A stretch of DNA of 63,951 nucleotides, filler included, from an uncultured Methanosarcinales archaeon (lineage in GTDB: Archaea > Nanobdellota > Nanobdellia > Woesearchaeales > CALCXY01): the NCBI GenBank assembly GCA_964385185.1. It is 4 parts of 4 records of this genome, joined end to end, with 100 filler letters (N's around TTAATTAATTAA, not from the genome) between each part and the next. Parts side by side here need not be neighbours in the genome. Positions count along the whole stretch, not along the records: positions 21,261 to 41,078 come from CAYLOA010000022.1; 3 more parts are not named here. One strand, 5' to 3'. Shown in pieces: positions 1 through 63,951 of this stretch. Every line of letters starts with the position of its first letter. Position 1 is the stretch's first letter. A program made the translations under genes and the position numbers. The notes beneath the pieces are model-generated. The model saw only the letters and a list, made by a program, of their open reading frames with translations, did not search any database and was not told where the DNA came from.

Positions 1-524
1 TATGCAGCTAATATTTCTGTTACTAGGCAATCTTCTGTTTTCTTTTTAGCATTAAATGCTTTATGATATGCTCCTTGTACCATATGTCTTAAAGCAATGT
101 CTATTCTTCTTTGTGGTGCACATTCAACTGCTTTAGGATATCTTGCACCCCCATATTCGATGGAGATAATCTCTTCTCTTGGAGCACCGTTTTCAATTGC
201 CTTAACTAAGACTTTGATTGGGTTTTCCTTTGTTTGAGCTTCGATTTTCTTTAAGACATTCTCTGTGATTTGATAAGCGTTCTGTGATTTACCAGTAATG
301 TGTCCTGAGGATTTAAAATGTTTTTTTGATTTATGTCCAGGGCACATAATTTTATTCATTAATCGTTCAACAATAAAAATCTTTGATTTGTGGAATCTGT
401 TACCTGCGTATCTTGCACCTGTTTTAGGGACTACTCTAGGTTGTAGTTGAATATAGTCTGCTAGACCAGGATCCTCTACTTTAATGCTTTCTGTTTCCCA
501 TCTATTGAATGCTAATACGGTCAT
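1..524 (-). CDS. rps7: 30S ribosomal protein uS7 (3' end runs off window)
   Basis: Manual translation MTVLAFNRWETESIKVEDPGLADYI...KAIENGAPREE...YGGARYPKAVECAPQRRIDIALR; directly downstream of S12. Confidence 0.95.
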   Translation of the reverse strand, partial: MTVLAFNRWETESIKVEDPGLADYIQLQPRVVPKTGARYAGNRFHKSKIFIVERLMNKIMCPGHKSKKHFKSSGHITGKSQNAYQITENVLKKIEAQTKENPIKVLVKAIENGAPREEIISIEYGGARYPKAVECAPQRRIDIALRHMVQGAYHKAFNAKKKTEDCLVTEILAA

Positions 525-526
525 GT

Positions 527-964
527 TTATTTCCTTGCCTTCTCAACTTTTCCTCTTAATAGGGCGTTGAGAGACTGATCATTTACTTTAAGAACTTGAA
601 ATCGAACTCCAGGGATATCTCCTTTGGATCTTCCTTTCGCCCCTCCAATACATTCGATGATTACTTCGTCGTGTTCATCTACTAGTTTAATGGCTTCATT
701 TCCTGGAACAAAAGCTGTTACTTGTTTACTGTTTTTTACTAATTGTACTCTAACACACTTTCTCATAGCTGAGTTAGGTTGTTTAGCTTCTAATTGTAAT
801 TTCTCTAGAACAATCCCTTTTCCTTGGGAAGAACCTTCCATTGGATCGGATTTTACCTTAAGATTTAATGTTCTGGACTTGTATACAGCGCTTTTCCACT
901 TAGAATCTCTTCTACGCTTCTTTAGCTTATTTGCTGCATTGATTCCTTTTGATTTTTTAGCCAT
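527..964 (-). CDS. rps12: 30S ribosomal protein uS12
   Basis: [16 protein letters not shown] and GDIPGVRF motifs. Confidence 0.98.
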
Positions 965-1125
965 TTTGTGTTATGTATAGTGATTAGGAACTCTAGGGGG
1001 TTTTTAAAGCTTGCGTTTGAAACTGTGCTGAAAAAGGTAAGTTTCAAGGGGTAAACTTGTGATATTTGGTTTGGAAAATATCCTATTATCGATACCTTTT
1101 AATACGAGGCATCTCATAAGTAAGT

Positions 1126-1290
1126 ATGTCATTTACTGCTTTAGAGAAAAAAGTCTTAGTACAGCTGTTAAAAGAGCATATAGCTCAAGTGAAGAAACAA
1201 GAACATGTTCCTTCTCAACAGATTGCTCTGTTATCAGCTGAAGTTAAGTATGAACAAGTTCTTAAGGATATAATGAAGAAGGTTAAGTAA
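1126..1290 (+). CDS. Small helical hypothetical protein, 54 aa (absent from ORF track)
   Basis: ATG...TAA frame MSFTALEKKVLVQLLKEHIAQVKKQEHVPSQQIALLSAEVKYEQVLKDIMKKVK; TATA-like TTTTAATA about 25 nt upstream; fills the gap up to the nusA stop. Confidence 0.7.
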   Translation: MSFTALEKKVLVQLLKEHIAQVKKQEHVPSQQIALLSAEVKYEQVLKDIMKKVK

Positions 1291-1293
1291 GAA

Positions 1294-1722
1294 CTAAACA
1301 ACCTTTATCTCATCTATGTCAAAATATCTTTTTACAATAGATTCAGTATTACGAAGTGTTTCAGCGGCTCTGCCGATTAAGTATCCTCTTGTTTGGTGAT
1401 TTTCTGCTGTTAGTAATACTATTTTCTTTCCATCTTCTTCTTTCTCTTCAACGTTAGCAAGTTTATTAGGATAGACCACATGTTGGATGAATTTTTCAAT
1501 ATCAGGAGAAAATTCGATAATCTTTATAGTTTTTTTAGCCATATGATTTAATTTCTTCACATTAGCTCCTTGTTTACCAATAGCCTTAGCTGCTTGGTTT
1601 TCATCCACAATATAGGTAATGCTTTTATCTCCAGGATAACAATCCTTAACTCTAGCACCTGTCATAGACTCAAACAGACTTATATGTTTCAGAACCTCAG
1701 TATCTAGCTTTATCTTACTCAT
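1294..1722 (-). CDS. nusA: Archaeal NusA (KH domains)
   Basis: AIGKQGANVK and LIGRAA KH motifs; follows L30e. Confidence 0.95.
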   Translation of the reverse strand: MSKIKLDTEVLKHISLFESMTGARVKDCYPGDKSITYIVDENQAAKAIGKQGANVKKLNHMAKKTIKIIEFSPDIEKFIQHVVYPNKLANVEEKEEDGKKIVLLTAENHQTRGYLIGRAAETLRNTESIVKRYFDIDEIKVV

Positions 1723-1984
1723 TTACGCTGACCACTGAAATAGAAAATGTTTTTTTACATACTATACCTAATTCTTCATTAGGAATTTTAAGATTCACAA
1801 TAGGAACTTTTGATACACTCACCATTGCGTTAAGATCTTCTTTTAATTCTGCTGGGCAATTAGCAGCTAGGTAAATCTTTTTTGTTTTACCTGCTCTAAG
1901 ATTTCTTTTTGCCATATTAACACCTATAATCAATGCTTTTGAATCTAAACTTTTCTTAATTTCTACTACTGAATCACTTGCCAC
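1715..1984 (-). CDS. rpl30e: 50S ribosomal protein eL30
   Basis: [19 protein letters not shown]; conserved position after rpoA''. Confidence 0.92.
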
Positions 1985-3131
1985 TCTTCTTTCCTCCCAT
2001 CTTTCTTGTTTTTAAACTTGGAAGACCGGTTCCTACTGGAACAGCCTGATTTAACATGACATTCTCAACTACTGAGTTTAATTCATCGATTTCTCCAATA
2101 AGTGCAGCGTTAATAACGTGTCTAATTGGAGTTTCGAATGATGCTCTTGCTAATACGGATGATTTCTCGGATACAACTCCATATCGAGTGATTCCTTTGA
2201 TACTCCCTGAACTACACATGGTGTCTGAAGCAAGCATGATGTGTCTAATGTCGACATTCAGTCCTTGTGCTTCAATTACTTTGTATACTTCGTTAATAAT
2301 AGCTTGTCTAGCAGCTTCAATTCCAAATACTTCATAAATTTCATTAATATCATTTGAGATAGTTCTTTCTTTTTCAACCCAGTCAAGATCAAACATCTTT
2401 TTTAGGTTGGAACCTGCAGTGATAATGATAAATTCTTCATCTCTTTTAACAGGAAGTACTTGTTTAATTCCTTTAATTCCCTTGATGAATAATTTCTTTA
2501 ATTTTTCTCGTACTTTGTATACAATATTAAGATTATCTTCTTTTGATTTAACTTTTAGGATTAGTCTGTCACCTTCTACTTTAATATTTGAGAATGCTGT
2601 TTTCATTCCTTTTTTGATAGTAGCAGTTAAACCTACCATACCTAACTCTAATTCCTTCATCTTTTCTTTGTCTATAGTAACTTCAATTTTAGCGTCAACA
2701 ATATTGATAACAAATTCTTTAGCAATTTCCTCAAAGACTGTTTCTTTAATGGACATGGCAATCTTTCGAATATCTTTACCTTTGTTATAAGGACTCTTTA
2801 GGAAAATTTCCATCATCGGTGTTTTTAGTGTCTTTCTACCGTCTAAAATCTCGATAATTCTAGGAAGACCCATAGTAACATTCATCTCTGCAACTCCTGC
2901 GAAGTGGAAGGTATTCAATGTCATCTGTGTACCGGGTTCTCCAATGGATTCTGCGGAAACAACTCCTACGGATTCTCCTGCTTCTACCTGCATGTATACA
3001 TACTCTTCAACAGCTCGTTCCATAATCTTAGTGATTTTAGCAGCTGAAGCTCCTTTAGGAAGATGCTTTTCAATCTCGTCCAGAATAGTTACTGGGAGTT
3101 TATCTACGTATTTTTTTATGATAGGGTTCAT
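1974..3131 (-). CDS. rpoA2: RNA polymerase subunit A'' (Rpo1C)
   Basis: [27 protein letters not shown]. Confidence 0.98.
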
Positions 3132-5791
3132 TTTGTAGTCTCGATTAATTTTTTAACATTAATTGTTCCTTTTTCTGATTTTGATACATCAATACCGTCT
3201 TCACCATACATGAATTGGATAATTTTACCTGATGCGTCTCTTACTGTTTGATCGTACTCTACTTTAAGATCCTGCATTGCATTTGCTAATCTTCTATACA
3301 AATATCCTGATTTAGGAGTTCTCAAAGCGGTATCCATTAATGAATCTCGTCCTGTCATAGCTTGGAAGAAGAATTCATGAGGTGCAAGACCTTTTTTGAA
3401 TCCATGTCTGATAAATCCTCTCGCTGCAGGACTTAAATCATTCTTTTTGAAATGTGAAAGTGTTCTTAATTTGTATCCTTTGTCAATTCTCTTACCTCTC
3501 ATAGCTTGTTGACCTACACATGCAGCCATCTGAATTAAGTTTAGAGGATTTCCTCTTGCTCCTGATGCAGCCATAACTACTGAGGCGTTATTTTCACCAG
3601 CATATTGGGAGACAATTTGTCCTGTTTTATTTCTTGCTTTGTTTAGTACTTCTAGGATCTTTAATTCTAATGTTTCTTGCATACTTCTTCCCGGGAAGAC
3701 GTCTAATACTTTTTCTTCATATGCTTTGATTAATTCTGCAACTTCTTTTTCTGCGTTTGTTAATGTTTCTTCAATTTTTGCTCTTGCATCTTCAGGCATA
3801 TCGGAATCCATTAGTCCAGTAGTAAATCCATAGTTCAATAGCACTTGGTTTCCTAGTCTAAACATGTTTTCTAGAATTTTAATTGTTTTAGCAGGTCCAT
3901 ATTGCTTGTGCAAGTCTCGTAGCATTAATCCTGCTTCTTGACCAATACTATTTGCGTCAATATGACCTTTTGTTAATTGTCCGTTGTTGATAACGACTTC
4001 ATTATTTTCTTTTTGTCGTGAATTTCCTACATAGTTAAAGTCAGATGGAATTAATACCGAGAAAATTTCCTTTCCAGTAACTGTTTGTTTTTGTGGTAAT
4101 TTTTTATAATTAGTAATACCAATATTTGAAAGTAATTCAACTGCTTCATTTCTTGTCATACTAATGGAGTCAGTTAGTAAGTAGTTTCCTGAGATACTAT
4201 CTTGTGTACATCCAATAATGGATAGACCGTATCTTGGTGAAATTAGTTGAGTTGGAATTGCCATTAATGTTTCTGCTTCTGCACGTGATTCCTCATTTTG
4301 AGGGATGTGTAGATTCATCTCGTCTCCATCGAAATCTGCGTTATATGGGTGACAGACAGCAGGATTTAATCTGAATGTTTTACCAGGAAGGACTTTAACT
4401 TTGTGACACATCATGCTCATTCTGTGGAGTGATGGTTGTCTGTTAAAGATTGCAATATCTCCATCCATTAAGTGTCTTTCAACAACATATCCTGGTTGTA
4501 ATTCTTCAAGAGCAGCTTCTTTAGTTTCGTCGGTAATCTTCTTCTTTTTACCGTCTGGTCTAATAACATAGTTACATCCTGGGTATTTAGTAGGTCCTCG
4601 CTCAATAAATGCTTTTAGATATTTCATGTTCCAAGGAGTAATGGTCTCTGGAACGGAAAGTTTCATTGCAATAATCTTAGGAACTCCTACTTCATCCAAT
4701 GCAAGCATAGGATCAGGAGAGATAACTGTTCTTGCGGAAAAGTTTGTTCTTTTTCCAGCTAGATTGTGTCTAATTCTTCCTTCTTTACTTTTAATTCTTT
4801 CACTGATTGTTTTAAGTGGTTGTCCTGATCGGTGTCTAGCAGGAGGTAATTGTGCTACGGAATTATCAAAGAAGGTAGTAATGTGATATTGTAGTAAGTC
4901 CCACAAATCCTCGATAATAATTTCTGGAGCTCCAGCGTTAATATTTTCGAATAGTCTTTGATTGATTCTTACAATGTCTCCCATCTTGTGGGTAAGATCG
5001 TCCTCACTTCTTTCACCTGATTCTAAGGTAATAGAAGGTCTCATAGTTACGGGTGGAATAGGCATAATTGTAATGACCATCCATTCAGGTCGTGCAGTTT
5101 CTGCATTAATTCCAAACATTTCTACATCTTCATCAGAGATTTTTTCAAGTCTCATTCTAATTTCAATAGGTGAGATTCTTTTATCATTCTCTAGGAAAGT
5201 TGTAGGTTTTTCTAATGCGATTTTAAATTGTCGAGCAGAACAGTGTGCACATTTATTTGCATTCTTCATACTGGTAAGCACTTTTTTCATGTATGCTTTC
5301 CTTCCGGAGAATCCAATTTCTTTATCAATACGTGCAAATTCTTTTTTTGCTTTGTCAATCTTAATTTTAGGTATTAATACTCTTCCACAATCTCTACAGG
5401 TAGATTTTAGTAAATTTAATACTGTTGCAATATGAGAAATGTGAATGATAGGACGAGCTAATTCCATGTATCCAAAGTGACCTGGACATTCTTTTAATTT
5501 AGCTCCACAAGTTTTACACCGTAGTCCTGGATCGATAACTCCTAGTCTGATGTCCATTAGTCCACCGTCAACAGGATATCCTTCTTTATCGTACAATTCT
5601 GGAGTAACTACTTTAGCGACAGCCATTTTTTTAATGTCTTTAGGACTCAGCATCCTAAATTCAATAGCTTTTACTTGTTTAAAGATTCCCACTTCAGTAG
5701 GTTCTAGTTCTTTCTTTTCCTCAGTAGATTCTGAAGATTCATCACTAGGTTCTTCCATTGGTTTCTCTACCGGTGCTTCTTCGTCTGCCAT
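3128..5791 (-). CDS. rpoA1: RNA polymerase subunit A' (Rpo1N)
   Basis: Catalytic [17 protein letters not shown] zinc site. Confidence 0.99.
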
Positions 5792-5792
5792 T

Positions 5793-7595
5793 TTAGTATT
5801 TATTCTCCAAGATTAATTTTGGATAGATTCCAAGTGATTTAAACTCGTCTAGTAATAGTTTGAATGCATAACTGATTTCAATATCATTTATTTCTGCGTG
5901 TTCAGTGGATACTGGTTCTATCTTACTATCATGGTAAGAATCATAGAATCCCATTAATCCTGTTTCTTCTGAAACGGGAATAATAGTTCTGTCTGAATCG
6001 AATCTTTCTTTCAATAGTAATGCAGCTCCGTGAGCGATGAAGGTATCCTTCTCCATCTCTCCTAGTCTTAATCCTCCTTCCTTAGCTCGTCCTTCTGTAG
6101 GTTGTCGAGTAAGTAGTTGGATTGGACCTCTTGCTCTTGAGTGGATTTTGTTAGCAACCATATGCTTTAATTTAAGATAATACATGTTTCCTACGAATAC
6201 TCTTGCTTGGTATTTAATTCCTGAAGCTCCATCATACATGGTTTCTGTTCCGTCGTCTCTAAATCCTAGAGTAAGTAATTCTTTTCTAATTGCATCTTCA
6301 GATTCTCCATCGAATGTCGTACCATTAATAGGTCGTGCAGCCAAGGATCCTGTTTTTCCTGCAATAAGTTCTAATAAGTGTGCAACCGTCATACGTGAAG
6401 GGATGGAATGCGGTGAAAACATAATGTCAGGAACCATACCGGATGAGGTAAATGGCATGTCTGCATTAGGTACAATCATTCCGATAACTCCTTTTTGTCC
6501 GTGTCGTGAGGTAAACTTGTCTCCAATCTCTGGAACTCGTGAATCTCTCACTCTTACTTGGACTAATTTGTTACCTTCTACGTTTTCTGATAGTAAAATA
6601 AAATCTACAACTCCTTTTTCTCCGTGTCTTAATGCAACTGAAGATTCTCTTCTAGTTGAAGAGGCAAGGTTGTATTCATCTAATCCTGATAAGAATCTAG
6701 GAGGGGATGTTTTTCCGATGATAACATCATCTTCACCTACTTTTGCTTCTGGGTAGATAATTCCATCTCCTTCAATTAATCGGTAATCTTTTTCTGATTT
6801 GTATCCTTTGATATCTTTATCAGGAACTGTAATAGTGTCTTGTAATCCACCTGAGTATCGTAATTCTTCTGCAATGGATGGTCTGAAGTAAGTTGATCGT
6901 CCTAATCCTCGGTCAACAGCACCTTGATTTAAGACAATTGCATCTTCCATGTTGTATCCTTTGTAACTCATAACAGCTACAATAACATTTTGCCCTGCAG
7001 GATGTTTCTCATACTCTGCAATATCGTGCATAATTGTTTTTACAACAGGATTTTGAGGATAATGAAGAATATTTGTATCCATGTCCATTCTTACGTTAAA
7101 ATTAGCAGCGTAGAATCCTAAAGCTTGTTTTTGGTTCTTTGAACCTGCGTTTAGTTTTGCTGATGGATTAAAGTTTCCGTAAGGGACTAAAGCTGTAGTT
7201 AATCCTAACATTGCAAGTGGACTAATTTCTAGGTGTGTAGTATCTTGAGTAATGCTTTTTTCATCGAAAGCAACTAATGCATCTTCTTCTTCTGATGCGT
7301 CTAGGTATTCAATAATTCCTTGTTCAACAAGGTCATTCCATGTCATTTCTTTGCTCTCTAATTGTTTAAGATGTTTTTCTGTTAACAAAGGAGCTCCTTC
7401 TTTAACGACAATGATAGGTCTTCTTGCTCTCCCTTTATTGGATTCTATATGAATCTCATCAATTTGATTATGGAATTGTAGGTTTAAGTTTTTAGAGATA
7501 ACTCCCTTTCTTCTTTCTTGCTTTACCTGTTTGATAAAGTCTTCAGGATTATCTATAGTCCCTACATATTTTCCGTTTAGGTATATTTCAGTCAT
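5793..7595 (-). CDS. rpoB1: RNA polymerase subunit B' (Rpo2C)
   Basis: GDKFTSRHGQKG, GGLRLGEMEKD. Confidence 0.98.
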   Translation of the reverse strand: MTEIYLNGKYVGTIDNPEDFIKQVKQERRKGVISKNLNLQFHNQIDEIHIESNKGRARRPIIVVKEGAPLLTEKHLKQLESKEMTWNDLVEQGIIEYLDASEEEDALVAFDEKSITQDTTHLEISPLAMLGLTTALVPYGNFNPSAKLNAGSKNQKQALGFYAANFNVRMDMDTNILHYPQNPVVKTIMHDIAEYEKHPAGQNVIVAVMSYKGYNMEDAIVLNQGAVDRGLGRSTYFRPSIAEELRYSGGLQDTITVPDKDIKGYKSEKDYRLIEGDGIIYPEAKVGEDDVIIGKTSPPRFLSGLDEYNLASSTRRESSVALRHGEKGVVDFILLSENVEGNKLVQVRVRDSRVPEIGDKFTSRHGQKGVIGMIVPNADMPFTSSGMVPDIMFSPHSIPSRMTVAHLLELIAGKTGSLAARPINGTTFDGESEDAIRKELLTLGFRDDGTETMYDGASGIKYQARVFVGNMYYLKLKHMVANKIHSRARGPIQLLTRQPTEGRAKEGGLRLGEMEKDTFIAHGAALLLKERFDSDRTIIPVSEETGLMGFYDSYHDSKIEPVSTEHAEINDIEISYAFKLLLDEFKSLGIYPKLILENKY

Positions 7596-7596
7596 T

Positions 7597-9093
7597 TTAT
7601 ATGTTCAATGGCTTTAAGCCAAGGTTTTTTAGTGATTTTAAAATTTCTTCTTCGTCTGCATCTCCTGAAATACTTGTTAAGAGAGCAAGATTTTTTCTTA
7701 ATCCAATATTAGTTCCTTCTGGAGTTTCAATTGGGCATAATCTTCCTAGATGTGTACAGTGCAGTTCTCTCGCTGCGAAATTTTCTTGGGAAGCTGATAA
7801 TGGTGATACAACTCTTTGTAGATGAGACATAGTCTCTAAGAAATTTAATCGTTGAATTCTTTGTGAGATTCCTTTTCTTCCCCCTACCCAATTACCCGTA
7901 GCCATTGCTGAATACATTCTTTGAGTTAACAGTTTGTCTCTGATAATAACTTTGATTGACGGGAACTTTCCTCGTTTTACAATTCTTTGGAAGTTGTATA
8001 ATAAATCTTGAATTAATACTTTTAGATTTACTCTGAAAAGATCTGATAGTAATTCTCCTGCTAGTTTTAGTCTTTTGTTACCGTAATGATCCTTGTCGTC
8101 TAATTTTGTTTTACCAGATTCAGCAACAATAAACTTTTTCATTAATTTACATAAGTTGTGTGCTTTTACCATTCTATCATCACTTGTTAAACCAAGATTT
8201 GGAAGAAGGTATCTGTCTAAGATATCGTGCATTCTCTCAAGTCTAATTTCTTTTGTTTGTGTGATTCCAATTCTTCTTGCAATGTAATCGATAGCTTCTT
8301 CTTGCGTTTTAATTTCAATGTATTCGTATAGATTGATTAGGATTTCATCAAATTGTTTTTTCTCTGAGATGAACTTCATGATGTCTTCATCTTTAAGGAT
8401 TCCCAGAGCTTTGATGATAACAACTAATGGTACTCTTTTTACTCTTGTGAATGAGAGGTAGAAAATTCCATCTTTCAATCGTTCGATTGTATGTGGTATC
8501 TTGAAACTTCCTGATTCTGAGAATAATTTTCCAACATAGGGTGAAGTGGTATGTCCTTTTTCAACTAAGAATTTGTTAGACGCTAAATCTTCAATATCGA
8601 TTAGTACTTTTTCTGTTCCGTTGATAATAAAGTATCCTCCTGGATCATCTGGATCTTCTCCTTTAGAGATAACATCTTCACGACTGAGACCGGATAGATG
8701 ACAGAAGTTTGAATGTAACATCACTGGAATGTTTCCAATCTGTGTAGTAAATGATTCTCTTTGTACTTCGTTAATATGAGCAGAAACTTCGATAAAGACA
8801 GGAGCTGAGTAGGTAATTTTTCTAAGCCGTGCTTCAACAGGGTAGATATCTCTTTTGGATCCATCTGCTTCTGTGATTTCAGGCTTTGTTACCCAGATTT
8901 TGTCTAGTTTGATTTTAAAATCGTCAATATTATGTGGGATAATCGTAGGAATAATTTCTTTGTTTTCTTCAACAATTTTTTGTAGTTCATTTTCTATGAA
9001 GTTGTTAAAACTTCCAATATCTGAATCTACAAAAGACCGTTCTTCAAAGTACTTTTGGATTAAAATTTTTCCTTGATCAAGCATTGATAACAC
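7597..9093 (-). CDS. rpoB2: RNA polymerase subunit B'' (Rpo2N)
   Basis: DPGGYFIINGTEKV, CPIETPEGTNIGL. Confidence 0.98.
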   Translation of the reverse strand: MLSMLDQGKILIQKYFEERSFVDSDIGSFNNFIENELQKIVEENKEIIPTIIPHNIDDFKIKLDKIWVTKPEITEADGSKRDIYPVEARLRKITYSAPVFIEVSAHINEVQRESFTTQIGNIPVMLHSNFCHLSGLSREDVISKGEDPDDPGGYFIINGTEKVLIDIEDLASNKFLVEKGHTTSPYVGKLFSESGSFKIPHTIERLKDGIFYLSFTRVKRVPLVVIIKALGILKDEDIMKFISEKKQFDEILINLYEYIEIKTQEEAIDYIARRIGITQTKEIRLERMHDILDRYLLPNLGLTSDDRMVKAHNLCKLMKKFIVAESGKTKLDDKDHYGNKRLKLAGELLSDLFRVNLKVLIQDLLYNFQRIVKRGKFPSIKVIIRDKLLTQRMYSAMATGNWVGGRKGISQRIQRLNFLETMSHLQRVVSPLSASQENFAARELHCTHLGRLCPIETPEGTNIGLRKNLALLTSISGDADEEEILKSLKNLGLKPLNI

Positions 9094-9319
9094 ACCTATA
9101 GAATATTGTTTCTCCGACGTATGGATTTTGTCGGGTAATTTTGATAATATCTCCTTCTTTTGCTTTTAGATTAGCAATAGAAGCATCTTTAATATTGATT
9201 TTAGGAAGACTGATAGTAGTGATCTTGTAGTTTTCTAGCAGTTTTTCTTTCTCTTTTTCAGAAAGCTTCGCTTGCTTAGGTACAAGATAATGTTTCGTGA
9301 TATCAAATTTTGAGGCCAT
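9077..9319 (-). CDS. rpoH: RNA polymerase subunit H (Rpo5)
   Basis: HYLVPK...LPKI...GDIIKITR...YRCV. Confidence 0.96.
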   Translation of the reverse strand: MASKFDITKHYLVPKQAKLSEKEKEKLLENYKITTISLPKINIKDASIANLKAKEGDIIKITRQNPYVGETIFYRCVINA

Positions 9320-9382
9320 TTTTGTTTCTAAACGTTTGTGTTATTCGACAATCCCCTTTGTTATTTGGTATGTATGATCGTA

Positions 9383-9471
9383 CGGGCCGGACGAGATTTG
9401 AACTCGCGACAGCTGGATTAAAAGTCCAGTGCTCTGTTGCCCACATTTGTTCCAGGCTGAGCTACCGGCCC
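9383..9471 (-). tRNA. tRNA-Lys(TTT) with 15-nt D-loop intron (9437-9451)
   Basis: Acceptor GGGCCGG/CCGGCCC, anticodon arm CTGGA-CTTTTAA-TCCAG, T-loop TTCAAAT; removing AACAAATGTGGGCAA restores GCTCAGCCTGGCAGAGC and a 74-nt tRNA. Confidence 0.92.
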
Positions 9472-9475
9472 ATTA

Positions 9476-9623
9476 CGCCCTGGCCGGGAAAATCTCATCC
9501 CCACGAACGTGGTGAATGTTTCGAACCCGGGTCGAAGCCTTACTTCCTGCAATTGAATGCAGTCGACAGGGCTTCATGATAGTTACTGCAGCTTGTCGCT
9601 GTGCCAGACTACACTACCAGGGC
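9476..9623 (-). tRNA. tRNA-Asp(GTC) with three introns (D-loop 9583-9602, anticodon loop 9541-9563, T-loop 9490-9519)
   Basis: Removing 20+23+30 nt gives GCCCTGGTAGTGTAGTCTGGCCTATCATGAAGCCCTGTCGAGGCTTCGACCCGGGTTCGAATCCCGGCCAGGGCG, a typical 75-nt archaeal tRNA-Asp. Confidence 0.92.
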
Positions 9624-9872
9624 GAACGTCAGCAAACCTTCTACTCTTTAATAAACGTCTAATTAGACTCTATTAAGTGTGTAGAAAGATTTTTCTGGCA
9701 TTTAAGAATAGAGTAAAGAGCCTGTTTATAAAGCTTTCTCTTTTGTAACCTAAATTATACTATCTAGAAGAAATCACGTATTTCATGTACGGATTTAGAG
9801 TTTATGAGGTATTGATATATATAAATATTGTGGAGCTGGGTTATAATTTGATGCAAGATTTAGTAACCTTTC

Positions 9873-10604
9873 CTAATATTGAATTCCAAATTGTTCTAAA
9901 ATGTATTGAGAGACTTCACCTTTTCTTACTCCAAAATCAATTCTAATATTCATTTTATCCACACAATGTTTAAATTGACTTTTACTGTCAAGATGAAAGA
10001 ATTCCCTATAGGGAGTCAATCCCAGATAATGTGGTGGAACTATTGCATTAAAATCTAGTTGGTAAATATATTCTCTAGCTAATGAGTATCCGATTGTGTG
10101 ATCTAATTTGGCAGTCAATGAATTGGAAAAACAATCATGATCCAACCTGTCCCTATTTCTTTGAGAATCATTCCCATTCCTTGCAAATGCTAATCGCAAC
10201 ATAATGTATTCATCGATTGCTGCTATCATTTCAGTCATTGCCCCATTCGGTTGAGTGCCAAATTTTTGATGATAGGAAAAACCATGACAAAAATGACTTA
10301 CTTCTTCGAATACTGTTATCCAGGCGTCATGGGGTGTAACTTCTTCTGCTTCATTAAATTGATTGAGAACTTCTGGTTTAAAATAAATCATAGGAAGTAG
10401 ATCTCCTGTGAATTTATTTTGATTTAGGATAACACACCCGAGACAATTTGATAATCTTTCTATAATACCTGGGATAAATTTTTCAAGCCTAGGAAGAGAT
10501 TTATCAGTAATAAGATGATTTTTGGCATTTTCACCAATTTGGATATCATGCATTTTCTCAATTTGCGATTGTGCTAGATCTATAGCTTCGTAAATACTTG
10601 CCAT
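9873..10604 (-). CDS. Hypothetical protein (EExxH motif, possibly zincin-like)
   Basis: 243-aa ORF with FEEVSHF and a downstream TEMIA Glu. Confidence 0.7.
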   Translation of the reverse strand: MASIYEAIDLAQSQIEKMHDIQIGENAKNHLITDKSLPRLEKFIPGIIERLSNCLGCVILNQNKFTGDLLPMIYFKPEVLNQFNEAEEVTPHDAWITVFEEVSHFCHGFSYHQKFGTQPNGAMTEMIAAIDEYIMLRLAFARNGNDSQRNRDRLDHDCFSNSLTAKLDHTIGYSLAREYIYQLDFNAIVPPHYLGLTPYREFFHLDSKSQFKHCVDKMNIRIDFGVRKGEVSQYILEQFGIQY

Positions 10605-10660
10605 TGTTGTCTATCACACCATAGATATATTTATTTATTGTTATTTATAATAAGAGAAAA

Positions 10661-10984
10661 ATCCCTCCCCCCAGATTACTACGTTAAGTATGAATCCTGC
10701 AGGTTAACTAAGTAATGGAATGGTTTATGATGCAATGTGCGAAAGAGTTAAATACCTAATAAACAGAGAATTAATCAATGGTTAATAATATTTTGATTCA
10801 GGAGACTCCCAGTAGTAAAGTAACCATTTATACAGTAGTAAGTACTGTGATTAATCTGATTATCGGTGTGCTTATATTACTAATAAGTGCCATAGTAATT
10901 AAGGGAAAACTTCAAGTTGGAAATTATTTGATTTTTATTGTACCTTCTTTTGTCGTTATTGGATTGGTCGTAATAATTTTTCTT
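10661..10984. repeat. 324-bp perfect direct repeat, copy 1 (copy 2 at 15814-16137)
   Basis: Identical by eye from ATCCCTCCCCCCAGATT to ...GTAATAATTTTTCTT; includes promoter and first 69 codons of a membrane protein. Confidence 0.95.
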
Positions 10985-11170
10985 ATTCTTCGAAGCAAAG
11001 ACAAAGAAGATTCTTCAGGTACACTACATATAATCTCTAAGGATGTTGCAGAAAAAGCACTCTTTATTATCAATGAACGTATAAAAAATTCTGAAAAGAT
11101 TACTCCTGAAAACCTTTCTAAATATATTAAAAAAATGAAGAAAAACTTAGCTAAATTAGCACAATCTTAA
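10778..11170 (+). CDS. Chimeric membrane protein: N-terminus identical to 15931 ORF, unrelated basic C-terminus
   Basis: First 69 aa identical to 15931..16404, diverging exactly at the repeat boundary. Confidence 0.65.
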   Translation: MVNNILIQETPSSKVTIYTVVSTVINLIIGVLILLISAIVIKGKLQVGNYLIFIVPSFVVIGLVVIIFLILRSKDKEDSSGTLHIISKDVAEKALFIINERIKNSEKITPENLSKYIKKMKKNLAKLAQS

Positions 11171-12288
11171 ATTTTATCAACTTCTTCAAAAATTCTAAAT
11201 AATTGGTGTAATCCTAATCTAATCTTTTCAGTGAGTAAATATTCATCTGTTGAATGAGTTTTTTTGCCATCTGCAATCGCTATAGTGAGACTAGGTAATC
11301 CCAAACTAATTGGATAATTAGAGTCTGTACTTCCAACATCATCTATTGTAGGAATATCTAGTTCTTTATGTACACTTGTGATAATTGTTTTGAGTTGTTC
11401 ATTTTCCATATTTCCGCCAGGTCTATCACCCAATATTTTACTTTCAACTTTAACAGAAGTTACTTGACTAATAATTTCTTCAATCTCTTTTATTTTTTGT
11501 TTTAATATTTGACCATCAATAGATCGTACCTCAACACTAAATTCTGCTTTTTGTGGAATAGCATTAACTGATGTGCCCCCTTGAATTGTTCCTATATTAA
11601 AAGATGTTTTTGGATCAGAAGGATAATTAATATTAGAAATTTTCTTAATTATTTTTGTGGCTTCTATAATTGCATTAGGTTTTCCAAATTCTCTCCAACT
11701 GTGACCGCCTTCACCTATGATAGTTATATTACATCTATGACTGCCAACTACTGTCGTAGTTAATCTTCCAAGTTTATGTCCTTCTATTACAATATGTGCC
11801 TTGACTTTAGTTTTATCCACATTATCAAAATAATATTTCATCCCTCTCAGATTACCTAATCCTTCTTCTCCAACATTGTAGAGAAATACCATTGTATGTT
11901 TAGGAGTAATATTATTTTCTTTGATATATTTCATTAAGTAGAGCATTGCTGTATCACCTGTAGCATTATCACAAATGCCTGGACAATATATAATTCCTTT
12001 CTCTTCCTTAATTTCTAAAGGTGTCCCTTCTGGAAATACTGTGTCTGCATGTGCTGAAAAAATAATAAGATTATCAGAAGATCCTTTTAATGTAATAACA
12101 AGATTTCCTTCTTTGTCAATATGAATATTTTGGTATCCTATATCTTCTACTAGTTTTTTGAAGTAAAGAACTCTTTTTTCTTCTTTAAATGGTGGAGAAG
12201 GAACTAATGCTAACTTTTTCATATCTTCCATAAACTGATTGTAAAACTTTTCAATATATTCTTTAATGTTATCCATTGTTAAATCCAA
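11167..12288 (-). CDS. M20/M25/M40 family metallo-hydrolase (peptidase T-like)
   Basis: SAHADTV, GICDN, GEEGLGNL, GEGGHSW, GSTDSN, THSTDE motifs. Confidence 0.9.
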   Translation of the reverse strand: MDLTMDNIKEYIEKFYNQFMEDMKKLALVPSPPFKEEKRVLYFKKLVEDIGYQNIHIDKEGNLVITLKGSSDNLIIFSAHADTVFPEGTPLEIKEEKGIIYCPGICDNATGDTAMLYLMKYIKENNITPKHTMVFLYNVGEEGLGNLRGMKYYFDNVDKTKVKAHIVIEGHKLGRLTTTVVGSHRCNITIIGEGGHSWREFGKPNAIIEATKIIKKISNINYPSDPKTSFNIGTIQGGTSVNAIPQKAEFSVEVRSIDGQILKQKIKEIEEIISQVTSVKVESKILGDRPGGNMENEQLKTIITSVHKELDIPTIDDVGSTDSNYPISLGLPSLTIAIADGKKTHSTDEYLLTEKIRLGLHQLFRIFEEVDKI

Positions 12289-13342
12289 TTACCTCTCTGT
12301 GTAATTCTTCAATTAACTCATTAGATTCTTCTGGGTTCATAACATTATAAACTTTAGCATTTACAAGTTTTTGAAATGTTGATTTACGATAATATGCTTC
12401 TTTAAGTATTGGGACATTAAAAAAGAATGGAGCTGTTATTCCACATTCTTTTGTAAAGTGAAAAGCACCATAAGCACCCATATAATCTGTAGAACACATT
12501 GCTACTGCAACAACATTCTTTTTAATATTATTATCTGATAAAAGAGCAGGTATTGAAGCCCACATTACATCTCCCCCTGGTTCTAAAATTATAACATCTG
12601 GATTTTGCTTTTCTGTCTCATTTAATATTCCATATAATGTTGGTAAATATTCAGATGGTTCTAAATTATATGTAGTTACTAATCCAAAATCTACTTTATC
12701 AAGAAAAGAATCAGCTCCAGCATCTCTATGCGAATAGGTATCTCTTATATTTCCTGAACCATTTGTTTTGGAAGCAGCTACTTTCATCCCCTTACCTTTA
12801 AACCCTTTGATTACTTTACCAATAAGGGTAGTTTTACCACACTCTGCACTTGAACCTAATCCTAATATTATTGGAATTTTTCCTTCATAGGTTAGAGATG
12901 GTTTGTAAGGTGTTAAATCCGTAAGATTACATACCTTATCATTTTCACTAACTAATCCTTCTAATCTAATATTTACTGGTTGATGACCTATATGTTCAGG
13001 TACTCTTCTCACAGTTCCGACAATAGCGGATGATGATAAAATTTGAAAGATGTCTCCATTTTTACAAATAACTCCTTCTTTTGAAATGTCTCCTGAAATA
13101 TTTGTCCCACTTTGCCTAATACCAAATACACCAACCATATAATCTCCTTTGCAAAGATGTTGAAATTCTCCTTCTAAATCTAGTTGATCAATATATCCAC
13201 CATCACTACTGAGAACTTCAAAAACCCCCATACTTCCAGGAATAGCAACACCATTATTTTTAAGGTCAAGACTTCTAAGATTTGATGGAAATCTTATATT
13301 GTTTGATACTACTTTAAATTCATGGTTCAACATGGTTATCAC
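12269..13342 (-). CDS. DUF1611-like P-loop protein
   Basis: GSSAECGKTT P-loop, KTNGSGNIRD..HRDAGA..DFGLVTTY, DVIILEPGG. Confidence 0.7.
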   Translation of the reverse strand: MITMLNHEFKVVSNNIRFPSNLRSLDLKNNGVAIPGSMGVFEVLSSDGGYIDQLDLEGEFQHLCKGDYMVGVFGIRQSGTNISGDISKEGVICKNGDIFQILSSSAIVGTVRRVPEHIGHQPVNIRLEGLVSENDKVCNLTDLTPYKPSLTYEGKIPIILGLGSSAECGKTTLIGKVIKGFKGKGMKVAASKTNGSGNIRDTYSHRDAGADSFLDKVDFGLVTTYNLEPSEYLPTLYGILNETEKQNPDVIILEPGGDVMWASIPALLSDNNIKKNVVAVAMCSTDYMGAYGAFHFTKECGITAPFFFNVPILKEAYYRKSTFQKLVNAKVYNVMNPEESNELIEELHREVIGFNNG

Positions 13343-13345
13343 TTA

Positions 13346-14752
13346 CTAATGTGTATAAAATGTTCTTATCTTACGATAATTATCAGCTGCCATTAATAGT
13401 CCTTCTTTTTGGAAATTACCAGACATTCTAAATCCTCCAAATGGAGAATGTTCAAAACGGAATCCTGGTTGTCCATTCCAACTAAACTGTCCCACATTAA
13501 TCCTACTAAAATAGGATTTTGCTTCTTTCTCATCTTCTGTGACTATAGCACCTGCAAGACCATACTTTGAATTGTTTACAATTTGTAGTGCATCCTCCAT
13601 AGAATCTACCCTAATAATTGGGGCTACAGGTCCAAAAGTCTCTTCTACGACTAGTTCTGCATCTTTTGGTACATTGTCAATAACTGTAGGAGAATAAACA
13701 GCTCCTTTCTTATAATGCCCTAATAATACATTTCCACCATTTCTAACTGCATTATTAACTCTTCTTTCTATACACATTGCAGATTTATTACTTATAACAC
13801 ACCCTACGTCTGTATTTTCATCATATGGATTTCCATATTGTAATTTTTCAACTAAAGGAAGAAACTCATCTAAAAATATGTCTGCTATATTTTCATGGAT
13901 TAATAATCGTTTTATTGATGTACAACGTTGTCCAGAATTTTTAAAAGCCCCTAATGCTATTGTAGCAGCCATTTTTATATCTGCTTTTTTTGAAACATAC
14001 AATGCACTGTTGCCTCCAAGTTCATAAACCTGATGTAAAAAAGGATTTTGACTTTGTGCTATAGCTTGAGCAACTTTATGTCCATTTCTTAGACTTCCTG
14101 TGTAGGCTAAAACCTCTAATTGTTCACAGTTTAACATTGCTTCAAGTGCTTTAACAGGATCTGAAGAAGTTACTATTTGATATTGAGATGAAGGAAATCC
14201 TGCTTCATAAAGTAATTTAAAAAAGGCAACAGCAGATAAAGGAGTTTTTTCTGAAGGTTTTAATACCATATTTGCATTAGCAAGGAAATTTGGAACAACT
14301 TTATGAGATACCTGATTTATTGGATGATTAAAAGGTGTAATAGCTGCCACTAAATTTACTGGCGTTTGGATAACATCCATCATATTATGTGATTCATTAA
14401 CTCTAAACCTATCACTAATATCTACAATATCTTGTTCATCACTATCTGTATTAATTAAAAATTCATGAGAAAGTTGTATTAATGCTTCTGTTCTTCCTAC
14501 TTCATAAAGTGAATCCTTTTTACAAAGACCAGATTCTTTACTAATTAAAGTAGCTAAAACTTGTTTTTGTTCTTGAACTATATTTCCTAAACGTTTAATT
14601 GCAGATAATCTTTCAGTTTTATCTAATTTTTCAGTATTTTGAGCAACTTTTTTTAAAATATCAGTAATTTCCCGAGAAGAATAATCTTTTACTACTCCAA
14701 CTAACTCATTATCATATGGACTATGAACAATTAATTGTTCTGATATTTCCAT
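13346..14752 (-). CDS. Aldehyde dehydrogenase, phosphonoacetaldehyde dehydrogenase (PhnY)-like
   Basis: ITPFNHP, KPSEKTP, ELGG, KNSGQRCT, EETFGP; DSLYEVGR and SPFGG..SGN..KEG resemble PhnY as recalled. Confidence 0.85.
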   Translation of the reverse strand: MEISEQLIVHSPYDNELVGVVKDYSSREITDILKKVAQNTEKLDKTERLSAIKRLGNIVQEQKQVLATLISKESGLCKKDSLYEVGRTEALIQLSHEFLINTDSDEQDIVDISDRFRVNESHNMMDVIQTPVNLVAAITPFNHPINQVSHKVVPNFLANANMVLKPSEKTPLSAVAFFKLLYEAGFPSSQYQIVTSSDPVKALEAMLNCEQLEVLAYTGSLRNGHKVAQAIAQSQNPFLHQVYELGGNSALYVSKKADIKMAATIALGAFKNSGQRCTSIKRLLIHENIADIFLDEFLPLVEKLQYGNPYDENTDVGCVISNKSAMCIERRVNNAVRNGGNVLLGHYKKGAVYSPTVIDNVPKDAELVVEETFGPVAPIIRVDSMEDALQIVNNSKYGLAGAIVTEDEKEAKSYFSRINVGQFSWNGQPGFRFEHSPFGGFRMSGNFQKEGLLMAADNYRKIRTFYTH

Positions 14753-14846
14753 TGTTAATTAATAGGAATCAGTTCTGATTTATAAAGTCAACGCATAAAT
14801 AGTATGATATAATTTATACTAAACTAATAATTTAAAAAAATTAGAT

Positions 14847-15470
14847 TCATCTAACAAACAAAAACTTTTCTTTGTCTTTATTTAATTCTATAATAGAATG
14901 TCCTTTGTTTCCATAAATCTTTGCATCTTTGCCATAGAGTTTATTTAATTCCAAATCTTCACCTAGTAATAAATCATCTCTTTCTTCTATAAATTGTTTC
15001 ATCTTTGTAGGTATTCTGGTGATAAATTCATCTACTCTATATTGTTTATTATTTACCTTGATTGTAAAGTCTTGTTGTAGTTTTAGGATTGCTTCATTCT
15101 CTTTCAGTTGTAGTTCAGGATAGGCTTTTTCTTTTGTTATGTCTTTGCCTTCAAATACAGTGAAGTTTAACAGAGTATCATCTACAACTTCTTCTAAAAA
15201 TAGAGATGGATTTGATACTGTAGTTGGGTTTCTGTTGGTGAATTGTATCTCTCCATCATTTAGTGAGGTAAATCTGAGAAAACACTCTGTGGCTAGGCTA
15301 TAGGCTGATTTAACTAGGGTTGATACACTGGCTGTGTCTTCTGTTTCCATATTATTTTCCAGTATTGAGTTTTGAGCGACTCTTAACCACATAAAGAATA
15401 ATACTGTTAAAACTAACATAATGGCTATTAAAATAAACTGATGAATTTTGCAGTAATTTGCATCACACAA
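14847..15470 (-). pseudogene. Membrane-anchored hypothetical protein, apparently 5'-truncated
   Basis: No ATG before the hydrophobic FILIAIMLVLTVLFF segment; abuts an oppositely oriented fragment head-to-head. Confidence 0.5.
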
Positions 15471-15778
15471 AGCAAGATTTAGATAAGGAAGCAGGTAAGG
15501 TTGTAAAATTAAGTGCTAAAGCTCAAAAAACAATGCTTGAAGAGTATCAGAGATTATTTCAACTTTTCAAAGATACAAAGAAATTTCAGGAGATTTTGCG
15601 ACAATTATTAGTATTAATGCATGCTCAAATTTCTAATTCTGGAAATAAAGAATTATTAGAGATGATTGAACGGGTTGAAGAGGATGTTGACAGAGAAGAT
15701 AGACAAATAAAAAGTCAAGGCATTAGAAAGGCACAACAAAGTAGAATTAAAGGTACTAAATTAAGCTTTAGGAAATAG
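15458..15778 (+). pseudogene. C-terminal fragment of a coiled-coil protein
   Basis: Frame opens after TAA at 15434 with no ATG or promoter space; helical, charged composition. Confidence 0.5.
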
Positions 15779-15930
15779 AAAAGTAGGGCCCAGAACAATG
15801 TCCTGAGCCCTGGATCCCTCCCCCCAGATTACTACGTTAAGTATGAATCCTGCAGGTTAACTAAGTAATGGAATGGTTTATGATGCAATGTGCGAAAGAG
15901 TTAAATACCTAATAAACAGAGAATTAATCA

Positions 15931-16404
15931 ATGGTTAATAATATTTTGATTCAGGAGACTCCCAGTAGTAAAGTAACCATTTATACAGTAGTAAGTACTG
16001 TGATTAATCTGATTATCGGTGTGCTTATATTACTAATAAGTGCCATAGTAATTAAGGGAAAACTTCAAGTTGGAAATTATTTGATTTTTATTGTACCTTC
16101 TTTTGTCGTTATTGGATTGGTCGTAATAATTTTTCTTGTTAAGAGTAATAAATCCTATAATTATTATGTGATGGGAGATGGTGTCAAAAGCATTTATAGT
16201 TTTTTGTCAACTAAAGAATCTATGGCTAAATTCGAAAAAATAACAGATATCCAGATTTCTCAAGGTATGTGGCAAAAAGTTTTTAAAATTTATAGTGTAT
16301 CTTTTCAAACTGCTGGTTCAAATATTTCTGAGGTCGTCTTCCACAACATTGATGATCCTGTAAAGTTGAGGAACCTAGTGAGTAAGAAATTGGGACTAAA
16401 ATGA
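15931..16404 (+). CDS. Membrane protein with bacterial PH (bPH_2, YdbS-like) domain
   Basis: 2 TM segments then FEKITDIQISQGMWQKVFKIYSVSFQTAG. Confidence 0.85.
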   Translation: MVNNILIQETPSSKVTIYTVVSTVINLIIGVLILLISAIVIKGKLQVGNYLIFIVPSFVVIGLVVIIFLVKSNKSYNYYVMGDGVKSIYSFLSTKESMAKFEKITDIQISQGMWQKVFKIYSVSFQTAGSNISEVVFHNIDDPVKLRNLVSKKLGLK

Positions 16405-16928
16405 GTGAACGGTCAATTCAAGCTAGTGGGAAATTCCTAACTTCTATCGTACTCCGACCTTTGAAATTTGATCTTTTGGTATTGTTTGCTAGTACATATT
16501 TTAGTGTGTTTTTGATAAAACCTGATTTGATCACTCATTCATTGTCTTTGGGTTTTCTTATTACAGTACCTTTTTTGATTATGGGCATAGTATATCAAAG
16601 GTTGTTTTTTAAATCGTACCAACAAACTGTCAGTGGGGACAAAATAGTTTTCAGATACGGAGTACTAACAATGAAAGAAAAAATTATTCCCAAATCTAAA
16701 ATTACAGATGTTTCTATTAGCCAAAACTTTTTCGAAAAGAACTTAAATATATTTCGTATTCAGATTAATACTGCTGGATCTCATATAAGGCGTGCAAATT
16801 TTGAGGAACATATAGGGGGATTAGGGGGGCTTCCAAGGTCAGGTATGAAGAGCGAAATTAAATTTGAGGGAGAATTCATCGGTATTACTCGTCCAGAGCA
16901 GATAAAAAAATTGATTGAGAGAAAGTAA
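16401..16928 (+). CDS. Membrane protein with bacterial PH (bPH_2) domain
   Basis: 2 TM segments then YGVLT..EKIIPKSKITDVSISQNFFEK..NI..IQINTAG; ATGA overlap with upstream paralogue. Confidence 0.85.
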   Translation: MSERSIQASGKFLTSIVLRPLKFDLLVLFASTYFSVFLIKPDLITHSLSLGFLITVPFLIMGIVYQRLFFKSYQQTVSGDKIVFRYGVLTMKEKIIPKSKITDVSISQNFFEKNLNIFRIQINTAGSHIRRANFEEHIGGLGGLPRSGMKSEIKFEGEFIGITRPEQIKKLIERK

Positions 16929-17007
16929 TAATTATAAAATTTCTCATTTTTTGGAATCTAAGTCTACTTTGTTTGTAATTTTATATAAGTAATCATTCTT
17001 TTGTAAG

Positions 17008-17039
17008 AAAAAAAAGGCTCAGAACAATGTCCTGAGCCC
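17008..17039 (-). terminator. Hairpin plus U-tract downstream of tRNA-Tyr
   Basis: Minus strand GGCTCAGGAC-ATT-GTTCTGAGCC followed by T8. Confidence 0.6.
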
Positions 17040-17043
17040 TGGA

Positions 17044-17169
17044 TCCCTCCCCCCAGATTCGAACCGGGAACCTTTCGGTCTCAGCTGACTTGGTGTCATT
17101 CAGTGCTTTATACACAGTCTCCAAGCGATTATCTACAGCCGAACGCTCTAGCCATTGAGCTAGGGAGGG
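17044..17169 (-). tRNA. tRNA-Tyr(GTA) with 53-nt anticodon-loop intron (about 17080-17132)
   Basis: CCCTCCC/GGGAGGG acceptor with archaeal C1-G72, TTCGG-CTGTAG[intron]A-CCGAA, TTCGAAT T-loop; 73 nt after splicing. Confidence 0.93.
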
Positions 17170-17259
17170 AATAGTAATTAGTTTATTGAATTGCTTTATA
17201 AAAGTTCTTGTTAAGAAGTTGTGCATTGGGCAAAGAATATGGTAAATAGTATTGAGCAG

Positions 17260-17375
17260 TCACCACTACTACTGGCACACACAGTGTGCAGTAGTGGTGA
17301 AAACAGTATTTCTTTAAGGGCTCGCAGTCGTAAGACTGCGAGAGTGGGCACTCTGTGAGTGCCTCTGTTTTTTTT
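17260..17375 (+). other. Three consecutive hairpins followed by a T-run (candidate ncRNA or palindromic-repeat cluster)
   Basis: TCACCACTACT...AGTAGTGGTGA; CTCGCAGTC-GTAA-GACTGCGAG; GGCACTC-TGT-GAGTGCC; then poly-T. Confidence 0.55.
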
Positions 17376-17409
17376 AATTGCTCACAAATACTTAATCTAG
17401 AACTAAATC

Positions 17410-17538
17410 TTACTTATCTCTATTTTTATAGGCAACTAGACATGCTGCTTTGATCCAGCATTCTTTACATTGTTCTATTTCATCGTGATGTAAGCCAAAG
17501 CATTCATCATCCTGATACTTAACCATTTTTATTGCCAT
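17410..17538 (-). CDS. 42-aa cysteine micro-protein (absent from ORF track)
   Basis: MAIKMVKYQDDECFGLHHDEIEQCKECWIKAACLVAYKNRDK; C-x10-CxxC-x5-C; TATA-like element upstream. Confidence 0.7.
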   Translation of the reverse strand: MAIKMVKYQDDECFGLHHDEIEQCKECWIKAACLVAYKNRDK

Positions 17539-17574
17539 ATGATAAATAGAATAAAAGAACTAGTATAAAAGGTT

Positions 17575-18309
17575 TTAGGCGGGAATGATTCTTCCCGTCT
17601 GAGTTACCCTATAGGTTCCCGTCATTTCACTATCAGGTTGGGGATTATTGAGATAGATTGCTCTATTTTCTACTGCTTGAGTTACCATCATCTCAGGGTG
17701 TGGTTTTCTGATAGTAATATGCATATTTCCTTGTCTATCCTGATTTTGTTCAACAACATGTCCACCCGTAGGTAGTTCAAAGAGTAAATGATCTTCTTCA
17801 ATATTAGCTTCTCCCATAATTGCTTCGTATCCCGTTACAAATATTTTCGTACCGATATATTCCAACTCTTTGGTTTCTTCGGGTTTAGGGTGCATGTTTA
17901 TGGGCGGGACAATATCATCCTTCTCTTTTTCCTTGTAGTTGGTAACCTTCATGGATCCTCCCCATGGTTCTACTGTTTCCTGGATTTCACTTCGAATTCT
18001 AGTAGCCCCTAAATTGATTTTAGCGTTATAGGCTTTGAATACTACATTGAAGTTTTCATCATAGGTAATCATACCTGCAAGGTTTCCTTTTTCATCTTTA
18101 ATGTGGTATTCTTTCTTTGCTAAGTATCCACAGTTTGCTACGTCGGTAGATTCTTCTTGTAATTCATAAGAGTATTCACTAAATATTTCCATATCTAATA
18201 GATTATGTTCTAGACTTTGTTTCAATTTTCTGTTGAGTTCTGTGTCTCTCATGTATTGTTCCCATGAAAGTGCTACATTCTTTGTGTCCATAGTATCTTC
18301 TAGTGTCAT
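17575..18309 (-). CDS. Hypothetical protein
   Basis: 244-aa ORF with GAGGT SD, coupled to upstream small ORF. Confidence 0.75.
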   Translation of the reverse strand: MTLEDTMDTKNVALSWEQYMRDTELNRKLKQSLEHNLLDMEIFSEYSYELQEESTDVANCGYLAKKEYHIKDEKGNLAGMITYDENFNVVFKAYNAKINLGATRIRSEIQETVEPWGGSMKVTNYKEKEKDDIVPPINMHPKPEETKELEYIGTKIFVTGYEAIMGEANIEEDHLLFELPTGGHVVEQNQDRQGNMHITIRKPHPEMMVTQAVENRAIYLNNPQPDSEMTGTYRVTQTGRIIPA

Positions 18310-18485
18310 TATGTATACCTCGCAGAATATGCTTCATTGAGACTTTTTATTAAATCTCTTGGTGTTGGAGCAAGGTACTCTTTAGATTTGTATTGTTTAA
18401 TTGCTGCCTGTTGCTCCGCCATTCTAATTTTTTCAAAAGGGGGAACTATGGGTGATGGCATTTGATAGGGGTTGTTATGTTTCAT
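18309..18485 (-). CDS. 58-aa hypothetical protein (absent from ORF track)
   Basis: MKHNNPYQMPSPIVPPFEKIRMAEQQ...SARYT; GAGGT SD; TAATG overlap with next gene. Confidence 0.65.
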   Translation of the reverse strand: MKHNNPYQMPSPIVPPFEKIRMAEQQAAIKQYKSKEYLAPTPRDLIKSLNEAYSARYT

Positions 18486-18619
18486 TTTTTTACCTCGTGA
18501 TTCAATAGATATTAGAATAAGATATAGCTATAAGAAATTGTCAATATAAGGTATATAGAATTGTTTCAGTCTTACGACTGCGAGGATAGAAAAAAATAAA
18601 ACAAAATAAAATTAGAAAG

Positions 18620-18994
18620 TTACTCTTTATTCTCTTCTTCCTGTTCTTGAACTTCTTCTTTTTCTTCCTCAGTTTCTTGAGGTTCAAGTTCAGGTTCTTC
18701 TTCTTTCATTTCATCGGAAGGTGTATCTTCCTCATTGTCAGATTTTTCCATGATCTCATCGTCATCTTCGATGTCGTTTCCTAAATCATGTGAGTCGTCA
18801 CCATAGTCAGCAGGATTTTCTTCTTCTTCATTATCTTCCTGAATTTTTGGTTCGTTCTCTTCTTTCTCTTTTTCTTCTTCAGTTTTCTCTTCAGAAGATT
18901 CTTCGGATGTTTCCTCAGATTTTTCTTCTGTAGTGTCTTCTGTTACTGCTTCTGCCAATGCATCTACAGTCTCTTTTTGTTCATCATCAGTCAT
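18620..18994 (-). CDS. Highly acidic low-complexity protein
   Basis: About half of 124 residues are D/E; starts 11 nt after rpl15e. Confidence 0.75.
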   Translation of the reverse strand: MTDDEQKETVDALAEAVTEDTTEEKSEETSEESSEEKTEEEKEKEENEPKIQEDNEEEENPADYGDDSHDLGNDIEDDDEIMEKSDNEEDTPSDEMKEEEPELEPQETEEEKEEVQEQEEENKE

Positions 18995-19005
18995 ATTATC
19001 CCTCT

Positions 19006-19584
19006 TTATCGTGTTTTTCTATGGTAGGCTGCTTTTTTAGATGGTCTTATTTTTTCTGCGCCTTTACCTTTTTTCCTAAGGCCTCTGGATTTTTGTCCAG
19101 CGCTTGTAAGTCCTCTAAACACTCTACCTTTATGATTGGATGCACTGATCCAATTTCTTTTTTTGTCAGCTATAATTTCTGGAGCTGCTGTATCGATTAA
19201 GATTATCTCATACCACAGAGTTTTTCCATCTTCTGCAACGTAGTATGAATTTAATACTTCACAGTTTGGATACTTTCTGTTTGCTCTTTCTTCAGCAATT
19301 TGTTGATGAGATTTATCTAGGACCATTCTCACACGAGAAGTTTTAGGTCTTCTTTTACCCATTTCGTATCTTCTGTGTCCTCCTTTAGAAACACGTTGTC
19401 TTACAACAATAAAACCTTTTTTAGCTTTGTAACCTAATGATCTTGCTCTATCAATTCTAGTTGGTCGTAAAACTCTTACTGTAGAATTTTCTCTTCGCCA
19501 TTTGATTAACCTTTCTTTCCAAATTGGACCAAGATTTTTCTTTGGTTGTTTCCAAAGATCCTTTACATATTTGTACATTCCCAT
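19006..19584 (-). CDS. rpl15e: 50S ribosomal protein eL15
   Basis: RPTRIDRARSLGYKAKKG, EVLNSYYV, GRVFRGLTSAG. Confidence 0.98.
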   Translation of the reverse strand: MGMYKYVKDLWKQPKKNLGPIWKERLIKWRRENSTVRVLRPTRIDRARSLGYKAKKGFIVVRQRVSKGGHRRYEMGKRRPKTSRVRMVLDKSHQQIAEERANRKYPNCEVLNSYYVAEDGKTLWYEIILIDTAAPEIIADKKRNWISASNHKGRVFRGLTSAGQKSRGLRKKGKGAEKIRPSKKAAYHRKTR

Positions 19585-19609
19585 TTTAGCCTCCGTTGTT
19601 ATAATTCTT

Positions 19610-19647
19610 TCTAGGATTCAGGCAAGCCAATACCCACATCTCCTAGA
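19610..19647 (-). promoter_or_regulatory. Structured 5' leader of rpl15e (probable eL15 ribosomal leader)
   Basis: TCTAGGA...TCCTAGA stem enclosing GGC-TT-GCC-TGA, between a TATA box (about 19667) and the SD. Confidence 0.6.
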
Positions 19648-19728
19648 TTGAAGGAGTAATGGGGTGTTTATAAAGATTGTGTTTTAATTTGCCAATAATT
19701 TCCCTCTCTTTCAATAACTCTTATGTAA

Positions 19729-20661
19729 TTACTTGCAACCTACTGCAACTTCGTCAGCATAACACGTTTGTGTAAATGAAAGAGTGCATTGAGGGGTAAT
19801 AAGTCGATTGAAGATAACATTCTTGACTGTGCATGACTCCTGGGCATAAGGAACATCTGACAATATATTGTGAGATTTGGTCGTGCATGATTGCCCCACA
19901 CTATTGCACTGACTATTTGATGTACAAAACATACAATTAAATGTACAGGTTGTGGGGATTGTTTCACTATATACACCGTATTGAGTCCAGCCAGCTGGGC
20001 AAAAATTGTGTGTACCAGTTAATCCATTCTTTCCATTGATAACTGCGAACCTGCAAAGTAATTGACCTGCTCCACCCCCTCCAGAATTTGCATGTGTCTT
20101 TGCAATAGTTCCCCCTTGTGCTATACATTCATCAACAGAATGCCCTCTGTGAAGAAGGCATTTTGAACATGGACCTCCACAATCTGTGCCTGTTTCTCCT
20201 TGGTTTTTAATTCTATCATCACAAGTGGCACATGGTTGGGTATTGCAAGCCTTAGTATCTGATCCAATACATGATTTTCCACCACAGGTAGGGGAAGGGT
20301 TGTTACATATTCTTGTTTGAGTGCCACCTCCACATGTTACAGAACAAGAACTATACTCTTCACTCCAACCACCATCAACAACTGAACCGCAATCGGAGGG
20401 AGTATTTATTGTATCACTGGTGATTGGAGCATTTTCACTTTGAAGATTTGGAGGTGTTAATGAAAGGGGAGTTAATTCTGTATCATGTTCAAAATTTACA
20501 ATACCGAAATTCGGTGCTTCCGAGATGGGGAAAGTTCCAAGAGGAACACCCAAGTATACTTGAAAAGGGTGCTGGAGTTGTAAAGCTGATATATGATTAG
20601 CATCGATTGGTATAATAAACAATGCTAAAATTATGAAACATATGAATATTATCTTTTTCAT
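19729..20661 (-). CDS. Secreted Cys-rich protein with thrombospondin type-1 repeat
   Basis: Signal peptide; VDGGWSEEYSSCSVTCGGGTQTRICNNPSP; CDDRIKNQGETGTDCGGPC; CPAGW C-terminal domain. Confidence 0.85.
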   Translation of the reverse strand: MKKIIFICFIILALFIIPIDANHISALQLQHPFQVYLGVPLGTFPISEAPNFGIVNFEHDTELTPLSLTPPNLQSENAPITSDTINTPSDCGSVVDGGWSEEYSSCSVTCGGGTQTRICNNPSPTCGGKSCIGSDTKACNTQPCATCDDRIKNQGETGTDCGGPCSKCLLHRGHSVDECIAQGGTIAKTHANSGGGGAGQLLCRFAVINGKNGLTGTHNFCPAGWTQYGVYSETIPTTCTFNCMFCTSNSQCNSVGQSCTTKSHNILSDVPYAQESCTVKNVIFNRLITPQCTLSFTQTCYADEVAVGCK

Positions 20662-20686
20662 AAAATTACACCCAGTTGTTTAGTTA

Positions 20687-21160
20687 TCAATTTAATTTTC
20701 TTATGTTCAAACGTGTGTAGACTGGTCCACTATGATAAAAATAAGATGTAGGCTTTTGATGCTTAACATCTAAGCTTATAATATCATTAGCATTGAAATA
20801 ACCAATATAATTAACATGACGGTCATCCCAGCTGAGCTGAGTGCTAATGTGACCATGATCAACTTCTATATTCTTTCCGTTATTTTTTAGGAAAAAATGA
20901 CCATAATCGTCTATCGGGACATAGACAAGGGTACGTGCAGTGATTTGATAGTATCCTGCCTTTTTTATAGTAATTCCTTGATTGTCACTTCTTTTCTCAA
21001 AGTAGTCTTGGTTAGTATTGTATTGTTCGACATCTAGTGTGATGTTTTTAATAGTATTAGCTGCCTGATTCCTTAGATGAGCACTAGGATGTCATTGTCC
21101 CATAATCGGTGTTGCCAGGACAGAACCAGCAGATTCAATATTCCCATCCTCATCAAATTG
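20687..21160 (-). pseudogene. C-terminal part of a C1q/TNF-like beta-sandwich surface protein, in-frame TGA at 21092-21094
   Basis: 157-codon frame from contig edge: ...PIMGQ*HPSAH...GITIKKAGYYQITARTLV...YFNANDIISL...TRLNIRKLN. Confidence 0.6.
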
Positions 21161-21260
21161 NNNNNNNNNNNNNNNNNNNNNNNNNNNNNNNNNNNNNNNN
21201 NNNNTTAATTAATTAANNNNNNNNNNNNNNNNNNNNNNNNNNNNNNNNNNNNNNNNNNNN
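21161..21260. other. Artificial contig linker
   Basis: N-run with TTAATTAATTAA (six-frame stops); same at 41079-41178 and 60376-60475. Confidence 0.97.
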
Positions 21261-21391
21261 CAGAACAACAAATTGCAAAATGGGCAAGAGCCTTATGATC
21301 TGGACGAGGACACACATCTCCCAGTTATAGGACAGGATATAATTTTGGTTAGTAACAACATTAATAAACCCATTTCTTTTATTATTACTTT

Positions 21392-21622
21392 ATGACAAAA
21401 TACTGGTTTAAACCTAAAAAATACGGCTATGGAGCAATGCCTTCATCCTGGGAAGGTTGGTCATTTACCATTCTATTCATACTATTCGTATTATACAGAG
21501 TAAACAAGCAAGATCATATGGTCATGCTCTACCTTGAATTAATTGTTTCAGCTATAATCCTTATAGTCATTTCCAAAAAGAAGACAGATGGTGTTTGGAA
21601 ATGGCGTTGGGGAAAAGAGTAG
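21392..21622 (+). CDS. Small 2-TM membrane protein
   Basis: WFKPKKYGYGAMPSSWEGW N-terminus, WRWG C-terminus. Confidence 0.8.
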   Translation: MTKYWFKPKKYGYGAMPSSWEGWSFTILFILFVLYRVNKQDHMVMLYLELIVSAIILIVISKKKTDGVWKWRWGKE

Positions 21623-21654
21623 TATTAATAACTATGCAATAACTTCTATCCTAT

Positions 21655-22026
21655 ATGAGTACAGGTAAACTGAGTGAACAAGATGACTTAAACTCAATTT
21701 TTGTTAGAAATAAAACAAGAAAGAAATTGAAATGTTTAGGTTGTGGAAAAGAGTTTTTGACAGATATATGTCATAGATTTTGTAGTACTTGTAAGAAACG
21801 AAATGGTCGGAAAGGAGATACTTCAAAATATGAAACTAGATCTCATTCAGAACTTGACTTTAATCCAAATTCACCTCTAAAAAGCTTATACGAACGAGTA
21901 ATAGATTATACAAACGGCCTATATACATCCACAACGAGCACTCCACCTTCTGGCAATACATTATTCCAAATACCCTCAAGAAGGAACAGAACCACAAATC
22001 CTACCCAAATAAAGTACGTTTTATAA
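21655..22026 (+). CDS. Small zinc-finger protein
   Basis: CLGCGKEFLTDICHRFCSTC. Confidence 0.75.
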   Translation: MSTGKLSEQDDLNSIFVRNKTRKKLKCLGCGKEFLTDICHRFCSTCKKRNGRKGDTSKYETRSHSELDFNPNSPLKSLYERVIDYTNGLYTSTTSTPPSGNTLFQIPSRRNRTTNPTQIKYVL

Positions 22027-22181
22027 AGAAGTAATAAATTCTATATTATATGACCCTCCTTCGAATATTGCCACTCCCCCCTATGCCCAAAGACAGCATC
22101 CTGCATATTTAATTGCCATACCTAATTTAAGTAAATCTACAACACCATAGATTTTATATATCTTAACTTCTAAAGGTAATT

Positions 22182-22508
22182 ATGCCTACTGTCAAAGAAT
22201 CAGATGAACAAAAAAAATGGCTCAGATGTCTTAGATGTAATAAACAAATGTGGACTGATAGATGCCACAGAATTTGTGTAAAATGTCAGAGAAGAAATAA
22301 TGCGCAGCATGTTAAAGATGTCGTTGCAATTGCAGAACCAGGTAAACCATCTACTGCCTCATATACAACAGAGACGAAATCTTCACTTTATTTTCAAAAC
22401 CCTTTCTACTCACCTAAAGAGGCTGAATCTATGGCAGACAGAGTAAAAGGTTCATTTGTTATGAGTTTTTTTTATAGAAGTAATAGAAGACAAAAATTAT
22501 ACAGATAG
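22182..22508 (+). CDS. Small zinc-finger protein (paralogue of 21655 ORF)
   Basis: CLRCNKQMWTDRCHRICVKC. Confidence 0.75.
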   Translation: MPTVKESDEQKKWLRCLRCNKQMWTDRCHRICVKCQRRNNAQHVKDVVAIAEPGKPSTASYTTETKSSLYFQNPFYSPKEAESMADRVKGSFVMSFFYRSNRRQKLYR

Positions 22509-24239
22509 GTAATTAGTAATTCTTCCGGCATGACTATTAAGTGGATTTTTAGAATTTCCTTTCATGGCATCGTGAATGACAGCCACCTGTCTATTCATTT
22601 TCTCTATAGACCCATATAGATGTCCATTCTTTTTCATCATAGCCAAAATATTTGAATCCACTTCCACAGGAGTATTTAAAAAATCTTTTGCATTTTCGGC
22701 AACTCTCACATTCCGATCCATTTCTCCTCGAATATCGTCCACAATTTTTCTCATATTATCTTCAAAACTGTATTGCCGAAAGTCTGAATTCTCTCGTGCA
22801 TACATAATAAAGTCAAAGGGTCTAATCATCTTTTTCACTTCAGGATCATCATAATCAAATGGATATACACCATGTGATGTATCTACAGCTCTAGCTTCAA
22901 CGGTCCCCTCTTCTGTTAATCTTAGTGCATATCCGATTGTCCAATCTTCTCCCTTCACTATAACTTCGTTACCATACAAATTTCCCCAGGCATCATGTAC
23001 ATTTTGTGCACTTTCACCATCATACAATCTCACCATATCACTTAAGGTGGTAGCCGTTAGTGGAGTTGGCTTCCAGGATTCGCTTTGCCTTACACCACCA
23101 AAAAAACTTAATATATTTGGAGCAGTTTCTCGAGTACGTGAACCTGCCAAATCTTCGGCATATTCTGCAAGCTCTTCTGCTGATTTGCTACTTACCTGAC
23201 CATCTTGCTTATCGTAAGAATCGATTAAACTCTCGGCCCCTTTTGCAATTTCATGCAAATCTTCAGTAAGATCATTATTAAATTTTCCATTCTCTATAGC
23301 AATATTACCACTCAAAAGACCTCTAATCTTTGCATTTAACTCAAGACTTGAGGGTACACCCTCTGGGAACATTCCTTCAGCTAATTTGATATTTCTAGCA
23401 TCGGCCATATTCTTGGTAACATATTCGTGAACAATTACTTGATCTTTTAGATCTAGGCCACTGTAAGAATCTCCCAAAAGTTCAATTAAATTGTATGCAC
23501 CTAAATCACCTACCCGGTCGACACCTGCCTTTCGGTATTCATTCGCTCGATTAAATTCTTCCCCAAAGCTTAAAGATTCATATTCTTCTTGTAACTCATT
23601 ATCATGGAACAATAATGCTAGATCCATAATACATGTAGAGGATACTTGAGACAATGCTCCCTCCTGATTAACTCGTTTATACATCATCTGCAAAGCTGAC
23701 GTTCGTTCCTTTACATCCTCCATGGAGCCCAACTTCTCTCCAAAATCACCTAAATCCTTATTGGTTAAAGCATTTGGTGGAGTAGGAGCCCTATATGATC
23801 CCAATCCATCACCTTGTTGAAATATGGCCCTTCTAGGATTAAAATACCATGAATTAGATAGAACATCAGGTTCACTCGTTTGAGGTTTCCTAATCTTCTC
23901 ACGTTCATGTCGAGGAATGCAAACTTCTATAGCATCCAAAGATGACAATTGTTCATGAATCATGCTATGAAAATAGGCATCGACTACTGCAGTTTTTTTA
24001 AAGAAATCAATGTTAAGATCACTTAAATCCAAAATTTCGGCAAAATCAGAGGAATCATCACCATGTCCTCCAAACAAATATGAACACACCTGAGGAGTCA
24101 ATCTAACCTCTCCAATATCATCAAGTAAAGGTTGCATCTTCTGCAACATTAAAACCATCTCTTTTTGAGCACTTAAAACATTAGAATCATTAAAATCAAA
24201 TGTTGTAGTTTCTGCAACAGCCATTTCAATTGAAATCAC
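22497..24239 (-). CDS. Hypothetical protein
   Basis: 580-aa ORF, no motif recognised; likely start MAVAET. Confidence 0.8.
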   Translation of the reverse strand: MISIEMAVAETTTFDFNDSNVLSAQKEMVLMLQKMQPLLDDIGEVRLTPQVCSYLFGGHGDDSSDFAEILDLSDLNIDFFKKTAVVDAYFHSMIHEQLSSLDAIEVCIPRHEREKIRKPQTSEPDVLSNSWYFNPRRAIFQQGDGLGSYRAPTPPNALTNKDLGDFGEKLGSMEDVKERTSALQMMYKRVNQEGALSQVSSTCIMDLALLFHDNELQEEYESLSFGEEFNRANEYRKAGVDRVGDLGAYNLIELLGDSYSGLDLKDQVIVHEYVTKNMADARNIKLAEGMFPEGVPSSLELNAKIRGLLSGNIAIENGKFNNDLTEDLHEIAKGAESLIDSYDKQDGQVSSKSAEELAEYAEDLAGSRTRETAPNILSFFGGVRQSESWKPTPLTATTLSDMVRLYDGESAQNVHDAWGNLYGNEVIVKGEDWTIGYALRLTEEGTVEARAVDTSHGVYPFDYDDPEVKKMIRPFDFIMYARENSDFRQYSFEDNMRKIVDDIRGEMDRNVRVAENAKDFLNTPVEVDSNILAMMKKNGHLYGSIEKMNRQVAVIHDAMKGNSKNPLNSHAGRITNYLSV

Positions 24240-24306
24240 ATATAATTATATAAATATTTTGTATAAATAACAAGTCTTTATAAAGCAAATTATCCTCCGT
24301 ATTTCT

Positions 24307-25182
24307 ATGGTTTTATCACTTAAAGAAATTGAAGCATTGGATAGTATACAAGCTTATCTTAACAACAGACTTACATTTGAGTGGCTTAAATTGCGAACTT
24401 CTTGGGTTGGAGATAGATGGTTACAGAATGGAGATGAGCATTATGATACTCTTGCAATACCCATAGAATTTAGTAGAAGATCTGAACAAGAAGGTTATGG
24501 ATTAATCCGTCATACAGCAAAAGAATTGTATGGTCTTCCCCCTAAGTCTAGAGTATATGTTAAGGGACTTCATGAAATTGCTAATTGCACCATGAATCCC
24601 ATTAGGGTGACTGCTGATATTGAAGGATCCGAACAACAGTTTTTTATTAAAGACCCAGAACCAAAAAGATTCTATGGTAAGGCCTTTTATAATATTCTTA
24701 TGGATGGAAAATTTATAAATTTTCGAGCCAATGGTGGATGTGTCGTCTCCCAACATGTTCCAGGAACAGTATTTGAAGATATCTCTGAAAATGATTACAA
24801 TCACAATAACTTCTGGAGAAATAAGGCAAGATTAGATGTTTTCATGAATCTCATTCTTCTATATGATGTAGTGGGGAAGGAAAGAAATTATTCTGTGGAC
24901 ACAGATGGAAATATCCATCTTCTTGATTTTAATCAAAGTCTTCAGGAAGGAGATCACTCATTTTATGATGATACTGAAGTTAAGTCAAGATCTGAATTAC
25001 AAGCACTAAGGAAAATAGAAGAGGGAAAAATCCTTACAGCATATCGGAGAAATCCTCGTACTATTCAATTATTTTACGAAGCTCTAAAAGAAAATAATTT
25101 TGAAGAAGAGTTAGCCTATAGATTAGGTGAGCAAAGTATGGCAGATGTAGTACTTAAAAGAATTCAACAATTACAGACCTAA
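24307..25182 (+). CDS. Atypical protein-kinase-like (PI3K/HipA-type fold) protein
   Basis: FFIK, SQHVPG hinge, LLYD..ERNY catalytic-loop-like segment, LLDF. Confidence 0.55.
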   Translation: MVLSLKEIEALDSIQAYLNNRLTFEWLKLRTSWVGDRWLQNGDEHYDTLAIPIEFSRRSEQEGYGLIRHTAKELYGLPPKSRVYVKGLHEIANCTMNPIRVTADIEGSEQQFFIKDPEPKRFYGKAFYNILMDGKFINFRANGGCVVSQHVPGTVFEDISENDYNHNNFWRNKARLDVFMNLILLYDVVGKERNYSVDTDGNIHLLDFNQSLQEGDHSFYDDTEVKSRSELQALRKIEEGKILTAYRRNPRTIQLFYEALKENNFEEELAYRLGEQSMADVVLKRIQQLQT

Positions 25183-25463
25183 TCCCTTTCTTTAACCTTT
25201 TCAGTAACCTTCTTAAAAGTCTCAATCTGCTTTTCAGTCAAATTGCCATAACGAAGATAATTAATTTTAATACTTCTTAGAAATGCACTTTTTTTATACA
25301 ACGCTTCAGAAATGCCAAGCAACTTTTTCATCTTAGGATCTTTAATCTCTCCCTTAAGATCATCCTTCTGACAATCCCAACAGACAGGAAACTTTGTTTT
25401 CCATGTGATAGTAACATACTTCTTTTTGCATTTACTACACAAGTGCTTATAGGTAATAGGCAT
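25179..25463 (-). CDS. Small zinc-ribbon protein
   Basis: CSKC...CWDC; C-terminal YGNLTEKQ. Confidence 0.75.
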   Translation of the reverse strand: MPITYKHLCSKCKKKYVTITWKTKFPVCWDCQKDDLKGEIKDPKMKKLLGISEALYKKSAFLRSIKINYLRYGNLTEKQIETFKKVTEKVKERD

Positions 25464-25508
25464 ACTATTTTAATGAATGTCATAGTATATTAATGCTTGG
25501 GTTATAGG

Positions 25509-25871
25509 TTATATATACTGTTTGATGTTATTAACAAATCGTTCACAAGATTCATCATCACCTTCTATGGGAGTCATGAGGACATCGTTGACACCCCAAG
25601 GCATATAGAGGCTTCCTGAAACGGAAGAGAGCAACAAAATACTCCCATCATAATCCAATCGTTCCCTTACAATCCTCGAAATCTCTGGTGATTTTTCATT
25701 TAATACATAATGACTGTCCATCACCAAAGCTTTATATCTCTCATGAGCAAACTGCTCCAATGCTTGTATAGGATCATCCCCTGGAGTTGCCCCTTCATTA
25801 CTTATCCCAGCTTCATCTAGAATATCCTGAATGGCTTGATAATCATCTCTGAATATGAATACATCGATCAT
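25509..25871 (-). CDS. Degenerate receiver (REC) domain protein
   Basis: FRDD, ALVMD, ILLLSS, GVNDVLMTP (conserved Lys absent); start moved to MIDVF to avoid tRNA overlap. Confidence 0.55.
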   Translation of the reverse strand: MIDVFIFRDDYQAIQDILDEAGISNEGATPGDDPIQALEQFAHERYKALVMDSHYVLNEKSPEISRIVRERLDYDGSILLLSSVSGSLYMPWGVNDVLMTPIEGDDESCERFVNNIKQYI

Positions 25872-25967
25872 AATATTGTAAATACAGAATTCTTTATATT
25901 GATTTCTAGCATTAATCTCACGACACTTCGAAAACCTTATAAAAAGAATGAAAAACATATATACTAT

Positions 25968-26042
25968 GCCCCTGTAGTGTAGTCCGGCCAATCATTTTGC
26001 CCTCTCACGGCAAAGACTCGGGTTCAAATCCCGACAGAGGCG
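25968..26042 (+). tRNA. tRNA-Glu(CTC), intronless
   Basis: TTGCC-CTCTCAC-GGCAA anticodon arm, TTCAAAT T-loop, upstream TTATAAAA; one C-A mismatch in acceptor stem. Confidence 0.93.
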
Positions 26043-26169
26043 TCTAAGGAATAAGCTAAGCTTATTCCTTAATTCCCACTTCTATCGATTTGAAAAAATA
26101 TACATTATGTTATTTAAAATAACACTCAAGAATATTCTCTAAAAAATTTGAAATAGGAATCACAAACGA

Positions 26170-27150
26170 TTATTTCTTTCGTTCATTAAATACCTGGTTA
26201 TTATATTTAAACTGCCGCAAGGTCATTAGATAGACAGTCCCATCAGGACATGGTGTCCCAAACTCTTTTGTAGGCCGAGTGTACTTAACTACAACCTCAT
26301 CGTCAGGCGTAAAACCAAGAGCTTCAACGATACCCTCACTTCTTGCTATACAACTCGTATGATCTCCATTATGGTCAAACATGATGTAATGATCCTTTTT
26401 CACACCAGGAGATATTTGTAAATTTGAAAAGTTGTATTGATTGAATTGTTGTGGTATGGGTTCGAGATTCATAACTTTTACCCATTTAGATCCTCTCAAG
26501 ATCCCTTTGTCTCCGATATTTAGCCTTCCTGAAGTGGTCCAGACACTTTTTGGTGAATTTCCTTCAAGAACATTTGCTACCTTCTCAAATAAGTGTTGTG
26601 TGTCGTTCATTTTAGCTGCATATGATGCTGTTAGATTTGTAAAATCCTGAACGCCGATCCTGTACCGAACTCCGCTTGGACAAGGTGTACCCATACTGGA
26701 TCCAGGAGATGCATATTCTACAATTAGATCGTCATCCATTCCAATTTCTATCACTTTTATTTTTCCACCAGTTTCGACTCCACAAGGTTCCCCTTTGGAG
26801 ATAAACTTACTACCATTAGAATATTTTTGCTCTAAAGGTTCTTCATTCAACAGATGGACCCATTCTCAACCTGGAATAACTGCGATATCCCCTACAGAAA
26901 TATTTGATAAAAGTTCAAGATCAGAATACCCTTTAGGATTAAATTTTTTAATTATTTGGTTATCATGATGCTTTGGTTCATATACAGGTTTAGTAGGCAA
27001 AAATAGGAGCCGTCCCAAAGTCATAGTTGTTAAAATCATTGTATACGTCAGAAATCTTTTTGAGCCCCATCGTTGATCGTACCTCAAAACAGCTTCATCA
27101 TAATCTTGATTAGATGTATCTCCATTTTGACAAATTGTTTTATTTATCAT
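26170..27150 (-). pseudogene. Membrane-anchored two-repeat protein (GTPCPxG repeats) split by in-frame TGA at 26866-26868
   Basis: Track ORFs 26866..27171 and 26170..26850 share a frame; ISVGDIAVIPG*EWVHLLNEEP aligns with second repeat LNIGDKGILRGSKWVKVMNLEP. Confidence 0.75.
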
Positions 27151-27261
27151 ACAAATAAGTGGTAAATTCAAGTATTTAAATATATCGATATTCGTTCCTG
27201 AATAGTAACAACAAAGAAATGTAATGGAAATGGAGGTTACAAATAATTCATATAGTAATTA

Positions 27262-28863
27262 TTACTCCATCCTTCTCAACTTCAAGAAACTAAAACCCAT
27301 TATCCCAGCTAATAAAATAGCCAACACTACAATAATAATCAATATATGTCCACTCAATTCTGAAGGACTTTCACTCACTTCAACAGGTTTTTCTCCTAAT
27401 CGTTCAATTTCAACCTTTTTCTCTTCTTTCTTCGCACTTCCTGCAGTAGACGTAACTACTTGCTCACTCTCCTCAACTTTTTCAACTTCAGCCTTAGCTT
27501 TTTCCTGCTGACCTTCTAAATCTGGGATAGCAAACAAATACTCAGTATATTCCCCTGTCAAATGTTCCCCAGTATACGTATCATAATTCCAAGTAACCGT
27601 AATCTCAACATCAAAGGTACTAGAAACATCTGGCCAATCTACCTTCCTATCTAAAATTGAAATGGAAGCATTATTACTAATCTCTAAATCTCGAAAACTC
27701 ACAGGCTCAAATTCTTTATAGTTTGCAGAGATATCAATATTCAAATTTTTAAACCCAAATGCTGTAGGATTACTTAAATTAAATTTAACAGGTACTTTGC
27801 TTCCAGCACCATACTGATAGGTAGAAAAATTACTAATAAGTACCAACTCTGGTTTTTTTATCTCAAGCGGTTTAGTATTTTCAATATTCAAATCAATTCC
27901 ATTAAATACAAAGTCAATGGAAGCAACCACATCACCCGTCCCAGAGGTAACTCCTTTCAACTCCAACCATAAACTCCGTGTTTTATTGGAACTAATAGGA
28001 CCACTCCAAATTAAATCCCTCCAAGCCACATCACGCCTAACAACTTCTACATTAGTCGGTAAACGTACTTCCAATTTCTTAATCTCAAGTTGTTTTTTCT
28101 GCGTATTTGTAATATTAAGAAAATACATAAAATTCTCTTGTAGGGTAACATCTTCTCCTCCACCAGTAACAATATCAAAAAATTCATTCTTTATTTCAAA
28201 AGTAATTGCCCCTGTTTCCTTTTCTTTTTTTACAATACCATTATTAAATTTTAAAGTTGCCCGAGATTTTAATTCAACAGGATTCTTAATTTTAATCCGG
28301 TACTTACATTTGTGCTCTGCACCGGATTTAAGCTCTCCTTTCCAGGTAATCCCTGCAACACCTCTAGTACATTTTCCATCATTACTTACAATCTCAATCT
28401 CAGCTGGAAATGAATCACTATATTCAATATCTTTGACCGTAGCATCAGAAGGATTCTTAATAGATACTGTAATATCAGACTCATCCCCAATTTCAATATC
28501 TCTATCGACCAATTTCCGAACAATATCTAAATCAGATACATCTTGTTCCACCGTGATTTCAACTTTATAGCTTAATTTTTGAGATTCATAGTCATAATCA
28601 CCATCTTCATAACCAAGAAAGCATATAGTCATTTTGACTTGAGAGAAACATTGTTCCAAGTCAACAATAGAAGTGGTATCACCATACTTAACAACTACTT
28701 TAGTAGGGGGAATACCGTATGACTGTGCAGTTAAATTGATTCCATCAAGTTCCACACTATCTGATGGGTTTAATTTTCCATTAAAGATTTCTTCTTTTAC
28801 TCCAGAAACGGTTTGAATACACACTAATATAAGTAATAAAACAAGTAACCTCTTTTTATCCAT
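27262..28863 (-). CDS. Cell-surface multi-Ig-like (DUF11/S-layer-like) protein
   Basis: Signal peptide, beta-rich repeats (ITVSIKN...YSDSFP...ITWKG), C-terminal TM anchor. Confidence 0.8.
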   Translation of the reverse strand: MDKKRLLVLLLILVCIQTVSGVKEEIFNGKLNPSDSVELDGINLTAQSYGIPPTKVVVKYGDTTSIVDLEQCFSQVKMTICFLGYEDGDYDYESQKLSYKVEITVEQDVSDLDIVRKLVDRDIEIGDESDITVSIKNPSDATVKDIEYSDSFPAEIEIVSNDGKCTRGVAGITWKGELKSGAEHKCKYRIKIKNPVELKSRATLKFNNGIVKKEKETGAITFEIKNEFFDIVTGGGEDVTLQENFMYFLNITNTQKKQLEIKKLEVRLPTNVEVVRRDVAWRDLIWSGPISSNKTRSLWLELKGVTSGTGDVVASIDFVFNGIDLNIENTKPLEIKKPELVLISNFSTYQYGAGSKVPVKFNLSNPTAFGFKNLNIDISANYKEFEPVSFRDLEISNNASISILDRKVDWPDVSSTFDVEITVTWNYDTYTGEHLTGEYTEYLFAIPDLEGQQEKAKAEVEKVEESEQVVTSTAGSAKKEEKKVEIERLGEKPVEVSESPSELSGHILIIIVVLAILLAGIMGFSFLKLRRME

Positions 28864-29692
28864 AATACATATAGCTCAAAAGCTTATATATTAATCTTGC
28901 TGATAATACGTTACAATGTTCTTGTCCTTCTCTTGGACACAATTCTACAACATCAAAGCCAATTATTTTCTTTTTTGCACTTACTTTCTTTAAAAATTTC
29001 AATAATTGCCAATATCCCATCCCTCCAGGCTCTGGAGTCCCCGTAGCAGGCATAATGGAAGGATCTAAGGCATCTAAGTCAATTGTAACATACACTTCTT
29101 CATCAAGTCTATCAACAGCCTTATCCATCCAAGAATCATCATCCATTATATCTTTGGCAAAGAACACATTATCATCTACCATATCCTTTCTTTCACCTTG
29201 AGAACAACTTCGAATACCTACTTGGACAAAAGGGCAGATGTCTTTAACTCTTGCCATAACAGAAGCATGTGAGAACTTTTCTCCTTTATATTCATCCAAT
29301 AAATCTGCATGTGCATCAATTTGTAACTTACACATTTTTGGAAATTTTTCTTTAAACGCTAAAACAGAACCAATACTGATGGAGTGTTCCCCACCCAATA
29401 AAACTACTTTTTTATCTTGAGAAAGTAGTTCAGAAACCCTTTTCTGAACGTTTTGCACCATCTCTGTTGCATCTTTTCCAGTAATGGGTTCATCTGTAAA
29501 GATTCCTTCTTTTACCACCTCAGAATCTGTTTCTATGTCATATGTTTCTAAATGTAAACTGGCATCGATAAGTGCCTCTGGCCCTTTATCTGCACCTTTC
29601 ATCCATGAGCTAGTACCATCAAAAACTACCGGAAGTATTACTATCTTAGCTTTATCTACATTATCAGCACTTCCACCTACGTATTGTTCCAT
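28856..29692 (-). CDS. speB: Agmatinase (ureohydrolase family)
   Basis: GGEHS, DAHAD, DLDALDP, TGTPEPGG; start at MEQYV. Confidence 0.92.
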   Translation of the reverse strand: MEQYVGGSADNVDKAKIVILPVVFDGTSSWMKGADKGPEALIDASLHLETYDIETDSEVVKEGIFTDEPITGKDATEMVQNVQKRVSELLSQDKKVVLLGGEHSISIGSVLAFKEKFPKMCKLQIDAHADLLDEYKGEKFSHASVMARVKDICPFVQVGIRSCSQGERKDMVDDNVFFAKDIMDDDSWMDKAVDRLDEEVYVTIDLDALDPSIMPATGTPEPGGMGYWQLLKFLKKVSAKKKIIGFDVVELCPREGQEHCNVLSARLIYKLLSYMYYG

Positions 29693-29750
29693 AGAAATAT
29701 AGACTCTGATATCTATTATAAAAGTATCGTTTAGGAAAAGTGTTAAGAAT

Positions 29751-29868
29751 AAAAAACGCCAACGCCCGGAACAACTACACAAGTTAGTTGACCCCTACTT
29801 CGGATTGGAGGATTTCACTTCGTTCAACCCTCTAATGCTCATGAAAAGAAAAAACGCCAACGCCCGGA
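29751..29868. repeat. 20-bp direct repeat of tRNA-Ser 3' end enclosing a 78-bp hairpin insert
   Basis: AAAAAACGCCAACGCCCGGA at 29751-29770 and 29849-29868. Confidence 0.88.
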
Positions 29869-29978
29869 TTTGAACCGGGACATCCGTGAGGAAACAACCG
29901 CTCCTCGCTTCACTCGGACCATTTCAGCCGAGCTGAAACTTTCCAGGGTTGCGCAGTACCAGGTTGTGCCACGTTGGC
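29855..29978 (-). tRNA. tRNA-Ser(GGA) with 40-nt anticodon-loop intron (about 29901-29940)
   Basis: GCCAACG/CGTTGGC acceptor, CAACC-CTGGAA[..]-GGTTG, long variable arm, G73; 84 nt after splicing. Confidence 0.9.
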
Positions 29979-30146
29979 ATAGCTAACGTGGCGACCACAA
30001 ACTCTGTTTGGGTGTATGCCACGTTGGCGAATGGAATGAGACTACGTGGCGACCGTGGATTTTGATCCACGTGTATGCCACGTTGGCGAATGGAATGAGA
30101 CTACGTGGCGACCGTGGATTTTGATCCACGTGTATGCCACGTTGGC
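29979..30146 (-). repeat. Three tandem hairpin units (50, 59, 59 bp), each starting with nt 1-12 of tRNA-Ser
   Basis: TGCCACGTTGGC ends at 29978, 30028, 30087, 30146; units 30029-30087 and 30088-30146 identical. Confidence 0.92.
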
Positions 30147-30208
30147 GTAAAGTTGGAACAAAACTAAGTAATAAAAGAAATAGAAATTGGTTTATAAAGT
30201 TTACCAAT

Positions 30209-30763
30209 TCATCTAGCGTGTAATACTTCAGGTTTTAATAACCCAAACTCAGGATCATAGCCAATGCTAAAACCTTGTGTTACCAACACACCTAATGATT
30301 GGTATATTCTAATACTTTTTCGTCCCCATTCTGGTAAACAAGACGAAGATGCATATTTTTCTGGATTGTTCGCATATCTTTTTGAGTCATCCACAGAAAG
30401 GAGAGCCTCTTTTGCCCCCTGCTGAGTCATGGTTACTTCCATATCTACAGAATCTACAGTTAACATTAAAGGAGTAAGATTCTCCGCTGATATTTTCGTT
30501 TGCACTGCAGTCTCAAAATCATCTCCCTCATGAATTCTATGAGCATATTGTCGCGCACTTGCGCCTAACATGTTCTCTCTTGTTCTTGTCTCTTGCCCTA
30601 CGTATGGTTTACTTGCTACCTCTTCAAGAAACAAGTATACACCTTGAGCAACATCTCTATCCCATAATTCACCTGCAGGAAGAATTAAATCATTACCCCT
30701 TTCAGAACTTGCACAATTTCCTTTCTGTGTAATTACTCTTATTAATCCATCCATATAAATCAC
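30209..30763 (-). CDS. Hypothetical protein
   Basis: 184-aa ORF, no motif recognised. Confidence 0.7.
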   Translation of the reverse strand: MIYMDGLIRVITQKGNCASSERGNDLILPAGELWDRDVAQGVYLFLEEVASKPYVGQETRTRENMLGASARQYAHRIHEGDDFETAVQTKISAENLTPLMLTVDSVDMEVTMTQQGAKEALLSVDDSKRYANNPEKYASSSCLPEWGRKSIRIYQSLGVLVTQGFSIGYDPEFGLLKPEVLHAR

Positions 30764-30807
30764 CCTGTATAGTTATAGAGAAGAAGAATCAAATAGAATA
30801 TAAAAAA

Positions 30808-31134
30808 CTATTTATTCCCACAGTAGAATATCTTCCTAATATCAACATCAGATGTTGAAAAACCACCAGTACTATGGTGACTATCTGCAGGAGTGGGAGG
30901 AGCCTGGGTTACTTCTTCCTTAGTTATTTCTGTTCCAGGCTCCGTAGGCATAGGAGCAATCTCTCTCTTAATCTCTTGTTGTTTTACCATGTCTCGTATT
31001 TCAACAACTTGAGAATTTAAATCCACAATAACTCTCTTTAGATCTCCGACTTCTCGTCGTAAGTCTTTAGTTTGAATATCTACCAATAATTCAACTTTTC
31101 GTTCAATGAGTAAGTCTTCAACCATTGATATCAT
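30808..31134 (-). CDS. Coiled-coil hypothetical protein in ftsZ operon
   Basis: Heptad N-terminus, Pro/Thr linker, C-terminal DVDIRKIFYCG peptide; overlaps upstream gene. Confidence 0.75.
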   Translation of the reverse strand: MISMVEDLLIERKVELLVDIQTKDLRREVGDLKRVIVDLNSQVVEIRDMVKQQEIKREIAPMPTEPGTEITKEEVTQAPPTPADSHHSTGGFSTSDVDIRKIFYCGNK

Positions 31135-31849
31135 CCTCTATATTGTTGGAAATAAAATTAATCATTTTGTCATTCTCAGCAATTTTATAGATATCTAAAG
31201 CAGTTTTTGAATCGCCTGCATGTAATAATCCCTCTGCTAGAGAATTTAATCGATCAGTTGCACCTGTAATTTTATAGGCTCGAACGGCATAATCAAGCTG
31301 TCTTTCATCAGCAGCACGATCTCCAAGTTCAATCATTTGTTCAACTTCTCCTACACCTTCAAAAGCTTCAAGAGCAAGTTCCCATTTACCTTTATCTATA
31401 CATTCTTTCCCTATCAGTACCATTCTTTCTTTTGCTTGTAGCTCTTTGAAAACGCCAAGAGCAGCTTTGAAATTTTTATTAGTAAAACAGGTCTCTCCAA
31501 TATTTCGTAATTCCTGCAAATTTCCAGACATTTTAAAGCATTCAACTGCTTTTTCAAAAAAAGCAATTTTAACATATTCTCGTCCAACTTCTGTAAGTTT
31601 AGCTCTATTCTCTGAGAGAATAAACGCTTTCTCACCCTGTTCAAGATTACCACGCCGAAGATGTTGCTCTCCTAAGCTATTATAGAGCTTATATCGCATT
31701 TTTTCTTCAAACATAGAAAGATCAAGGTCCTCCACTTTTTTATGTAGTAGGTTTGGCAGAATTTTCTGAACAGTGTGATCACTGTGTGAAGAACCCTGAT
31801 CTAAATTTATGTGTGATAAGACATTGTTTTGAATTACTTTATCTTCCAT
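31118..31849 (-). CDS. TPR-like alpha-solenoid protein
   Basis: About 29-aa repeats (L.EVG..Y....FEKAVECF; L..IG..C....F..AL..F); immediately after ftsZ. Confidence 0.8.
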   Translation of the reverse strand: MEDKVIQNNVLSHINLDQGSSHSDHTVQKILPNLLHKKVEDLDLSMFEEKMRYKLYNSLGEQHLRRGNLEQGEKAFILSENRAKLTEVGREYVKIAFFEKAVECFKMSGNLQELRNIGETCFTNKNFKAALGVFKELQAKERMVLIGKECIDKGKWELALEAFEGVGEVEQMIELGDRAADERQLDYAVRAYKITGATDRLNSLAEGLLHAGDSKTALDIYKIAENDKMINFISNNIEDDING

Positions 31850-31850
31850 T

Positions 31851-32867
31851 TTACACACTCTCGATATTCAACTCATTATTCATCCACTCAGACTCATTAG
31901 TCTGTTTAGCTTCTTTTCCAAGAATCCAAGGGCTTTTAACGCCAGTGATAATGGTCATTACAATGATTTTGCCTTCCATGTTATCATTGATTCTTGCCCC
32001 CCAGATAACGTTTGCATCGTCGTCCAAAGTTGCAGTAACCAAATCTCCAGCTTTTGCAATATCATCAAGAGTTAAGTCTGGCCCGCCTTCTATATGTATT
32101 AAGGCACCAGTTGCTCCTCGGTAATCAACATCTAATAATGGATTACTCAGGGCCCCCTTAACACTCTCTTCTACTTTTTGGTTGGTGTCTGAGTTACCTA
32201 CGCCAATACTAGCAACACCACCGTTTGTCATTATAGCCTTGACATCGGCAAAATCTAAGTTTACAAGGGAAGGAACAGCAATAGTTTCAACAATTCCTCT
32301 AATCATTGTAGAGACTAATTCATTTGCAACAGAAAATGCTTGTTTAACGGGCAAGTTTCCTGCAATCTCAACAAGTCTATTGTTATCAACAACAATAACA
32401 GTATCACAATGTTGTCTTAATTCCATAAGACCTTGTTCAGCTTTTTCAATTCGAGCTCGCTCAATCTTGAACGGCATAGTAACCGTTCCAATAATGATAG
32501 TATCTTGTTCTTTAGCCATTTTTGCAACAACAGGGGCAGCACCAGTTCCAGTACCTCCACCCATACCTGCACAAATAAAAAGCATATCTGTATGACCAAG
32601 CATTTCTTTTAAATCGTTAAGACTTTCTCTGGCAGCATCTCCGCCTGTTTCAGGATATCCTCCTGCACCTAATCCTTTAGAAACTTCTTTTCCAATCAGT
32701 AATCGATGATCTGCACTTGTTAATTGTAAATGTTGTTGATCTGTATTTATTGCTAGAATTTCAGCCCCCTTTATTCCTTTTTTATGAAGCCAGTTCGTCA
32801 TATTACTCCCTGCGCCTCCAACTCCGATAACTTTGATATGAGCTACGCCCGTTTCTATTTGTTCCAT
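31851..32867 (-). CDS. ftsZ: Cell division protein FtsZ (FtsZ2-like)
   Basis: GVGGAGSN, GMGGGTGTG, NLDFADV; GAGGTGA SD before MEQIETG. Confidence 0.97.
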   Translation of the reverse strand: MEQIETGVAHIKVIGVGGAGSNMTNWLHKKGIKGAEILAINTDQQHLQLTSADHRLLIGKEVSKGLGAGGYPETGGDAARESLNDLKEMLGHTDMLFICAGMGGGTGTGAAPVVAKMAKEQDTIIIGTVTMPFKIERARIEKAEQGLMELRQHCDTVIVVDNNRLVEIAGNLPVKQAFSVANELVSTMIRGIVETIAVPSLVNLDFADVKAIMTNGGVASIGVGNSDTNQKVEESVKGALSNPLLDVDYRGATGALIHIEGGPDLTLDDIAKAGDLVTATLDDDANVIWGARINDNMEGKIIVMTIITGVKSPWILGKEAKQTNESEWMNNELNIESV

Positions 32868-33067
32868 GTGATCACCTCTGCCAGAGTAAAAAGCACCTCT
32901 TTTTCCCTGCACTCAATAGTTTTTTTGTAGTTTCTTATAAATAGCAACTAGTATATAAATGTTACGTTTTAGTATACTGGTACCTAAATTGTGTGTTTTC
33001 GGGTAATATCTAAAAAGTAGAAATTTCAATCTATAGACTACAAAACGAAAAATATTGTTAAAAAGAA

Positions 33068-33391
33068 TTAATCCTTAGCAATCCCAAAAACGGATCTTAG
33101 AGCCACAACAATGGTTGCTGGAACGAAAATAATCAAGATATTACTCAACATTTTGGAGATAATCGGTACAATTGCCAGAACATTTTGACCTAAAGCACTC
33201 ACAATAACAAGAACAGCACCTGCCATGAGAAAAGGTTGAGTCTCTTTCTCAGTTACATTAAGCAGTCCTACAATAAGTCCCACAATAACTAAGATAAGTG
33301 CAGCAAGAGTATTAACATCCCATACGAATGCCATAACAATAGCAACAATAATTCCAATCAGAAATGCCCAACTGCCTATTACACTTTTCAT
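33068..33391 (-). CDS. Small multi-pass membrane protein
   Basis: Four hydrophobic segments, GLIVGLLNVTEKE. Confidence 0.8.
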   Translation of the reverse strand: MKSVIGSWAFLIGIIVAIVMAFVWDVNTLAALILVIVGLIVGLLNVTEKETQPFLMAGAVLVIVSALGQNVLAIVPIISKMLSNILIIFVPATIVVALRSVFGIAKD

Positions 33392-33467
33392 ATGATTATC
33401 TAGAAGGAATTAGTATTTAAAGATTTATGTAAAGAAAAATAATGGTACTATAAGTTCAATCATACCG

Positions 33468-34516
33468 TTACTTAAAATTTCTCCTATCTACTCCAGCCAA
33501 ATATGTTCCTACACCAGCAAGCAAGGGAATAAACCAAAGTCCTGAAGCCCACAATCTTTTTCCACCCATTTGATCTGCCATATCTCCCATGAACACATCT
33601 GAGGCGCCTAATGATTCTGATTTTTTCTGAACTTGTCCCCACCAACCACTAGTATACTTTAACTCAGGATCCATATTATCCAATTCTCGATACTCATGAA
33701 TGGCACTTCCAATAGCATTTTTCAAAAATCCAATATTTAAGGTTTTGATATCACTTCTGATAATTGTAAGATCAGTATCGTCATCGAATTTATTCAAGCT
33801 GGCCTTTGCTCTGTTTAGATATTCTATTGAATTTTTCAACTGACCCATGTCAGCATAAATCAATGATACATAAGTATTTCCCCATGCGTCATTCATAGGA
33901 GTAAAATTTACATCCCAAGGACTAAAGAATGAATAATTCGCAGCTGATTCCATAAGATTAACTAAAGCCATATTTTTTGGGAAACTTTTTCCCCACTGGC
34001 ATTTACCCCTCCTGAAACTGCATCGTTAAATGCTTCATAAGCTGAAGATATTGTCTTTGCCATTTCACTAGATAATAATCTCTTCATAGGGAGGGTATCA
34101 GTTTCAGATGGCAATGTGTTCTGATAGGTCATACGTACCCATTCTGGTGCATCTTCAGGTAATTTATTCGATCTATATGCTTCGTCTAATAGTCCTATTC
34201 CATGAGCATGCAACTTTGCATCATCCAATATATTTGCCAAATTGTCCATATTATAAAATTCAGATTTGAACCATATGGCAGTGTTTTCACCTCTTCTAGA
34301 ATTTGCATGTATTGATGCTTCCTCCAAAAGCCCCTCCATAGATTGAAATCCTTCTGTTTTTTTAGCCATGACAGTTGAACCAGCTACTGCAATGGGTTTT
34401 TCAATAAATTTATCTATGTCTAAATATTCAAAGAAAAAATTAGAAGCTATACTATATATAGCTACAAGTGCTAAACCTCCTCCTAGATACCTTTGAAGCC
34501 TTCCATTCCTAAGCAT
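33468..34516 (-). pseudogene. Possible single membrane protein split by a 1-nt frameshift (ORFs 33962..34516 and 33468..33971)
   Basis: N-terminal TM on first ORF, C-terminal TM on second; one extra A in the A6 run near 33975 fuses them. Confidence 0.45.
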
Positions 34517-34575
34517 AATAATTGATAATCTAAGCTAATTTATAAAGTTATCATTTATTATTTTATTAAGAAAAA

Positions 34576-34884
34576 TTAGGCGTCAATCATTTCAATTTTG
34601 TAACAGTGCCACTCGAGGGGTTGAGCAAAGCGAAATCCCTCATACGTTGTACGTAGCCTTCTAAGCGGACGCGCTTAGGCGTCAATCATTTCAATTTTGT
34701 AACAGTGCCACTCGAGGGGTTGAGCAAAGNNNNNNNNNNNNNNNNNNNNNNNNNNNNNNNNNNNNNNNNNNNNNNNNNNNNNNNNNNNNNNNNNNNNNNN
34801 NNNNNNNNNNNNNNNNNNNNNNNNNNNNNTACGTTGTACGTAGCCTTCTAAGCGGACGCGCTTAGGCGTCAATCATTTCAATTT
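34576..34884. repeat. 99-bp tandem units duplicating the last 23 nt of rps10 (copy number hidden by N gap)
   Basis: TTAGGCGTCAATCATTTCAATTT at 34576, 34675, 34862 with the same hairpin-rich insert. Confidence 0.85.
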
Positions 34885-35173
34885 CAATATTCAATCCCTC
34901 AGGTATAGGAACACGCATTACCAACCTAAGAGCTCGCTCATCTATCCCTAAATCAATTAAACGTTTATGAATTCTCATCTCATAACGTTCCCAAGAAGCC
35001 TTACCTTCACCACAAGGACTTTTTCTTGTAGTAACTTTTAATCGTTTAGTAGGAAGAGGAATAGGTCCACGCATATTAACACCTGTTTTCTCAGAGATAT
35101 CGTTGATATAACTACATACCTCGTTGACTTTACTAATGTCAGTCGATGCTATCTTGATTCGTGCTTTTGGCAT
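34862..35173 (-). CDS. rps10: 30S ribosomal protein uS10
   Basis: [34 protein letters not shown]. Confidence 0.97.
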
Positions 35174-35230
35174 TTTGTGCGTGTACCGCATGATAAACAA
35201 GGGTTCATCATGAAAAGGAAATTAAAAAAA

Positions 35231-36520
35231 TTACAGTTCTTTCTTTGTTAGCTCGGTAACCATACCTGCAGCTACTGTAGTTCCTGAATCCCTAATCGCG
35301 AACCTTGCTAGTTGCGGTATTTCTTTTTGAGTTTCAATACATAATGGTTGTACTGGCTTAACTCTTACAATAGCGGCATCGCCGTTTTTGATAAAGTCTG
35401 GATTCTCAGCCATAACTTCTCCCGTTGCTGGGTTAAGTTTCTTCTCAATAGCTTCAATTGTACAAGCCACTTGAGCTGTGTGAACGTGGAACACCGGAGT
35501 GTATCCTGCTGTCATAACAGTAGGATGGTTCAACACAACAATTTGAGCTTTAAATTCAGTTGCAATAGTTGGTGGAGCATCTGCAGGACCTAATACGTCC
35601 CCTCGAGTAATGTCCTTTTTACCAGGACCTCTTAGGTTAAATCCAATATTATCTCCTGGTTCAGCAGTTTGGAATTGTTCGTGATGCATTTCAATCGTCT
35701 TGACTTCAGCTACAACGCCTTTTCCTTCTCTACCAGGTACAATACTCACTTTTTGACCCACTTTCATAACACCAGTTTCGACTCGTCCAACAGGGACTAG
35801 ACCGATTCCAGTAATATTGTAAACATCTTGTAATGGAAGTCTCAAAGGTAATTCTGTTGGTTTCTCAGGTGGCTGAAGTTCAGCTAACTGATCCAATAGG
35901 CAATTTCCTTTATACCAAGCCATCTTATCAGATTTCTTAGCAACATTCTCTCCATGCAGTGATGCAATAGGAACGAATGGAATCTTTGCAGGATCATATC
36001 CAACTGTTTTTAGTAAAGCTTCAACTTCCCCTTTCAGTTTGTTGAATCTTTCTTCACTATAGTCACACATATCCATTTTGTTAACAGCAATGATTAATTG
36101 GTTAACTCCTAATGTTCTTGATAAGAAAACGTGTTCTTTAGTTTGTGCTTGGATTCCGTCTGACGGGTTTCCTGAAATAACTAAGACACCAGCATCTGCT
36201 TGAGCAGCACCAGTAATCATGTTTTTAACGAAGTCCTTGTGCCCTGGAGCATCAATGACAGTAAAATCGTATTTTGCTGTATCGAATTTCTTGTGAGCAA
36301 GATCGATAGTAACTCCCCTTTCTCGCTCTTCTTTTAGATTATCCATAACGAAAGCGAATTCAAATCCGCCTTTTCCTAGTTCTTGAGCTTTATCTTTAAG
36401 CTTTCTCATAGTTTGTTCATCGATAGCACCTGCATCGAATAGAAGTCTACCTACTGTAGTGGACTTACCGTGATCTACGTGTCCAATGAAAATCAAATTC
36501 ATGTGTGTTTTGTCAGCCAT
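35231..36520 (-). CDS. tuf: Elongation factor 1-alpha
   Basis: [25 protein letters not shown]. Confidence 0.99.
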
Positions 36521-36765
36521 TTTTAGTGTTCCTCCAATATAATATGTATATTTATTTGTAAATTAATACTTCTTTAGGAATCCGAGACGGTTTATAAAGG
36601 TTTTGCTTTCGACCGAAGGAAGAAAGGAAAACTTCAAGGCGCTAGTCTTGTTAGTTACGCTTTTCGTGAAGTAATCTATTACCCAGAGAAACTTGCAATT
36701 AGATGCAATTAGGGTCCCAACACATCACCATAACCTTTAAATACGCCTCAGTCTAATCTCAGACC

Positions 36766-37842
36766 ATGAACACTAAAGAAATTATAAAGAAGCTTAATAA
36801 GATCAAAAACGATATCAAAAAGCATGAATTAGAGCATTATGGTATGGGTTGGTGGGATGATGAAAGGGTAAATAATGTCAAGGCTTTAGTAGCAGATCTA
36901 AAAGAATTAAAAGAGATAAGAGGTTTTACTTCCATAGAGTTAGATGCTTGGCTCCAATTCTTAGAAAAATGTTTAGCTGCCTATGGTTTTAGTGAATATG
37001 GCGACTCCTATCAAGCAGAAAAAGAGATAAAACAAGTAAAGCAAAATACAGCAAGTGTATTAAATAGCTAGATTCATAAGCTTGTGACTGACATAGAAAT
37101 GTTCGAAAAAGATCTCTGTTCAAAACCAGATAGTCAGGTAATGAAAAAATGGAGAGAGAGTATTTTAAAAATTCCCGATAGTTCAATGATTGCCATAGTT
37201 AGGGGACAGGACCCAAATGAAACAGTAGCATTTATGTTGGCTACCGAAATATATAAGATGTTGAAAAAGGAGTCAAAGAACAGATTTTCTGTCGAGCTCA
37301 TCCATGTTCCTGTGGAAGAAACACCATGGGCTATTATATACATGAGCGAAGAAGAACTGGAGCATGTAACTCCAGATAGTGAGTTGGTTTATTTTTCGGA
37401 GGCAAGTAGTACACATGAAAAGAATTTTGTCAATAATTTACTGAAAATGTTCCCGTTTGGAAATCTGGGATCAGTATTTCTTTTTCATAACGGGACTCCC
37501 GATAAACTTTTTTCGGAAAGCCTATGGGGGGAAATTATTCTAGAGATACCAGGTGTATACGTTGATAATACGAACAGAAGAGTTCTTGAACGAGCAGCAA
37601 GGTTATATATACCAGATATGAATCTGGATAAAGTTATGCAGGAAGTAAAAAAATGTAATTTGAAACATCCGCCAACTAGTAAATCCAATGAAAAATACGA
37701 TGCATTTGTGAGATACTTTGCGAGATATACAGATCCTAAGAAGACCTTTCAAAAGTATGGTAAAGAAAAGATGATGACAGATATACTCAATTTAATAGTT
37801 CAAGTCACAGTAGAAACAGCTGAAATCATCAAACAGCGTTGA
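36766..37842 (+). pseudogene. Hypothetical gene probably split by in-frame TAG at 37069-37071
   Basis: ORFs 36766..37071 and 37084..37842 are in frame (ASVLNS*IHKLVTDIE); distal part has degenerate M14-like GQDPNE / LFHN. Confidence 0.55.
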
Positions 37843-37922
37843 ATACAGTGAGCACCCATGATGCCTACTACAGCTACATAACAAGTGCATAAACAATAAA
37901 ATAAGAAAAAATAAAAAATTCC

Positions 37923-40100
37923 CTAAGCGCCTACCATCGCATCAGTTAAACCTTTTCGTTCCTTAATCTGCTTAGTAATTTTCTCTTGTTGCTCATTTGG
38001 TAGCTTTTCAAACATCTGATCAACTAAGCTTGAGTTTCCTCGTCCACCTGTTGCTGATCGTAAATCTGAACTCCATCCAAACATTTCTCCTACTGGCATT
38101 TTAGCAGTAGCAATAACAAGGATTCCTTCTTCATTCATTTCGATTAATTGTCCTCGTTTGTTCTGTACCAATTTACTAATCTCTCCCATATACTCTTTAG
38201 GAGCTTCAATTCGTAAAATTTGCATGGGTTCAAACAAGACAGGACCTGCTGTCATCATAGTCCCTCGAATACCCTCACGCACTGCAGGGTACATCTGAGC
38301 AGGACCACGATGAATTGCATCTTCGTGTAATTTCATATCGTTCAACGTAATTTTCATTCCTACACAAGGCTCTTTACAAAGAGGTCCTTGTTTCATAACG
38401 TCTTCAAACATGTCTAAAATCATCTCAATAACTTCTCCTAAGTGGACTTGTCCTCGAGTTGCATCAACAAAAATGTTACCTTTGTACACATTCTTAACTT
38501 TTTCAGCTTCTTTAGAAGCCATACCTGCTTCAACAAACAAGTCTCTCATTTTAGGATCTTTTTTCTTTAATCGTCCCTCAGGAATATGTCCATCTTTGAT
38601 AGCTTGAGCAACGGTATCTAAAACCGGTTCAGCCGTAAAGAAGATGTGATTGTGTTTGTTAGGTGATTTACCCATAACTTCTTGACCTTCTTTAGTCACT
38701 GTCTCTCTATAGACAACAATAGGTGGAGATGCGTTAATCTCTACCCCTTTTTCAGTCAAGATTCTATTTTCAATAACTTCAAGGTGTAATTCTCCCATTC
38801 CATGCATTAAGTTTTCTCCTGTCTCTTCGTTAATTTCAATTTGGACAGTTGGATCTTCTTTTGCAACGATTCGAAGAACTTCGATTAACTTTGGAAGATC
38901 TCCTGGTCGTTTAGCTTCAATAGCTTTAGTAACAACAGGATCGAAAATGTGTTGAATTTGTTCAAACGGTTCAGTTGGACCTAAGGCAATAGTTTCTCCT
39001 ACATAGGTTTTAACTCCTGCAATTCCAACAATATTTCCACTAGGAACGTTATCAACAATTTCTCTCTTTGCACCATTATAAATAAAAACGTTTTGTACTC
39101 TTGCTTTATTCTTTGATAAAATTTGATAGACTTCCATCCCTCTTTTAACCGTTCCACTAAATAATCGTCCGGAAGGAATTTCTCCTGCTTGAGGATCTAC
39201 AATAATTTTTGTAACAACGAAAAATAAAGGTCCGTTTGGATCACAACTTACTAATGCTTTTCCTTCTTCACTATCAATTTCACCGTGCCAAATATTTGGA
39301 ATTCTATATTCTTGAGCTTGTTTTGGATTAGGGAGATGTTTTACAACCATGTTTAATACAACAACGTGCAGAGGAGCTTTATCTCGTAGAGCTTTGATAG
39401 TTTCTTCTCCACCATTGAACGCATCAATAACATCTTTAAAGCCAATTTTCTCTTTAACCATAAAATCTGCACTTAATGCCCAATTCTGAAATGCTGAACC
39501 AAATGCAACACTTCCATTGTTAACATCAACTTGCCACTTAGCACCATCTTCTTCACCCGCAATATCTCTAATCAATTGATTTACGTGTGTAATGATATTA
39601 AGGAATCTTTCTTGCATAGCTTCTGCAGTTAATTGTAATTCTTTCATTAATCTATCAACTTTATTGATAAATAAAACAGGTCTTACTTTTTCTCGAAGAG
39701 CTTGTCTAAGAACAGTTTCTGTCTGAGGCATAACACCTTCAACAGCGTCGACAAGAACGATAGCTCCGTCAACAGCTCTCATAGCTCGAGTAACGTCTCC
39801 TCCAAAGTCAACGTGACCTGGAGTATCTAATAAATTGATTAAGTATTCAGTATTGTCAACAATATGGACCATGTTAACAGCAGCAGTATCAATAGTGATA
39901 CCTCTTTCCTGTTCATCGTCGTGAAAATCTAATTTAAGAGCTTTACCCGCATCTTCTTTACTCATCATACCGCAGCCTGATAGTAAGTTATCGGAGAATG
40001 TAGTTTTTCCGTGATCAATATGAGCACAAATAGCAATATTTCTAATTTGATCGGTATTTTTCATAATACCCATTACCTTATCAACCATCTTATCTGACAT
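37923..40100 (-). CDS. fusA: Elongation factor 2
   Basis: AHIDHGKTT, DTPGHVDF, diphthamide-site HEDAIHRG. Confidence 0.99.
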   Translation of the reverse strand: MSDKMVDKVMGIMKNTDQIRNIAICAHIDHGKTTFSDNLLSGCGMMSKEDAGKALKLDFHDDEQERGITIDTAAVNMVHIVDNTEYLINLLDTPGHVDFGGDVTRAMRAVDGAIVLVDAVEGVMPQTETVLRQALREKVRPVLFINKVDRLMKELQLTAEAMQERFLNIITHVNQLIRDIAGEEDGAKWQVDVNNGSVAFGSAFQNWALSADFMVKEKIGFKDVIDAFNGGEETIKALRDKAPLHVVVLNMVVKHLPNPKQAQEYRIPNIWHGEIDSEEGKALVSCDPNGPLFFVVTKIIVDPQAGEIPSGRLFSGTVKRGMEVYQILSKNKARVQNVFIYNGAKREIVDNVPSGNIVGIAGVKTYVGETIALGPTEPFEQIQHIFDPVVTKAIEAKRPGDLPKLIEVLRIVAKEDPTVQIEINEETGENLMHGMGELHLEVIENRILTEKGVEINASPPIVVYRETVTKEGQEVMGKSPNKHNHIFFTAEPVLDTVAQAIKDGHIPEGRLKKKDPKMRDLFVEAGMASKEAEKVKNVYKGNIFVDATRGQVHLGEVIEMILDMFEDVMKQGPLCKEPCVGMKITLNDMKLHEDAIHRGPAQMYPAVREGIRGTMMTAGPVLFEPMQILRIEAPKEYMGEISKLVQNKRGQLIEMNEEGILVIATAKMPVGEMFGWSSDLRSATGGRGNSSLVDQMFEKLPNEQQEKITKQIKERKGLTDAMVGA

Positions 40101-40111
40101 TTTTATTCCTC

Positions 40112-40591
40112 CTAGAAGACGTGCTTCTCATGCACGGTCTTGTAATCAAAAATCTCTGACTCTGAGAACCATAGTGCAATCTCTTCCTTAGCTTCTTCTA
40201 ATGTTCCTGAAGCGTGGATAAGATTCTTTATGGCAATTCCCTTTCCGTCAGTATATTCATAAGAGTGATGTGCGTAATCTCCTCGGATGGTTCCCGGAGG
40301 AGCTGTTTTTGGCTCAGTAGGTCCGGTAATTTTCCGAACAACCTCAACACAATGTAATCCCTCTAAAATAATCGCAGTAACTGGCCCTTCAGTAATCATT
40401 TTCTCAAGTCCTGGATAAAATGCTTTATCGATATGTGCTTTGTAGTGTTGTTTTGAGAATTCAGCGTTGATATGCACTAATTTCATACCCGCAATCTTTA
40501 ATCCTGCTTTCTCAAATCGAGTAAGTAATTCTCCAACAATACCTCGCTGAACTCCATCAGGCTTAATAAGAATTAAACTTCGTTCAATCAT
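40112..40591 (-). CDS. ndk: Nucleoside diphosphate kinase
   Basis: IKPDGVQR, PGTIRGD, NLIHAS. Confidence 0.97.
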   Translation of the reverse strand: MIERSLILIKPDGVQRGIVGELLTRFEKAGLKIAGMKLVHINAEFSKQHYKAHIDKAFYPGLEKMITEGPVTAIILEGLHCVEVVRKITGPTEPKTAPPGTIRGDYAHHSYEYTDGKGIAIKNLIHASGTLEEAKEEIALWFSESEIFDYKTVHEKHVF

Positions 40592-40833
40592 TTCTTAGCC
40601 TCAGGTTTTTTTTCAGCTTTTTCTTTCTTCTCGTGATCGATTTGGTGAAGTCTTTTTTCTTTCTCAATCTGTCCAGCAGCAGTCCACAGTTTTTTTCTTG
40701 GGTTTCTACCCAGTTTAACCATATTTTTCTCACACTTCATTTTACAGAAGTATAATACTGTGCCATCTTTCTTGATGTACATCTTACCAGATCCGCTAGG
40801 AAGTTCTTTTCCACAAAAACTGCAATCTGCCAT
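40588..40833 (-). CDS. rpl24e: 50S ribosomal protein eL24
   Basis: CSFCG...DGTVLYFC..KC...GRNPRK..WT. Confidence 0.95.
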   Translation of the reverse strand: MADCSFCGKELPSGSGKMYIKKDGTVLYFCKMKCEKNMVKLGRNPRKKLWTAAGQIEKEKRLHQIDHEKKEKAEKKPEAKK

Positions 40834-41078
40834 TATGACCGTCCACCTTCACTTCGTCCGCCCTTGGATAGTTGTCTTGCCTCAATTTCTGTCTCTCTCA
40901 GCATTAACATATCTCCTACTTGGACAGGACCTTTAACATTACGTCTCATGATCTTGTTTTTATCTCTTCCATCAAGAACTCGTACTCTTACTTGGATAGC
41001 TTCCCCTCGAGTACCTGTTCGACCGACAACTTCTTCAACCTTTGACGGAACAGCAGTACTAAATCGTACAACTCCTCT
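40833..41078 (-). CDS. rps28e: 30S ribosomal protein eS28 (5' end at contig break; absent from ORF track)
   Basis: [21 protein letters not shown]...[19 protein letters not shown]. Confidence 0.95.
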
Positions 41079-41179
41079 NNNNNNNNNNNNNNNNNNNNNN
41101 NNNNNNNNNNNNNNNNNNNNNNTTAATTAATTAANNNNNNNNNNNNNNNNNNNNNNNNNNNNNNNNNNNNNNNNNNNNA

Positions 41180-41968
41180 ATAGCTGATGAGATTATTGTT
41201 GTCCATGATGGTCCTTGTAGTGATGACAGTTTGAAGATTGTTTCTAAATATACTGGCAAAGTGTTTGTTGGTGACCATATTGGTGAGGCAGAACCTCATC
41301 GTAACTTTACTTTTAGACAAGCTAAAGGTGAGTGGTTATTACAGATAGATGCTGATGAGTATTTGGTTCCGGAAATGCAGAAAACGTTGAAGAAATATTT
41401 GAAAGAGACTAAACATAGTTCTGTTGGAGCTTTATGGGCTCCCTATAAGTTGAGTCGTAAAAAAGGATTTTTTTCTCGAGCTGGTAAATCGTTTATTTGG
41501 AAAAGGAAGAAAATGAATTATTTTTCTGGTGTGCCACATGCTATTCCTCAGATGAATGGTAGTGAAGGTGTTATGGAGTTGCGATTAGGGCATTCAGCTG
41601 GTGTAAGAAAGTTTTCTGATAAGATTTATCCTTGGACTACTATTCAAGCTGCTTACCTTAGGGCTTTTGGTGATTCTTCTGCAGGTTTATTGGGATTAAA
41701 GTTTTTACCCCTGGTAATTGGAGTTTCTTTTCAATATTTACGTAAAGGAGTATTAGATGAAGGGATTGTGGGATTACGTTATCTTATCTATCAAATGTTT
41801 TATCATTTTCAGATATTTTTGTATTTATTCTTTGATTCTTTTGGATTACGAAGTAGGAAGTATGGAGATAAGAAACGGCAGTTATTAAGATTTAAAGAGA
41901 AAACGTTGTATTCACAAGTAGGTGGAAAAACAGTTGTATTTAGTCCTGGTGATGAGAGGGATTATTGA
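41180..41968 (+). CDS. Glycosyltransferase family 2 (5'-partial)
   Basis: DEIIVVHDG..SDDS, WLLQIDADE. Confidence 0.9.
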   Translation: MADEIIVVHDGPCSDDSLKIVSKYTGKVFVGDHIGEAEPHRNFTFRQAKGEWLLQIDADEYLVPEMQKTLKKYLKETKHSSVGALWAPYKLSRKKGFFSRAGKSFIWKRKKMNYFSGVPHAIPQMNGSEGVMELRLGHSAGVRKFSDKIYPWTTIQAAYLRAFGDSSAGLLGLKFLPLVIGVSFQYLRKGVLDEGIVGLRYLIYQMFYHFQIFLYLFFDSFGLRSRKYGDKKRQLLRFKEKTLYSQVGGKTVVFSPGDERDY

Positions 41969-42177
41969 TTCTCCTTTTATGTTTATAAATACAGGTATCT
42001 TTGCTTATACAAAGGTGATAAAATGATTCAAAATCCGAGAATCCTAGGAAACATATTTGTAATATTTTTTATAATATATTTCGCTAACAATTTATCGTCA
42101 AACGGAATGCATTATCTAGGATGGCTCATATTGGTTGGATATGGATATCTTGTGTATATTCGGAGAGGTTTTGTTTT

Positions 42178-42857
42178 ATGAATTTTAAGCAAGTTTTATC
42201 CATAGTTTTACTTTTAATAGGTTTACTTATTTTTGTGTCTAGTTTAATTTTTGGTATAATGAGTTGGGTCGATATTTCTTTTACAGTTGGACTTAAGGAG
42301 TTCTTATCTCATGTTCCAATTTCTCTCCTTTTTTTGGGTCCTGCCTTGGCATGGGGAGAAGGTTGGATTGCTCCTAATGTTTTTTGAGGAAAGATGATAA
42401 TCTAAATTTAAGCTATACATTAAAAGCTGATCCCTCTAGTAAAAATTCATTAAAAGAGGAAATCATTGTTGATTTCCCAATTGAATTTTGTAATAATGGA
42501 AATCAGGAAGGTATAGTATCCCGTATTGAATGTGAACCAATAATTGAGGGGAGAGAGCGTCAAAAGATGGATCTTTCTAAGGATGAATTGGTTGGCACGT
42601 GGACCGAATTTAGAAAGGGGAAACAGGAATTAGGTGAATTGCTCCCCATTGTGATTCCAGGAAAAAAAAGTTATCCTTTGACTTGCAAAATTCAATTTAG
42701 TTATAGGTATATGGGAAAAGAATCACGTAAGGGGAGAACTATTCTGAAAATTTTGAAGAGTTTGACAACACTGTATGTAAATATTGAATATAAAGTATCC
42801 TCATCTAGTAGAATCGTGTGTAAATTACAAAGGTATAAATTAGATTTCTCCAAGTAA
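42178..42857 (+). pseudogene. Possible frameshifted membrane protein (ORFs ending 42387 and 42857)
   Basis: One extra T in the T6 run at 42380-42385 fuses 2-TM N-terminus with soluble domain (NVFLRKDD). Confidence 0.5.
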
Positions 42858-42866
42858 ATTATCAAA

Positions 42867-43031
42867 TCACCCTTTGGAAAATCTTAATCCTAACCAAGTG
42901 AACATACAACCAAGAATAAAGATTATAACCCTGATTCCAAAACTTTCATTTCCTAAAATGGCATATATGATTGCACCGAATCCAATTATTACAGCCGCTG
43001 CTGTTCCACTAATTAATTTTGTATCACTCAT
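42867..43031 (-). CDS. 54-aa 2-TM protein (absent from ORF track)
   Basis: MSDTKLISGTAAAVIIGFGAIIYAILGNESFGIRVIIFILGCMFTWLGLRFSKG. Confidence 0.65.
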   Translation of the reverse strand: MSDTKLISGTAAAVIIGFGAIIYAILGNESFGIRVIIFILGCMFTWLGLRFSKG

Positions 43032-43087
43032 TTTATTATGTTGGATTTCAATTTACTTAAATTTATCTATTTAGTTTATATTTTATT

Positions 43088-44542
43088 TTACTCATCAACA
43101 GTCTTAGGTCTAAATGGTAATTTATTGAACATTTCTTTTATCATATCTTTATCTTGTTCGTCAAGAGCTTTTAGAAGTAATAATACTCCTCCGTAGACTA
43201 CGACAGAAGCTATAATAATAATTATGAAGTGGAAACTTTGTAAAAGAAGTATTGTTGCAGTCATAACTAATGTTGCTGCAATAGGTTTCCAGGTTAATTT
43301 GATGATGTTCAGTTTCATTCCAAAGTAATGCAGCATTGCAAAAGTTGAAACGAATAATCCAAACTCTGTGAACATAGTAGTGTATGCAGCTCCTGTATAT
43401 CCAATCCTTGTTATGAGGATATAATTGAAGACAATATTGAATATTGCCCAGCAGAGAGTAATCAATGAGTATAATTTTTGTTTATTCATGGCATTGAGCA
43501 TGTTTGTTGTGATTGCATTAAGGAATAAAGCAGCTTCTGCCCAGATTAAGATGGCAAAGATAATTCCTGAGGCTGCAAATTGTTCTCCAAAGACAAAGTG
43601 AATGATTCTACTTGAAAGAATCATTCCACCCATTGCCATGGGTAATGCTAGAATAATAAGATAGTAAAGAGATTTTCTGTATAACGATTTTAGATGCTCC
43701 GTAGAGTTGACAAAAAACTTAGACATTGCAGGAAATGTTGCTCCTACAATTGCAAAGGGGATAAAATGAAGTGCAGTTGATACTCGTACAGCTGCATTAT
43801 ACCAACCTACTTGTGAATAATCTGTTAAGTAGGTGAGCATGACAGTGTCAATACGATAGTAGAGCATTAATAATAATCCTGCAAACCAAAAGGGCCAAGA
43901 TTCTGTTAATATGTGCTTCCATAGTTTGAAATCAAATGCTAAGTGTACTTTTTGAAATTTTGTGTGTGCGTAGTAGAAATAACATGCTAGGGCAACTGCG
44001 TATGAAACTATAAATACTGATATGAATGCAGTTACTTGGAAACCTGAGATTAATAGGATGATTCCTAACGTTAGGCTGATAATTCGTTCTACAATATTGA
44101 TGATTGAATAATATTCTAGTTTTTCATAACCGCTAAATAATGATCTGAATGGTCCTGCAATATCGTTTAAGAGTAGGTAGATTGCTGCTAGGATGATTGC
44201 TCCTGATACGTCCACTGTTTTTTGTGAAAATGATATTCCAATAATTGCTATAAAAGTGATTATTGTTGATAGGATGAGTTTTATAGTTAAGGTGTTTGAG
44301 AAGTATGCATCTGCTTTTGATTTATCTTTTGCTACTTCTCTGATTAAATACCAAGATATTCCAAAGTCAGAGAATATTTGGAAGATTCCAATATATGCAG
44401 TTGCAAAGGCAAAGATTCCTAGGCCAATATCTCCTAGATATCTTGCCATGGCTATGATTAAGAAGAACGATAAGATTCTGTTTAATATTTCAGATCCGAA
44501 TAGCCAACCTGTATTTTTGGCAATTAATGCTTTATCTGACAT
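43088..44542 (-). CDS. Oligosaccharide flippase (Wzx/RfbX family)
   Basis: IAKNT, ARYLG..LG, DFGI, RIDTVML..VGWYNAA; many TM segments. Confidence 0.93.
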   Translation of the reverse strand: MSDKALIAKNTGWLFGSEILNRILSFFLIIAMARYLGDIGLGIFAFATAYIGIFQIFSDFGISWYLIREVAKDKSKADAYFSNTLTIKLILSTIITFIAIIGISFSQKTVDVSGAIILAAIYLLLNDIAGPFRSLFSGYEKLEYYSIINIVERIISLTLGIILLISGFQVTAFISVFIVSYAVALACYFYYAHTKFQKVHLAFDFKLWKHILTESWPFWFAGLLLMLYYRIDTVMLTYLTDYSQVGWYNAAVRVSTALHFIPFAIVGATFPAMSKFFVNSTEHLKSLYRKSLYYLIILALPMAMGGMILSSRIIHFVFGEQFAASGIIFAILIWAEAALFLNAITTNMLNAMNKQKLYSLITLCWAIFNIVFNYILITRIGYTGAAYTTMFTEFGLFVSTFAMLHYFGMKLNIIKLTWKPIAATLVMTATILLLQSFHFIIIIIASVVVYGGVLLLLKALDEQDKDMIKEMFNKLPFRPKTVDE

Positions 44543-44623
44543 GTAGAATTGGAGACTTTAAGGGTATTTAAAAGCTGTGGAATTGGGGGAAAATTTTATA
44601 AGTTAGGGGTGATTCTGGTGTTT

Positions 44624-45649
44624 ATGGCAAACCCAGGACAATTTTATGTTGATGATGCAAGAGTAGATTATATGGGAGATGGATTGCATTTTACTTTCAA
44701 TTATCCTGCAACTAAAAAAGTTATAGAGAGAGCACTCCCTGAAGCACCTCAATTTGGAATTGATTTTTTTAATACCTTGGCATTGGAACATGGAGCTGAA
44801 TTAGGAACACCAGAAGTGCCTACAAGACCTTCAAGTGCTGGGAGTATTTATCAGTTTGCCGATGATATGGTAATGATTCATAGAAGAGATTTAAAGGCTC
44901 CGGTGCATCCTATGTATCATAGTTGTTGTTCAGGCTATCCAGAAGCAGGAGAGACTGTTCTGGAGACTCAAGTTAGAGAAACAGCTGAAGAGAATTTAGT
45001 TCTTCTTGGAAATGATCAGATTGTCACTGATGTTGTTGTTCCAGAAGATACTGCTTTACAGACATTGAGAACAGTTGAGCGTTTAGGATTACGACTTCCT
45101 ACTAAATTATATGATGTACAGACTATTGGTGGTCCAGATACTTTTGCTATTTATGATGATGGAAAATTGATAGATGAAGGCATGGGATATATTGATATTT
45201 TCTTTGAAGGGTCACGAGGACATAATGTTATGGCTGTTAGGCGTTTTACTGATTTACAAAGTCAAGATGTTTTTCCTTTTGATTCTGAAGGTGCTGTTAA
45301 TGAAGGTAAATCTTTTTTTCATTTTAAGCGAGAATCGTATTTAATTCATCCTAATGATGAATTAGAGATTGGAAAACCAATGAAGCAAATTAGAAAATTT
45401 CAAGCTGAAGTGGGTCAATATGGTCAAATATCTATTATCCAAGAAAATAATAATTTGGAACCTCAATTGGGTCCTGACAAGGTTCGAGTTAAGCACTCAG
45501 ACATTTGGTATCCTGATGGTCAGTTAGTTAGAGTATTAGCAGGATTAGGATTTAAGAATCTTGAACACAATTGGAGAGAAATAGAAAGGTCAAGATGTGA
45601 AGCTAAACTAGAAGGTAAAACTTTAATTCATCCTGATTATTTAGCTTAG
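44624..45649 (+). CDS. Nudix-fold protein
   Basis: GYPEAGETVLETQVRETAEE Nudix-box-like motif. Confidence 0.65.
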   Translation: MANPGQFYVDDARVDYMGDGLHFTFNYPATKKVIERALPEAPQFGIDFFNTLALEHGAELGTPEVPTRPSSAGSIYQFADDMVMIHRRDLKAPVHPMYHSCCSGYPEAGETVLETQVRETAEENLVLLGNDQIVTDVVVPEDTALQTLRTVERLGLRLPTKLYDVQTIGGPDTFAIYDDGKLIDEGMGYIDIFFEGSRGHNVMAVRRFTDLQSQDVFPFDSEGAVNEGKSFFHFKRESYLIHPNDELEIGKPMKQIRKFQAEVGQYGQISIIQENNNLEPQLGPDKVRVKHSDIWYPDGQLVRVLAGLGFKNLEHNWREIERSRCEAKLEGKTLIHPDYLA

Positions 45650-45670
45650 TTTCATTAATTTTATATAGTT

Positions 45671-46105
45671 TTGATGTATTGTTCTATTATGAAAATACCT
45701 TTGATACCTGGTTCATTACAATATAGAATACGAAAGGCAGTTCCTAATGATGTTACCAGTTTGACTCTTACTCATGTTGATAAGTCAGTTATTCCCGATG
45801 GGAATGGTTCTTCAAAATATGCAAATGTGTCTGTAGAAAGAGTTGGCATACAATTTAGTGGTCGTAGGAAGACTGGTGAATCTTTTACTGGTGAAAAAAT
45901 TGCTATACATCCATTCGATAGTGCAAATCTCTACGTTAATGATATAATTAATACATTGAGAGACCATTATTCTACAGTAATAGGTGCAAGTAATATTCAG
46001 ATAAATCGAAATCCTGATAGGGGCTTAATGGAGCTGTTAAGTTTAATGTATAGTTATCCTGTAGCTAATCTTTCGCCAGAGACTCAGAGTCCCATTTATC
46101 ATTAG
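45671..46105 (+). CDS. Hypothetical protein
   Basis: 144-aa ORF; start uncertain. Confidence 0.55.
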   Translation: MMYCSIMKIPLIPGSLQYRIRKAVPNDVTSLTLTHVDKSVIPDGNGSSKYANVSVERVGIQFSGRRKTGESFTGEKIAIHPFDSANLYVNDIINTLRDHYSTVIGASNIQINRNPDRGLMELLSLMYSYPVANLSPETQSPIYH

Positions 46106-47798
46106 GGTTGTCATCTCTTTTTACTAAGAAGTTTCCAATAACGAGATAATCTATTCCTGTTCCCATCATACATCTATAGGCATCATGAGGTGTTAAGACA
46201 ATAGGTTCTCCACGAATGTTAAAAGAAGTGTTAATAACAATAGGTATTCCTGAATGTTTACCGAATTCTTTAATTGTTCCATGATATAATTTGTTTTGTT
46301 CAGGTGTTATTGTTTGTAATCTTCCTGAACCGTCAACGTGAGTTACTGCTGGGATTTTATCATGAAACTCTTTTTTAATAGGATAGACAAATAACATGAA
46401 CTTTTCATCATCTTTGTCTAATTCAAAGTATTTGTGAGCATCTTCAGCAGTTACCGCTGGAGCAAACGGTCGAAATAATTCTCTATGTTTTACTTTAGCA
46501 TTAATTATTTCCTTCATATCTGGATTGGTTGCATTAGAAAGAATAGATCTTGCCCCTAATGCTCTTGGACCCCATTCCATACATCCTTGAAACCATCCAA
46601 TTACATTATTTTCCCAGATTAATTTAGCAGTAGTTTTGATGAGATCATCATCGGATTTAAAGGTGGTATAATTCACATGATTTTTGTCTAGATATTCTTT
46701 TACTTCTTTGTCTGTGAAAGAAGGTCCTAAGTAAGCATGATCCATGACAGTAGTTCTTGGTTTGTCCAAGACTGAATTGTATAGGTAGAAAGCAGCTCCT
46801 AGTGAAGTTCCTGCATCTGAAGCTGATGGTTGGATAAATACATTCTTGAAAGGAGTATTTGCTTTAATTTTACCATTTGCAACGGAATTTAATGCAACTC
46901 CTCCAGCCATACACAAATTATCTGATTTTGTTTCTTTGTGTAGTTGGTTTAACATGTGAAACAAGGATTCTTCAGTAACTTTTTGTAGAGATGCTGCTAT
47001 ATCTTTATGTTTTTGAGTTAATTCTGATTCTGGTTTTCTCTGAGGCCCAAATAGCTGAGTCATTTTTCTAGATGGCATTTTGGAAGCCCATTGAAAGACA
47101 AAATATGACATGTCTAGACTGTATGAACCATCTTCATGTAAGGTGATTAGTTTTCTAATTTCGTCTTTGTAGATAGGCTTACCATACGGGGCTAGTCCCA
47201 TTACTTTGTATTCATCGTTATTTACTTTGAATCCTAAGAATGCTGTAATTGTGCTGTATAGTAACCCTAAACTATGTGGGAAATGAATTTCTTTGTCAAT
47301 AGTTACTTTATTTTCTTTAGCATGGCCAAATGTTGTGGTTGCCCATTCTCCTACACCATCTACGGTTAATATTGCCGATTCTTTGAAGGGTGAGACTAAG
47401 TATGATGAAGCTGCATGAGATAAGTGATGATCGATAAAGGATACGTCTTTTTTGTAGCCAATCTGTTTCTTTAATGTTTTTCTAATTCTTAGCTTTTCAT
47501 TTATCCAACCAGGGATGGTTTTAATGAAGGTGAAATAAGATTTTGGAAATGCTTCTAGATGTTGAGACAAGATTCTTTCAAATTTTAAGAGTGGTTTTTC
47601 ATAGAATGCTACATGGTCTAGTTTATCTCCTGTTATGTTTGCTTTTTTTAGGCAGAATTTTATTGCATTAATAGGAAATGAGATATCATGTTTCTTTCTT
47701 GTGAATCGTTCTTCTTCAGCTGCAGCTACAATTTTTCCGTTATGGATGAGACAGGCAGCTGCATCGTGGTAATAGCATGAAATTCCTAGGATATACAC
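46065..47798 (-). CDS. O-carbamoyltransferase (NodU/CmcH family)
   Basis: YHDAAA, AEEERF, HHLSHA, EYKVMGLA, EWGPRALG, FRPFAP, NTSFN. Confidence 0.96.
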   Translation of the reverse strand: MYILGISCYYHDAAACLIHNGKIVAAAEEERFTRKKHDISFPINAIKFCLKKANITGDKLDHVAFYEKPLLKFERILSQHLEAFPKSYFTFIKTIPGWINEKLRIRKTLKKQIGYKKDVSFIDHHLSHAASSYLVSPFKESAILTVDGVGEWATTTFGHAKENKVTIDKEIHFPHSLGLLYSTITAFLGFKVNNDEYKVMGLAPYGKPIYKDEIRKLITLHEDGSYSLDMSYFVFQWASKMPSRKMTQLFGPQRKPESELTQKHKDIAASLQKVTEESLFHMLNQLHKETKSDNLCMAGGVALNSVANGKIKANTPFKNVFIQPSASDAGTSLGAAFYLYNSVLDKPRTTVMDHAYLGPSFTDKEVKEYLDKNHVNYTTFKSDDDLIKTTAKLIWENNVIGWFQGCMEWGPRALGARSILSNATNPDMKEIINAKVKHRELFRPFAPAVTAEDAHKYFELDKDDEKFMLFVYPIKKEFHDKIPAVTHVDGSGRLQTITPEQNKLYHGTIKEFGKHSGIPIVINTSFNIRGEPIVLTPHDAYRCMMGTGIDYLVIGNFLVKRDDNPNDKWDSESLAKD

Positions 47799-47885
47799 GC
47801 AATCACCTCCTTTTGGGAGGTCATTGGTGTCCTAAAAATCTGTTTATTTGATGAATTTTTTATACCTACAGATTTTTTTGACATT

Positions 47886-48116
47886 TTAGAAGGACCTCAG
47901 GTAGTCATCGTATGACTCTTCTTTATTTTCTCTTTTTACCCAATTGGTTTTTCTCATTTTAGTTATGAGGAAGTGTTTTCCTGAAAGTTTAGCAATGAGT
48001 TTTGTGGGTCCTATTGCTATAATGTAGACTCCCGTGAGTAGGATGAAGTTTACTAGATGTGCAATATGGTGACCAAATGCTTGGAAACCGTTTTTGAAAC
48101 CTGTAAAGAACTTCAT
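47886..48116 (-). CDS. SxtJ-family C-terminal-like small membrane protein
   Basis: FGHHIAHLVNFILLTGVYIIAIGP...TNWVKR...YLRSF. Confidence 0.7.
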   Translation of the reverse strand: MKFFTGFKNGFQAFGHHIAHLVNFILLTGVYIIAIGPTKLIAKLSGKHFLITKMRKTNWVKRENKEESYDDYLRSF

Positions 48117-48316
48117 CTTCTTATCACCTGAAAAATTATTATGATTGCATATATGATAAATAGTGCTTCGATGAATCTTAAGTATGATATTTTTCCTAGA
48201 ATCCAGTGTGATGCTGTTAACCAATAGAATATTGCTGTGAATATGGTCATGGCAATAGCATAACCTAATTTTTCACCTAAGAATTCACTTAATGATGTTT
48301 TGGTGACAGTATTCAT
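48113..48316 (-). CDS. Small 2-TM membrane protein
   Basis: Hydrophobic ORF with ATGA overlap. Confidence 0.65.
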   Translation of the reverse strand: MNTVTKTSLSEFLGEKLGYAIAMTIFTAIFYWLTASHWILGKISYLRFIEALFIIYAIIIIFQVIRR

Positions 48317-48355
48317 ACTATTCGGAATATAGGGGCTTTTATAAGGTTTTCTGGT

Positions 48356-48514
48356 CTAGAATAGAGCATAGATAAAAGGACTTAGAGCAGATGATTGTCC
48401 TACTACAATTAATATTCCTGCTAGGATTAACATAATAACGATCGGGAGTAACCAAAACTTCTTTCTAATACGAAGAAAGTCCCATACATCCCCTAATAAT
48501 GATCTGTTTCCCAT
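48356..48514 (-). CDS. DUF5989 (SxtK-like) small membrane protein (absent from ORF track)
   Basis: WDFLRIRKKFWLLPIV...SALSPFIYALF. Confidence 0.9.
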   Translation of the reverse strand: MGNRSLLGDVWDFLRIRKKFWLLPIVIMLILAGILIVVGQSSALSPFIYALF

Positions 48515-49471
48515 TTAGATTAACTCGTGTGTAGCAATGAATGTTGCTATTTGATCTGCAATAATCTTTGATCCTTCTTCATTGACATGGTTGTCATACT
48601 TTCCAATAACATATTCGGAAGCGTCTTTGTTTTTAAAATTATCTAAAAGGTCGATGTAGGCAGCATTGTTTTCAAATGCAGCATTCTCTACAAAATTGTG
48701 TGCATTCATAAACGGATATTCTTCAAAATTATAGAAGAATGGGATGGTTACAACAATAGGGACTGCGTTGCTGTCTCTTATTTCTTGGATGAGATTGGTA
48801 ATTTGTTGTTGATGTAGTGAGAGATTTCCATTGTATGTTGTGGTTACTTGATTAATGTAAGAATCTTCAAACGTTTGTTGTTTTAAGGAGTCGTAGAAAA
48901 TAATTATCATATTGTAGAGATAAGAGTTTTCTAGGAAGAATTTTCCAAATACAGCGTGGAAGATGTTTCCTATGTAGGATGAAGATTGGAACTGTTTGTG
49001 ATGTTCTTCTCTTGCTTTTAGAGATTCATCTGTTTCTGCATCGTTTAGAAAATATCCAATGATTACAATGTCTGGGTTGAGTTGTTTTGCTTTTCTTTTG
49101 TAGATGAGGAGTTCAGTTTCTGTATCTTCACCGGGCCATGCTGTGTTAATCACTTCTACGTTAGGATTTTGTTCTTTTAATTTGGTTTCTAGCTGTGCAG
49201 GCCAGGTATTCTTTGTTTCCTTTATTCCATGGCCAAAACTCATTGAATCTCCAAGGATGATTATTCTTGGACCTGTTTTAGTTGTTATGTCTGTGTCTGA
49301 ACGGAATCCTAAATTATTGAATTCTGTAGATTCTATGAGTTTTTTCATTCCAGGACCACCTAATGTATGTGAATAGTCTGCAAAGAAGATTCTAAAGAAT
49401 CCTTCTAAGAAGAATAGACAGAGAATGATGACAACGATTAAGAGAAGAATATTTTTGGTAGTGTTTTTCAT
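48515..49471 (-). CDS. Membrane-anchored SGNH/GDSL hydrolase
   Basis: N-terminal TM, NNLGFR, LGDSMSFG, FLND, DNHVN. Confidence 0.9.
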   Translation of the reverse strand: MKNTTKNILLLIVVIILCLFFLEGFFRIFFADYSHTLGGPGMKKLIESTEFNNLGFRSDTDITTKTGPRIIILGDSMSFGHGIKETKNTWPAQLETKLKEQNPNVEVINTAWPGEDTETELLIYKRKAKQLNPDIVIIGYFLNDAETDESLKAREEHHKQFQSSSYIGNIFHAVFGKFFLENSYLYNMIIIFYDSLKQQTFEDSYINQVTTTYNGNLSLHQQQITNLIQEIRDSNAVPIVVTIPFFYNFEEYPFMNAHNFVENAAFENNAAYIDLLDNFKNKDASEYVIGKYDNHVNEEGSKIIADQIATFIATHELI

Positions 49472-49472
49472 A

Positions 49473-50390
49473 CTAGAAGAGATCCTCTGGCGTTTTAAAG
49501 CCCTGAGGGTAACCTACTTCGATAGACACAGGTCTGTAACCTAAGTCTTCAAAAGCAGATTTTTGTTCAAAGTTAGCAGACATTGCTGCTCCAATGACAT
49601 AATCTTTTTTTAACATGGGTTCCTCAGATACTTTCTCCCAAATCCATGCTATCATATAGCATATAAACAAGGGAATAGGTATCATAGGTTTGTTTATTTT
49701 AAATGTCTTTCTAATTAAATTGGTATATGCCCACATAGTCATGGCTGTTCCGCCACCAAAATTGTAGGTTTTTCCATAGGATTTTTTGTTATTTGCAACT
49801 TTTGCTAGACCTTCTGCAATATCATTTACCCAGACCGGTCTTTTTACTGCTCTTAATGTTCCAATAGTTGGAATGATAAAAGGGAATTTTCTTAATGTTT
49901 CAACGTAAATCTTTAGTTCTTGAGATCCTCCTTGACCGTATAGTAAAGTAGGTCTGATAATGGTGTAGTTAATCTTTCCATCATACTGTCTCATAAGGTG
50001 TTCAGACTTTATTTTTGAATGTCCATATGTAGTTCTTGTTTTGTAGGCTGCAGCTGCAGCTGAGATTAAGATAAAATGTTTTACTTTAGCATCTACTGCT
50101 GCATTAATGACATTTTTTGTTCCTTCAAAGTTAACAGCATTGAATGCTTTTTTGTCTTTTGCTACTAGAATTGCTGCTAAATGGTAGACTGTGGTTACCC
50201 CTTTCATGCATTTTTTTAGAAGTTCTGGGTTGGTGATGTCACCAATCATTTTTTCACACTTGACACCATCAAGATTATGGATCATTTTGTCATTTTCTAT
50301 GACCATAGCTCTTACTTTCTCTCCTTGATCTGAGAGTTTCTTTGCTAATTTAGAACCAATATATCCTGTTGCACCTGTAATTAATATCAT
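49473..50390 (-). CDS. NAD-dependent epimerase/dehydratase (extended SDR)
   Basis: TGATGYIG, YGHSK. Confidence 0.9.
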   Translation of the reverse strand: MILITGATGYIGSKLAKKLSDQGEKVRAMVIENDKMIHNLDGVKCEKMIGDITNPELLKKCMKGVTTVYHLAAILVAKDKKAFNAVNFEGTKNVINAAVDAKVKHFILISAAAAAYKTRTTYGHSKIKSEHLMRQYDGKINYTIIRPTLLYGQGGSQELKIYVETLRKFPFIIPTIGTLRAVKRPVWVNDIAEGLAKVANNKKSYGKTYNFGGGTAMTMWAYTNLIRKTFKINKPMIPIPLFICYMIAWIWEKVSEEPMLKKDYVIGAAMSANFEQKSAFEDLGYRPVSIEVGYPQGFKTPEDLF

Positions 50391-50494
50391 TATACTCTTT
50401 AGGAATATTGAGGGTTATTTAAAGATTATTGTACTGGGGATTATGATAGATTTTTGACATAAACCTTATAAACATTCTATGACTCCGTGTTTTT

Positions 50495-51967
50495 ATGACT
50501 GAAGTTTTATTAATACAGCCGAGTTATGGCAGTTGGGAGAATATGGGGGCTAGACTGCCTCATGCTATGCTTTCAATTGCATCCATGCCAGTGAAGAAAG
50601 GATATAAAGTAATTCTTATTGACCAACGAGTTGACAAAGATTGGAAACAGAAGTTAATCACTCACTGTAAAAAAAATCCTGTCTGTGTTGCACTTTCTAC
50701 TACGACTGGAATGATGATTGATAATTGTTTCGAGTTGGCTGAAATTATCAGAGAACATACTGATGCACCTATTGTTTGGGGAGGACCTCATCCGACTTTA
50801 TTTCCTGATCAAACTATTAAACATCCTTTAGTGGATATGGTCATGATTGGTGAAGGTGAATTTACATTTATGAAGTTAGTTGAGAAGCTAGAGAAAGGAG
50901 AGAGTATTGATGACATCCCTGGACTTTTGTATAAGAAAAAAGAAAATGGAGAAGTTAAGATTATTAAGAATCGTGAAAGAGAGATTATCAAAGATTTTGA
51001 AACTATTCCTGATCTTCCTTATGAGTTAGTTGATTTTAAAAAATATTATGGATTAAATTTTGATTCTGCAAAACCGAGTATTACTATGATTACTAGTAGA
51101 GGATGTCCGTATACCTGTGGTTTTTGTGCCATTCCTGTATTGTATAAACGAAGTTGGAAGGCATTACGTCCGGAAATGGTTATTGAACGATTAAAGTATA
51201 TGGAAGATAAGTATGGGATAAAGGATTTTTATTTTCAAGAAGATAACTTTGCTTTTGATTTGAAGCGGGTGAAAGGAATATCTGAAGCTATTATTAAAGA
51301 AAAGATGGATATTACCTGGGGAACTCTTGGGATAAGGGCAGATACTATTTGTAGGATTGATGATGATCTTTTGGAGAAAATGTATAAAAGTGGTGCAAGA
51401 CAATTGGATGTTGGAGTTGAGAGTGGGAGTCAACGAGTCTTGAATATTATTGGTGGAGCTAAAAAAGTTGTAGATATGCAGAATGCTAATAAGAAAATAA
51501 GTAAATATCCTATTTCAATGAAATATACGTTTATTGCTGGTTATCCTACTGAGACTATGGATGAATTGAAGCAATCTGTTGATTTGGCTATGAGTATGTT
51601 AAAAGAAAATAAACATGCCTATGCTCCGTTTTTTGTTGCTTGTCCGTATCCTGGAACTTCATTGTTTAATATCGCTTTACAACAAGGTCTTAAAGTTCCT
51701 AAGGATTTAAAAGGATGGGCAAGTTTTGATCAGACTATTCCTACTAAGGAAAATATTCCTTGGATGGATAAAAAACAGTTTGATGTGTGTAAAATGTTGG
51801 CTTTAACTTCGTATTTTACTTCTAAGAATATGTCTGTTAAGTATGGGAAAGCACATATGAGGATTTTACTTGGTGTGTATCATCATTTTGCTAAGTTTAG
51901 GTTTAAGAATATGTTTCAACATGCTTTTGTTGAAGGTAAAGTAGCTGAGAAGATGTTTTATAGCTAA
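50495..51967 (+). CDS. B12-binding radical SAM protein
   Basis: GGPHPT, GEGE, SRGCPYTCGFC, GVESGS, GYPTET. Confidence 0.93.
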   Translation: MTEVLLIQPSYGSWENMGARLPHAMLSIASMPVKKGYKVILIDQRVDKDWKQKLITHCKKNPVCVALSTTTGMMIDNCFELAEIIREHTDAPIVWGGPHPTLFPDQTIKHPLVDMVMIGEGEFTFMKLVEKLEKGESIDDIPGLLYKKKENGEVKIIKNREREIIKDFETIPDLPYELVDFKKYYGLNFDSAKPSITMITSRGCPYTCGFCAIPVLYKRSWKALRPEMVIERLKYMEDKYGIKDFYFQEDNFAFDLKRVKGISEAIIKEKMDITWGTLGIRADTICRIDDDLLEKMYKSGARQLDVGVESGSQRVLNIIGGAKKVVDMQNANKKISKYPISMKYTFIAGYPTETMDELKQSVDLAMSMLKENKHAYAPFFVACPYPGTSLFNIALQQGLKVPKDLKGWASFDQTIPTKENIPWMDKKQFDVCKMLALTSYFTSKNMSVKYGKAHMRILLGVYHHFAKFRFKNMFQHAFVEGKVAEKMFYS

Positions 51968-51973
51968 GCGATA

Positions 51974-53887
51974 TTATACTTTCTTATCATTTACAAATAT
52001 GTCGTGCCATTGGTCTAGGACTAATAATGACCATAATTGTCTTGCATAGTATTGTGAGGTGAGTTTATGACGTTTTAGGATTAATTTGTATGAAAGATTA
52101 TCTTGATAGTTTAAGAGTTTGTCAATGTAGCCTTTTTTACAAATTCCATTGATGAATTTGGACTCTAAAAGCGTTTGTTTTGTTAGTTCTTTGAATTCTC
52201 CTCCAAAGAAGTGATCAATCGGTGTAAAGAATCTTTGTTTCTTTCTTTTGATGATTTCTTTTGGCAATAGATGAGAAACTGCTTGTTTTAGGATGAGTTT
52301 TTCATTATTTCCTTTCAACTTTAATTTAGGATGGATTCTCATGGCTGCTTCTACCACTTTGTGATCCATGAATGGAACACGGCCTTCCATACTATGAGCC
52401 ATGGTCATTCTATCTGATCGAGTTAAGATATCCGAAACTAGCCAATTTTTTAATTCAAAGTGCATCACACTATTCAATTCATTCTGTTTATGATCTTTAT
52501 TATCGGGATTTTGGAAGTATTTGGTCAATATTTTGTAATCGTCATGTAAATATGCAAATTGGTTGATGGTTTCTGGTTTGAGAAGATCATGTTTTTCTTT
52601 ATCGTTGAAGATTGTAGTTAATTGATAGTATCTATTTTGAGGATCTTTTACATTATCTAGTAACTCACCTAGTTTGTCAAACGCCCCATCTTTGGGAAGA
52701 AGATTTAGGGATGGTTTGATTAGATATTTGTTTATTCCAGATGGGACAGCTTTGTCGTATAGTTTAGTTGCCTTCATCAATCGGTATTGTTCATATCCCA
52801 TAAAGATTTCATCTGAACCTTCTCCCATGACCATAACGGTAACATGTTTCTTTGCTTCTTTGAAGATTTGGTAGGCAGGAAGTGTGGTTAAGTCTCCTAC
52901 TGGTTCATCCAGGTGGTAGATAATCTTAGGGAGTGTTTTGAGTGAGGAAGATGATAAGGTCAGTTCAGTATGATCAGTGCCTACATGGTCAGAGACTAAT
53001 TTTGCTTGTTTGAATTCATTATCAGGTTCACCTTCAAAGCCAATCGTGAATGTTTTGATGTTTTCAGTAAATTCTTTCATCATGGCAACTATTGCAGATG
53101 AATCTAATCCTCCGCTGAGGAGTGCTCCAAGTGGGACGTCTGAGATAAGTCTTCTTTCAACAGCATCTTTTAGTTCATCATGGACTTCTTTTTTTGCTTT
53201 AGCTACATTATCTGATTGATTTTTGAGAGAGATGTCCCAGTATTTTTGAATTTTGAGTATGCCTTTGTTTATCGTGAGAAAATGTCCTGGTTGAAGTCTT
53301 TTTACGTTTTTTAGAATTGTTTTTTCTCCCAATACAAATCGGTATGACAAGTATTGATTTAATGCATCTGGATCTAGGTCTTTTTTGATGTCTTGGTTTT
53401 GCAATAGACACTTTATTTCAGAGGCATAAAAGAATTGGTCGTTTTCTGTATCGTGGGTGTAGTAGAGTGGCTTAATTCCTAATCTGTCCCTTGCTATAAA
53501 TAGAAATTCTTTATTGGAATCATATATGGAGAAGGCAAACATTCCATTTAATTTCTTAAGACAGTCTACTCCCCATTCTTCATATGCATGGATAATTACT
53601 TCGGTATCAGAATCTGTTTTGAAGGTGTGTTTTTTCTCTAATTGAGCTCTAATTTCTAGGTAATTGTAGATTTCACCATTAAATACAATTGCTAAGGATT
53701 CATCTTCATTGTAGATCGGTTGTTTTCCAGTAGAAAGATCGATAATAGACAGTCTTACCATACCCATACAGAAGTTTTTATCGGAGAATGTTCCTTCTTC
53801 GTCTGGCCCACGGTATTTCATTACTTTCATCATGGATTTTAGGAGCTCCTTGTCCTCTATTCCATACATTCCACAGATTCCACACAT
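51974..53887 (-). CDS. asnB: Asparagine synthase-like glutamine amidotransferase
   Basis: MCGICG, RLSIID, FNGEIYN, LSGGLDSS, EGRVPF. Confidence 0.93.
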   Translation of the reverse strand: MCGICGMYGIEDKELLKSMMKVMKYRGPDEEGTFSDKNFCMGMVRLSIIDLSTGKQPIYNEDESLAIVFNGEIYNYLEIRAQLEKKHTFKTDSDTEVIIHAYEEWGVDCLKKLNGMFAFSIYDSNKEFLFIARDRLGIKPLYYTHDTENDQFFYASEIKCLLQNQDIKKDLDPDALNQYLSYRFVLGEKTILKNVKRLQPGHFLTINKGILKIQKYWDISLKNQSDNVAKAKKEVHDELKDAVERRLISDVPLGALLSGGLDSSAIVAMMKEFTENIKTFTIGFEGEPDNEFKQAKLVSDHVGTDHTELTLSSSSLKTLPKIIYHLDEPVGDLTTLPAYQIFKEAKKHVTVMVMGEGSDEIFMGYEQYRLMKATKLYDKAVPSGINKYLIKPSLNLLPKDGAFDKLGELLDNVKDPQNRYYQLTTIFNDKEKHDLLKPETINQFAYLHDDYKILTKYFQNPDNKDHKQNELNSVMHFELKNWLVSDILTRSDRMTMAHSMEGRVPFMDHKVVEAAMRIHPKLKLKGNNEKLILKQAVSHLLPKEIIKRKKQRFFTPIDHFFGGEFKELTKQTLLESKFINGICKKGYIDKLLNYQDNLSYKLILKRHKLTSQYYARQLWSLLVLDQWHDIFVNDKKV

Positions 53888-53939
53888 GTACTTCTGGAGT
53901 GTAGGAATGTTTAAATACGTTATGTATTTTCAATATTTT

Positions 53940-55235
53940 ATGACTTATTTGTTGCTTGGAGGAGGGATTGCAGCCCTGAGTTTGGCTTATTTTCTCAAAG
54001 AAGATAGCATTATTTTAGAGAAAGACGAAAAAATAGGAGGTCTTTGTAGAAGTTATGATTTTAAAGGGATTACTCATGATGTAGGGCCACATATTCTCTT
54101 TTCTAAGAATAAGGAAATTCTGGCATTACATTCAAGTTTTATTAAAACGAATAAGATTAAGCGGAGTAATAGTATTTATTTCAAGGGAAAATTTGTTAAG
54201 TATCCATTTGAAAATGATTTAGCTGCTTTACCTGAAGCTGATCGAGATTATTGTTTACAAGAATTTCTTCATAATCCGTATGAAAACTATGAAGCAAAAA
54301 ATATGCTTCAATTCTTTTTGAAGACTTTTGGAGAGGGGATTACTCGATCGTATTTACAGCCTTACAATGAAAAGATTTGGAAATTTGATAGTAGTTGTAT
54401 GGATACTCAGATGGTGGGAAGAATTCCTAAACCTCCTAAAGAAGATGTGATTAAATCAGCTGAAGGAGTCGAGACTGAAGGATATAAACACCAATTACAT
54501 TTTGAATATCCTACTACTGGTGGGTTTCAGAGTTTGGTTGATGCGTATGCAGATCGAATTAAAGATAAATCTAAGATTATGAATCCAGTTAATATTACTT
54601 CCATGAAACGTGAAGGGAAAGAGTGGGTTGTTGAAAGTGATAAAGGCCAATTTAAATCTGAAAAAATGATTAACTGTATGCCTTTACATGAATTGTTTGC
54701 CTATCTTGACGCTCCTGCAGAAATTACTACTGCTTTGGATAATATGTTGTATATTAGTATCTATGTTGTGTTGATTCGAGCTACAAAAGATACGATTGGA
54801 GAGAAATTAGCTATCTATATTGCTGATAAAGATGTTATTTTTCATCGATTGAGTAAATTAAACTTTTTAGGGGATGAGTATTGTGCTCCTGATGGCAAGA
54901 GTACATTTTTAGCTGAGATTACCTATCGTCCTGGAAGTTATCTTTCTACATTACCTGTTGAGGAGATTAAGGAGAAGGTCATTGATGGATTGGACAATTG
55001 TAATTTTGTCAAGAGAGAGGATGTTGAAGATATTGAGGTTAATAGTTTCAAGTATGCTTACGTTATTTATGATTTAGATCATCGGAAGAATACAGATAAG
55101 GTTCTTGAGTATTTACGAAGTATCGGAATTGAGAGTAATGGAAGGTTTGCAGAATTTGAGTATATGAATTCTGATCATGTTGCTGAACATAGCCAAGCTT
55201 TAGCAAAGAAATTAGAAGGTGGAAGTAATGAGTGA
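53940..55235 (+). CDS. FAD-dependent oxidoreductase (UDP-galactopyranose mutase/HemY-like)
   Basis: LGGGIAALS, GGLCRS, DVGPH, PYNEKIW, GRFAEFEYMNSD. Confidence 0.85.
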   Translation: MTYLLLGGGIAALSLAYFLKEDSIILEKDEKIGGLCRSYDFKGITHDVGPHILFSKNKEILALHSSFIKTNKIKRSNSIYFKGKFVKYPFENDLAALPEADRDYCLQEFLHNPYENYEAKNMLQFFLKTFGEGITRSYLQPYNEKIWKFDSSCMDTQMVGRIPKPPKEDVIKSAEGVETEGYKHQLHFEYPTTGGFQSLVDAYADRIKDKSKIMNPVNITSMKREGKEWVVESDKGQFKSEKMINCMPLHELFAYLDAPAEITTALDNMLYISIYVVLIRATKDTIGEKLAIYIADKDVIFHRLSKLNFLGDEYCAPDGKSTFLAEITYRPGSYLSTLPVEEIKEKVIDGLDNCNFVKREDVEDIEVNSFKYAYVIYDLDHRKNTDKVLEYLRSIGIESNGRFAEFEYMNSDHVAEHSQALAKKLEGGSNE

Positions 55236-55935
55236 GCCGAGTCTTTCTATTATTTTACCTGTGTATAATGAGGAGAAAGTTATTGCTAAAGTTATAGCTG
55301 ATTTGTATGAACAGGTTGTTCAGGTGTATGATGGTAAGGCAGAGATTATTGTAGCTGAAGATGGCAGCACGGATAATACTAAACAAGTTTTGGCTGACGT
55401 TCATAAGAAAATTCCTTTTGTATTAGTGTCTGGTGTTGAGCGGAAAGGATATAATAAAGCGAATAAAGATGCTCTTGCTCTCGCTAAAAGTGATTTAGTT
55501 TTTCTTTCTGATGCAGGAGGGGGACATGATCCTCAAGATTTTTTTAGGATGTTACCTTATTTGAAGAATTATGATGTTGTTAGTGGGATTAAAAAGCAAC
55601 GAAAGGATCCTTGGCAGAGAATTGTGATGTCAAAAGTGTATAATGCTTACATTTCTGTATTATTTTTACATCGATTTAGAGATATTGATGCTGGATTTAA
55701 AATTTATAAGCGAAAAGTGTTAGATGCAGTATTACCTGAGTGCACTTTGTTTAAAGAATGTATTTCTACTGAGATTTTACTTAGGACGGTTACTAAAGGA
55801 TTTAAGATTAAGGAGATTCCTGTTACGCATTTAGAAAGAGAGATTTTAGCTCAGAGAACATTTTCATTTAAGAAATTGCCAAAATTAGTCGGTGGTATTT
55901 TTGTGGATGTTTTGAAATTACGATTTAAGGTGTAA
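55228..55935 (+). CDS. Glycosyltransferase family 2 (DPM1-like)
   Basis: IILPVYNEE, EDGSTD, DIDAGFK. Confidence 0.9.
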   Translation: MSEPSLSIILPVYNEEKVIAKVIADLYEQVVQVYDGKAEIIVAEDGSTDNTKQVLADVHKKIPFVLVSGVERKGYNKANKDALALAKSDLVFLSDAGGGHDPQDFFRMLPYLKNYDVVSGIKKQRKDPWQRIVMSKVYNAYISVLFLHRFRDIDAGFKIYKRKVLDAVLPECTLFKECISTEILLRTVTKGFKIKEIPVTHLEREILAQRTFSFKKLPKLVGGIFVDVLKLRFKV

Positions 55936-55939
55936 GATT

Positions 55940-56728
55940 ATGAAATCATTACAGGGGAACATAGTTTTAGTCACAGGAGCTTCTCGAGGTATTGGGAAGG
56001 CTTTGTCTATTTTATTATGTAAAAAAGGTGCTACGGTTATTATTGCTTCTCGAACTTTAGATCCATTGGAAGAGTTTCAAGGAAAGTTGAAGAAGGAAGG
56101 TCATAGTGTAGATGCTTTTGCAGTAGATGTCTGTTCTGAGAAGTCTATTGTTGATTTGGTTGGGAAGATTAAGGAGAAATATGGAAAACTTGATGTTCTG
56201 ATTAACAATGCAGGAATTGGATTATTTGAAACGGTTCGAGATTCTAAGGTTGAGGATGCTAAAAAAGTATTTGATACCAATGTGTGGGGTCCAATGATGC
56301 TTATTCAACAAGTATTGCCACTTATGGATGGAGGATCCATTGTTAATATTTCATCAGCAATTACTTTTCATGGAGCATTCTATCAAGGTGTGTATTCGGC
56401 TTCTAAATCTGCATTGGATAGATTATCAGAATCCTTGGCAATTGAGGAAAAAGGTATTAGTGTGACTAGTGTTTTTGTTGATCGGACAAAAACTACCTTT
56501 AGAGATCATGTTGTAGGTCCTAAGGATAAGTTAGTTCTGCCTGCAGGTGGGGAAGAAACCACTGTTCAAGATTGTGCAAAGTATATTGTGAAAGCTTTGG
56601 AGAAGAGGGTGCAGTTTTGTTATCCTAATTTGAAGGTTCGTGTTTTTCGAATGATTACTGGAATTTGGCCTGAGAAGATTTCAAGAATGTTTAAGAAACA
56701 GTATATGAGGATACAGAATGGAAAATAA
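55940..56728 (+). CDS. Short-chain dehydrogenase/reductase
   Basis: TGASRGIG, NNAG, YSASK. Confidence 0.92.
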   Translation: MKSLQGNIVLVTGASRGIGKALSILLCKKGATVIIASRTLDPLEEFQGKLKKEGHSVDAFAVDVCSEKSIVDLVGKIKEKYGKLDVLINNAGIGLFETVRDSKVEDAKKVFDTNVWGPMMLIQQVLPLMDGGSIVNISSAITFHGAFYQGVYSASKSALDRLSESLAIEEKGISVTSVFVDRTKTTFRDHVVGPKDKLVLPAGGEETTVQDCAKYIVKALEKRVQFCYPNLKVRVFRMITGIWPEKISRMFKKQYMRIQNGK

Positions 56729-57707
56729 GGTATTAGTAACAGGAGCTCCTGGATTTTTAGGAAATCAACTTATTGATACTTTGTTAAAGGATGACCGAAA
56801 GATTACTTGTTTAGTCCATCCTTCTATGAAGAGTCCTCAGTTTGATTCGATGTTTACTTACTCTGATAAAGTTACTGTTGAGTTTGTGGATGTGCGAGCT
56901 CCACTTGAGCAATTACAAGGATATATGAAAGGTATGGATAGTGTGTTTAATTGTGCAGGAATGCAACATCCAGTATATACCAAGGAAATTTATACTGTTA
57001 ATCGAGATGCTCCTGCACATTTGTTGCAAGCGGCAATTAATTCTGGTGTGAAGAAGTTTGTTCATGTGAGTAGTTCTTCTATTCATGGAGAAAATAAAAA
57101 AGGCGAAGTGATGGATGAAGAAACCCCATTTCACCCTTTGACTCATTATGCTAAAAGTAAAGTGCAAGGAGAACATTTACTTTTGAAGTTGGCAGATAAA
57201 GGAGTTACTTTGAGTATGATCCGTCCTTCTGTGTTTTATGGAAGTCCTGCTTCTAAGAATTTGAATGAACTCATGGATGGTCTTAGAAAAGGTAAAAAGA
57301 TGCCTTATATTGGGAAAGAAGGAAGTCTTCGTTCGTATGTAGCATTACAACAAGTGTGTGATGCACTAGTTTTAGCTGAGCAGAAGTCAAAGACTGGTGA
57401 GGCGTATTTGATTACTGATACGGAACCGCTTACAACTAAGCAGTTTTTTCAGAGTATCTGTAATGGATTGAAGGTGGAGTGTAAAACTCGGAGTTTGCCT
57501 ACATTTTCTTCACGTATTGGAGAAGGGGTAGCGATGTTTGCTGGATCGATGGGTAAACATCTTCGTATGGCTAATATTTTAGGAGAATTTGGTCGAAATC
57601 ATGTGGTGAGTAATGCAAAAGCTGTTAAGGAATTAGGATTTAATGCTATTGAAGAGTCTACTACGGGGTTGCAGTCTATGGGCAGAAACTTTATAAGTGG
57701 TGAATGA
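56718..57707 (+). CDS. NAD-dependent epimerase/dehydratase
   Basis: TGAPGFLG, YAKSK. Confidence 0.9.
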   Translation: MENKVLVTGAPGFLGNQLIDTLLKDDRKITCLVHPSMKSPQFDSMFTYSDKVTVEFVDVRAPLEQLQGYMKGMDSVFNCAGMQHPVYTKEIYTVNRDAPAHLLQAAINSGVKKFVHVSSSSIHGENKKGEVMDEETPFHPLTHYAKSKVQGEHLLLKLADKGVTLSMIRPSVFYGSPASKNLNELMDGLRKGKKMPYIGKEGSLRSYVALQQVCDALVLAEQKSKTGEAYLITDTEPLTTKQFFQSICNGLKVECKTRSLPTFSSRIGEGVAMFAGSMGKHLRMANILGEFGRNHVVSNAKAVKELGFNAIEESTTGLQSMGRNFISGE

Positions 57708-58708
57708 TTTCTCAGTTTATTATGGATGACCAAAAAAAAGTTCTTATTACTGGTGTTACTGGTTTTGTAGGTAGTCATTTAGTTGATTATTTGCTTGCTA
57801 ATACTGATTACAAAATTTATGGTTTGAAACGGCCAAATTCTTCACTTAGGAATATTAAGGATACTAAAGATAAGATTACGTTGCTTAATGGTGATCTTAA
57901 TGATGAAACGAGTTTGGTGAGGGCTCTTGAAAAGAGTCAGCCTGATTTTATCTATCATTTAGGAGCTTTAAGTTGGGTAACCCCTAGTTGGGATATGCCA
58001 GCAGCCTACATGCAGACCAATGCAGTAGGGACCGTAAATTTATTTGAAGCTATGCGAGTCGTTGGAAATAAAGCTCGTCTGTTAATTTCTTGTACTCCTG
58101 AAGAGTTTGGAGATGTTCCTAAAGAAATGATTCCTATTACTGAAGAGACTCGAATTCATCCTATTAATCCCTATGCAGCCTCAAAGGTTGCACAAGATGC
58201 AGTTTGTATGAGTTATGGAGCTTCTTATGGATTTGAGATTATTAGAACACGAGCATTTAATCATGAAGGGACTCGTAGAGATATCTTAGGAGCTAATGCT
58301 TCATTTGCATTTCAGATAGCACAAATTGAGAAAGGGATTATTCCACCTGTAATTAAAGTAGGAAATTTAGAGGCTACTCGTAATTTTACTGATGTTCGAG
58401 ATACGGTTAAAGCATATTATCTAGCTATGGAAAAAGGAGTTCCTGGTGAGCTGTATCTTATTGGGACACAACAAATTCATACGATGGAAGAGTGTTTGAA
58501 AATGTTAATTCAAGCATCTCCTATGCGGGATAAAATTACGTATGAAGTTGATCCTGAACGTGTTCGTCCAACAGAATTGAATACGTTTATTGGTAAATTT
58601 GATAAATTTGAACAACTTACGGGATGGAAGCCTACTATTCAATTGGATGAAACCATGAAATCTATTCTTGATTACTGGAGGGAATTTTTAGAGAAGGGGT
58701 ATTATTAG
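57704..58708 (+). CDS. GDP-mannose/GDP-heptose 4,6-dehydratase-like protein
   Basis: LITGVTGFVGSHL, PYAASK, RAFNHEG, GNLEATRNFTDVRD, RVRPTE. Confidence 0.85.
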   Translation: MISQFIMDDQKKVLITGVTGFVGSHLVDYLLANTDYKIYGLKRPNSSLRNIKDTKDKITLLNGDLNDETSLVRALEKSQPDFIYHLGALSWVTPSWDMPAAYMQTNAVGTVNLFEAMRVVGNKARLLISCTPEEFGDVPKEMIPITEETRIHPINPYAASKVAQDAVCMSYGASYGFEIIRTRAFNHEGTRRDILGANASFAFQIAQIEKGIIPPVIKVGNLEATRNFTDVRDTVKAYYLAMEKGVPGELYLIGTQQIHTMEECLKMLIQASPMRDKITYEVDPERVRPTELNTFIGKFDKFEQLTGWKPTIQLDETMKSILDYWREFLEKGYY

Positions 58709-58710
58709 AG

Positions 58711-59592
58711 ATGAAAATTCTTATTACTGGTGTTAATGGATTTCTTGGTCAATTTCTAGCTACTACTTTACTTGCAAAAGAACATACTGTAGTTGGATTA
58801 GGCAGGAAGGCAAGTTGTTTGGTTGGTGGTGTGGAATATATTTCTGGAAGTGTACTTGATAAAGAAGCAGTTGGAAAAGCTATGGAGGGTGTGGATGCTG
58901 TTGTCCATCTTGCTGCTTTAACAGCACACGCCGATATTATTGATAATAAATTTGATACCTTGCAGATTAATTTGTTGGGAACTAAGAATGTGTTAGATGT
59001 TATGCGGGAGAAGCAAGTTAAGAAATTTTTGTATGCTTCTACTGGGAAAGTCTATGGAGAGATATCTTCTCTTCCTATTACTGAGGAGCATGTTACCAAG
59101 CCATTAAATGTTTTAGGAAGGTCTAAGCTTTTAACGGAGAATTTAATTAATTTTTATAGTTCGGGAAGTGAATTTGTTATTTTTCGAATTTTTAATGTGT
59201 ATGGACCTAAACAAAAGGATAATTTTCTCGTTCCTACTATTTTGAGTCAACTACGTGAAGGAGAGAGTGAGATTACCTTGGGGGATATTTCTGCTCAGAG
59301 AGATTATACCTATGTAGATGATGTGATTAAGGCATTTGTTTTAGCTTTGGAGAAGCAATTTGATAAAGAAATTCAGGTGTTTAATATTTGTTCTGGGAGA
59401 GGGGCATCTGCTAAGGAGATTGTAGATATTATTGGAAAGCATAAAGAGAGGGAAATAATTGTTCATGTTAATAGTGCTTTGATACGGAAGGATGAAAAAG
59501 ATGTTGAATATGGAAGTTTTGCAAAGGCTCAAGAAGTGTTGGGTTGGAAACCTACGATTTGTTTAGAGGAAGGTTTAGGTAAGTTACTATGA
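58711..59592 (+). CDS. NAD-dependent epimerase/dehydratase
   Basis: TGVNGFLG, FNVYGP, RDYTYVDD; catalytic YxxxK appears as LGRSK. Confidence 0.85.
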   Translation: MKILITGVNGFLGQFLATTLLAKEHTVVGLGRKASCLVGGVEYISGSVLDKEAVGKAMEGVDAVVHLAALTAHADIIDNKFDTLQINLLGTKNVLDVMREKQVKKFLYASTGKVYGEISSLPITEEHVTKPLNVLGRSKLLTENLINFYSSGSEFVIFRIFNVYGPKQKDNFLVPTILSQLREGESEITLGDISAQRDYTYVDDVIKAFVLALEKQFDKEIQVFNICSGRGASAKEIVDIIGKHKEREIIVHVNSALIRKDEKDVEYGSFAKAQEVLGWKPTICLEEGLGKLL

Positions 59593-60375
59593 AAGCTGTT
59601 ATTATGTGTGGCGGAAGAGGAACTCGTATGGGGGATCTTGCCAAGGAAATTCCTAAAGGGTTAATTGAGATTGGTGGAAAGTCCATTTTGGAACATCAAG
59701 TTGAATTGTTGAAGAAATATGGGATCGTAGATATCTGGATGACGGTTGGTCATTTGAAAGAACCTATTATGGATTATTTTGGTAATGGAGAGAAGTTTGG
59801 TGTTAAGATTCAATATTATGAAGAGGAAGAACCTCTAGGAACTACAGGAGGAGTTAAGAAAATTGCTAAAGAGTTGGATTCTGATTTTCTTATTTTGTAT
59901 GGTGATGTATTAGTGCATATGGATTTGGGAAAGTTAATTGCTTTTCATAAAAATCATGATGCAGATGCCACACTTGTTGTCCATCCTAATGATCATCCTC
60001 AAGATTCTGATTTGGTTGAGATGGATTTTAGTTGTAAGATTACAGCATTTCATTCTAAAAAAGAAATTGAAGGAAAGTTTTTTCATAATATGGTCAATGC
60101 TGGATTATATGTTTTGAAATCACCTGTTGTTGATGAGTTGCCTGATAAAGGAGATTTTGGGACAGACTTTTTTCCTGCTGTTGTAGATAAAATGAAGCTG
60201 TTTGGTTATAATACTGCAGAATATTTGAAAGATATGGGAACACCTTCACGATTGGAGGAGGTGAATAAGGCTTTTGTTTCTGGTAAGGTTAAGAGATGTG
60301 GAAAAGAGCATAAACGAAAAGCAATTTTTGTAGATAGAGACGGGACGATTAATAAGGAAGTTAAGTTGTTGCATA
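59589..60375 (+). CDS. Nucleotidyltransferase (HddC-like) fused to HAD phosphatase (GmhB-like), 3'-partial
   Basis: CGGRGTR..PK, PLGTTG, YGD, DMGTP, then KAIFVDRDGTIN. Confidence 0.88.
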
Positions 60376-60475
60376 NNNNNNNNNNNNNNNNNNNNNNNNN
60401 NNNNNNNNNNNNNNNNNNNTTAATTAATTAANNNNNNNNNNNNNNNNNNNNNNNNNNNNNNNNNNNNNNNNNNNN

Positions 60476-60970
60476 GGTTACATCAAAGTGGGAAATATGC
60501 TTGAGCAATATAATCTCTTGTGGTTAGAAATTGACACCTACAATTCCACAGCACTGCGCCAGATTAAAGATTCTGTTATGACACCCATAACTTCGTGTGA
60601 AAATCTATACGGAACTCGCCAATATCTACCATTCTTTGAAAAGCACGCTATGGATACGGTTTCAATAGATGTTATTTGGAATGGTTTTACGTGTTCAAAG
60701 AAAATTGCTGATATGGCGGAACTTTATGAAATGAATATCTCTCCTCACAACTACAATGGACTTCTTTCGACTTTTATTAGCATGCAATTTTGTTCACTTG
60801 TACCTAATCTACATCTGGCAGAAATCGATGTTGATGATGTACCATGGAGAGAGGAGCTTTTTACTAATTTGCCAATTATAGAAGATGGTTATTTGAGTAT
60901 ACCTACAGAACCTGGTTGGGGTACAGATCTTAATGAAAAAGCTTTAATTAAATATAAGTGGCCAAAGTAG
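60476..60970 (+). CDS. Mandelate racemase/muconate lactonizing enzyme family (5'-partial)
   Basis: WLE, CENL, SPHN, PTEPGWG. Confidence 0.85.
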   Translation, partial: GYIKVGNMLEQYNLLWLEIDTYNSTALRQIKDSVMTPITSCENLYGTRQYLPFFEKHAMDTVSIDVIWNGFTCSKKIADMAELYEMNISPHNYNGLLSTFISMQFCSLVPNLHLAEIDVDDVPWREELFTNLPIIEDGYLSIPTEPGWGTDLNEKALIKYKWPK

Positions 60971-61887
60971 ATGCAAGATTTCGTGTTGCTGTATTAGGAC
61001 CTGGAGCTATTGGTGGGTTTTTGGCTGCCTTGTTTTGGAAAAAGGGGTATGATGTTTCTTGTATTGGGAAAAAAGCTTCAGTTGTGCAAATAGCAAGAGA
61101 TGGTATTTACCTTAAGAGTAGGTTTTTCGGGGATTTGATAGCTCATCCTAAAGCACACACGAAATTGAATGAACAGGTCGATGTGTTGTTTATAACTGTT
61201 AAAGCTCCCTTTTTAGTTAATGCTATAGATCGAATTGATATAAATTGTATAAAAAATTCAGTTATTATTCCTTTGCTAAATGGAGTAGGGCATTGCGAAA
61301 TAATTCGCTCACAACTCGGTGCAAGAATTGCTGTTGGTACTATCGGATTAGTTGAAGCAAAAATAAACCGCAAAGGAATCATTTGTCATTTATCAAATAA
61401 TAAACCCCACATTGACATTGCATCTGCTTCTGATATTTCTGAAGAATTACAAAAAAAGATCATTAATGCTGTAAAATTAGCTGGAATTTCTATCTCTGTC
61501 TTAGGTACAGAAAAAGAGGTTATCTGGTCTAAGTTAGTACGTTTAAATGCTATAGCGTCATTAACTGCTGCTTTTCAAAAAACCATTGGAACTATTCGTT
61601 CTGATACTGAATTAAGGTTATTGTTAAAGGAAATTGTGGAAGAAGGGGCTTTGGTTGCTGGGTTTGAAGGAGTACAAATTGAGCCTGAAGAGATAGTTAG
61701 GCAAATAGATTTACTTCCCAAAACACTTAAGACTTCATTACAGTGGGATATTCAAAGAGGTAAGTCATCTGAACTGGATGCCATTACTGGTGGAGTAATA
61801 AAATTAGCAAAAATTTATGGAGTTTCTTTGCCAGCTCACAAACATGTGTATAGGTTAATCAAAGAACGCTTGGCTTCTTTTGGGTAG
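60958..61887 (+). CDS. panE: Ketopantoate reductase family protein
   Basis: GPGAIGG, TVKA, LNGVG, WSKL, TSLQWD...SELDAITG. Confidence 0.85.
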   Translation: MAKVDARFRVAVLGPGAIGGFLAALFWKKGYDVSCIGKKASVVQIARDGIYLKSRFFGDLIAHPKAHTKLNEQVDVLFITVKAPFLVNAIDRIDINCIKNSVIIPLLNGVGHCEIIRSQLGARIAVGTIGLVEAKINRKGIICHLSNNKPHIDIASASDISEELQKKIINAVKLAGISISVLGTEKEVIWSKLVRLNAIASLTAAFQKTIGTIRSDTELRLLLKEIVEEGALVAGFEGVQIEPEEIVRQIDLLPKTLKTSLQWDIQRGKSSELDAITGGVIKLAKIYGVSLPAHKHVYRLIKERLASFG

Positions 61888-61931
61888 TAGATTGTACGTC
61901 TGTCTACTCCTGAATAAAATTGTAATTATGT

Positions 61932-62663
61932 ATGACACTTAATAACAAAAAAATTATGGGAATTGTTGGCATTCGCTCTGGATCAAAAGGAGTACCAAAT
62001 AAGAATATTCAACCGCTTTTTGGTAAACCTTTAGTTGGCTGGATTCTAGATGTTGCTAAAAACTCAAAGTATATAAATCGTCTAGTGGTTTCAACTGACT
62101 CTCAAGAATATGCAGATGTAGCTACTTCATTCGGTGCGGAAGTGCCTTGTCTACGTCCGCCGGAGTTTGCTACTGATTTTTCACCAGAGTTCGAGTATGT
62201 AAAGCATATGATTGAGTGGCTTGAGACTAATGAAGCCTATAAACCTGATATTGTTGTTCGTTTGATGTCAACTGTTCCTTTGCAAACTAGTGAAGATATT
62301 GATGCGGTTATTAAGATATTAATCGAAGATGAAAAGGCTGACTCAGCTGTAGTTATTTCAGAGGCAAGGCAACACCCTATGAAAGCATTAAAGATTATTG
62401 ATGATGGTGAAGGAGGAGAGGGACTAGTAACCTATTTTTCTGATTCAAGTCATGAAGTAACTCCAATTGCAAGGCAAAATTATGAACAGGCATATTATAG
62501 AAGTAACGTAATTGCATTTAATAGTAATGTACTGTTCAATACTAATTCTCTTACTGGAGATGTTGTCCGTTTTCACAAAATACCACAAGATAGAGCTATA
62601 GATATTGATAACGAGATAGATTTTCAATTAGCTGAACTAATTCTAAGAAACTATGAACAATAA
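61932..62663 (+). CDS. Acylneuraminate cytidylyltransferase family (NeuA-like)
   Basis: RSGSKGVPNKN, VVSTDS, DIDNEIDF. Confidence 0.9.
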   Translation: MTLNNKKIMGIVGIRSGSKGVPNKNIQPLFGKPLVGWILDVAKNSKYINRLVVSTDSQEYADVATSFGAEVPCLRPPEFATDFSPEFEYVKHMIEWLETNEAYKPDIVVRLMSTVPLQTSEDIDAVIKILIEDEKADSAVVISEARQHPMKALKIIDDGEGGEGLVTYFSDSSHEVTPIARQNYEQAYYRSNVIAFNSNVLFNTNSLTGDVVRFHKIPQDRAIDIDNEIDFQLAELILRNYEQ

Positions 62664-62692
62664 ATCTTTCGTGTTGTCATAACTAAAATGCT

Positions 62693-63951
62693 ATGCAGAA
62701 ATTAAGAATTATTCCTCAATCAGATTTTCTTAGAATTAAAGACACTGATATTTCAACAACGCTAAAATTATCAATTATTGCTGATATGTGCAGATTGAAT
62801 ACATTGGTTGCTGTCAAAAAGGCTGGTTCCGGTCATTTGGGTTCAAGTTTCAGCGCAATGGATATTGTAGTATGGCTCTACTACTGTGAGATGAATACTT
62901 TAAATTTGGGATTTGATAGTGAAGACCGTGACATTTACTTCTCTTCCAAAGGTCATGATGTACCCGGTCTATACTCCGTACTCCATTCTTTGGGTATGAT
63001 TTCGGATGAAAAATTGCTTATGTTGAGACGTTTGGGGGGGTTGCATGGTCATCCGGATGTGAGTGATCTTGGGATCGAGGCAAATTCTGGATCTCTAGGA
63101 ATGGGTATATCCAAAGGGCGAGGGATGGCCTGGGCAAAAGACTTTCTAAACAGGGAAGGACGCGTCTTTGTAATGACAGGTGACGGTGAGCTTCAAGAAG
63201 GTCAAGTATACGAAGCGCTACAGGGAGCCGCACATCTGAACAAAGGGTATCCTACTGTTATTGTTGACCATAACAAGGTGCAAACAGATAAGCTACTGGA
63301 AGAAATAGTAGACTTGAGAGATTTAGAGAAAAAATTATCAACCTTTGGGTGGTTCATTGTGCGATGTAATGGTCATGATTTTGATGAATTAGAGAGAGCA
63401 TTTAGTGCATGTAACAATGTAACGAATCAGCCGAGACTAATTATTGCGGATACAATTAAGGGAAAAGGTATCTCTTTTATGGAACACCCTTTAGCTCTGG
63501 ATAAGGGTAATGGCTTCTATCCTTGGCATGCTGGAGCACCAGACGATGATTCCTTTGCCGCAGGCTTAAATGAGCTCAGGATTAGAATAAATAAGATTCT
63601 AAAAGGATTATCTCTTGGTCCGTTGTCCCTTAAAGATACTATACCTTTGAAAAATAATAAGGAAAAATTGAATGCTTCTTTGGTTGGAGAGCAGCTGAGC
63701 CAGGCTAGCATTGATAAGCAGAAAGAAGTTTCAGAGGAGTATGTAGCAAATGCCTATGGTGAAGCATTGGTGGAATTAGCCGACAAAAGGAAAGATTTTG
63801 TAGTTCTCGATGGAGATTTGTCGGTTGATTGCCGTTTAAGGAATTTTGAAAGAAAATACCCTGACCGTTTTATTGAAGTAGGGATTGCTGAACAGGACAT
63901 GGTATCAATGGCTGGAGGTCTGGCAAGGCAAGACCTGATTCCCATTGTAAA
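62693..63951 (+). CDS. Transketolase-like ThDP enzyme (runs off window; absent from ORF track)
   Basis: AGSGHLGSS, SKGH, LHGHP, SGSLGMG, GDGELQEG, TIKGKG, EVGIAEQDM. Confidence 0.92.
   Translation, partial: MQKLRIIPQSDFLRIKDTDISTTLKLSIIADMCRLNTLVAVKKAGSGHLGSSFSAMDIVVWLYYCEMNTLNLGFDSEDRDIYFSSKGHDVPGLYSVLHSLGMISDEKLLMLRRLGGLHGHPDVSDLGIEANSGSLGMGISKGRGMAWAKDFLNREGRVFVMTGDGELQEGQVYEALQGAAHLNKGYPTVIVDHNKVQTDKLLEEIVDLRDLEKKLSTFGWFIVRCNGHDFDELERAFSACNNVTNQPRLIIADTIKGKGISFMEHPLALDKGNGFYPWHAGAPDDDSFAAGLNELRIRINKILKGLSLGPLSLKDTIPLKNNKEKLNASLVGEQLSQASIDKQKEVSEEYVANAYGEALVELADKRKDFVVLDGDLSVDCRLRNFERKYPDRFIEVGIAEQDMVSMAGGLARQDLIPIV

Follow-up and report, generated by a model that had tools for sequence, protein, structure and literature searches.

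A tRNA-Asp gene interrupted by three small introns beside the RNA polymerase genes of a Woesearchaeota-like archaeon

The window analysed here, a stretch of 63,951 nucleotides with filler included and a G+C content of about 35%, carries genes for a split rpoB (B'' and B'), rpoA', rpoA'', a NusA-like protein, S12, S7, EF-2, EF-1alpha and S10. Its RNA polymerase gene cluster is headed by a pair of tRNA genes, tRNA-Asp(GTC) and tRNA-Lys(UUU), and three further tRNA genes lie elsewhere (Table 1). An earlier note on this DNA had proposed that 9476..9623 encodes a tRNA-Asp with introns in the D-, anticodon- and T-loops. This holds for the minus strand and is corroborated by related genomes, and the presence of a genuine tRNA-Asp gene broken by three small archaeal-type introns was confirmed by our analysis.

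Table 1. Coordinates of the tRNA genes and of the features around them in the window
Feature	Coordinates	Strand	Length	Description
tRNA-Asp(GTC) gene	9623..9476	-	148 nt	5' end 9623, 3' end 9476
tRNA-Asp exon 1	9603..9623	-	21 nt	Acceptor 5' strand, U8 and A9, D-stem 5' strand, D-loop to position 20
tRNA-Asp intron 1	9583..9602	-	20 nt	D-loop, 20/20a; bulges GC^A and AA^C
tRNA-Asp exon 2	9564..9582	-	19 nt	Remaining D-loop, D-stem 3' strand, G26, anticodon stem 5' strand
tRNA-Asp intron 2	9541..9563	-	23 nt	Canonical 37/38; bulges CG^A and UA^A
tRNA-Asp exon 3	9520..9540	-	21 nt	A38, anticodon stem 3' strand, 4-nt variable loop, T-stem 5' strand
tRNA-Asp intron 3	9490..9519	-	30 nt	T-loop, 59/60; bulges AA^A and UU^U
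tRNA-Asp exon 4	9476..9489	-	14 nt	U60, T-stem 3' strand, acceptor 3' strand, discriminator G73
tRNA-Lys(UUU)	9383..9471	-		4 nt downstream of tRNA-Asp; ARAGORN call after intron removal
tRNA-Lys intron	9451..9437		15 nt	D-loop; central helix with 4/4 pairs
TATA-like box TTTATAAA	9725..9732	-		109 nt upstream of the tRNA-Asp 5' end
5' leader	9625..9702	-		Predicted long imperfect hairpin, arms around UCUUUCUAC / GUAGAAGG
Second TATA-like word	9655..9647			Inside the 5' leader
rpoH-like ORF	9077..9319	-	80 aa	Named from reading of the translation, not from a family scan
rpoB''	9093..7597	-		Followed by rpoB', rpoA', rpoA''
tRNA-Tyr(GUA)	17040-17170	-		53-nt anticodon-loop intron; found only in ARAGORN intron mode
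tRNA-Glu(CUC)	25967-26044			The only uninterrupted tRNA gene in the window
tRNA-Ser(GGA)	29854-29979	-		40-nt anticodon-loop intron (ARAGORN intron mode)

Joined by their coordinates, the four exons give a 75-nt RNA that ARAGORN calls as tRNA-Asp(gtc) with a normal cloverleaf, exactly the product that the earlier note had obtained by cutting at the standard bulge positions. GUC occupies positions 34-36 of this spliced form, between U33 and a purine at 37. The part of the anticodon loop contributed by exon 2 runs from C32 to G37, exon 3 ends with T-loop positions 54-59, and the D-stem 5' strand reads GUGU. CCA is not encoded. With three inserts and with its exons in order on one strand, the gene is a multiple-intron gene. 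The possibility of a split or permuted tRNA gene was also considered and is ruled out, the four exons being contiguous and collinear within the 148 nt.

The interrupted gene is invisible to the scanners that we ran. On the unspliced sequence neither ARAGORN, whether or not intron mode was on, nor the Rfam tRNA model, whether at the gathering threshold or at E<=10, gave a call. ARAGORN also missed 7/7 three-intron and 37/37 two-intron relatives among the matches listed. The warning that standard scanners could overlook this gene is therefore true of the two programs used, ARAGORN and the Rfam tRNA model; tRNAscan-SE 2.0, as described in the available part of PMC8450103, has an iterative search for non-canonical introns. 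The neighbouring tRNA-Lys gene behaves similarly: unspliced, it was not called by ARAGORN and reached 27.3 bits with the Rfam model, below the 29-bit cut-off. Altogether 4/5 tRNA genes of the window are interrupted and 2/5 are invisible to the scanners run here. Annotation by ARAGORN or by a plain covariance model would report a genome without tRNA-Asp and tRNA-Lys(UUU), and tRNA genes missed in this way in small DPANN genomes could be taken for lost ones or for a sign of dependence on a host.

Related genes were collected by scanning a 20-mer of exon 3 against one genome per species, which returned at least 120 loci, 40 of them covered with short flanks only. Exon anchors allowed 80 of 121 sequences (the 120 loci listed plus the window) to be parsed as the same tRNA-Asp type. 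The 41 dropped rows comprised 20 tRNA-Glu genes, 18 directly called tRNA-Asp genes of other lineages and three without a call, two of these being truncated by a contig end. Exon 1 of the window's gene is also present in 79 related genes among the matches listed. When spliced in silico, 80/80 genes (the matches listed and the window) were called as tRNA-Asp(gtc) by ARAGORN, and the mature window tRNA is identical at 67-74 of 75 positions to 56 equal-length relatives among the matches listed, which identifies it as an orthologue of accepted tRNA-Asp genes. The order tRNA-Asp, rpoB'', rpoB' is kept in about 50 loci among those listed.

Among the matches listed, these genes carry inserts nowhere but at the three sites already named; the inserts are 13-168 nt long, and their sequences differ. 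With the window counted, the D-loop site is occupied in 18 of the 80 genes, the 37/38 site in 47 and the T-loop site in 60. All three sites are occupied in 8/80 genes among the matches listed, namely the window's and those of L032, L037, L042, L075, L089, L091 and L102. The remaining combinations, with the same scope, are 37/38 plus T-loop (31/80), T-loop only (17/80), 37/38 only (6/80), D-loop plus T-loop (4/80), D-loop only (4/80) and D-loop plus 37/38 (2/80), while 8/80 genes have no intron and were called directly by ARAGORN. Predicted interruption of tRNA-Asp genes thus turns out to be common in the Woesearchaeota-like lineage to which the window is assigned below. In L090, a record labelled Candidatus Woesearchaeota, the exon-3 word lies in a tRNA-Glu(CUC)-like gene with apparent inserts at 37/38 and in the T-loop, which may mean that a second isotype shares these intron sites.

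Each insert can be drawn in the same way: four bases of the exon are followed by a 3-nt bulge with the 5' cut, then by an intron hairpin, by four intron bases facing those of the exon, by another 3-nt bulge with the 3' cut and finally by a tRNA stem. The bulge pairs that had been read beforehand (GC^A/AA^C, CG^A/TA^A and AA^A/TT^T in DNA letters) are all present exactly so, and the description of the helix between them as an imperfect one of 4 bp was accurate, with 3/4, 3/4 and 2/4 pairs in introns 1, 2 and 3, respectively. The central helix of intron 1 reads U.U, C-G, U-A, G-C. That of intron 2 reads C-G, U-A, G.A, U.G, one of its three pairs being the G.U, and that of intron 3 has two Watson-Crick pairs of four (U.U, U-A, C-G, G.A). 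The bulge geometry of the strict hBHBh' motif, with 3-nt bulges on opposite strands and four positions apart, is found at all three inserts; its central helix of four standard pairs is found at none. In the relaxed form of the motif, the flanking helices h are the D stem (mismatched), the anticodon stem and the T stem, and the h' helices are the inner hairpins of introns 1 (4 bp, CAGC/GCUG), 2 (5 bp) and 3 (5+4 bp, with a GUUC loop), which begin directly 3' of the 5' bulge. Evolutionary support for the relaxed motif comes from the shared site in orthologues, the variable insert and, for intron 1, compensatory changes that preserve pairing.

Folding of the 148-nt precursor gave a minimum free energy (MFE) of -61.0 kcal/mol (z = -4.49), and 0/200 dinucleotide shuffles fold as well. 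This structure retains the acceptor, anticodon and T stems, and every insert forms its own hairpin. Under the nearest-neighbour model the pair probabilities of the central helices are about 0.57 for intron 1, 0.012 for intron 2 and 0.003 for intron 3, so that the central helix is predicted to form only in intron 1. The cloverleaf compatible with the bulge-helix-bulge (BHB) motifs has -47.9 kcal/mol, compared with the -61.0 kcal/mol of the MFE structure, and forcing the full motif costs 13 kcal/mol. As modelled, the three motifs are relaxed BHBs held by their flanking helices rather than textbook ones.

Evidence that the intron 1 helix is maintained came from the 18 D-loop introns among the matches listed. 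Nine genes pair an exon CUG with an intron CAG and eight pair an exon UCG with CGA or CGG, the one exception being L023. Within the same alignment (n = 18, matches listed), 90.4% of the cells are paired and 7/11 pairs have changed on both sides, 3/4 pairs of the central helix showing such double changes. The covariation score, calculated on a structure named by hand, was 0.490 compared with 0.181 for shuffled alignments; 0/500 shuffles scored as high, and sliding the partner strand gave at most 0.133. The outermost central pair is unpaired in 12/18 of these listed genes, and the U.U of the window is therefore the norm. At introns 2 and 3 the exon side hardly varies and leaves little or no covariation to be read.

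Four Watson-Crick pairs make up the T-loop central helix in 31/60 genes among the matches listed, and the helix of the window is the weakest of the 60. These counts are anchored on the junctions; a MAFFT alignment of the 60 T-loop introns was left unused because gaps fell inside its 3' anchor (window, L035, L047 and L072). Only 15/60 of the listed T-loop introns have a helix of at least three pairs directly 3' of the 3-nt 5' bulge, which suggests relaxation on the 5' side in many of these predicted motifs, whereas in the window it is the central helix that departs from the strict form. Because its central helix, at 2/4, is the weakest among the 60 listed, intron 3 could be spliced poorly.

Carried further, that weakness would make the gene a decaying one, a pseudogene or a weakly functional copy whose T-loop intron is no longer excisable and whose role is filled by another tRNA-Asp gene. 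Such an explanation would account for the pair probability of intron 3 given above, and intron-free alleles exist nearby: L079, the closest relative by RpoB'' (77% identity, matches listed), has no intron in its tRNA-Asp. We nevertheless consider it improbable. All four exons are intact and share the near identity to the listed relatives described above, and the spliced form is accepted by ARAGORN with its normal cloverleaf. The bulge spacing is exact, and the T stem and inner hairpin on either side of the weak helix are both strong. Moreover, the candidate for a second gene is missing where we looked, as the exon-3 word is single in the 64-kb window and single per assembly in the at least 120 loci, which all come from different assemblies.

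A second concern is that the gene is rightly identified and one or more junctions are misplaced, for example with the T-loop cut lying one or two bases further 3' (60/61) or with intron 1 shifted by one base, so that the tRNA would keep its length but have another base in the loop. ARAGORN indeed also accepts alternative T-loop deletions as tRNA-Asp (106-136, 106-130 and 105-133 in 0-based script coordinates), and the MFE register in the D region has a 2-nt rather than a 3-nt 3' bulge. The uninterrupted orthologues, however, match each predicted junction, as expected if the cut positions of the earlier note are right. Among the matches listed, U60 is found in 20/20 T-loops without an intron, GA at 37-38 in 25/33 such anticodon loops, and the exact predicted D-loop string in 5/62 such D-loops. 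The alternatives would place an A at 60 or alter the D-loop. In archaea, cleavage of the BHB motif follows the second bulge base, a rule that agrees with the canonical 37/38 site of this gene; the cuts proposed in the earlier note obey it for every insert and agree in register with the helix that covaries in intron 1. These agreements settle the small ambiguities left by brute-force searching (see below), and misplacement of a junction appears, if anything, slightly less probable than decay of the gene.

The brute-force procedure deleted up to three segments with minimal BHB-like features and passed the result to ARAGORN. Applied to the real gene, it recovered the solution of the earlier note, together with other isotypes, in 23 tRNA calls from 679 combinations, and on the tRNA-Ser region it gave many conflicting calls. 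Nothing was found in 17130..17005, a segment that lacks the tRNA-Tyr 5' end (17170 according to ARAGORN). Because the procedure is permissive on its own, the exact junctions of the tRNA-Asp gene rest on the orthologues. That the likeness is due to chance, or that unrelated hairpins such as small mobile repeats entered a dead gene that is never spliced, is very improbable indeed despite this permissiveness, given that 0/200 shuffles of the gene and 0/200 random 148-nt pieces of the window yielded any tRNA, that dozens of genomes use the same sites, their exons being conserved, their inserts variable and exon and intron covarying, and that the place beside the rpo genes is kept.

We are thus left, with high confidence, with the reading that a Woesearchaeota-like DPANN archaeon has at 9623..9476 a functional tRNA-Asp(GUC) gene, interrupted by BHB introns at 20/20a, 37/38 and 59/60. 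Archaeal tRNA splicing proceeds by EndA cleavage, joining of the exons by an RtcB-type ligase and circularisation of the introns. For the gene studied here, transcription would start at the upstream archaeal TATA promoter and would include tRNA-Lys(UUU), as suggested by the 4-nt spacer and by the lack of a TATA word or T-run before the rpoH-like ORF. In the precursor, the two 3-nt bulges of each insert, which can be read directly in the sequence, would be clamped between a tRNA stem and the intron hairpin. EndA would cut after the second nucleotide of each bulge, and the ligase would join the four exons and circularise the introns. RNase P and RNase Z would then trim the ends, and CCA would be added post-transcriptionally since it is not encoded. 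The weak central helices of introns 2 and 3 presumably require an enzyme that tolerates relaxed motifs, and the literature discussed below suggests an alpha4-type EndA with an L3 insertion. The EndA types with a broad substrate range are (alpha-beta)2, epsilon2 and alpha4 bearing the L3 loop. Pfam scans found no tRNA_int_endo domain among the 64 ORFs of the window, and a regular expression for an EndA motif, unvalidated and hence a weak negative, had no match in the 1,569 open frames (120 aa or longer) of the loci and the window.

Both tRNA genes are embedded in an arrangement that recurs in relatives. The downstream tRNA-Lys genes of relatives carry an insert at the same D-loop site in 21/69 cases among the matches listed. 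The TATA-like box upstream of tRNA-Asp is likely the promoter of the tRNA unit, judging from its sequence and position, and a TATA-like word lies 72-162 nt upstream in 65/80 related tRNA-Asp genes among the matches listed. No TATA word or T-run was seen before the rpoH-like ORF (9319..9077), and co-transcription of the tRNA-Asp/tRNA-Lys pair with the polymerase genes is possible. An upstream unit consisting of a TATA-like box, about 25 nt, AUGG and the leader was observed in the window (9625-9735, minus strand) and in L012, L013, L026, L062, L105 and others. The leader of the window folds with -21.3 kcal/mol (z -3.5), and among the matches listed 44/65 leaders have z < -2, with a median of -2.8. 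The arms of its hairpin are conserved as UUCUAC / GUAGAA. A helix named by hand was 78.6% paired with one compensatory pair, a modest covariation; RNAalifold on 18 leaders gave no consensus pairs, and an Rfam search of the leader region gave no match.

The placement of the host was derived from the RNA polymerase genes. The RpoB'' of the window is 58-77% identical to translations of about 50 loci among the matches listed, the best of these being L079, labelled Candidatus Woesearchaeota, with 77% identity. DNA identity in the rpo genes reaches at most about 73% among the matches listed. These RpoB'' matches, together with the shared position of tRNA-Asp beside rpoB'', place the window in a Woesearchaeota-like DPANN archaeon. 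Several of the matching records (L002, L015-L017, L024, L041-L043, L047, L052, L062, L072-L075 and others) are titled 'uncultured Methanosarcinales archaeon'. Many records with this title, among the matches listed, have an RpoB'' 59-75% identical to that of the window and an interrupted tRNA-Asp of the Woesearchaeota type. To judge from these sequences, their titles probably do not reflect lineage.

To follow the introns across the lineage, a FastTree phylogeny of concatenated RpoB'' and RpoB' translations was used (48 rows, midpoint root, 13 unresolved forks), restricted to loci in which RpoB'' and RpoB' each gave a match of 400 aa or longer and whose tRNA-Asp had been parsed. Genes with three introns occupy scattered positions on this tree, and the minimum number of state changes on it is 7 for the D-loop site, 12 for 37/38 and 7 for the T-loop. 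The nearest row to the window is L054, with D-loop and T-loop introns (local support 94), while L079, with the highest RpoB identity to the window among the matches listed, has none in its tRNA-Asp. As reconstructed, the tree shows turnover of the introns, not its direction. A wider generalisation, which we put forward only tentatively and would not yet favour over its opposite, is that the tRNA-Asp gene of Woesearchaeota-like archaea, apparently single-copy, has three fixed slots (20/20a, 37/38 and 59/60) at which BHB introns are repeatedly gained and lost. Should the host EndA truly be alpha4 only, this gene family would form a natural series of substrates running from perfect to very relaxed, with the T-loop intron of the window as the relaxed extreme. 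Such a series, if real, would show how a simple endonuclease gained broad specificity, and that intron turnover is ongoing outside the Crenarchaeota. As a comparative set, the related loci could be used to ask which substrate features matter to a DPANN splicing endonuclease, and whether the introns are of ancient origin or mobile.

Multi-intron tRNA genes and disrupted tRNA genes of DPANN archaea have already been published, and the three-intron tRNA-Asp exemplifies a known phenomenon; knowledge of the splicing mechanism itself is left unchanged by it. According to the available parts of Fujishima and Kanai 2014 (PMC4033280) and of PMC8450103, archaeal tRNA genes with up to three introns are found mostly in Thermoproteales. 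The earlier note had named Thermoproteales and ARMAN as the main sources of such genes. The host lineage indicated by RpoB is neither of the two. Like the multi-intron genes of Thermoproteales (e.g. Pyrobaculum calidifontis), as described in the same parts of these papers, the present gene is collinear, has no more than three BHB-type introns, combines canonical and non-canonical sites, includes relaxed motifs and is missed by ordinary scanners. Unlike them, it belongs to a Woesearchaeota-like DPANN host with a split rpoB and 35% G+C, not to a crenarchaeon. The enzyme expected in Thermoproteales is an (alpha-beta)2 EndA with a crenarchaeal loop, whereas for the present host the literature, in its available parts, suggests alpha4 with L3.

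Closer in lineage are the disrupted tRNA genes of DPANN archaea, the same superphylum, surveyed by Kaneta et al. 2018 (PMC5829648) in one Woesearchaeota and one Pacearchaeota genome. The available part of that paper reports increased tRNA gene disruption in Woesearchaeota together with an alpha4-type EndA bearing an 'L3' loop, and links the rise in multi-intron tRNA genes to EndA insertions. It assigns the epsilon2 type of EndA to ARMAN-2 and alpha4 with L3 to Pacearchaeota, Woesearchaeota and Nanohaloarchaea, and states that scanners left some DPANN tRNA sets incomplete. The available portions of its text and supplement list no individual genes; the three conserved tRNA-Asp sites, their occupancy across about 80 genomes and the covariation between exon and intron come from the present analysis. 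The same source describes the pre-tRNA-Glu(UUC) of Methanopyrus kandleri, a non-crenarchaeal case that likewise has a relaxed intron in the D-loop region in addition to one at 37/38. Its D-loop site, as given there, is 20b/21 rather than the 20/20a found here, and the T-loop intron and the Asp isotype are particular to the present gene. Cleavage of the M. kandleri precursor was shown in vitro according to that source. A description of a conserved three-site tRNA-Asp architecture was not found in the literature covered, which mostly excluded subscription journals.

The other tRNA genes of the window showed several features of their own. The uninterrupted tRNA-Glu(CUC) has, by reading, a C.A mismatch at the fourth acceptor pair and a D-arm like that of the spliced tRNA-Asp. 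The 40-nt intron of tRNA-Ser(GGA) has no obvious bulge-helix-bulge on its 3' side. Directly upstream of this gene, at 30012-30147, lies a 59-nt tandem repeat in 2.3 perfect copies, and every repeat unit begins with a copy of the first 12 tRNA-Ser bases. At tRNA-Tyr(GUA), we found a 54-nt direct repeat (15777-15830 and 17006-17059, 93% identical) that duplicates, 1.2 kb away, the tRNA 3' end together with the hairpin downstream of it, and that brackets two ORFs with bPH_2 domains (15931-16928). Judged by sequence, the two copies resemble the trace left when an element inserts into the 3' end of a tRNA gene. Finally, a G+C-rich double hairpin followed by eight T is found on the plus strand of an intergenic segment at 17312-17370 and could represent a small RNA or a terminator.

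Follow-up and report, generated by a model that had tools for sequence, protein, structure and literature searches.

Two units that lack an integrase gene, of 5153 bp (unit A) and 1229 bp (unit B), lie in tandem at a tRNA-Tyr gene of an archaeal chromosome, and the 3' end of this gene would have served as the attachment site for both islets. The window, that is, the whole stretch of DNA analysed here, is 63,951 bp long. On balance, we favour the view that these are decayed islets of the cis-mobilizable element (CIME) type, joined in tandem, and that unit A is a specialized-transduction-like derivative of unit B that would have come to its place through an integrase supplied in trans or through homologous recombination between arms. 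This reading draws on the repeats that bound the units, a gene fusion at the left junction of unit A, a composition bias in its interior and the lack of an integrase.

The tRNA-Tyr locus and its repeats

When both strands of the window were searched with up to three mismatches allowed, the 17-mer ATCCCTCCCCCCAGATT was found three times, always as an exact match, at 10661, 15814 and 17043, a number of matches obtained in 0 of 100 shuffles. The core spacings of 5153 bp (unit A) and 1229 bp (unit B) are taken from these positions, and the search confirmed what a first-pass annotation of this DNA had stated, namely, that a 17-bp tRNA 3' end occurs three times and delimits units of these lengths. 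The identity across all three copies is exactly 17 bp, and that between copies 1 and 3 ends at both edges of the 17-mer, which by our reading should run from the final 3 nt of the T-loop through the 3' strands of the T-stem and the acceptor to A73 plus one downstream nucleotide. The tRNA-Tyr that the same annotation had placed at the site is real, though it lies on the minus strand and carries a 53-nt intron (tRNA-Tyr(GTA), c[17040,17170], aragorn -i); default ARAGORN and Rfam both missed it, and the intron mode was needed to find it. The order of the locus is flank, core, unit A, core, unit B and a last core within the tRNA gene, with the following features:

10604..10660, minus strand: presumed original tRNA-Tyr downstream sequence (sequence read)
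10661..10677, no strand: core copy 1, distal att-like partial tRNA 3' end (exact 17-mer)
10678..10984, plus strand: arm, unit A copy, with a 100-bp non-coding leader/promoter and the first 69 codons of the bPH_2 gene
10778..11170, plus strand: chimeric ORF, 130 aa, with the bPH_2 membrane N-terminus of two helices (residues 1-69) and a TrmB-like C-terminal end (residues 70-130)
10985..11170, plus strand: 3' fragment of a TrmB-like regulator, last 61 codons, left edge of the foreign-looking interior (phmmer)
11167..12288, minus strand: M20/ArgE-DapE family deacylase (Pfam Peptidase_M20 1.2e-18, M20_dimer 5.1e-18)
12269..13342, minus strand: P-loop protein with MobB-like domain (Pfam MobB 2.3e-07)
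13346..14752, minus strand: aldehyde dehydrogenase (Pfam Aldedh 2e-102)
14847..15470, minus strand: 207-aa ORF with hydrophobic N-terminus, no family (ORF map)
15458..15778, plus strand: 106-aa ORF, Lys/Glu-rich, no family (ends 9 nt before hairpin A)
15777..15813, minus strand: hairpin A at the right end of unit A, whose tRNA strand forms a 12-bp stem (-20.0 kcal/mol and z -3.5 for the minus-strand RNA)
15814..15830, no strand: core copy 2, A/B junction, between the right flank of A and the left arm of B (exact 17-mer)
15831..16137, plus strand: arm, unit B copy, running on into the intact gene (identity to the unit A arm)
15931..16404, plus strand: bPH_2 membrane protein, 157 aa, intact (Pfam bPH_2 8.6e-10, residues 76-149)
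16401..16928, plus strand: second bPH_2 membrane protein, 175 aa (Pfam bPH_2 1.3e-12)
17006..17042, minus strand: hairpin B, then an 8-U run on the tRNA strand (minus-strand RNA fold -19.3 kcal/mol, z -4.6)
17043..17059, no strand: core copy 3, inside the functional tRNA gene (exact 17-mer)
17040..17170, minus strand: tRNA-Tyr(GTA), 53-nt intron in the anticodon loop (aragorn -i)

As in an islet inserted at a tRNA, direct repeats of the 3' part of the gene bound the insert and one of them lies within the intact tRNA gene. To judge from the sequence, three such cores bounding two tandem units are the signature of repeated insertion at one tRNA attachment site. At the leftmost core, the tRNA strand continues directly into a T-run without a hairpin, and then into the promoter region and the start of a 243-aa gene (9873..10604). 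The stretch at 10604..10660 does not fold (-1.8 kcal/mol, a value equalled by 176 of 200 shuffles), nor did a sequence comparison find it similar to the flanks that carry the hairpins. This leftmost flank looks original, since a plain T-run without a hairpin is what would be expected there and since another locus (L002) is arranged alike, with a T-run directly after the same tRNA.

The two units have the same ends. At the left, 10661-10984 and 15814-16137 are 100% identical over 324 bp, core included, as had been claimed for this arm, and the identity stops exactly at a codon boundary. At the right, 15791-15830 and 17020-17059 are 100% identical over 40 bp, and the 14 bp farther left match at 10 positions, which brings the whole to 54 nt at 93%. 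Hairpin A agrees with the B copy at every position of 15791-15813 and at 10/14 of 15777-15790. The divergence is uneven: four differences fall in the 14 bp on the left side of the hairpin and none in the adjoining 347 bp. On the tRNA strand, the shared structure has a simple 12-bp stem closed by a 3-nt loop and abuts the tRNA 3' end, and hairpin B, directly after tRNA-Tyr, is terminator-shaped. Of 200 shuffles for each of the two minus-strand copies, 0 and 2 folded as well (0/200 being the figure for hairpin B), the folds on the plus strand being weaker (-13.9 and -12.9). These folds and the 40-bp identity bear out the earlier observation of one right-end hairpin in both units. The single change within its 27 bp had been said to preserve pairing, and this holds for the tRNA (minus) strand, where a G.U pair is formed, but not for the plus strand, where the result is a C.A mismatch.

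Contents of the units and the left junction of unit A

Unit B (1229 bp) consists of the arm, two intact genes for bPH_2 membrane proteins, as annotated before, and the hairpin. Over 64 aa, the second bPH_2 protein shares about 39% identity with the first (tblastx). No replication, transfer or recombination gene was found in unit B, and nothing there indicates a former full mobile element.

Unit A (5153 bp) starts as the left end of B, broken after codon 69 of the first bPH_2 gene and fused in frame, at a short microhomology with a shared F-L motif, to the end of a TrmB-like regulator, a protein of wHTH plus PLD-like domain architecture. The open run of 61 codons past the breakpoint has a chance probability of 0.011-0.016. 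Among 1.84 billion representatives, phmmer gave four matches (P0005-P0008, E 4e-8 to 4e-4), in which residues about 62-130 of the chimera align with the last ~65 residues of proteins of 318-334 aa, the family motif FFL(I/V)LRS lying over the breakpoint IIFL/ILRSK (the stroke marks the joint). For P0005, whose AF2 model has a pLDDT of 76, all eight Foldseek PDB matches with E<=0.001 were TrmBL2 chains, and the family is predicted to fold like TrmBL2. On these alignments, the tail of the chimera is taken to be a real gene fragment. A further protein of 60 aa (P0004) is identical to this tail from Lys76 onward and, as its first five residues differ, a second left junction must exist somewhere. 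Because the left edge of the interior cuts a gene and coincides with a microhomology, we read the left junction of unit A as an accidental, illegitimate joint and not as a site of cassette exchange.

The rest of unit A agrees with the metabolic operon plus gene fragments previously assigned to it, and comprises the M20, P-loop and aldehyde dehydrogenase genes and two orphan ORFs besides the chimera. The M20 ORF matched NCBIfam DapE-ArgE at 3.4e-28, under the cut-off of the model, and the best NCBIfam model for the aldehyde dehydrogenase, phosphonoacetaldehyde dehydrogenase, scored 404 bits against a cut-off of 636. The MobB-like P-loop protein gave no informative PDB sequence match; the 207-aa ORF matched nothing in Pfam, PHROGs or NCBIfam and had no usable Atlas match, and no family was found for the 106-aa ORF in the same three databases. 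The three metabolic genes look foreign, since their GC3 values (M20, 0.152; P-loop, 0.142; aldehyde dehydrogenase, 0.117) are the three lowest of 52 ORFs, the rest having at least 0.188. The orphan ORFs beside hairpin A have a host-like GC3 (0.245 and 0.224) and, given this mixture, the interior of unit A may be a mosaic.

Integrase search and related loci

No integrase was detected with Pfam in 12 local ORFs and the other 53 ORFs of 100 aa or more in the window (65 in all, none with a match to a tyrosine-recombinase family), with PHROGs in 15 ORFs or with NCBIfam in 10 ORFs, in keeping with the absence noted at first. The intergenic gaps inside both units are too short for an integrase gene (ORF map), and the 243-aa protein of the left flank looks like a metalloprotease, not a recombinase, according to its Atlas structure neighbours. 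As in CIMEs, each unit has cores at both ends and no integrase or transposase family (Pfam, PHROGs, NCBIfam). No remnant of an ICE or mobilizable-element backbone gene was seen in the units, the only gene fragment coming from a TrmB-like regulator, a kind of gene that is no hallmark of mobile elements. With regard to an SSV-type split int(N)/int(C), no ORF of at least 50 aa runs across core 1 or 2, and core 3 is crossed by one alone (16993..17226), a read-through of the tRNA gene; the hairpin and the non-coding leader flank the cores, and the end ORFs have no similarity to integrases. An integron intI was not found among the 65 window ORFs (Pfam), nor was the tyrosine recombinase that is the hallmark of tycheposons (Pfam, PHROGs, NCBIfam), and, as in the latter, a partial tRNA copy separates the tandem units.

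The same tRNA-Tyr, intron included, matches five archaeal MAG contigs at 74-79%; these loci share the tRNA alone with the window and no flanking genes, and neither an empty site nor a circular form nor the donor context was found among them. Sites of this type are used elsewhere as well. The MAG contig L003 has two copies, 131 bp apart, of the same tRNA-Tyr core with 36 nt of flank, and the contig starts with the 26-aa end of a reading frame, 1.3 kb from the same core. The sole two PDB sequence matches of this end were the catalytic-Tyr C-termini of XerA (4a8e, E 0.44) and IntI4 (2a3v, E 0.91), and it represents a putative tyrosine-recombinase fragment. For tRNA-Ser(GGA), another tRNA gene of the window, 20 nt of the 3' end are repeated 103 bp away.

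Origin of the tandem array

In the reading that we favour, unit B would be a 1.2-kb remnant, and through its hairpin the tRNA would again be followed by a terminator-shaped structure. Unit A would have kept the B-type core, the arm and the core-proximal half of the hairpin, each 100% identical, while from bPH_2 codon 70 on it would represent 4.8 kb of chromosomal-type DNA of another, more AT-biased archaeon, both parts having been joined by one illegitimate, microhomology-guided recombination. We derive A from B because B has an intact bPH_2 gene (domain residues 76-149) and A only codons 1-69. The donor and the order of events that we infer as the most parsimonious route are as follows. A B-type element would have resided at the tRNA-Tyr of a donor cell, and an aberrant excision of the lambda-dgal kind would have taken the donor's flank downstream of the tRNA, with its own hairpin, at the cost of the right part of the element. 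The circle would then have entered a cell carrying B and inserted either through the 17-bp core and an integrase acting in trans or by homologous recombination in the 324-bp arm, and both routes would yield exactly the order seen. Among known systems, specialized transduction of the lambda-dgal type is close to such a capture of flanking DNA. Aberrant excision fits the uneven divergence on the hairpin side only if the native flank of the donor resembled the hairpin of B, and the second left junction of P0004 is not predicted by this model.

An origin in place is improbable. Unit B would have been tandemly duplicated, by re-integration or by unequal crossing-over at the cores, and the interior of the left copy replaced via two illegitimate junctions, with neither aberrant excision nor a second element. 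The 324 bp and 40 bp retained at 100% identity to B are as they would be after a recent duplication, and the microhomology at the left junction and the foreign-looking GC3 of the metabolic genes also agree with it. However, two illegitimate junctions are needed instead of one, and the right one would fall inside the hairpin stem, so that the survival of 12 bp of stem would be fortuitous, except if homology accounts for the matches at 10 of 14 bases to its left.

There is likewise a small chance that the tandem is an assembly product. The chromosome would then carry B only, unit A would exist as a free circle or on its own in a co-existing strain, and the assembler would have threaded both through the shared 324-bp arm. 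By reasoning, the graph of an integrated B plus a circular A equals that of the tandem, and only read pairs longer than the arm discriminate between them. Moreover, among independent contigs the longest to carry the chimera (22,378 bp) includes neither the intact bPH_2 protein nor the right-flank protein, for which the longest contigs are both of 21,160 bp; such contigs are compatible with the A-B joint, neither confirming nor excluding it, and fit assemblies that break at the 324-bp repeat. On the other hand, the reads must contain the junction of hairpin A, core and arm for it to have been assembled at all, since a different sequence lies to the left of the other arm copy, and so one of the two, circle or tandem, must at least be real. 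Without a replication gene, a circle of 5.2 kb is unlikely to maintain itself, and the window is one 64-kb stretch across both repeats.

Most doubtful is an active non-autonomous family in which the hairpin, core and arm form an att module that exchanges cargo and builds a cassette array with an integrase encoded elsewhere: although the ends are identical over 347 bp around unrelated interiors, the core is a tRNA 3' end, no integrase is present in cis, the tail fragment also occurs with another left neighbour (P0004) and L003 has a putative tyrosine-recombinase fragment at 1.3 kb from the same core, the edge of the arm destroys one gene and joins it to a fragment of another at a microhomology where a cassette system would have a defined recombination site, there are two units only, the arm-encoded N-terminus has just two forms in a collection of 5.8 billion proteins (in proteins of 86-275 aa, and no match of 30-85 aa), the arm DNA had no match in phage or plasmid collections, and no arm motif was enriched beyond what is expected when many k-mers are tested (best P about 5e-4). 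Of the first-pass inference, the tandem units at tRNA cores, with common ends and no integrase, are retained, but the gene-internal boundary with its microhomology, the presence of two units only and the two forms of the arm peptide speak against a dedicated cargo-capturing platform with swappable interiors that forms a cassette array.

We give little credence to a bolder extension of the favoured reading, that the 347-bp module (hairpin, tRNA-Tyr 3' end, promoter and gene start) is the working att site of minimal elements of small-genome archaea that are still active, mobilized in trans, and ferry neighbour genes between strains by aberrant excision. If true, this would be a gene shuttle like that proposed for tycheposons and not yet described in such archaea, its cargo here being a regulator-linked hydrolase and dehydrogenase operon, and the same activity would also have produced the second left junction of P0004 and the small att scars at tRNA-Ser and in L003.

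Comparison with known systems

Tandem, att-bounded units without an integrase are an already described class, and the pattern of swapped interiors is known from bacterial genomic islands. Descriptions exist of CIMEs and accretion at att sites (PMC5704250), of 15 ssrA islands without an integration module and in tandem arrays (PMC3146451), and, in archaea, of elements that integrate in tandem, lose their integrase and exchange modules through homologous recombination (PMC8371274). CIMEs (the ICESt1/ICESt3-related islands of Streptococcus thermophilus and the ssrA islands of Dehalococcoides) resemble the present units in lying between direct repeats of an RNA-gene 3' end, in having no integrase or transfer genes of their own, in their tandem arrangement with a hybrid att between them and in their metabolic or accessory cargo (PMC5704250, PMC3146451). 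In contrast, the units described here have an archaeal host, are very small (1.2 and 5.2 kb) and share a gene-internal breakpoint and not att sites alone; no related integrase-bearing element is seen in the 64-kb window, and descent from a larger self-transmissible element is putative here.

The tycheposon-type islands of Prochlorococcus also show a partial tRNA copy alone between neighbours, as well as degenerate remnants, and their authors propose that flanking host DNA is captured by imprecise excision and left in a new host (bioRxiv 10.1101/2020.12.28.424599). They differ from our case in their tyrosine recombinase and in the domain of life, and here the illegitimate joint itself can be seen, in the form of two gene fragments fused in frame. 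Decayed tandem elements at archaeal tRNA genes resemble this locus in their integration at a tRNA gene, which is frequent among them, and in the arrays formed by re-use of the site, and in them the integrase is lost after integration and modules are exchanged by homologous recombination (PMC8371274, PMC6563490). Those elements, however, are proviruses, plasmids and casposons with backbone genes, of which neither unit has any, and there is no SSV-type split int(N)/int(C) here. Finally, integron arrays are similar in that promoter-proximal units follow one another, each closed by a short repeat with a hairpin in it, whereas at this locus there is no intI, the repeat consists of a tRNA 3' end and a terminator-shaped hairpin and is probably not an attC, unit A has six ORFs on both strands, and a unit boundary lies inside a gene.

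The tRNA-Tyr site and its repeats

The window represents archaeal chromosomal DNA of 35% G+C, and the features on which the following rests are these:

3..9319, minus strand: ribosomal proteins S7 and S12, a NusA-like KH protein, split RNA polymerase subunits (Rpb1-type in two ORFs, Rpb2-type in two ORFs) and a small ORF
10661-15813: unit A, the larger islet; the chimera (a 130-aa ORF), an M20-family deacylase, a MobB-like P-loop protein, an aldehyde dehydrogenase, and ORFs of 207 and 106 aa
15814-17042: unit B, the smaller islet; two intact bPH_2 membrane proteins
c[17040,17170], minus strand: tRNA-Tyr(GTA) with a 53-nt intron in the anticodon loop (ARAGORN, intron option)

The small ORF of the RNA polymerase gene block (9077..9319) is presumably RpoH, and beyond 3..9319 the window also encodes L15e, FtsZ, EF-1alpha and EF-2. 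Because of its intron, the tRNA-Tyr was missed by a default ARAGORN run and by Rfam, the sole match of a permissive-threshold Rfam search over 9200-18700 being a low-scoring, sub-threshold tRNA at 9390-9444 (27.3 bits, E 0.026). This is a caveat for annotation at large, as att sites at intron-bearing tRNAs will routinely escape detection. Two further tRNA-like genes lie on the minus strand at about 9383-9475 and about 9485-9625, between the RpoH-like ORF and a gene of 243 aa; they display apparent insertions outside the anticodon loop, one of them reads as a tRNA-Lys(UUU) with a D-loop insert, and ARAGORN detected neither, with or without the intron option. A genome contig scan with a 24-nt query found the 3' half of the tRNA-Tyr in only five public MAG contigs, labelled Nanoarchaeota, Woesearchaeota, "archaeon" and, in two cases, "uncultured Methanosarcinales". 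None of these five loci had flanking genes in common with the window, the matches being confined to the tRNA.

The 17-mer ATCCCTCCCCCCAGATT was present in three exact copies, at 10661, 15814 and 17043 (cores 1, 2 and 3, the last inside the tRNA-Tyr), with no additional site in the window when up to three mismatches were allowed, and none of 100 shuffles reached three matches. As read from the sequence, it extends from the final three T-loop bases to one base beyond the discriminator A73; C1-G72/A73 is the identity set of archaeal tRNA-Tyr. Positions 10661-10984 and 15814-16137 are identical over 324 bp (the arm, or common left end of the two units), and 15791-15830 and 17020-17059 over 40 bp, with 10 matches in the next 14 bp leftward, so that the identity common to all three copies is exactly 17 bp. 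This exact repeat comparison confirmed the coordinates, the unit sizes (5153 and 1229 bp) and the identical arm reported in the first-pass annotation.

At both right ends the minus-strand RNA forms a 12-bp stem, with folding energies of -19.3 kcal/mol for hairpin B (equalled by 0/200 shuffles) and -20.0 kcal/mol for hairpin A (2/200); the plus-strand folds were weaker (-13.9 and -12.9 kcal/mol). Hairpin B is the copy adjoining the tRNA and, with the eight U that come after it, has the shape of a terminator for this tRNA. The one stem change between the hairpins, described earlier as preserving pairing, does so on the tRNA strand, where it yields a G.U pair, but not on the other strand, where it leaves a C.A mismatch. 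The fold test disclosed no hairpin beside the leftmost core: on the tRNA strand, this core is continued directly by a T-run and, after it, by the promoter region of the 243-aa gene, which is how undisturbed sequence downstream of the tRNA would look. Likewise, the same tRNA runs directly into a T-run in L002, one of the public MAG contig loci. Three cores whose common part is exactly the 17 tRNA-derived bp, together with a plain far-end flank, fit repeated recombination at one att site.

Just upstream of the tRNA-Tyr there are three consecutive stable hairpins (17250-17372, plus strand) followed by eight T, which had no Rfam match and are a possible small RNA. One of these hairpins plus flank (17307-17338) has an 81% inverted copy at 18567-18598, and the pair brackets ORFs of 244 and 58 aa.

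Gene content and the search for a recombinase

For the aldehyde dehydrogenase of unit A, the best NCBIfam model was phosphonoacetaldehyde dehydrogenase, under its cut-off, and the 207-aa and 106-aa ORFs belonged to no family. The GC3 values of the three metabolic genes (0.152, 0.142 and 0.117) were the lowest three among 52 ORFs, all others being at or above 0.188, a compositional bias that points to a recent arrival from a more AT-biased genome. Since the two orphan ORFs, which adjoin hairpin A, have host-like GC3, the unit A interior may be a mosaic; it had no resemblance to the unit B interior or to the remaining window.

Pfam detected no integrase, transposase or other recombinase family in the 12 local ORFs or in the 53 further window ORFs with a length of 100 aa or more, and no recombinase family was found by PHROGs (15 ORFs; a single match, a weak HNH at 21655..22026) or by NCBIfam (10 ORFs). 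The lack of an integrase in either unit, already noticed in the first pass, thus held in all three scans of window ORFs. The 243-aa protein of the left flank was considered as a hidden recombinase and rejected, its Atlas structure neighbours being metalloprotease-like instead (DA1-like and M78 rows at TM 0.40-0.52, with unnamed clusters up to 0.73); its single-sequence AF2 model (pLDDT 33) was unusable. For the 207-aa ORF, there was nothing usable among the Atlas neighbours that would make it a hidden recombinase. SSV-type elements carry split integrases (PMC7253208), whereas in the window no ORF of at least 50 aa crosses core 1 or core 2, which discards this reading; core 3 is covered by just one ORF of that size (16993..17226), whose frame passes through the tRNA gene. 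An integron was also rejected, as no tyrosine-recombinase family, and hence no intI, was present in the 65 Pfam-scanned window ORFs. With 10600-17200 as the query, blastn yielded no match in the phage collection and one in the plasmid collection, covering 152 nt of the aldehyde dehydrogenase at 69%.

The chimera and its junction

Over residues 1-69 the chimera is identical to the intact bPH_2 protein, and the end of the arm coincides exactly with a codon boundary. A full HMMER search with the chimera against 1.84 billion representatives yielded six matches: the intact bPH_2 protein, P0004 (a 60-aa database protein) and four proteins of 318, 325, 334 and 214 aa, in which the C-terminal ~65 residues align to chimera residues about 62-130 with 39-52% identity (E 4e-8 to 4e-4). 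In this alignment, the family motif FFL(I/V)LRS spans the breakpoint IIFL|ILRSK, and therefore the joint sits in a few shared bases. The 318-aa member was modelled with AF2 from a 5-sequence alignment (mean pLDDT 76, pTM 0.54), and all eight of its Foldseek PDB matches at E<=0.001 were chains of TrmBL2, an archaeal regulator and chromatin protein, with the TrmB sugar-binding domain at rank 45 of the list. The TM-scores were low (0.30/0.35), as expected when two domains differ in orientation. The family alignment and these fold matches identify the chimera tail as the 3'-terminal part of an ordinary gene for a TrmB-like regulator, and the open run of 61 codons past the breakpoint has a probability of 0.011-0.016 of arising by chance. 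The chimera junction has the form that an illegitimate, microhomology-guided recombination leaves behind, and not that of a cassette-exchange site.

P0004 is identical to the chimera tail from Lys76 on (55 residues) and differs in its five preceding residues; DNA able to encode its start was absent from the window, allowing up to 3 mismatches. Given this different start, the same interior has another left neighbour somewhere, about 18 nt further in, and public data therefore contain a second left junction of the tail block (window 10985-11170).

Proposed route, related systems and other scars

Because the intact gene is in unit B, we consider B to be the source of the ends of unit A, and the most economical route takes one illegitimate event plus one insertion. 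In a donor cell, a B-type element would have integrated at the tRNA-Tyr, and an aberrant excision would then have joined its bPH_2 gene to a TrmB-like gene in the donor chromosome next to it. The resulting circle would retain the core and the arm, gain the tRNA-downstream DNA of the donor, including its hairpin, and lose the remainder of B; that hairpin A is alike but not identical at its outer edge would be explained by this proposed donor origin. The circle would then have entered a cell already carrying B, to be inserted at the core by an integrase acting in trans or, alternatively, by homologous recombination anywhere in the identical 324-bp arm, both of which yield the observed unit order. 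This is the pattern of specialized transduction known from lambda-dgal. The same capture model is put forward for tRNA-linked islands in the tycheposon preprint (bioRxiv 10.1101/2020.12.28.424599).

The assembly graph would look no different if the chromosome carried only B and A existed as a free circle. The intact bPH_2 protein was found in 10 independent contigs (longest 21,160 bp), the chimera in 7 (longest 22,378 bp) and the right-flank protein in 6 (longest 21,160 bp), a pattern consistent with assemblies broken at the 324-bp repeat, from which nothing firm follows for the A-B joint. Origin in place is another alternative, in which B was duplicated in tandem and the interior of the left copy was then replaced; this, however, requires two illegitimate joints. 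The evidence is against a cargo-capturing cassette platform at the tRNA, as proposed in the first-pass annotation, considering that the chimera junction is an illegitimate microhomology joint, that the arm had no DNA match in phage or plasmid collections, that none of its k-mers or motifs (sought as integrase-binding repeats) was enriched beyond multiple-testing noise, and that, in a collection of 5.8 billion proteins, the cargo variants expected for the arm-encoded peptide came down to two forms, both from the window (2 of 98 candidates of 86-275 aa passed, and 0 of 1 among proteins of 30-85 aa).

The tandem islets have counterparts in the literature. Integrase-less tandem units that keep their att sites are described as cis-mobilizable elements, which arise and move through accretion (PMC5704250), and in Dehalococcoides tandem islands lie behind ssrA with 20-bp repeat borders, of which 15 lack an integration module (PMC3146451). 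A review on archaea treats tandem integration, loss of the integrase after integration and exchange of modules between tandem elements by homologous recombination (PMC8371274), and tyrosine-recombinase elements are reported to build arrays by re-use of one site (PMC6563490). The structure is real as sequence, and known processes explain the tandem islets well. We regard the locus as a preserved capture junction within a known kind of system, which opens no new class; it gives a base-pair view of how a tRNA hot spot in a small-genome uncultured archaeon can receive a metabolic operon, and the illegitimate joint survives in it as two gene fragments fused in frame. Since mobile elements and gene flow are poorly known in such archaea, it is a useful worked example, and its junctions are a target for read-level tests of excision, circles and the empty site.

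Smaller scars were found elsewhere. In L003, another public MAG contig locus with the same tRNA-Tyr, two copies of the core with 36 nt of flank lie 131 bp apart, beside a scaffold gap of 100 N (1-1500, CAYWRI010000024.1). The contig starts with the 26-aa end of a reading frame, in which Pfam detected nothing and whose only two PDB sequence matches, both non-significant, were to the catalytic-tyrosine C-termini of XerA (E 0.44) and IntI4 (E 0.91); the same att site in L003 may be occupied by an element with an integrase, truncated where the contig ends. In the window, the intron-bearing tRNA-Ser(GGA) at c[29854,29979] is associated with a 20-nt direct repeat (29751-29770 and 29854-29873, 103 bp apart), composed of 6 nt of downstream A-run and 14 nt of the tRNA 3' end up to the T-loop, and overlapping the start of an arginase-family ORF (28856..29782); the repeat resembles a second att scar, one that is almost empty. 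To judge from these minor scars, such genomes commonly acquire insertions at tRNA 3' ends that later decay.

Among the remaining ORFs, one of 310 aa (19729-20661, minus strand) matched the Pfam thrombospondin type 1 repeat TSP_1 (E 8e-07), an unusual feature in an archaeon, and one of 124 aa (18620-18994, minus strand), directly upstream of L15e and with no family match, is extremely acidic, Glu/Asp-rich and internally repeated. The region 20700-34600, around tRNA-Glu (25967-26044) and the tRNA-Ser, contains many ORFs with no Pfam family, including two of 580 and 291 aa, as well as the weak HNH-endonuclease PHROG match, and could hold other foreign DNA.

Follow-up and report, generated by a model that had tools for sequence, protein, structure and literature searches.

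The 3' ends of a tRNA-Ser gene and of the ribosomal protein gene rps10 in the window are duplicated across small inserts, and this arrangement recurs in related genomes. The inserts are tentatively interpreted, with confidence somewhat short of even, as miniature non-autonomous integrative cassettes, each of which carries a replacement gene end and enters by recombination within that end. From the sequences compared, the cassettes appear to be specific to tRNA genes, mostly tRNA-Ser genes, and to the 3' end of rps10 in DPANN archaea of the Woesearchaeota/Nanoarchaeota type, and they may be relevant to the way in which tRNA genes of archaea get interrupted.

The window is the whole stretch of DNA that was analysed, i.e., 63,951 nucleotides with filler included, and its host is a DPANN archaeon, Woesearchaeota/Nanoarchaeota-like. 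The sample used for comparison consists of 80 related rps10 loci, comprising 1.08 Mb of relatives, and labels such as L001 denote loci in this sample.

Gene-end copies at tRNA-Ser and rps10

The features of the two loci are collected in Table 1. The 20-nt repeat of the tRNA-Ser end and the 23-nt repeat of the rps10 end are found exactly as described in the first-pass annotation, and its tiny inserts, each regenerating the end of a gene, are real, recur in independent genomes and have cores that are conserved and structured.

Table 1. Positions of the gene-end copies, spacers and hairpins in the window
Feature	Position	Strand	Basis or remark
Leader units upstream of tRNA-Ser, three in tandem (59, 59 and 50 nt)	29979..30146	-	repeat analysis
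tRNA-Ser(GGA) gene with 41-nt intron at canonical position	29855..29978	-	Rfam tRNA 39.3 bits, E 1e-6; ARAGORN with introns allowed
GA-NN-GAA-NN-GA mini-hairpin within tRNA-Ser intron	29905..29915	-	motif match list and Rfam intron extent
Proximal, functional repeat copy, tRNA-Ser T-loop to 3' end and T-run	29849..29868	-	exact 20-mer, period 98
Spacer of tRNA-Ser 3' cassette, 78 nt	29771..29848	-	read from sequence
Hairpin in tRNA-Ser spacer: 7-bp stem (one G-U pair), tandem GA/GA, 2 bp, GAA loop	29808..29832	-	tRNA-sense
Distal copy, tRNA-Ser 3' end and T-run	29751..29770	-	directly upstream of arginase-family gene
rps10 (ribosomal protein S10)	34862..35200	-	Pfam PF00338, E 4e-29
Proximal, functional repeat copy: last 23 nt of rps10, stop codon included	34862-34884	-	exact repeat, period 99
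32 nt of spacer copy, gene side of gap	34830..34861	-	34830-34884 100% identical to 34643-34697
100-N run (scaffold gap or mask) inside rps10 tandem array	34730..34829	.	read from sequence
Middle rps10-end copy and 32 nt of second spacer copy, running into gap	34675..34729	-	100% identical to 34576-34630
Middle copy of 23-nt rps10 end	34675-34697	-	exact repeat, period 99
Complete spacer of rps10 cassette, 76 nt	34599..34674	-	repeat analysis
Hairpin in rps10 spacer: 8-bp stem (one G-U pair), tandem GA/GA, 2 bp, AAA loop	34615..34641	+	antisense to rps10
Most distal copy of 23-nt rps10 end, then T-rich stretch	34576..34598	-	exact repeat

The tRNA-Ser gene is not detected when ARAGORN is run in bacterial mode. 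The arginase-family ORF next to its distal copy extends over 28856-29782 (Pfam Arginase), and no homolog of the 78-nt spacer was found in the 80 related loci, phages or Rfam. As RNA, the hairpin of this spacer folds with -8.7 kcal/mol (z -2.6) and the opposite strand with -4.8.

Each leader unit consists of a copy of nucleotides 1-12(15) of the tRNA, then a hairpin, then a segment complementary to tRNA nucleotides 5-11, and units resembling these are present in three related loci (L045, L049 and L069). The leader units are a third duplication, absent from the first-pass annotation.

At rps10 the array holds at least three copies of the 23-nt end, a count interrupted by the 100-N gap. Read in the sense of the gene, its spacer contains an 8-nt direct copy of the Glu-Gly-Leu codons of rps10 together with a 10-nt complement to those codons, and the RNA fold of its hairpin, -14.4 kcal/mol (z -4.2), is matched in stability by none of 200 shuffles.

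Recurrence and target choice

The rps10-end duplication is present in 11 of the 80 related loci. In nine of them the C-terminal coding end is found a second time, 28-108 nt farther downstream and without exception on the gene's own strand; the other two (L041 and L059) have shorter DNA repeats. Within 10 kb, none of the 80 loci has a second rps10 coding end farther out or a full-size element between the repeats. The ends of tRNAs are duplicated at 7 of the 52 tRNAs in the related loci, with a 5'-end copy upstream in five, a 3'-end copy downstream in four and a copy on the wrong side in none, and L019 provides one more case; the tRNA cassettes are mostly found at tRNA-Ser. When 4063 ORFs (70 aa or longer) were searched for a repeat of their last 15-18 nt within 220 nt, only rps10 was found (4 matches; controls 0). 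The proposal that the ends of essential genes are duplicated is correct for rps10 and the tRNA genes, but extends to none of the other ORFs.

In the window and the related loci, close direct repeats are almost confined to rps10 and tRNA ends and no insertions were seen in intergenic DNA, while the 64-kb window and the 1.08 Mb of relatives contain no dispersed cassette copies beyond the rps10 and tRNA loci. The window's two loci had been taken as unrelated, but they are 5 kb apart and their genes are neighbours in relatives, many of which have tRNA-Ser 0.1-5 kb downstream of rps10.

The 3' tRNA repeats of the window, L052, L030 and L072 begin within or at the T-loop, which is the classic crossover site of integrases, and the 5' repeats begin at tRNA position +1 and end in the D-loop region. 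The cassettes measure 50-150 nt, most units being 94-99 nt long, with spacers of 30-110 nt that contain no integrase gene, and tandem identical units are common. What is found is a direct repeat of a gene end with the intact gene at one border, the arrangement by which integrative elements are recognized.

Divergence of the copies and conservation of the spacers

In eight pairs of proximal and distal rps10 copies there are 50 synonymous versus 2 nonsynonymous codon changes, with 8, 3 and 51 nucleotide differences in the first, second and third codon positions. From the 50 to 2 pattern it is concluded that both copies have evolved as working gene ends, and a divergence with such synonymous bias would be expected when one copy is borne by an element and the other by the host. 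The repeats are not target-site duplications of fixed length: the window and related loci have repeats of 13 to about 43 nt, and the rps10 copies differ almost only at synonymous sites, a pattern that fresh target copies with neutral decay cannot yield. The difference between host and element alleles is present in the eight pairs from relatives and absent in the window, where the repeat copies are identical and therefore give no sign of foreign origin. Comparison of proximal and distal copies did not single out either as the incomer. In L026 the distal tRNA copy has an acceptor-stem variant that mismatches the present 5' strand, and L015 has two decayed tandem units.

One spacer type is common to seven species, in which the adjacent intergenic DNA is unalignable. 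Its helices have 93.9% of cells paired versus 84.9% in shuffles, a score reached in none of 500, and seven of its pairs are altered on both sides, i.e., they covary. In two genomes the spacer hairpin is present also in a tRNA-linked insert. The distribution of the module is patchy: on an EF-1alpha tree, where the closest relative (L001) has 85% identity, the nine carriers require at least seven changes, and the nearest relatives are without it.

Conservation of this kind could also arise when the spacers are cis-acting RNA, i.e., 3'-UTR or leader elements for processing, termination or stability, with the distal copy used via, for instance, endonuclease splicing or ribosomal bypassing. This is unlikely, even though covariation is seen in a helix that joins the end of the rps10 coding sequence to the spacer, the hairpin is much more stable as RNA on one strand, the distal rps10 copies have an intact reading frame with synonymous-only change, the leader units contain a segment able to sequester the extra tRNA 5' copy, and the spacer end in L052 pairs with the T-loop in the manner of an intron. 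The distal rps10 copy, however, has no start codon and an offset from the proximal copy that follows no constant reading frame, the proximal copies have a stop codon followed by T-rich stretches, the distal copies in L015 have decayed at all codon positions, the stable strand is antisense to rps10 yet sense to tRNA-Ser, and the module is missing from the nearest relatives. A scan for bulge-helix-bulge motifs with the right spacing gave none, but the same scan also failed to find known control introns.

Rather unlikely is the explanation by ordinary scars, in which kilobase-sized viruses or plasmids with tyrosine integrases entered att sites and were then almost wholly deleted, so that the spacers are junk. 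DPANN genomes are small, the breakpoints are in the T-loop, and the two copies diverge as foreign and host copies do, all of which this explanation would accommodate. Partial tRNA copies are described as a signature of such integration in van der Gulik 2023 (PMC9897764) and Sugahara 2012 (PMC3293823). Scars do not explain why sizes cluster at 94-99 nt among unrelated spacer sequences, why one spacer type is conserved with covariation beside unalignable DNA, why identical tandem units are frequent, or why no larger remnant is found in the 80 loci.

The hairpin and the GA motif

The window's two spacers share a hairpin at the positions and in the orientations given in the first-pass annotation, with a local match of 18/21 whose score is reached in none of 2000 shuffles. 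The hairpin begins at spacer position 17 in both cassettes, and these are the only two places in the window where the strict 17-nt hairpin pattern occurs without mismatch. The compensatory changes that had been reported amount to a single base pair. The strand that is stable as RNA is sense to tRNA-Ser and antisense to rps10, in agreement with the earlier description; as DNA, the nearest-neighbour folds of the two hairpins are weak (-2.1 and -5.0 kcal/mol), whereas the GA strand folds strongly as RNA. For a kink-turn, an L7Ae site or a C/D box sRNA, no C/D boxes were seen by eye and no Rfam match was found, and the window hairpins have no kink-turn bulge because their GUU/AAU flanks pair.

As a hallmark of the family the GA motif fails. 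The loose form GA-NN-RAA-NN-GA has 38 matches in the window versus 32.7 expected, i.e., chance level, and the strict form has 6 matches in 1.14 Mb versus 0-7 across 10 shuffles. In the window and relatives the motif is not enriched, and most spacers are without it.

These counts bear on the original proposal of hairpin micro-transposons, moved as single-stranded DNA by an HUH, GIY-YIG or RT enzyme elsewhere in the genome, that create 20-23-bp target-site duplications and survive only where a gene end is regenerated. The proposal is supported in part. The window repeats are identical and 20 and 23 nt long, the same hairpin has the same offset in both spacers and either orientation to the host gene, and the mobilising enzyme is indeed not nearby: the window's 63 ORFs have no domain of an integrase, transposase, reverse transcriptase, HUH enzyme or Cas1. 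As a whole it is nevertheless improbable, since insertions would be commonest in intergenic DNA, where none is seen, the repeats vary in length, the coding-type divergence is incompatible with fresh target duplication, an inverted-repeat scan of the window loci gave no terminal pair, and the motif is not enriched.

Equally doubtful is repair synthesis, in which local repair of breaks in structured genes with high transcription would, by snap-back and template switching, have built the spacers from direct and inverted copies of neighbouring sequence. Parts of the adjoining gene segment do recur as short copies, both direct and inverted, in the spacers of the window's rps10, the L014 type, L052 and L072, but copies made in this way start identical, which makes the 50 to 2 synonymous pattern impossible. 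An assembly artefact of the metagenome-assembled genome, suggested by the 100-N gap amid 100% identical rps10 units and by periods near common read lengths, is very improbable, since many independent assemblies from different assemblers have the same architecture and many relatives' copies have diverged, which no assembler can create.

Proposed mechanism

Consider, then, a cassette that consists of a structured spacer and its own copy of a gene end. When it enters by recombination inside the gene end, which may be site-specific (att-like) or driven by homology, one copy of the end would remain joined to the gene and keep it intact, while the other would be pushed outward as a relic. Tandem arrays would result from repeated entry or from unequal crossing-over between copies, and the outer units would decay. 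The common hairpin would be a spacer module, with similar modules in tRNA introns of the same genomes. We infer that the cassettes move between lineages with an enzyme that another part of the genome provides.

Several observations go against the cassette model. The window's ORFs have no recombinase domain, the 80 loci have no full-size element between the repeats within 10 kb, and the window's identical copies give no sign of foreign origin. In its free form a cassette would measure about 100 bp, a length at the physical limit of what double-stranded recombination allows, and the gene-complementary segment matches the host-joined copy, which fits a cis-acting RNA structure too.

It is conceivable, though not likely, that the non-canonical tRNA introns of archaea, as well as split or fragmented tRNA genes, derive at the DNA level from such cassettes. 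A mobile module, about 100 nt long, would enter the D- or T-loop with a spare gene end, so that the gene stays intact, and when the inner copy is lost the spacer would become an intron; the same machinery would hit the rps10 end, the antisense strand of which is T-arm-like. Sugahara 2012 (PMC3293823) shows that a mobile element which integrates at the end of a tRNA leaves a tRNA fragment directly repeated and can bring in an intron.

Comparison with known systems

Reiter in 1989 and Williams in 2002 reportedly described how archaeal or bacterial mobile elements integrate site-specifically into tRNA genes. Such elements, bounded by attL and attR repeats of a tRNA fragment, resemble the cassettes in that the gene end is directly repeated with the intact gene on one side and a breakpoint in the T-loop, in that the divergence of the two copies is that of a host and a foreign allele, and in that an intron-like insertion may distinguish the distal copy (L072, L026). 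They measure 9-23 kb, whereas the cassette inserts are 30-110 nt without a gene. Unlike them, the cassettes also have 5'-end duplications inside the transcribed leader, tandem identical units, a ribosomal protein gene as target, and conserved structured modules as spacers.

Casposons integrate at tRNA 3' ends or at the 3' end of aEF-2, with target-site duplications of 14-15 bp. With these and with CRISPR repeat duplication the cassettes share a target at the 3' end of a tRNA or translation gene, a duplication of that target, and repeat-spacer-like arrays with apparent outward decay. The cassettes differ by lacking terminal inverted repeats, by variable repeat length and by identical 'spacers', which do not fit a CRISPR array; no Cas domain, Cas1 included, is present in the window. 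MITEs and REP/PATE elements (IS200/IS605 or RAYT) are likewise small, non-coding and hairpin-bearing, but the cassettes have no terminal inverted repeats, no dispersed copies in the window and relatives, a strict target choice, and long variable repeats instead of a short fixed target-site duplication or none. Where REP/PATE elements are concerned, the motif was counted in the window and in 1.14 Mb and is at chance level there, and the window's ORFs have no HUH domain.

CIMEs are cis-mobilisable, att-flanked elements without integrase, and ICEs and IMEs form site-specific accretion arrays. Like CIMEs, the cassettes would be non-autonomous DNA between att copies, with tandem accretion at one att site, and would likewise depend on an integrase encoded elsewhere; unlike CIMEs they are about 100 times smaller and archaeal, and their mobilisation is putative. 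The non-canonical introns of archaeal tRNA genes, for which transposition or gain has been proposed, differ from the cassettes, which are outside the mature gene and bounded by repeats. The intron positions in the D-loop and T-loop are, at the same time, those of the cassette breakpoints, the tRNA-Met intron in L014 repeats 28 of the 31 nt that form the hairpin of the rps10 spacer there, and the tRNA-Ser intron of the window has a similar mini-hairpin.

Gene-End Repeats in the Window

The window has a G+C content of 35% and its core archaeal genes are those for S12, a NusA-like KH protein, split RpoA and RpoB, L15e, EF-2, EF-1alpha, S10, FtsZ and NDK; a polysaccharide cluster is also encoded. 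The closest relatives of its rps10 protein are metagenome-assembled Woesearchaeota, Nanoarchaeota and Nanobdellota, with a top identity of 92%. The relatives were sampled as rps10 loci with 10-kb flanks (80 loci, 1.08 Mb in total, designated by L numbers), and in the EF-1alpha tree the sister of the window is L001 (SH-aLRT 99; 85% identity). One ORF matches a thrombospondin type 1 repeat, which is unusual for an archaeon (see the table).

At tRNA-Ser(GGA), a gene overlooked by ARAGORN when run in bacterial mode, the 20-nt end duplication described in the first-pass annotation is present as an exact 20-mer, the two copies of which are separated by a spacer of 78 nt. A third duplication, absent from that annotation, is formed by tandem units upstream of the gene. 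The start of each unit coincides exactly with a copy of tRNA nt 1-12(15), and within each there are a hairpin and a stretch with complementarity to tRNA nt 5-11. Because the sole TATA-like box, identified by reading, sits upstream of the outermost unit, we infer that the tandem units are part of the tRNA-Ser leader. Immediately ahead of the start of the tRNA, the window units and a unit of L069 have a similar leader stretch of 11-13 nt, which suggests that the 5' units are homologous across species and not independent. On the 3' side, the listed TTG start of an arginase-family ORF falls inside the distal (outer) tRNA repeat; a start that looks likelier, judged by eye, is an ATG near 29694 with a TATA-like box before it.

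The final 23 nt of rps10, for which an end repeat had likewise been reported, are present three times with a period (repeat plus spacer) of 99. One spacer of this array is complete (76 nt), while another is broken by exactly 100 N. Since both flanks of the N run are identical to the complete unit, the copy number of the array is probably beyond the resolution of the assembler. The two loci had been regarded as unrelated, but they are syntenic neighbours: about 20 of the 80 loci have tRNA-Ser on the strand of rps10, 0.1-5 kb downstream of it. In some relatives tRNA-Ser comes right after rps10, and the 4.9-kb stretch between the two genes in the window may therefore be a lineage-specific insertion.

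Coordinates of features in the window and in related loci (L numbers)
Feature	Position	Strand	Remark
tRNA-Ser(GGA), window	29855-29978	minus	41-nt intron
Exact 20-mer, window	29849-29868; 29751-29770	minus	last 14 nt of tRNA-Ser plus T-run
Tandem leader units, window	29979-30146		three units of 59, 59 and 50 nt
rps10, window	34862-35200	minus	
N run in rps10 array, window	34730-34829		
Arginase-family ORF, window	28856-29782	minus	
Six ORFs without Pfam match, window	30209-31858; 33068-34516	minus	either side of ftsZ, between rps10 and tRNA-Ser
310-aa ORF, window	19729-20661	minus	thrombospondin type 1 repeat (PF00090, E 8e-7)
Leader unit, L069	~11440-11560		
tRNA-Ser gene with intron, L014	10490-10680		non-canonical position
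tRNA-Ser gene with intron, L038	about 13350-13470		non-canonical position
tRNA-Ser gene with intron, L023			non-canonical position; downstream of rps10
tRNA-Ser gene with intron, L055	10445-10565		non-canonical position
tRNA-Ser gene with intron, L069	about 11400-11530		non-canonical position
C-box-like rps10 codons, L041	430-470		
C-box-like rps10 codons, L014	10271-10300		
Repeated tRNA-Leu piece, L025	9337-9460		

Structure of the Spacers

The hairpin that had been noted at both loci is found in the tRNA-Ser spacer and the rps10 spacer alike. Once the spacers are oriented alike, it starts in both at spacer position 17, and their local match of 18/21 has a score that was reached by none of 2000 shuffles. 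The GUU and AAU triplets that flank the core of this GA hairpin (stem-GA-NN-RAA-NN-GA-stem) pair with each other, and from this follows a structure with a 7-8-bp stem, tandem G.A pairs, 2 bp and a triloop. General enrichment of the motif did not emerge. Its loose form (GA-NN-RAA-NN-GA) occurs 38 times in the window when 32.7 occurrences are expected, i.e., at chance level, and a strict hairpin scan of 1.14 Mb gave 6 matches, compared with 0-7 in 10 shuffles. Four of the six strict matches are inside a tRNA gene or at most about 100 nt from one: in the flank of the window tRNA-Ser, in a 5' cassette (structured spacer plus spare gene end) of tRNA-Ala in L021, in a tRNA-Met intron in L014 and just 3' of tRNA-Lys in L063. 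Of the remaining two, one is in the window rps10 spacer and one elsewhere.

An Rfam search at gathering and permissive thresholds returned nothing but tRNA, blastn of both cassettes against a phage collection gave no match, and blastn-short of the window spacers against the 80 loci gave just chance matches of 12-15 nt. Readings of the hairpin as C/D box sRNA, H/ACA, hammerhead, kink-turn or T-arm with intron were dropped on inspection by eye. The rps10 codons for Val-Met-Arg and Pro-Glu read, in several relatives, as a C-box-like heptamer and CUGA, 12 nt apart, resembling half a C/D box sRNA; this was treated as coincidence, since the window's own codons are without such a pattern.

The spacers are modules, not junk. 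A single type is common to seven species (L014, L022, L031, L037, L041, L066 and L071), and consists of 9 nt with complementarity to the codons for Glu-Gly-Leu-Asn in the proximal copy, i.e., the copy joined to the gene, then a conserved junction and a second hairpin. Paired cells in the alignment amount to 93.9%, compared with 84.9% in shuffles; the observed score was reached by none of 500 shuffles, slid controls gave 11-58%, and 7 pairs are changed on both sides, which for only 7 related sequences is supportive of the structure and not proof of it. The window rps10 spacer follows the same logic: by reading, 8 nt copied directly from the gene's codons, together with a 10-mer complementary to them, make up the hairpin shared with tRNA-Ser.

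A covariance model of the seven-species spacer returned the 7 known copies, two weaker matches at rps10 in L045, and a match on the antisense strand of the 64-nt tRNA-Met intron in L014, which agrees at 28/31 positions with the hairpin in that genome's own rps10 spacer. Two genomes thus have one hairpin in both an rps10 spacer and a tRNA-linked insert, its orientation to the host gene being reversed between the two. A bulge-helix-bulge scan gave no motif of correct spacing, but it overlooked the control introns too. In this clade, tRNA-Ser genes have introns outside the canonical position, in the D-loop and in the T-loop (59/60), and several such genes are missed by ARAGORN.

Recurrence and Decay among Relatives

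Across the 80 loci, direct repeats of 15 nt or more at close distance are mainly at rps10 and tRNA ends. A second C-terminal coding end of rps10 (peptide [10 protein letters not shown]...) occurs 28-108 nt downstream in 9/80 loci, always on the same strand and with none farther out within 10 kb; with the shorter end copies in L041 and L059, and the window included, the count is 12 of 81. When the last 15-18 nt of 4063 stop-to-stop ORFs of at least 70 aa were required to recur within 220 nt, a strict DNA criterion, the 4 matches were all at rps10, with none in other genes and none in reversed-sequence controls. Among 52 tRNAs with full flanks, the first 13 nt are copied upstream in five and the last 13 nt downstream in four, with no end copy on the wrong side. 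The seven tRNAs concerned are Ser (the window, L045, L049, L052 and L072), Ala (L021) and Arg (L030); a further case is a tRNA in L019, overlooked by ARAGORN. Unit lengths are 49-152 nt, many of them 94-99 nt despite unrelated spacer sequences, and identical tandem units occur in the window, L045, L049, L052 and L059. Unlike these end duplications, a 19-nt mid-tRNA-Leu piece in L025 (3' strand of the anticodon stem and variable arm) recurs upstream of the tRNA at a distance of 105 nt.

In the EF-1alpha tree (74 rows) the 9 carriers require at least 7 changes, and 4 carriers of the seven-species spacer type require 4; L037, L041 and L066 have no EF-1alpha in their locus and are outside the tree. 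The rps10 end is plain in the closest relatives of every carrier, except that L015, beside L031, has two decayed tandem units, where the second hairpin is deleted and the distal copy is 24/30 identical to that of L031, with substitutions at all codon positions by our own count. From this follows that outer units decay, and that cassettes are gained or lost often.

Origin of the Cassettes

In the 8 equal-length proximal/distal rps10 pairs that differ, 50 codon differences are synonymous and 2 nonsynonymous, with 8, 3 and 51 nucleotide differences at the three codon positions. A copy made in place and then left to drift would gather mostly nonsynonymous change, so both copies have evolved as a functional rps10 terminus; the same pattern rules out a tandem duplication in situ that then decayed neutrally. 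The distal tRNA copy in L026 has an acceptor-stem variant mismatched to the present 5' strand, and those of L072 and L026 have a 46-52-nt T-loop insertion at the position of true T-loop introns in tRNA-Ser of L014 and L038. Comparison with the nearest element-free relatives did not single out a foreign copy, the species being too diverged.

We tentatively favour the reading that the cassettes are miniature non-autonomous integrative elements bearing a replacement gene end. A cassette would recombine within the gene end that it carries, and the enzyme would come from another part of the genome. This reading is weakened in that the window yielded no recombinase and that the comparison of copies did not point to the incomer.

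A cis-acting RNA element, with the distal copy in use, is unlikely. In its favour, the GA strand folded as RNA reaches -8.7 kcal/mol (z -2.6) for the tRNA-Ser hairpin and -14.4 kcal/mol (z -4.2) for the rps10 hairpin, compared with -4.8 and -8.2 for the opposite strand and -2.1 and -5.0 for the DNA folds. Use of the distal rps10 copy by read-through or frameshifting is excluded, because this copy has no start codon and its offsets are in no constant frame. Next, and also unlikely, is that the cassettes are trimmed scars of ordinary integrative elements. A transposon creating target-site duplications, the reading of the first-pass annotation, is improbable: it is contradicted by the synonymous differences, judged by which the rps10 repeats are not such duplications. 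Templated repair of gene ends is held to be just as improbable, and an assembly artefact is scarcely credible for repeats seen in many independent assemblies.

Relation to Known Systems

The origin of introns and fragments in archaeal tRNA genes is an unsettled question on which the cassettes may bear; for Asgard tRNA introns, a passage of a 2026 preprint (10.64898/2026.10.13.758758) states that the route of arrival "remains open". This DPANN clade has small structured inserts exactly at D-loop and T-loop positions where tRNA-Ser also has introns, and the spare gene end that comes with every insert renders insertion harmless. If mobile, the cassettes would be the smallest integrative elements known and a testable intermediate for intron gain. 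In practice, metagenome assemblies acquire from them spurious partial copies of tRNA genes and rps10, as well as tandem repeats that can collapse.

A literature search of limited coverage gave no account of this cassette architecture. The closest published model is that a mobile element integrates at a tRNA terminus, which leaves a tRNA fragment as a direct repeat and can bring in an intron (Sugahara 2012, PMC3293823; van der Gulik 2023, PMC9897764). The cassettes differ from it in scale, being 30-110 nt long and containing no gene, and they are further set apart by a conserved structured spacer, by tandem arrays, by 5'-end cases within the leader, and by rps10 as a target.

Follow-up and report, generated by a model that had tools for sequence, protein, structure and literature searches.

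Gene and intron at the tRNA-Ser(GGA) locus

The window, by which we mean the whole stretch of DNA analysed here (63,951 nt, 35% G+C), encodes archaeal proteins, and a Pfam scan of 36 of its proteins identified split RNA polymerase subunits, L15e, S10, EF-1 alpha, EF-2, and FtsZ. Runs of N with a short all-frame stop linker at 21161-21260, 41079-41178, and 60376-60475 are artificial contig joins, and features across these joins are not readable as continuous. A tRNA-Ser(GGA) gene lies on the minus strand (Table 1) and is matched by the Rfam tRNA model with 39.3 bits (E 8.4e-07; gathering score 29). The preliminary description had recognized a tRNA-Ser intron here, and this is confirmed by the 40-nt intron that ARAGORN places at exactly the same position; under laxer filters the Rfam match concurs, placing 41 inserted nt in the anticodon loop. 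The joined exons form a complete Ser(GGA) cloverleaf in ARAGORN. With default settings ARAGORN, and Rfam at its gathering score, report tRNA-Glu only and miss the tRNA-Ser(GGA) gene; relaxed splicing motifs of the kind described below defeat default annotation here. The segment 29901-29940 is an ordinary inherited tRNA-Ser(GGA) intron, located between nucleotides 37 and 38.

Table 1. Features of the tRNA-Ser(GGA) locus and of array C, in window positions.
Feature	Position	Strand	Basis or remark
tRNA-Ser(GGA) gene with intron	29855..29978	-	ARAGORN with introns allowed (29854-29979); Rfam tRNA model
5' exon, acceptor 5' strand to nucleotide 37	29941..29978	-	ARAGORN, Rfam
40-nt intron, canonical 37/38 site	29901..29940	-	ARAGORN (gene positions 40-79); Rfam; relaxed BHB search
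3' exon, nucleotide 38 to discriminator	29855..29900	-	ARAGORN, Rfam
Inner helix h', 5' strand, intron nt 2-7	29934..29939	-	5'-splice-site bulge just ahead
Inner helix h', 3' strand, intron nt 29-34	29907..29912	-	Overlaps loop and inner stem of module 2
Weak central helix, 3' strand, intron nt 35-38	29903..29906	-	Relaxed BHB search
Module 1, alternative hairpin	29921..29939	-	Drawable; ensemble pair probability 0.009
Module 2, alternative tandem G.A hairpin	29902..29918	-	Drawable; ensemble pair probability ~0
Insert B, 84 nt, between tRNA 3' end and its second copy	29771..29854	-	G.A hairpin and second hairpin
G.A hairpin of insert B	29808..29832	-	7-pair outer stem, tandem G.A, two pairs, three-base loop; 34.7 bits
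Second hairpin of insert B	29772..29790	-	3' of the G.A hairpin
Orphan copy of the tRNA's last 14 nt, and T run	29751..29770	-	Start lies 98 nt from that of the original copy
Three tandem units, 59/59/50 nt	29979..30146	-	First 12 nt of the tRNA repeated at the start of each unit
Array C, tandem 99-nt units	34576..34884	+	N gap at 34730-34829 (scaffold gap)

Several other features of the window also concern tRNA genes or short repeats. Two tRNA genes at 9380-9630 (minus strand) are missed by both ARAGORN and Rfam, and reading together with a scan for bulge-helix-bulge (BHB) motifs identifies them as an apparent tRNA-Asp(GUC), interrupted by three intervening sequences that include a 30-nt insertion in the T loop, and a tRNA-Lys(UUU) with a D-loop insertion of ~13 nt. 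The 3' end of tRNA-Tyr with its trailing hairpin is repeated at 15777-15830 and 17006-17059 (1,229 nt apart, 93% identity), and an exact 300-nt repeat is present at 10661-10960 and 15814-16113; these repeats could reflect either stacked integrated segments or an assembly duplication, and the ORFs between them include no integrase. An ORF at 17575-18309 is flanked by two oppositely oriented copies (17321-17342 and 18567-18598) of a G+C-rich hairpin that has 9 pairs and a four-base loop.

Intron fold, splice-site register, and orthologous introns

The preliminary description divided the intron into two modules, and both can indeed be drawn as hairpins: at -7.3 kcal/mol, module 1 is an 8-pair stem closed by 3 nt, and at -2.5 kcal/mol module 2 has 3 outer and 2 inner pairs on either side of a tandem G.A, likewise with a 3-nt loop. 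The predicted fold, however, is a single long hairpin, with an energy of -21.8 kcal/mol as against -14.1 kcal/mol for the two-hairpin fold when the anticodon stem is enforced. At minimum energy under this constraint the long hairpin is formed by intron nt 2-7 pairing with nt 29-34 and nt 9-15 with nt 21-28, closed by a five-base loop, and pair probabilities in its basal helix are 0.64-0.99. The intron by itself folds with -14.8 kcal/mol (z -2.75), and 2 of 200 shuffled sequences are equally stable. The minimum-energy fold of the whole pre-tRNA is not a cloverleaf and was set aside as uninformative. Nearest-neighbour energies take no account of bound proteins and may rate tandem G.A motifs as too unstable, and because of these limits the two-hairpin fold is a possible alternative; the working fold of the intron is most likely one irregular hairpin, as modelled.

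The standard archaeal BHB motif has two 3-nt bulges on opposite strands with a 4-pair helix between them and a further helix on either side, and is cut after the second base of each bulge. No clean BHB had been evident in the preliminary description, and a strict search (central helix of at least 3 pairs) finds no candidate at the 29901-29940 intron, but in a relaxed search the top candidate of the whole pre-tRNA removes exactly these 40 nt. This candidate has an outer helix of 6 pairs corresponding to the anticodon stem, an inner helix of 6 pairs, and a central helix with 2 of 4 positions paired, and it presents two three-base bulges in exact register, one per cut. Within the central helix C32 and U33 pair with two G's, and the anticodon bases G34 and G35 stand opposite A and G; the central positions are thus only half paired because two of them oppose anticodon bases. 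Two further introns of the window have central helices with 3 and 2 of 4 pairs, respectively, and among 39 intron-bearing tRNA-Ser calls, some of them doubtful, 38 have a register that reproduces the ARAGORN product, with 4, 3, 2, 1, and 0 central pairs in 5, 13, 13, 6, and 1 of these calls. Weak central helices are therefore nothing out of the ordinary in this genome and lineage.

The gene, its intron position, and the register are shown by these results, and the mechanism that we propose builds on them: the anticodon stem would serve as outer helix and the six basal pairs of intron nt 2-7 with nt 29-34 as inner helix, with a splice site behind the second base in each of the two bulges, and the relaxed BHB would be cut by the splicing endonuclease, with the exons then presumably joined by the tRNA ligase. 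The intron is like archaeal 37/38 BHB introns, a class that extends to relaxed motifs in lineages whose enzymes have broad specificity, in its position, size range, registered three-base bulges, and strong outer and inner helices, but differs from them in that just 2 of 4 central pairs are standard and G34 and G35 face purines. In general, tRNA genes are more disrupted where the DPANN endonuclease carries an extra loop (PMC5829648).

Related loci (designated by L and a number) were identified by a T-arm and acceptor 22-mer scan of genome contigs, which yielded at least 120 loci, mostly from Woesearchaeota or Nanoarchaeia MAGs and without the window's own genome among them; long flanks are present in 80 of the loci listed. 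ARAGORN with introns allowed, a procedure that misses non-canonical introns and makes some doubtful calls, gave at least 88 tRNA-Ser calls in at least 122 matched regions, and 26 of the calls among the matches listed have anticodon GGA, 13 with an intron and 13 without. The nearest exons among the matches listed are those of L022, L014, L078, and L115. L022 has near-identical exons and a 37-nt intron at the 37/38 site, where L014 and L078 have introns of 36 nt and 42 nt, respectively. Each of these three introns folds as one long hairpin, and the five-base end loop in L022 and L014 resembles that of the window intron. All three show two purine mismatches opposite G34/G35, as in the window, and have an inner helix one base off the ideal register. 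The tRNA-Ser(GGA) gene of L115 (about 210-330, minus strand of the locus) is a very close ortholog, with the anticodon stem and base 38 identical to those of the window gene; it is not called by ARAGORN and by reading contains no 37/38 intron and a D-loop insertion of ~20 nt.

An alignment of orthologous introns had been suggested as a check in the preliminary description, and a MAFFT alignment of the four introns (window, L022, L014, and L078) has gapless 3' ends up to the splice site. As a guide to the fold it is less informative: MAFFT with RNAalifold recovered the anticodon stem and a 5-pair inner helix only, and four introns are too few to choose between the long-hairpin and two-hairpin folds. 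The shared site, the shared build, and the 3'-end alignment therefore argue for inheritance of the intron in a small clade, and it is variably present in relatives and highly variable in sequence elsewhere.

Duplication-flanked inserts and the tandem G.A hairpin

Inserts accompanied by duplicated gene ends flank the tRNA-Ser(GGA) gene on both sides. L115 contains, at the corresponding position, a counterpart of insert B (the insert behind the 3' end), and its second hairpin shows a compensatory change. The three tandem units ahead of the gene form strong hairpins (z -3.4 and -5.3), and a G.A core lies beside the duplicate in units 1 and 2 when these are read on the plus strand; counterparts of these upstream units are present in L014, L027, L088, and L091 among the matches listed. 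A third example is array C, which is on the strand opposite to the S10 gene (34862-35200, minus strand) and starts within its last 23 nt, each unit comprising a G.A hairpin (34615-34641; 34.7 bits) and a copy of these last 23 nt. An AT-rich, TATA-like stretch is situated ~30 nt ahead of the first unit of array C. The hairpins of B and C are clearly related to each other, with compensatory changes. A search of both tRNA flanks and of array C against Rfam at permissive thresholds found no family. Two other identities were considered and rejected: B and C as box C/D or H/ACA guide RNAs (no boxes and no pocket on reading against the consensus), and the inserts as BHB introns near tRNA ends (no well-flanked candidate at cuts one repeat period apart).

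The family design is a stem, a tandem G.A, two pairs, a loop of 3-4 nt, two pairs, a tandem G.A, and a stem. A fixed pattern taken from B and C gave 0 matches in the 120 loci listed and is too narrow, and members were then found by a structural scan and covariance models, of which R1 was built from hairpins B and C only and is too specific, and R2 was built from six family members. At least 179 tRNA calls were made in the loci listed; the 3'-end 12-mer is repeated within 200 nt downstream in 16 of 177 calls, and the 5'-end 12-mer within 200 nt upstream in 16 of 178. Twelve of these 32 inserts (5 of the 3'-end and 7 of the 5'-end inserts) contain a G.A hairpin whose strand points away from the tRNA, where ~0.7 would be expected from the background of the relaxed motif (614 matches in 2,514,238 strand-bases, or 0.244 per kb). 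The inserts are 38-188 nt long, often in tandem, and occur at tRNA-Ser, tRNA-Ala, and tRNA-Glu genes in the window and in L002, L014, L022, L027, L044, L046, L065, L070, L088, L091, L102, L114, and L115. The earlier impression of gene-end hairpins of a single design thus holds good, both in the window and in related genomes, with the hairpins situated inside duplication-flanked inserts.

R2 detects five members outside its training set. Four of them (L044, L046, L022, and L065) are new matches in 1.17 Mb searched with default filters (E at most 0.052) and all lie within ~80 nt of a tRNA gene end, three being beside tRNAs other than the query, namely tRNA-Ala (L046), tRNA-Ala (L022), and tRNA-Glu (L065); the fifth (L091) came from a search of short loci with filters off. 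The next R2 match, in L073 (E 0.49), has no tRNA nearby. Positions within 120 nt of a tRNA call make up 4.7% of the bases in the loci listed. The commonest 11-base core has four exact occurrences, all no more than 40 nt from a tRNA end. Across the six aligned members all four G.A bases are invariant and 9 of 10 stem pairs vary on both sides, with stem covariation values reached by 0 of 500 shuffles, in a set of members preselected by a scan that requires pairing. The G.A mismatch exists on one strand only, which argues for a motif acting at the RNA level. The gene-end hairpin is a real tandem G.A hairpin that marks duplication-flanked inserts. Rfam contains no family for these inserts, and our literature search was not aimed at gene-end inserts.

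A perfect 12-pair palindrome at 26045-26071 abuts the 3' end of tRNA-Glu(CUC) and scores 15-20 bits with the G.A models, yet has standard pairs at the G.A positions; no duplicated end of tRNA-Glu(CUC) follows it.

The K-turn and the K-loop are RNA motifs bound by L7Ae, with the K-turn defined by a three-base bulge that separates the canonical stem from the G.A pairs. Presumably the G.A hairpin design resembles an L7Ae-type K-loop: a tandem G.A beside a very short stem or loop, a strand-specific motif, invariant G.A bases, and covarying stems are common to both. It differs from the K-turn in that, with its outer stem paired, it lacks the three-base bulge, and no match is found in Rfam. The sequence of module 2 would permit tandem sheared G.A pairs, a geometry that is not visible from sequence. 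Box C/D guide RNAs are known inside archaeal tRNA introns such as that of tRNA-Trp; the 40-nt intron is too short for a full set of C, D, C', and D' boxes, and reading it against the consensus revealed one D-like tetramer and no C box, with no Rfam match.

As short hairpins at gene ends, sometimes in tandem, the inserts are also like MITEs and repetitive extragenic palindromes. They differ from both in that the copies are not near-identical within the genome, the duplications are long and variable (at tRNA ends from 12 nt to 24 nt or more, and in array C 55 nt), a G.A mismatch is conserved on one strand, and one insert is positionally conserved between genomes. MITE-like elements have several near-identical copies in a genome, terminal inverted repeats, and a target duplication; for module 2 there are no near-identical copies in the window and no duplication at its borders. 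Another parallel is the proposal of Sugahara et al. (2012) for Caldiarchaeum, in which a recombinase-bearing mobile element accounts for intron gain and for tRNA fragments (PMC3293823). The two cases are alike in that pieces of both tRNA ends, 5' and 3', adjoin the gene and intron content varies among close relatives, but the Caldiarchaeum element is 1.8 kb and carries a recombinase, whereas the inserts described here are gene-free and 38-188 nt long, with no recombinase among the 36 window proteins scanned. The Pfam scan of these proteins likewise found no integrase, transposase, endonuclease, or L7Ae.

Relation of the intron module to the inserts

Read on the minus strand, module 2 fits the G.A family design, and the preliminary description equated it with the motif of the gene-end inserts. 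This equation stands as regards the design and one close counterpart, the L002 insert hairpin located 32 nt behind a tRNA-Ser(UGA) gene, to which module 2 is identical at 17 of 19 bases. With the covariance models module 2 scores marginally or not at all: it is absent among the 16 R1 matches (E up to 10), and R2 scores it at 12.5 bits, rank 6 of 21, with an E of 0.81 that is not significant window-wide, the hairpins of B and C both reaching 34.7 bits. The exact 17-mer of module 2 has one copy in the window and is also unique at up to three mismatches. In the L022 and L014 introns, a G.A motif with the commonest family core plus one extra loop base and with 2-pair outer stems ends four bases ahead of the 3' splice site, as in the window, and R2 with filters off finds nothing at either intron.

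We lean, by a narrow margin of confidence, towards a likeness between module 2 and the insert hairpins that is not due to chance, in which case it would stem from common descent or from a shared RNA-binding partner. The reading that comes nearest to this in plausibility is that the 3' third of the intron is shaped by the needs of the BHB alone and the G.A hairpin is an accident of drawing, a serious contender to which we nevertheless give well under an even chance. The far more stable long hairpin uses the same bases, the outer stems of the intron G.A motifs have 2-3 pairs only, and the family models give marginal or no matches. Motifs this simple are also common: the generic structural pattern occurs 10 times in the window where 5.4 are expected (7 of 200 null sequences reach 10), the loose core 38 times against 32.7 expected and so without enrichment, and other loose motif counts in the window show no enrichment either; cores within one edit have 35-52 chance-level matches in the loci, and of 35 such matches 5 are near tRNAs. 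Against accident stand the position of the 19-mer match behind another tRNA-Ser gene, in loci where so small a share of bases is close to a tRNA call, and its rarity, as the L002 hairpin is the sole match with at most three mismatches in the 1,257,119 bases of the loci listed and 2 of 400 shuffled 19-mers match the loci equally well. The core in the second member of the intron lineage, one base away from the commonest of the family, speaks in the same direction.

If the likeness is real, a mobile origin is one way to account for it. The preliminary description proposed that palindromic micro-elements create or expand tRNA introns and so explain a high intron load; here, a mobile palindromic element from gene ends would have inserted into and expanded a shorter tRNA-Ser intron. 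We consider this unlikely. The excess of G.A hairpins in duplication-flanked inserts, the tandem arrays, the 17 of 19 identity to an insert hairpin, and the variability of the intron among close relatives (half of the listed tRNA-Ser(GGA) calls are without one, and L115 has none at 37/38) are all in keeping with it. However, module 2 has no gene-end duplicate beside it and is unique in the window; the G.A motifs of the orthologous introns are at an equal distance from the 3' splice site; insert B is conserved in position rather than mobile; and the order of parts differs, in that a hairpin precedes the G.A hairpin in the intron and follows it in the inserts. Since introns of the same build with an in-register G.A motif are present in relatives, any acquisition must be older than these species. 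The three hairpin copies in the window differ strongly from one another, and this divergence, together with the conservation of insert B with compensatory changes, points to selection on RNA structure and not to recent copying. A fresh mobile insertion in the intron is thus not supported, nor is the claim that such an element created or expanded this intron, in view of the orthologous in-register introns, the lack of a duplication, and the divergent copies.

The proposed enrichment of the motif in introns is found numerically: of the 89 predicted introns, 3,565 nt in all, 4 contain the relaxed motif where 0.87 would be expected, but three of the four belong to a single tRNA-Ser(GGA) lineage, and the other four introns of the window have no R2 match. 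With so few introns involved, no matches in other introns, no duplication, and a different order of parts, an explanation of the intron load by these elements is unsupported. A broader version, in which G.A hairpins are tiny elements that duplicate gene ends and the 3' module of the tRNA-Ser(GGA) intron is either a recipient or a source, is equally doubtful. The targets of such elements would be tRNA genes and at least one protein gene in Woesearchaeota, and the route for a source would be circularised intron RNA.

Archaeal tRNA introns get circularised, and a circular intron read from the G.A hairpin onwards would have its parts in the order of the inserts, with hairpins that match in sequence; descent of the gene-end inserts from excised circular intron RNA copied back into DNA is even so highly improbable, as no reverse transcriptase or recombinase is among the 36 window proteins scanned, no likeness extends beyond the hairpin, and the inserts (38-188 nt) are mostly longer than the introns (36-42 nt).

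The reading we favour, and consider probable, is that of an inherited intron that folds as a long hairpin with a relaxed BHB, in which module 2 is an old, in-register component, not a recent insertion and not the source of the intron load. The intron would accordingly be of a known kind, possibly with a shared RNA hairpin module that is not matched in Rfam.

The locus offers a small and testable case for the origin of archaeal tRNA introns, in that the G.A hairpin, a strand-specific motif, appears to be common to the last third of the intron and to duplication-flanked inserts beside tRNA genes of this lineage. A real link would suggest either a shared factor for the processing of pre-tRNA introns and trailers or a donor of intron sequence; were the likeness due to chance, the locus would remain a clear DPANN example of a relaxed splicing motif. 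Should descent between element and intron prove true, archaeal tRNA intron sequence would have its first concrete donor-recipient link.
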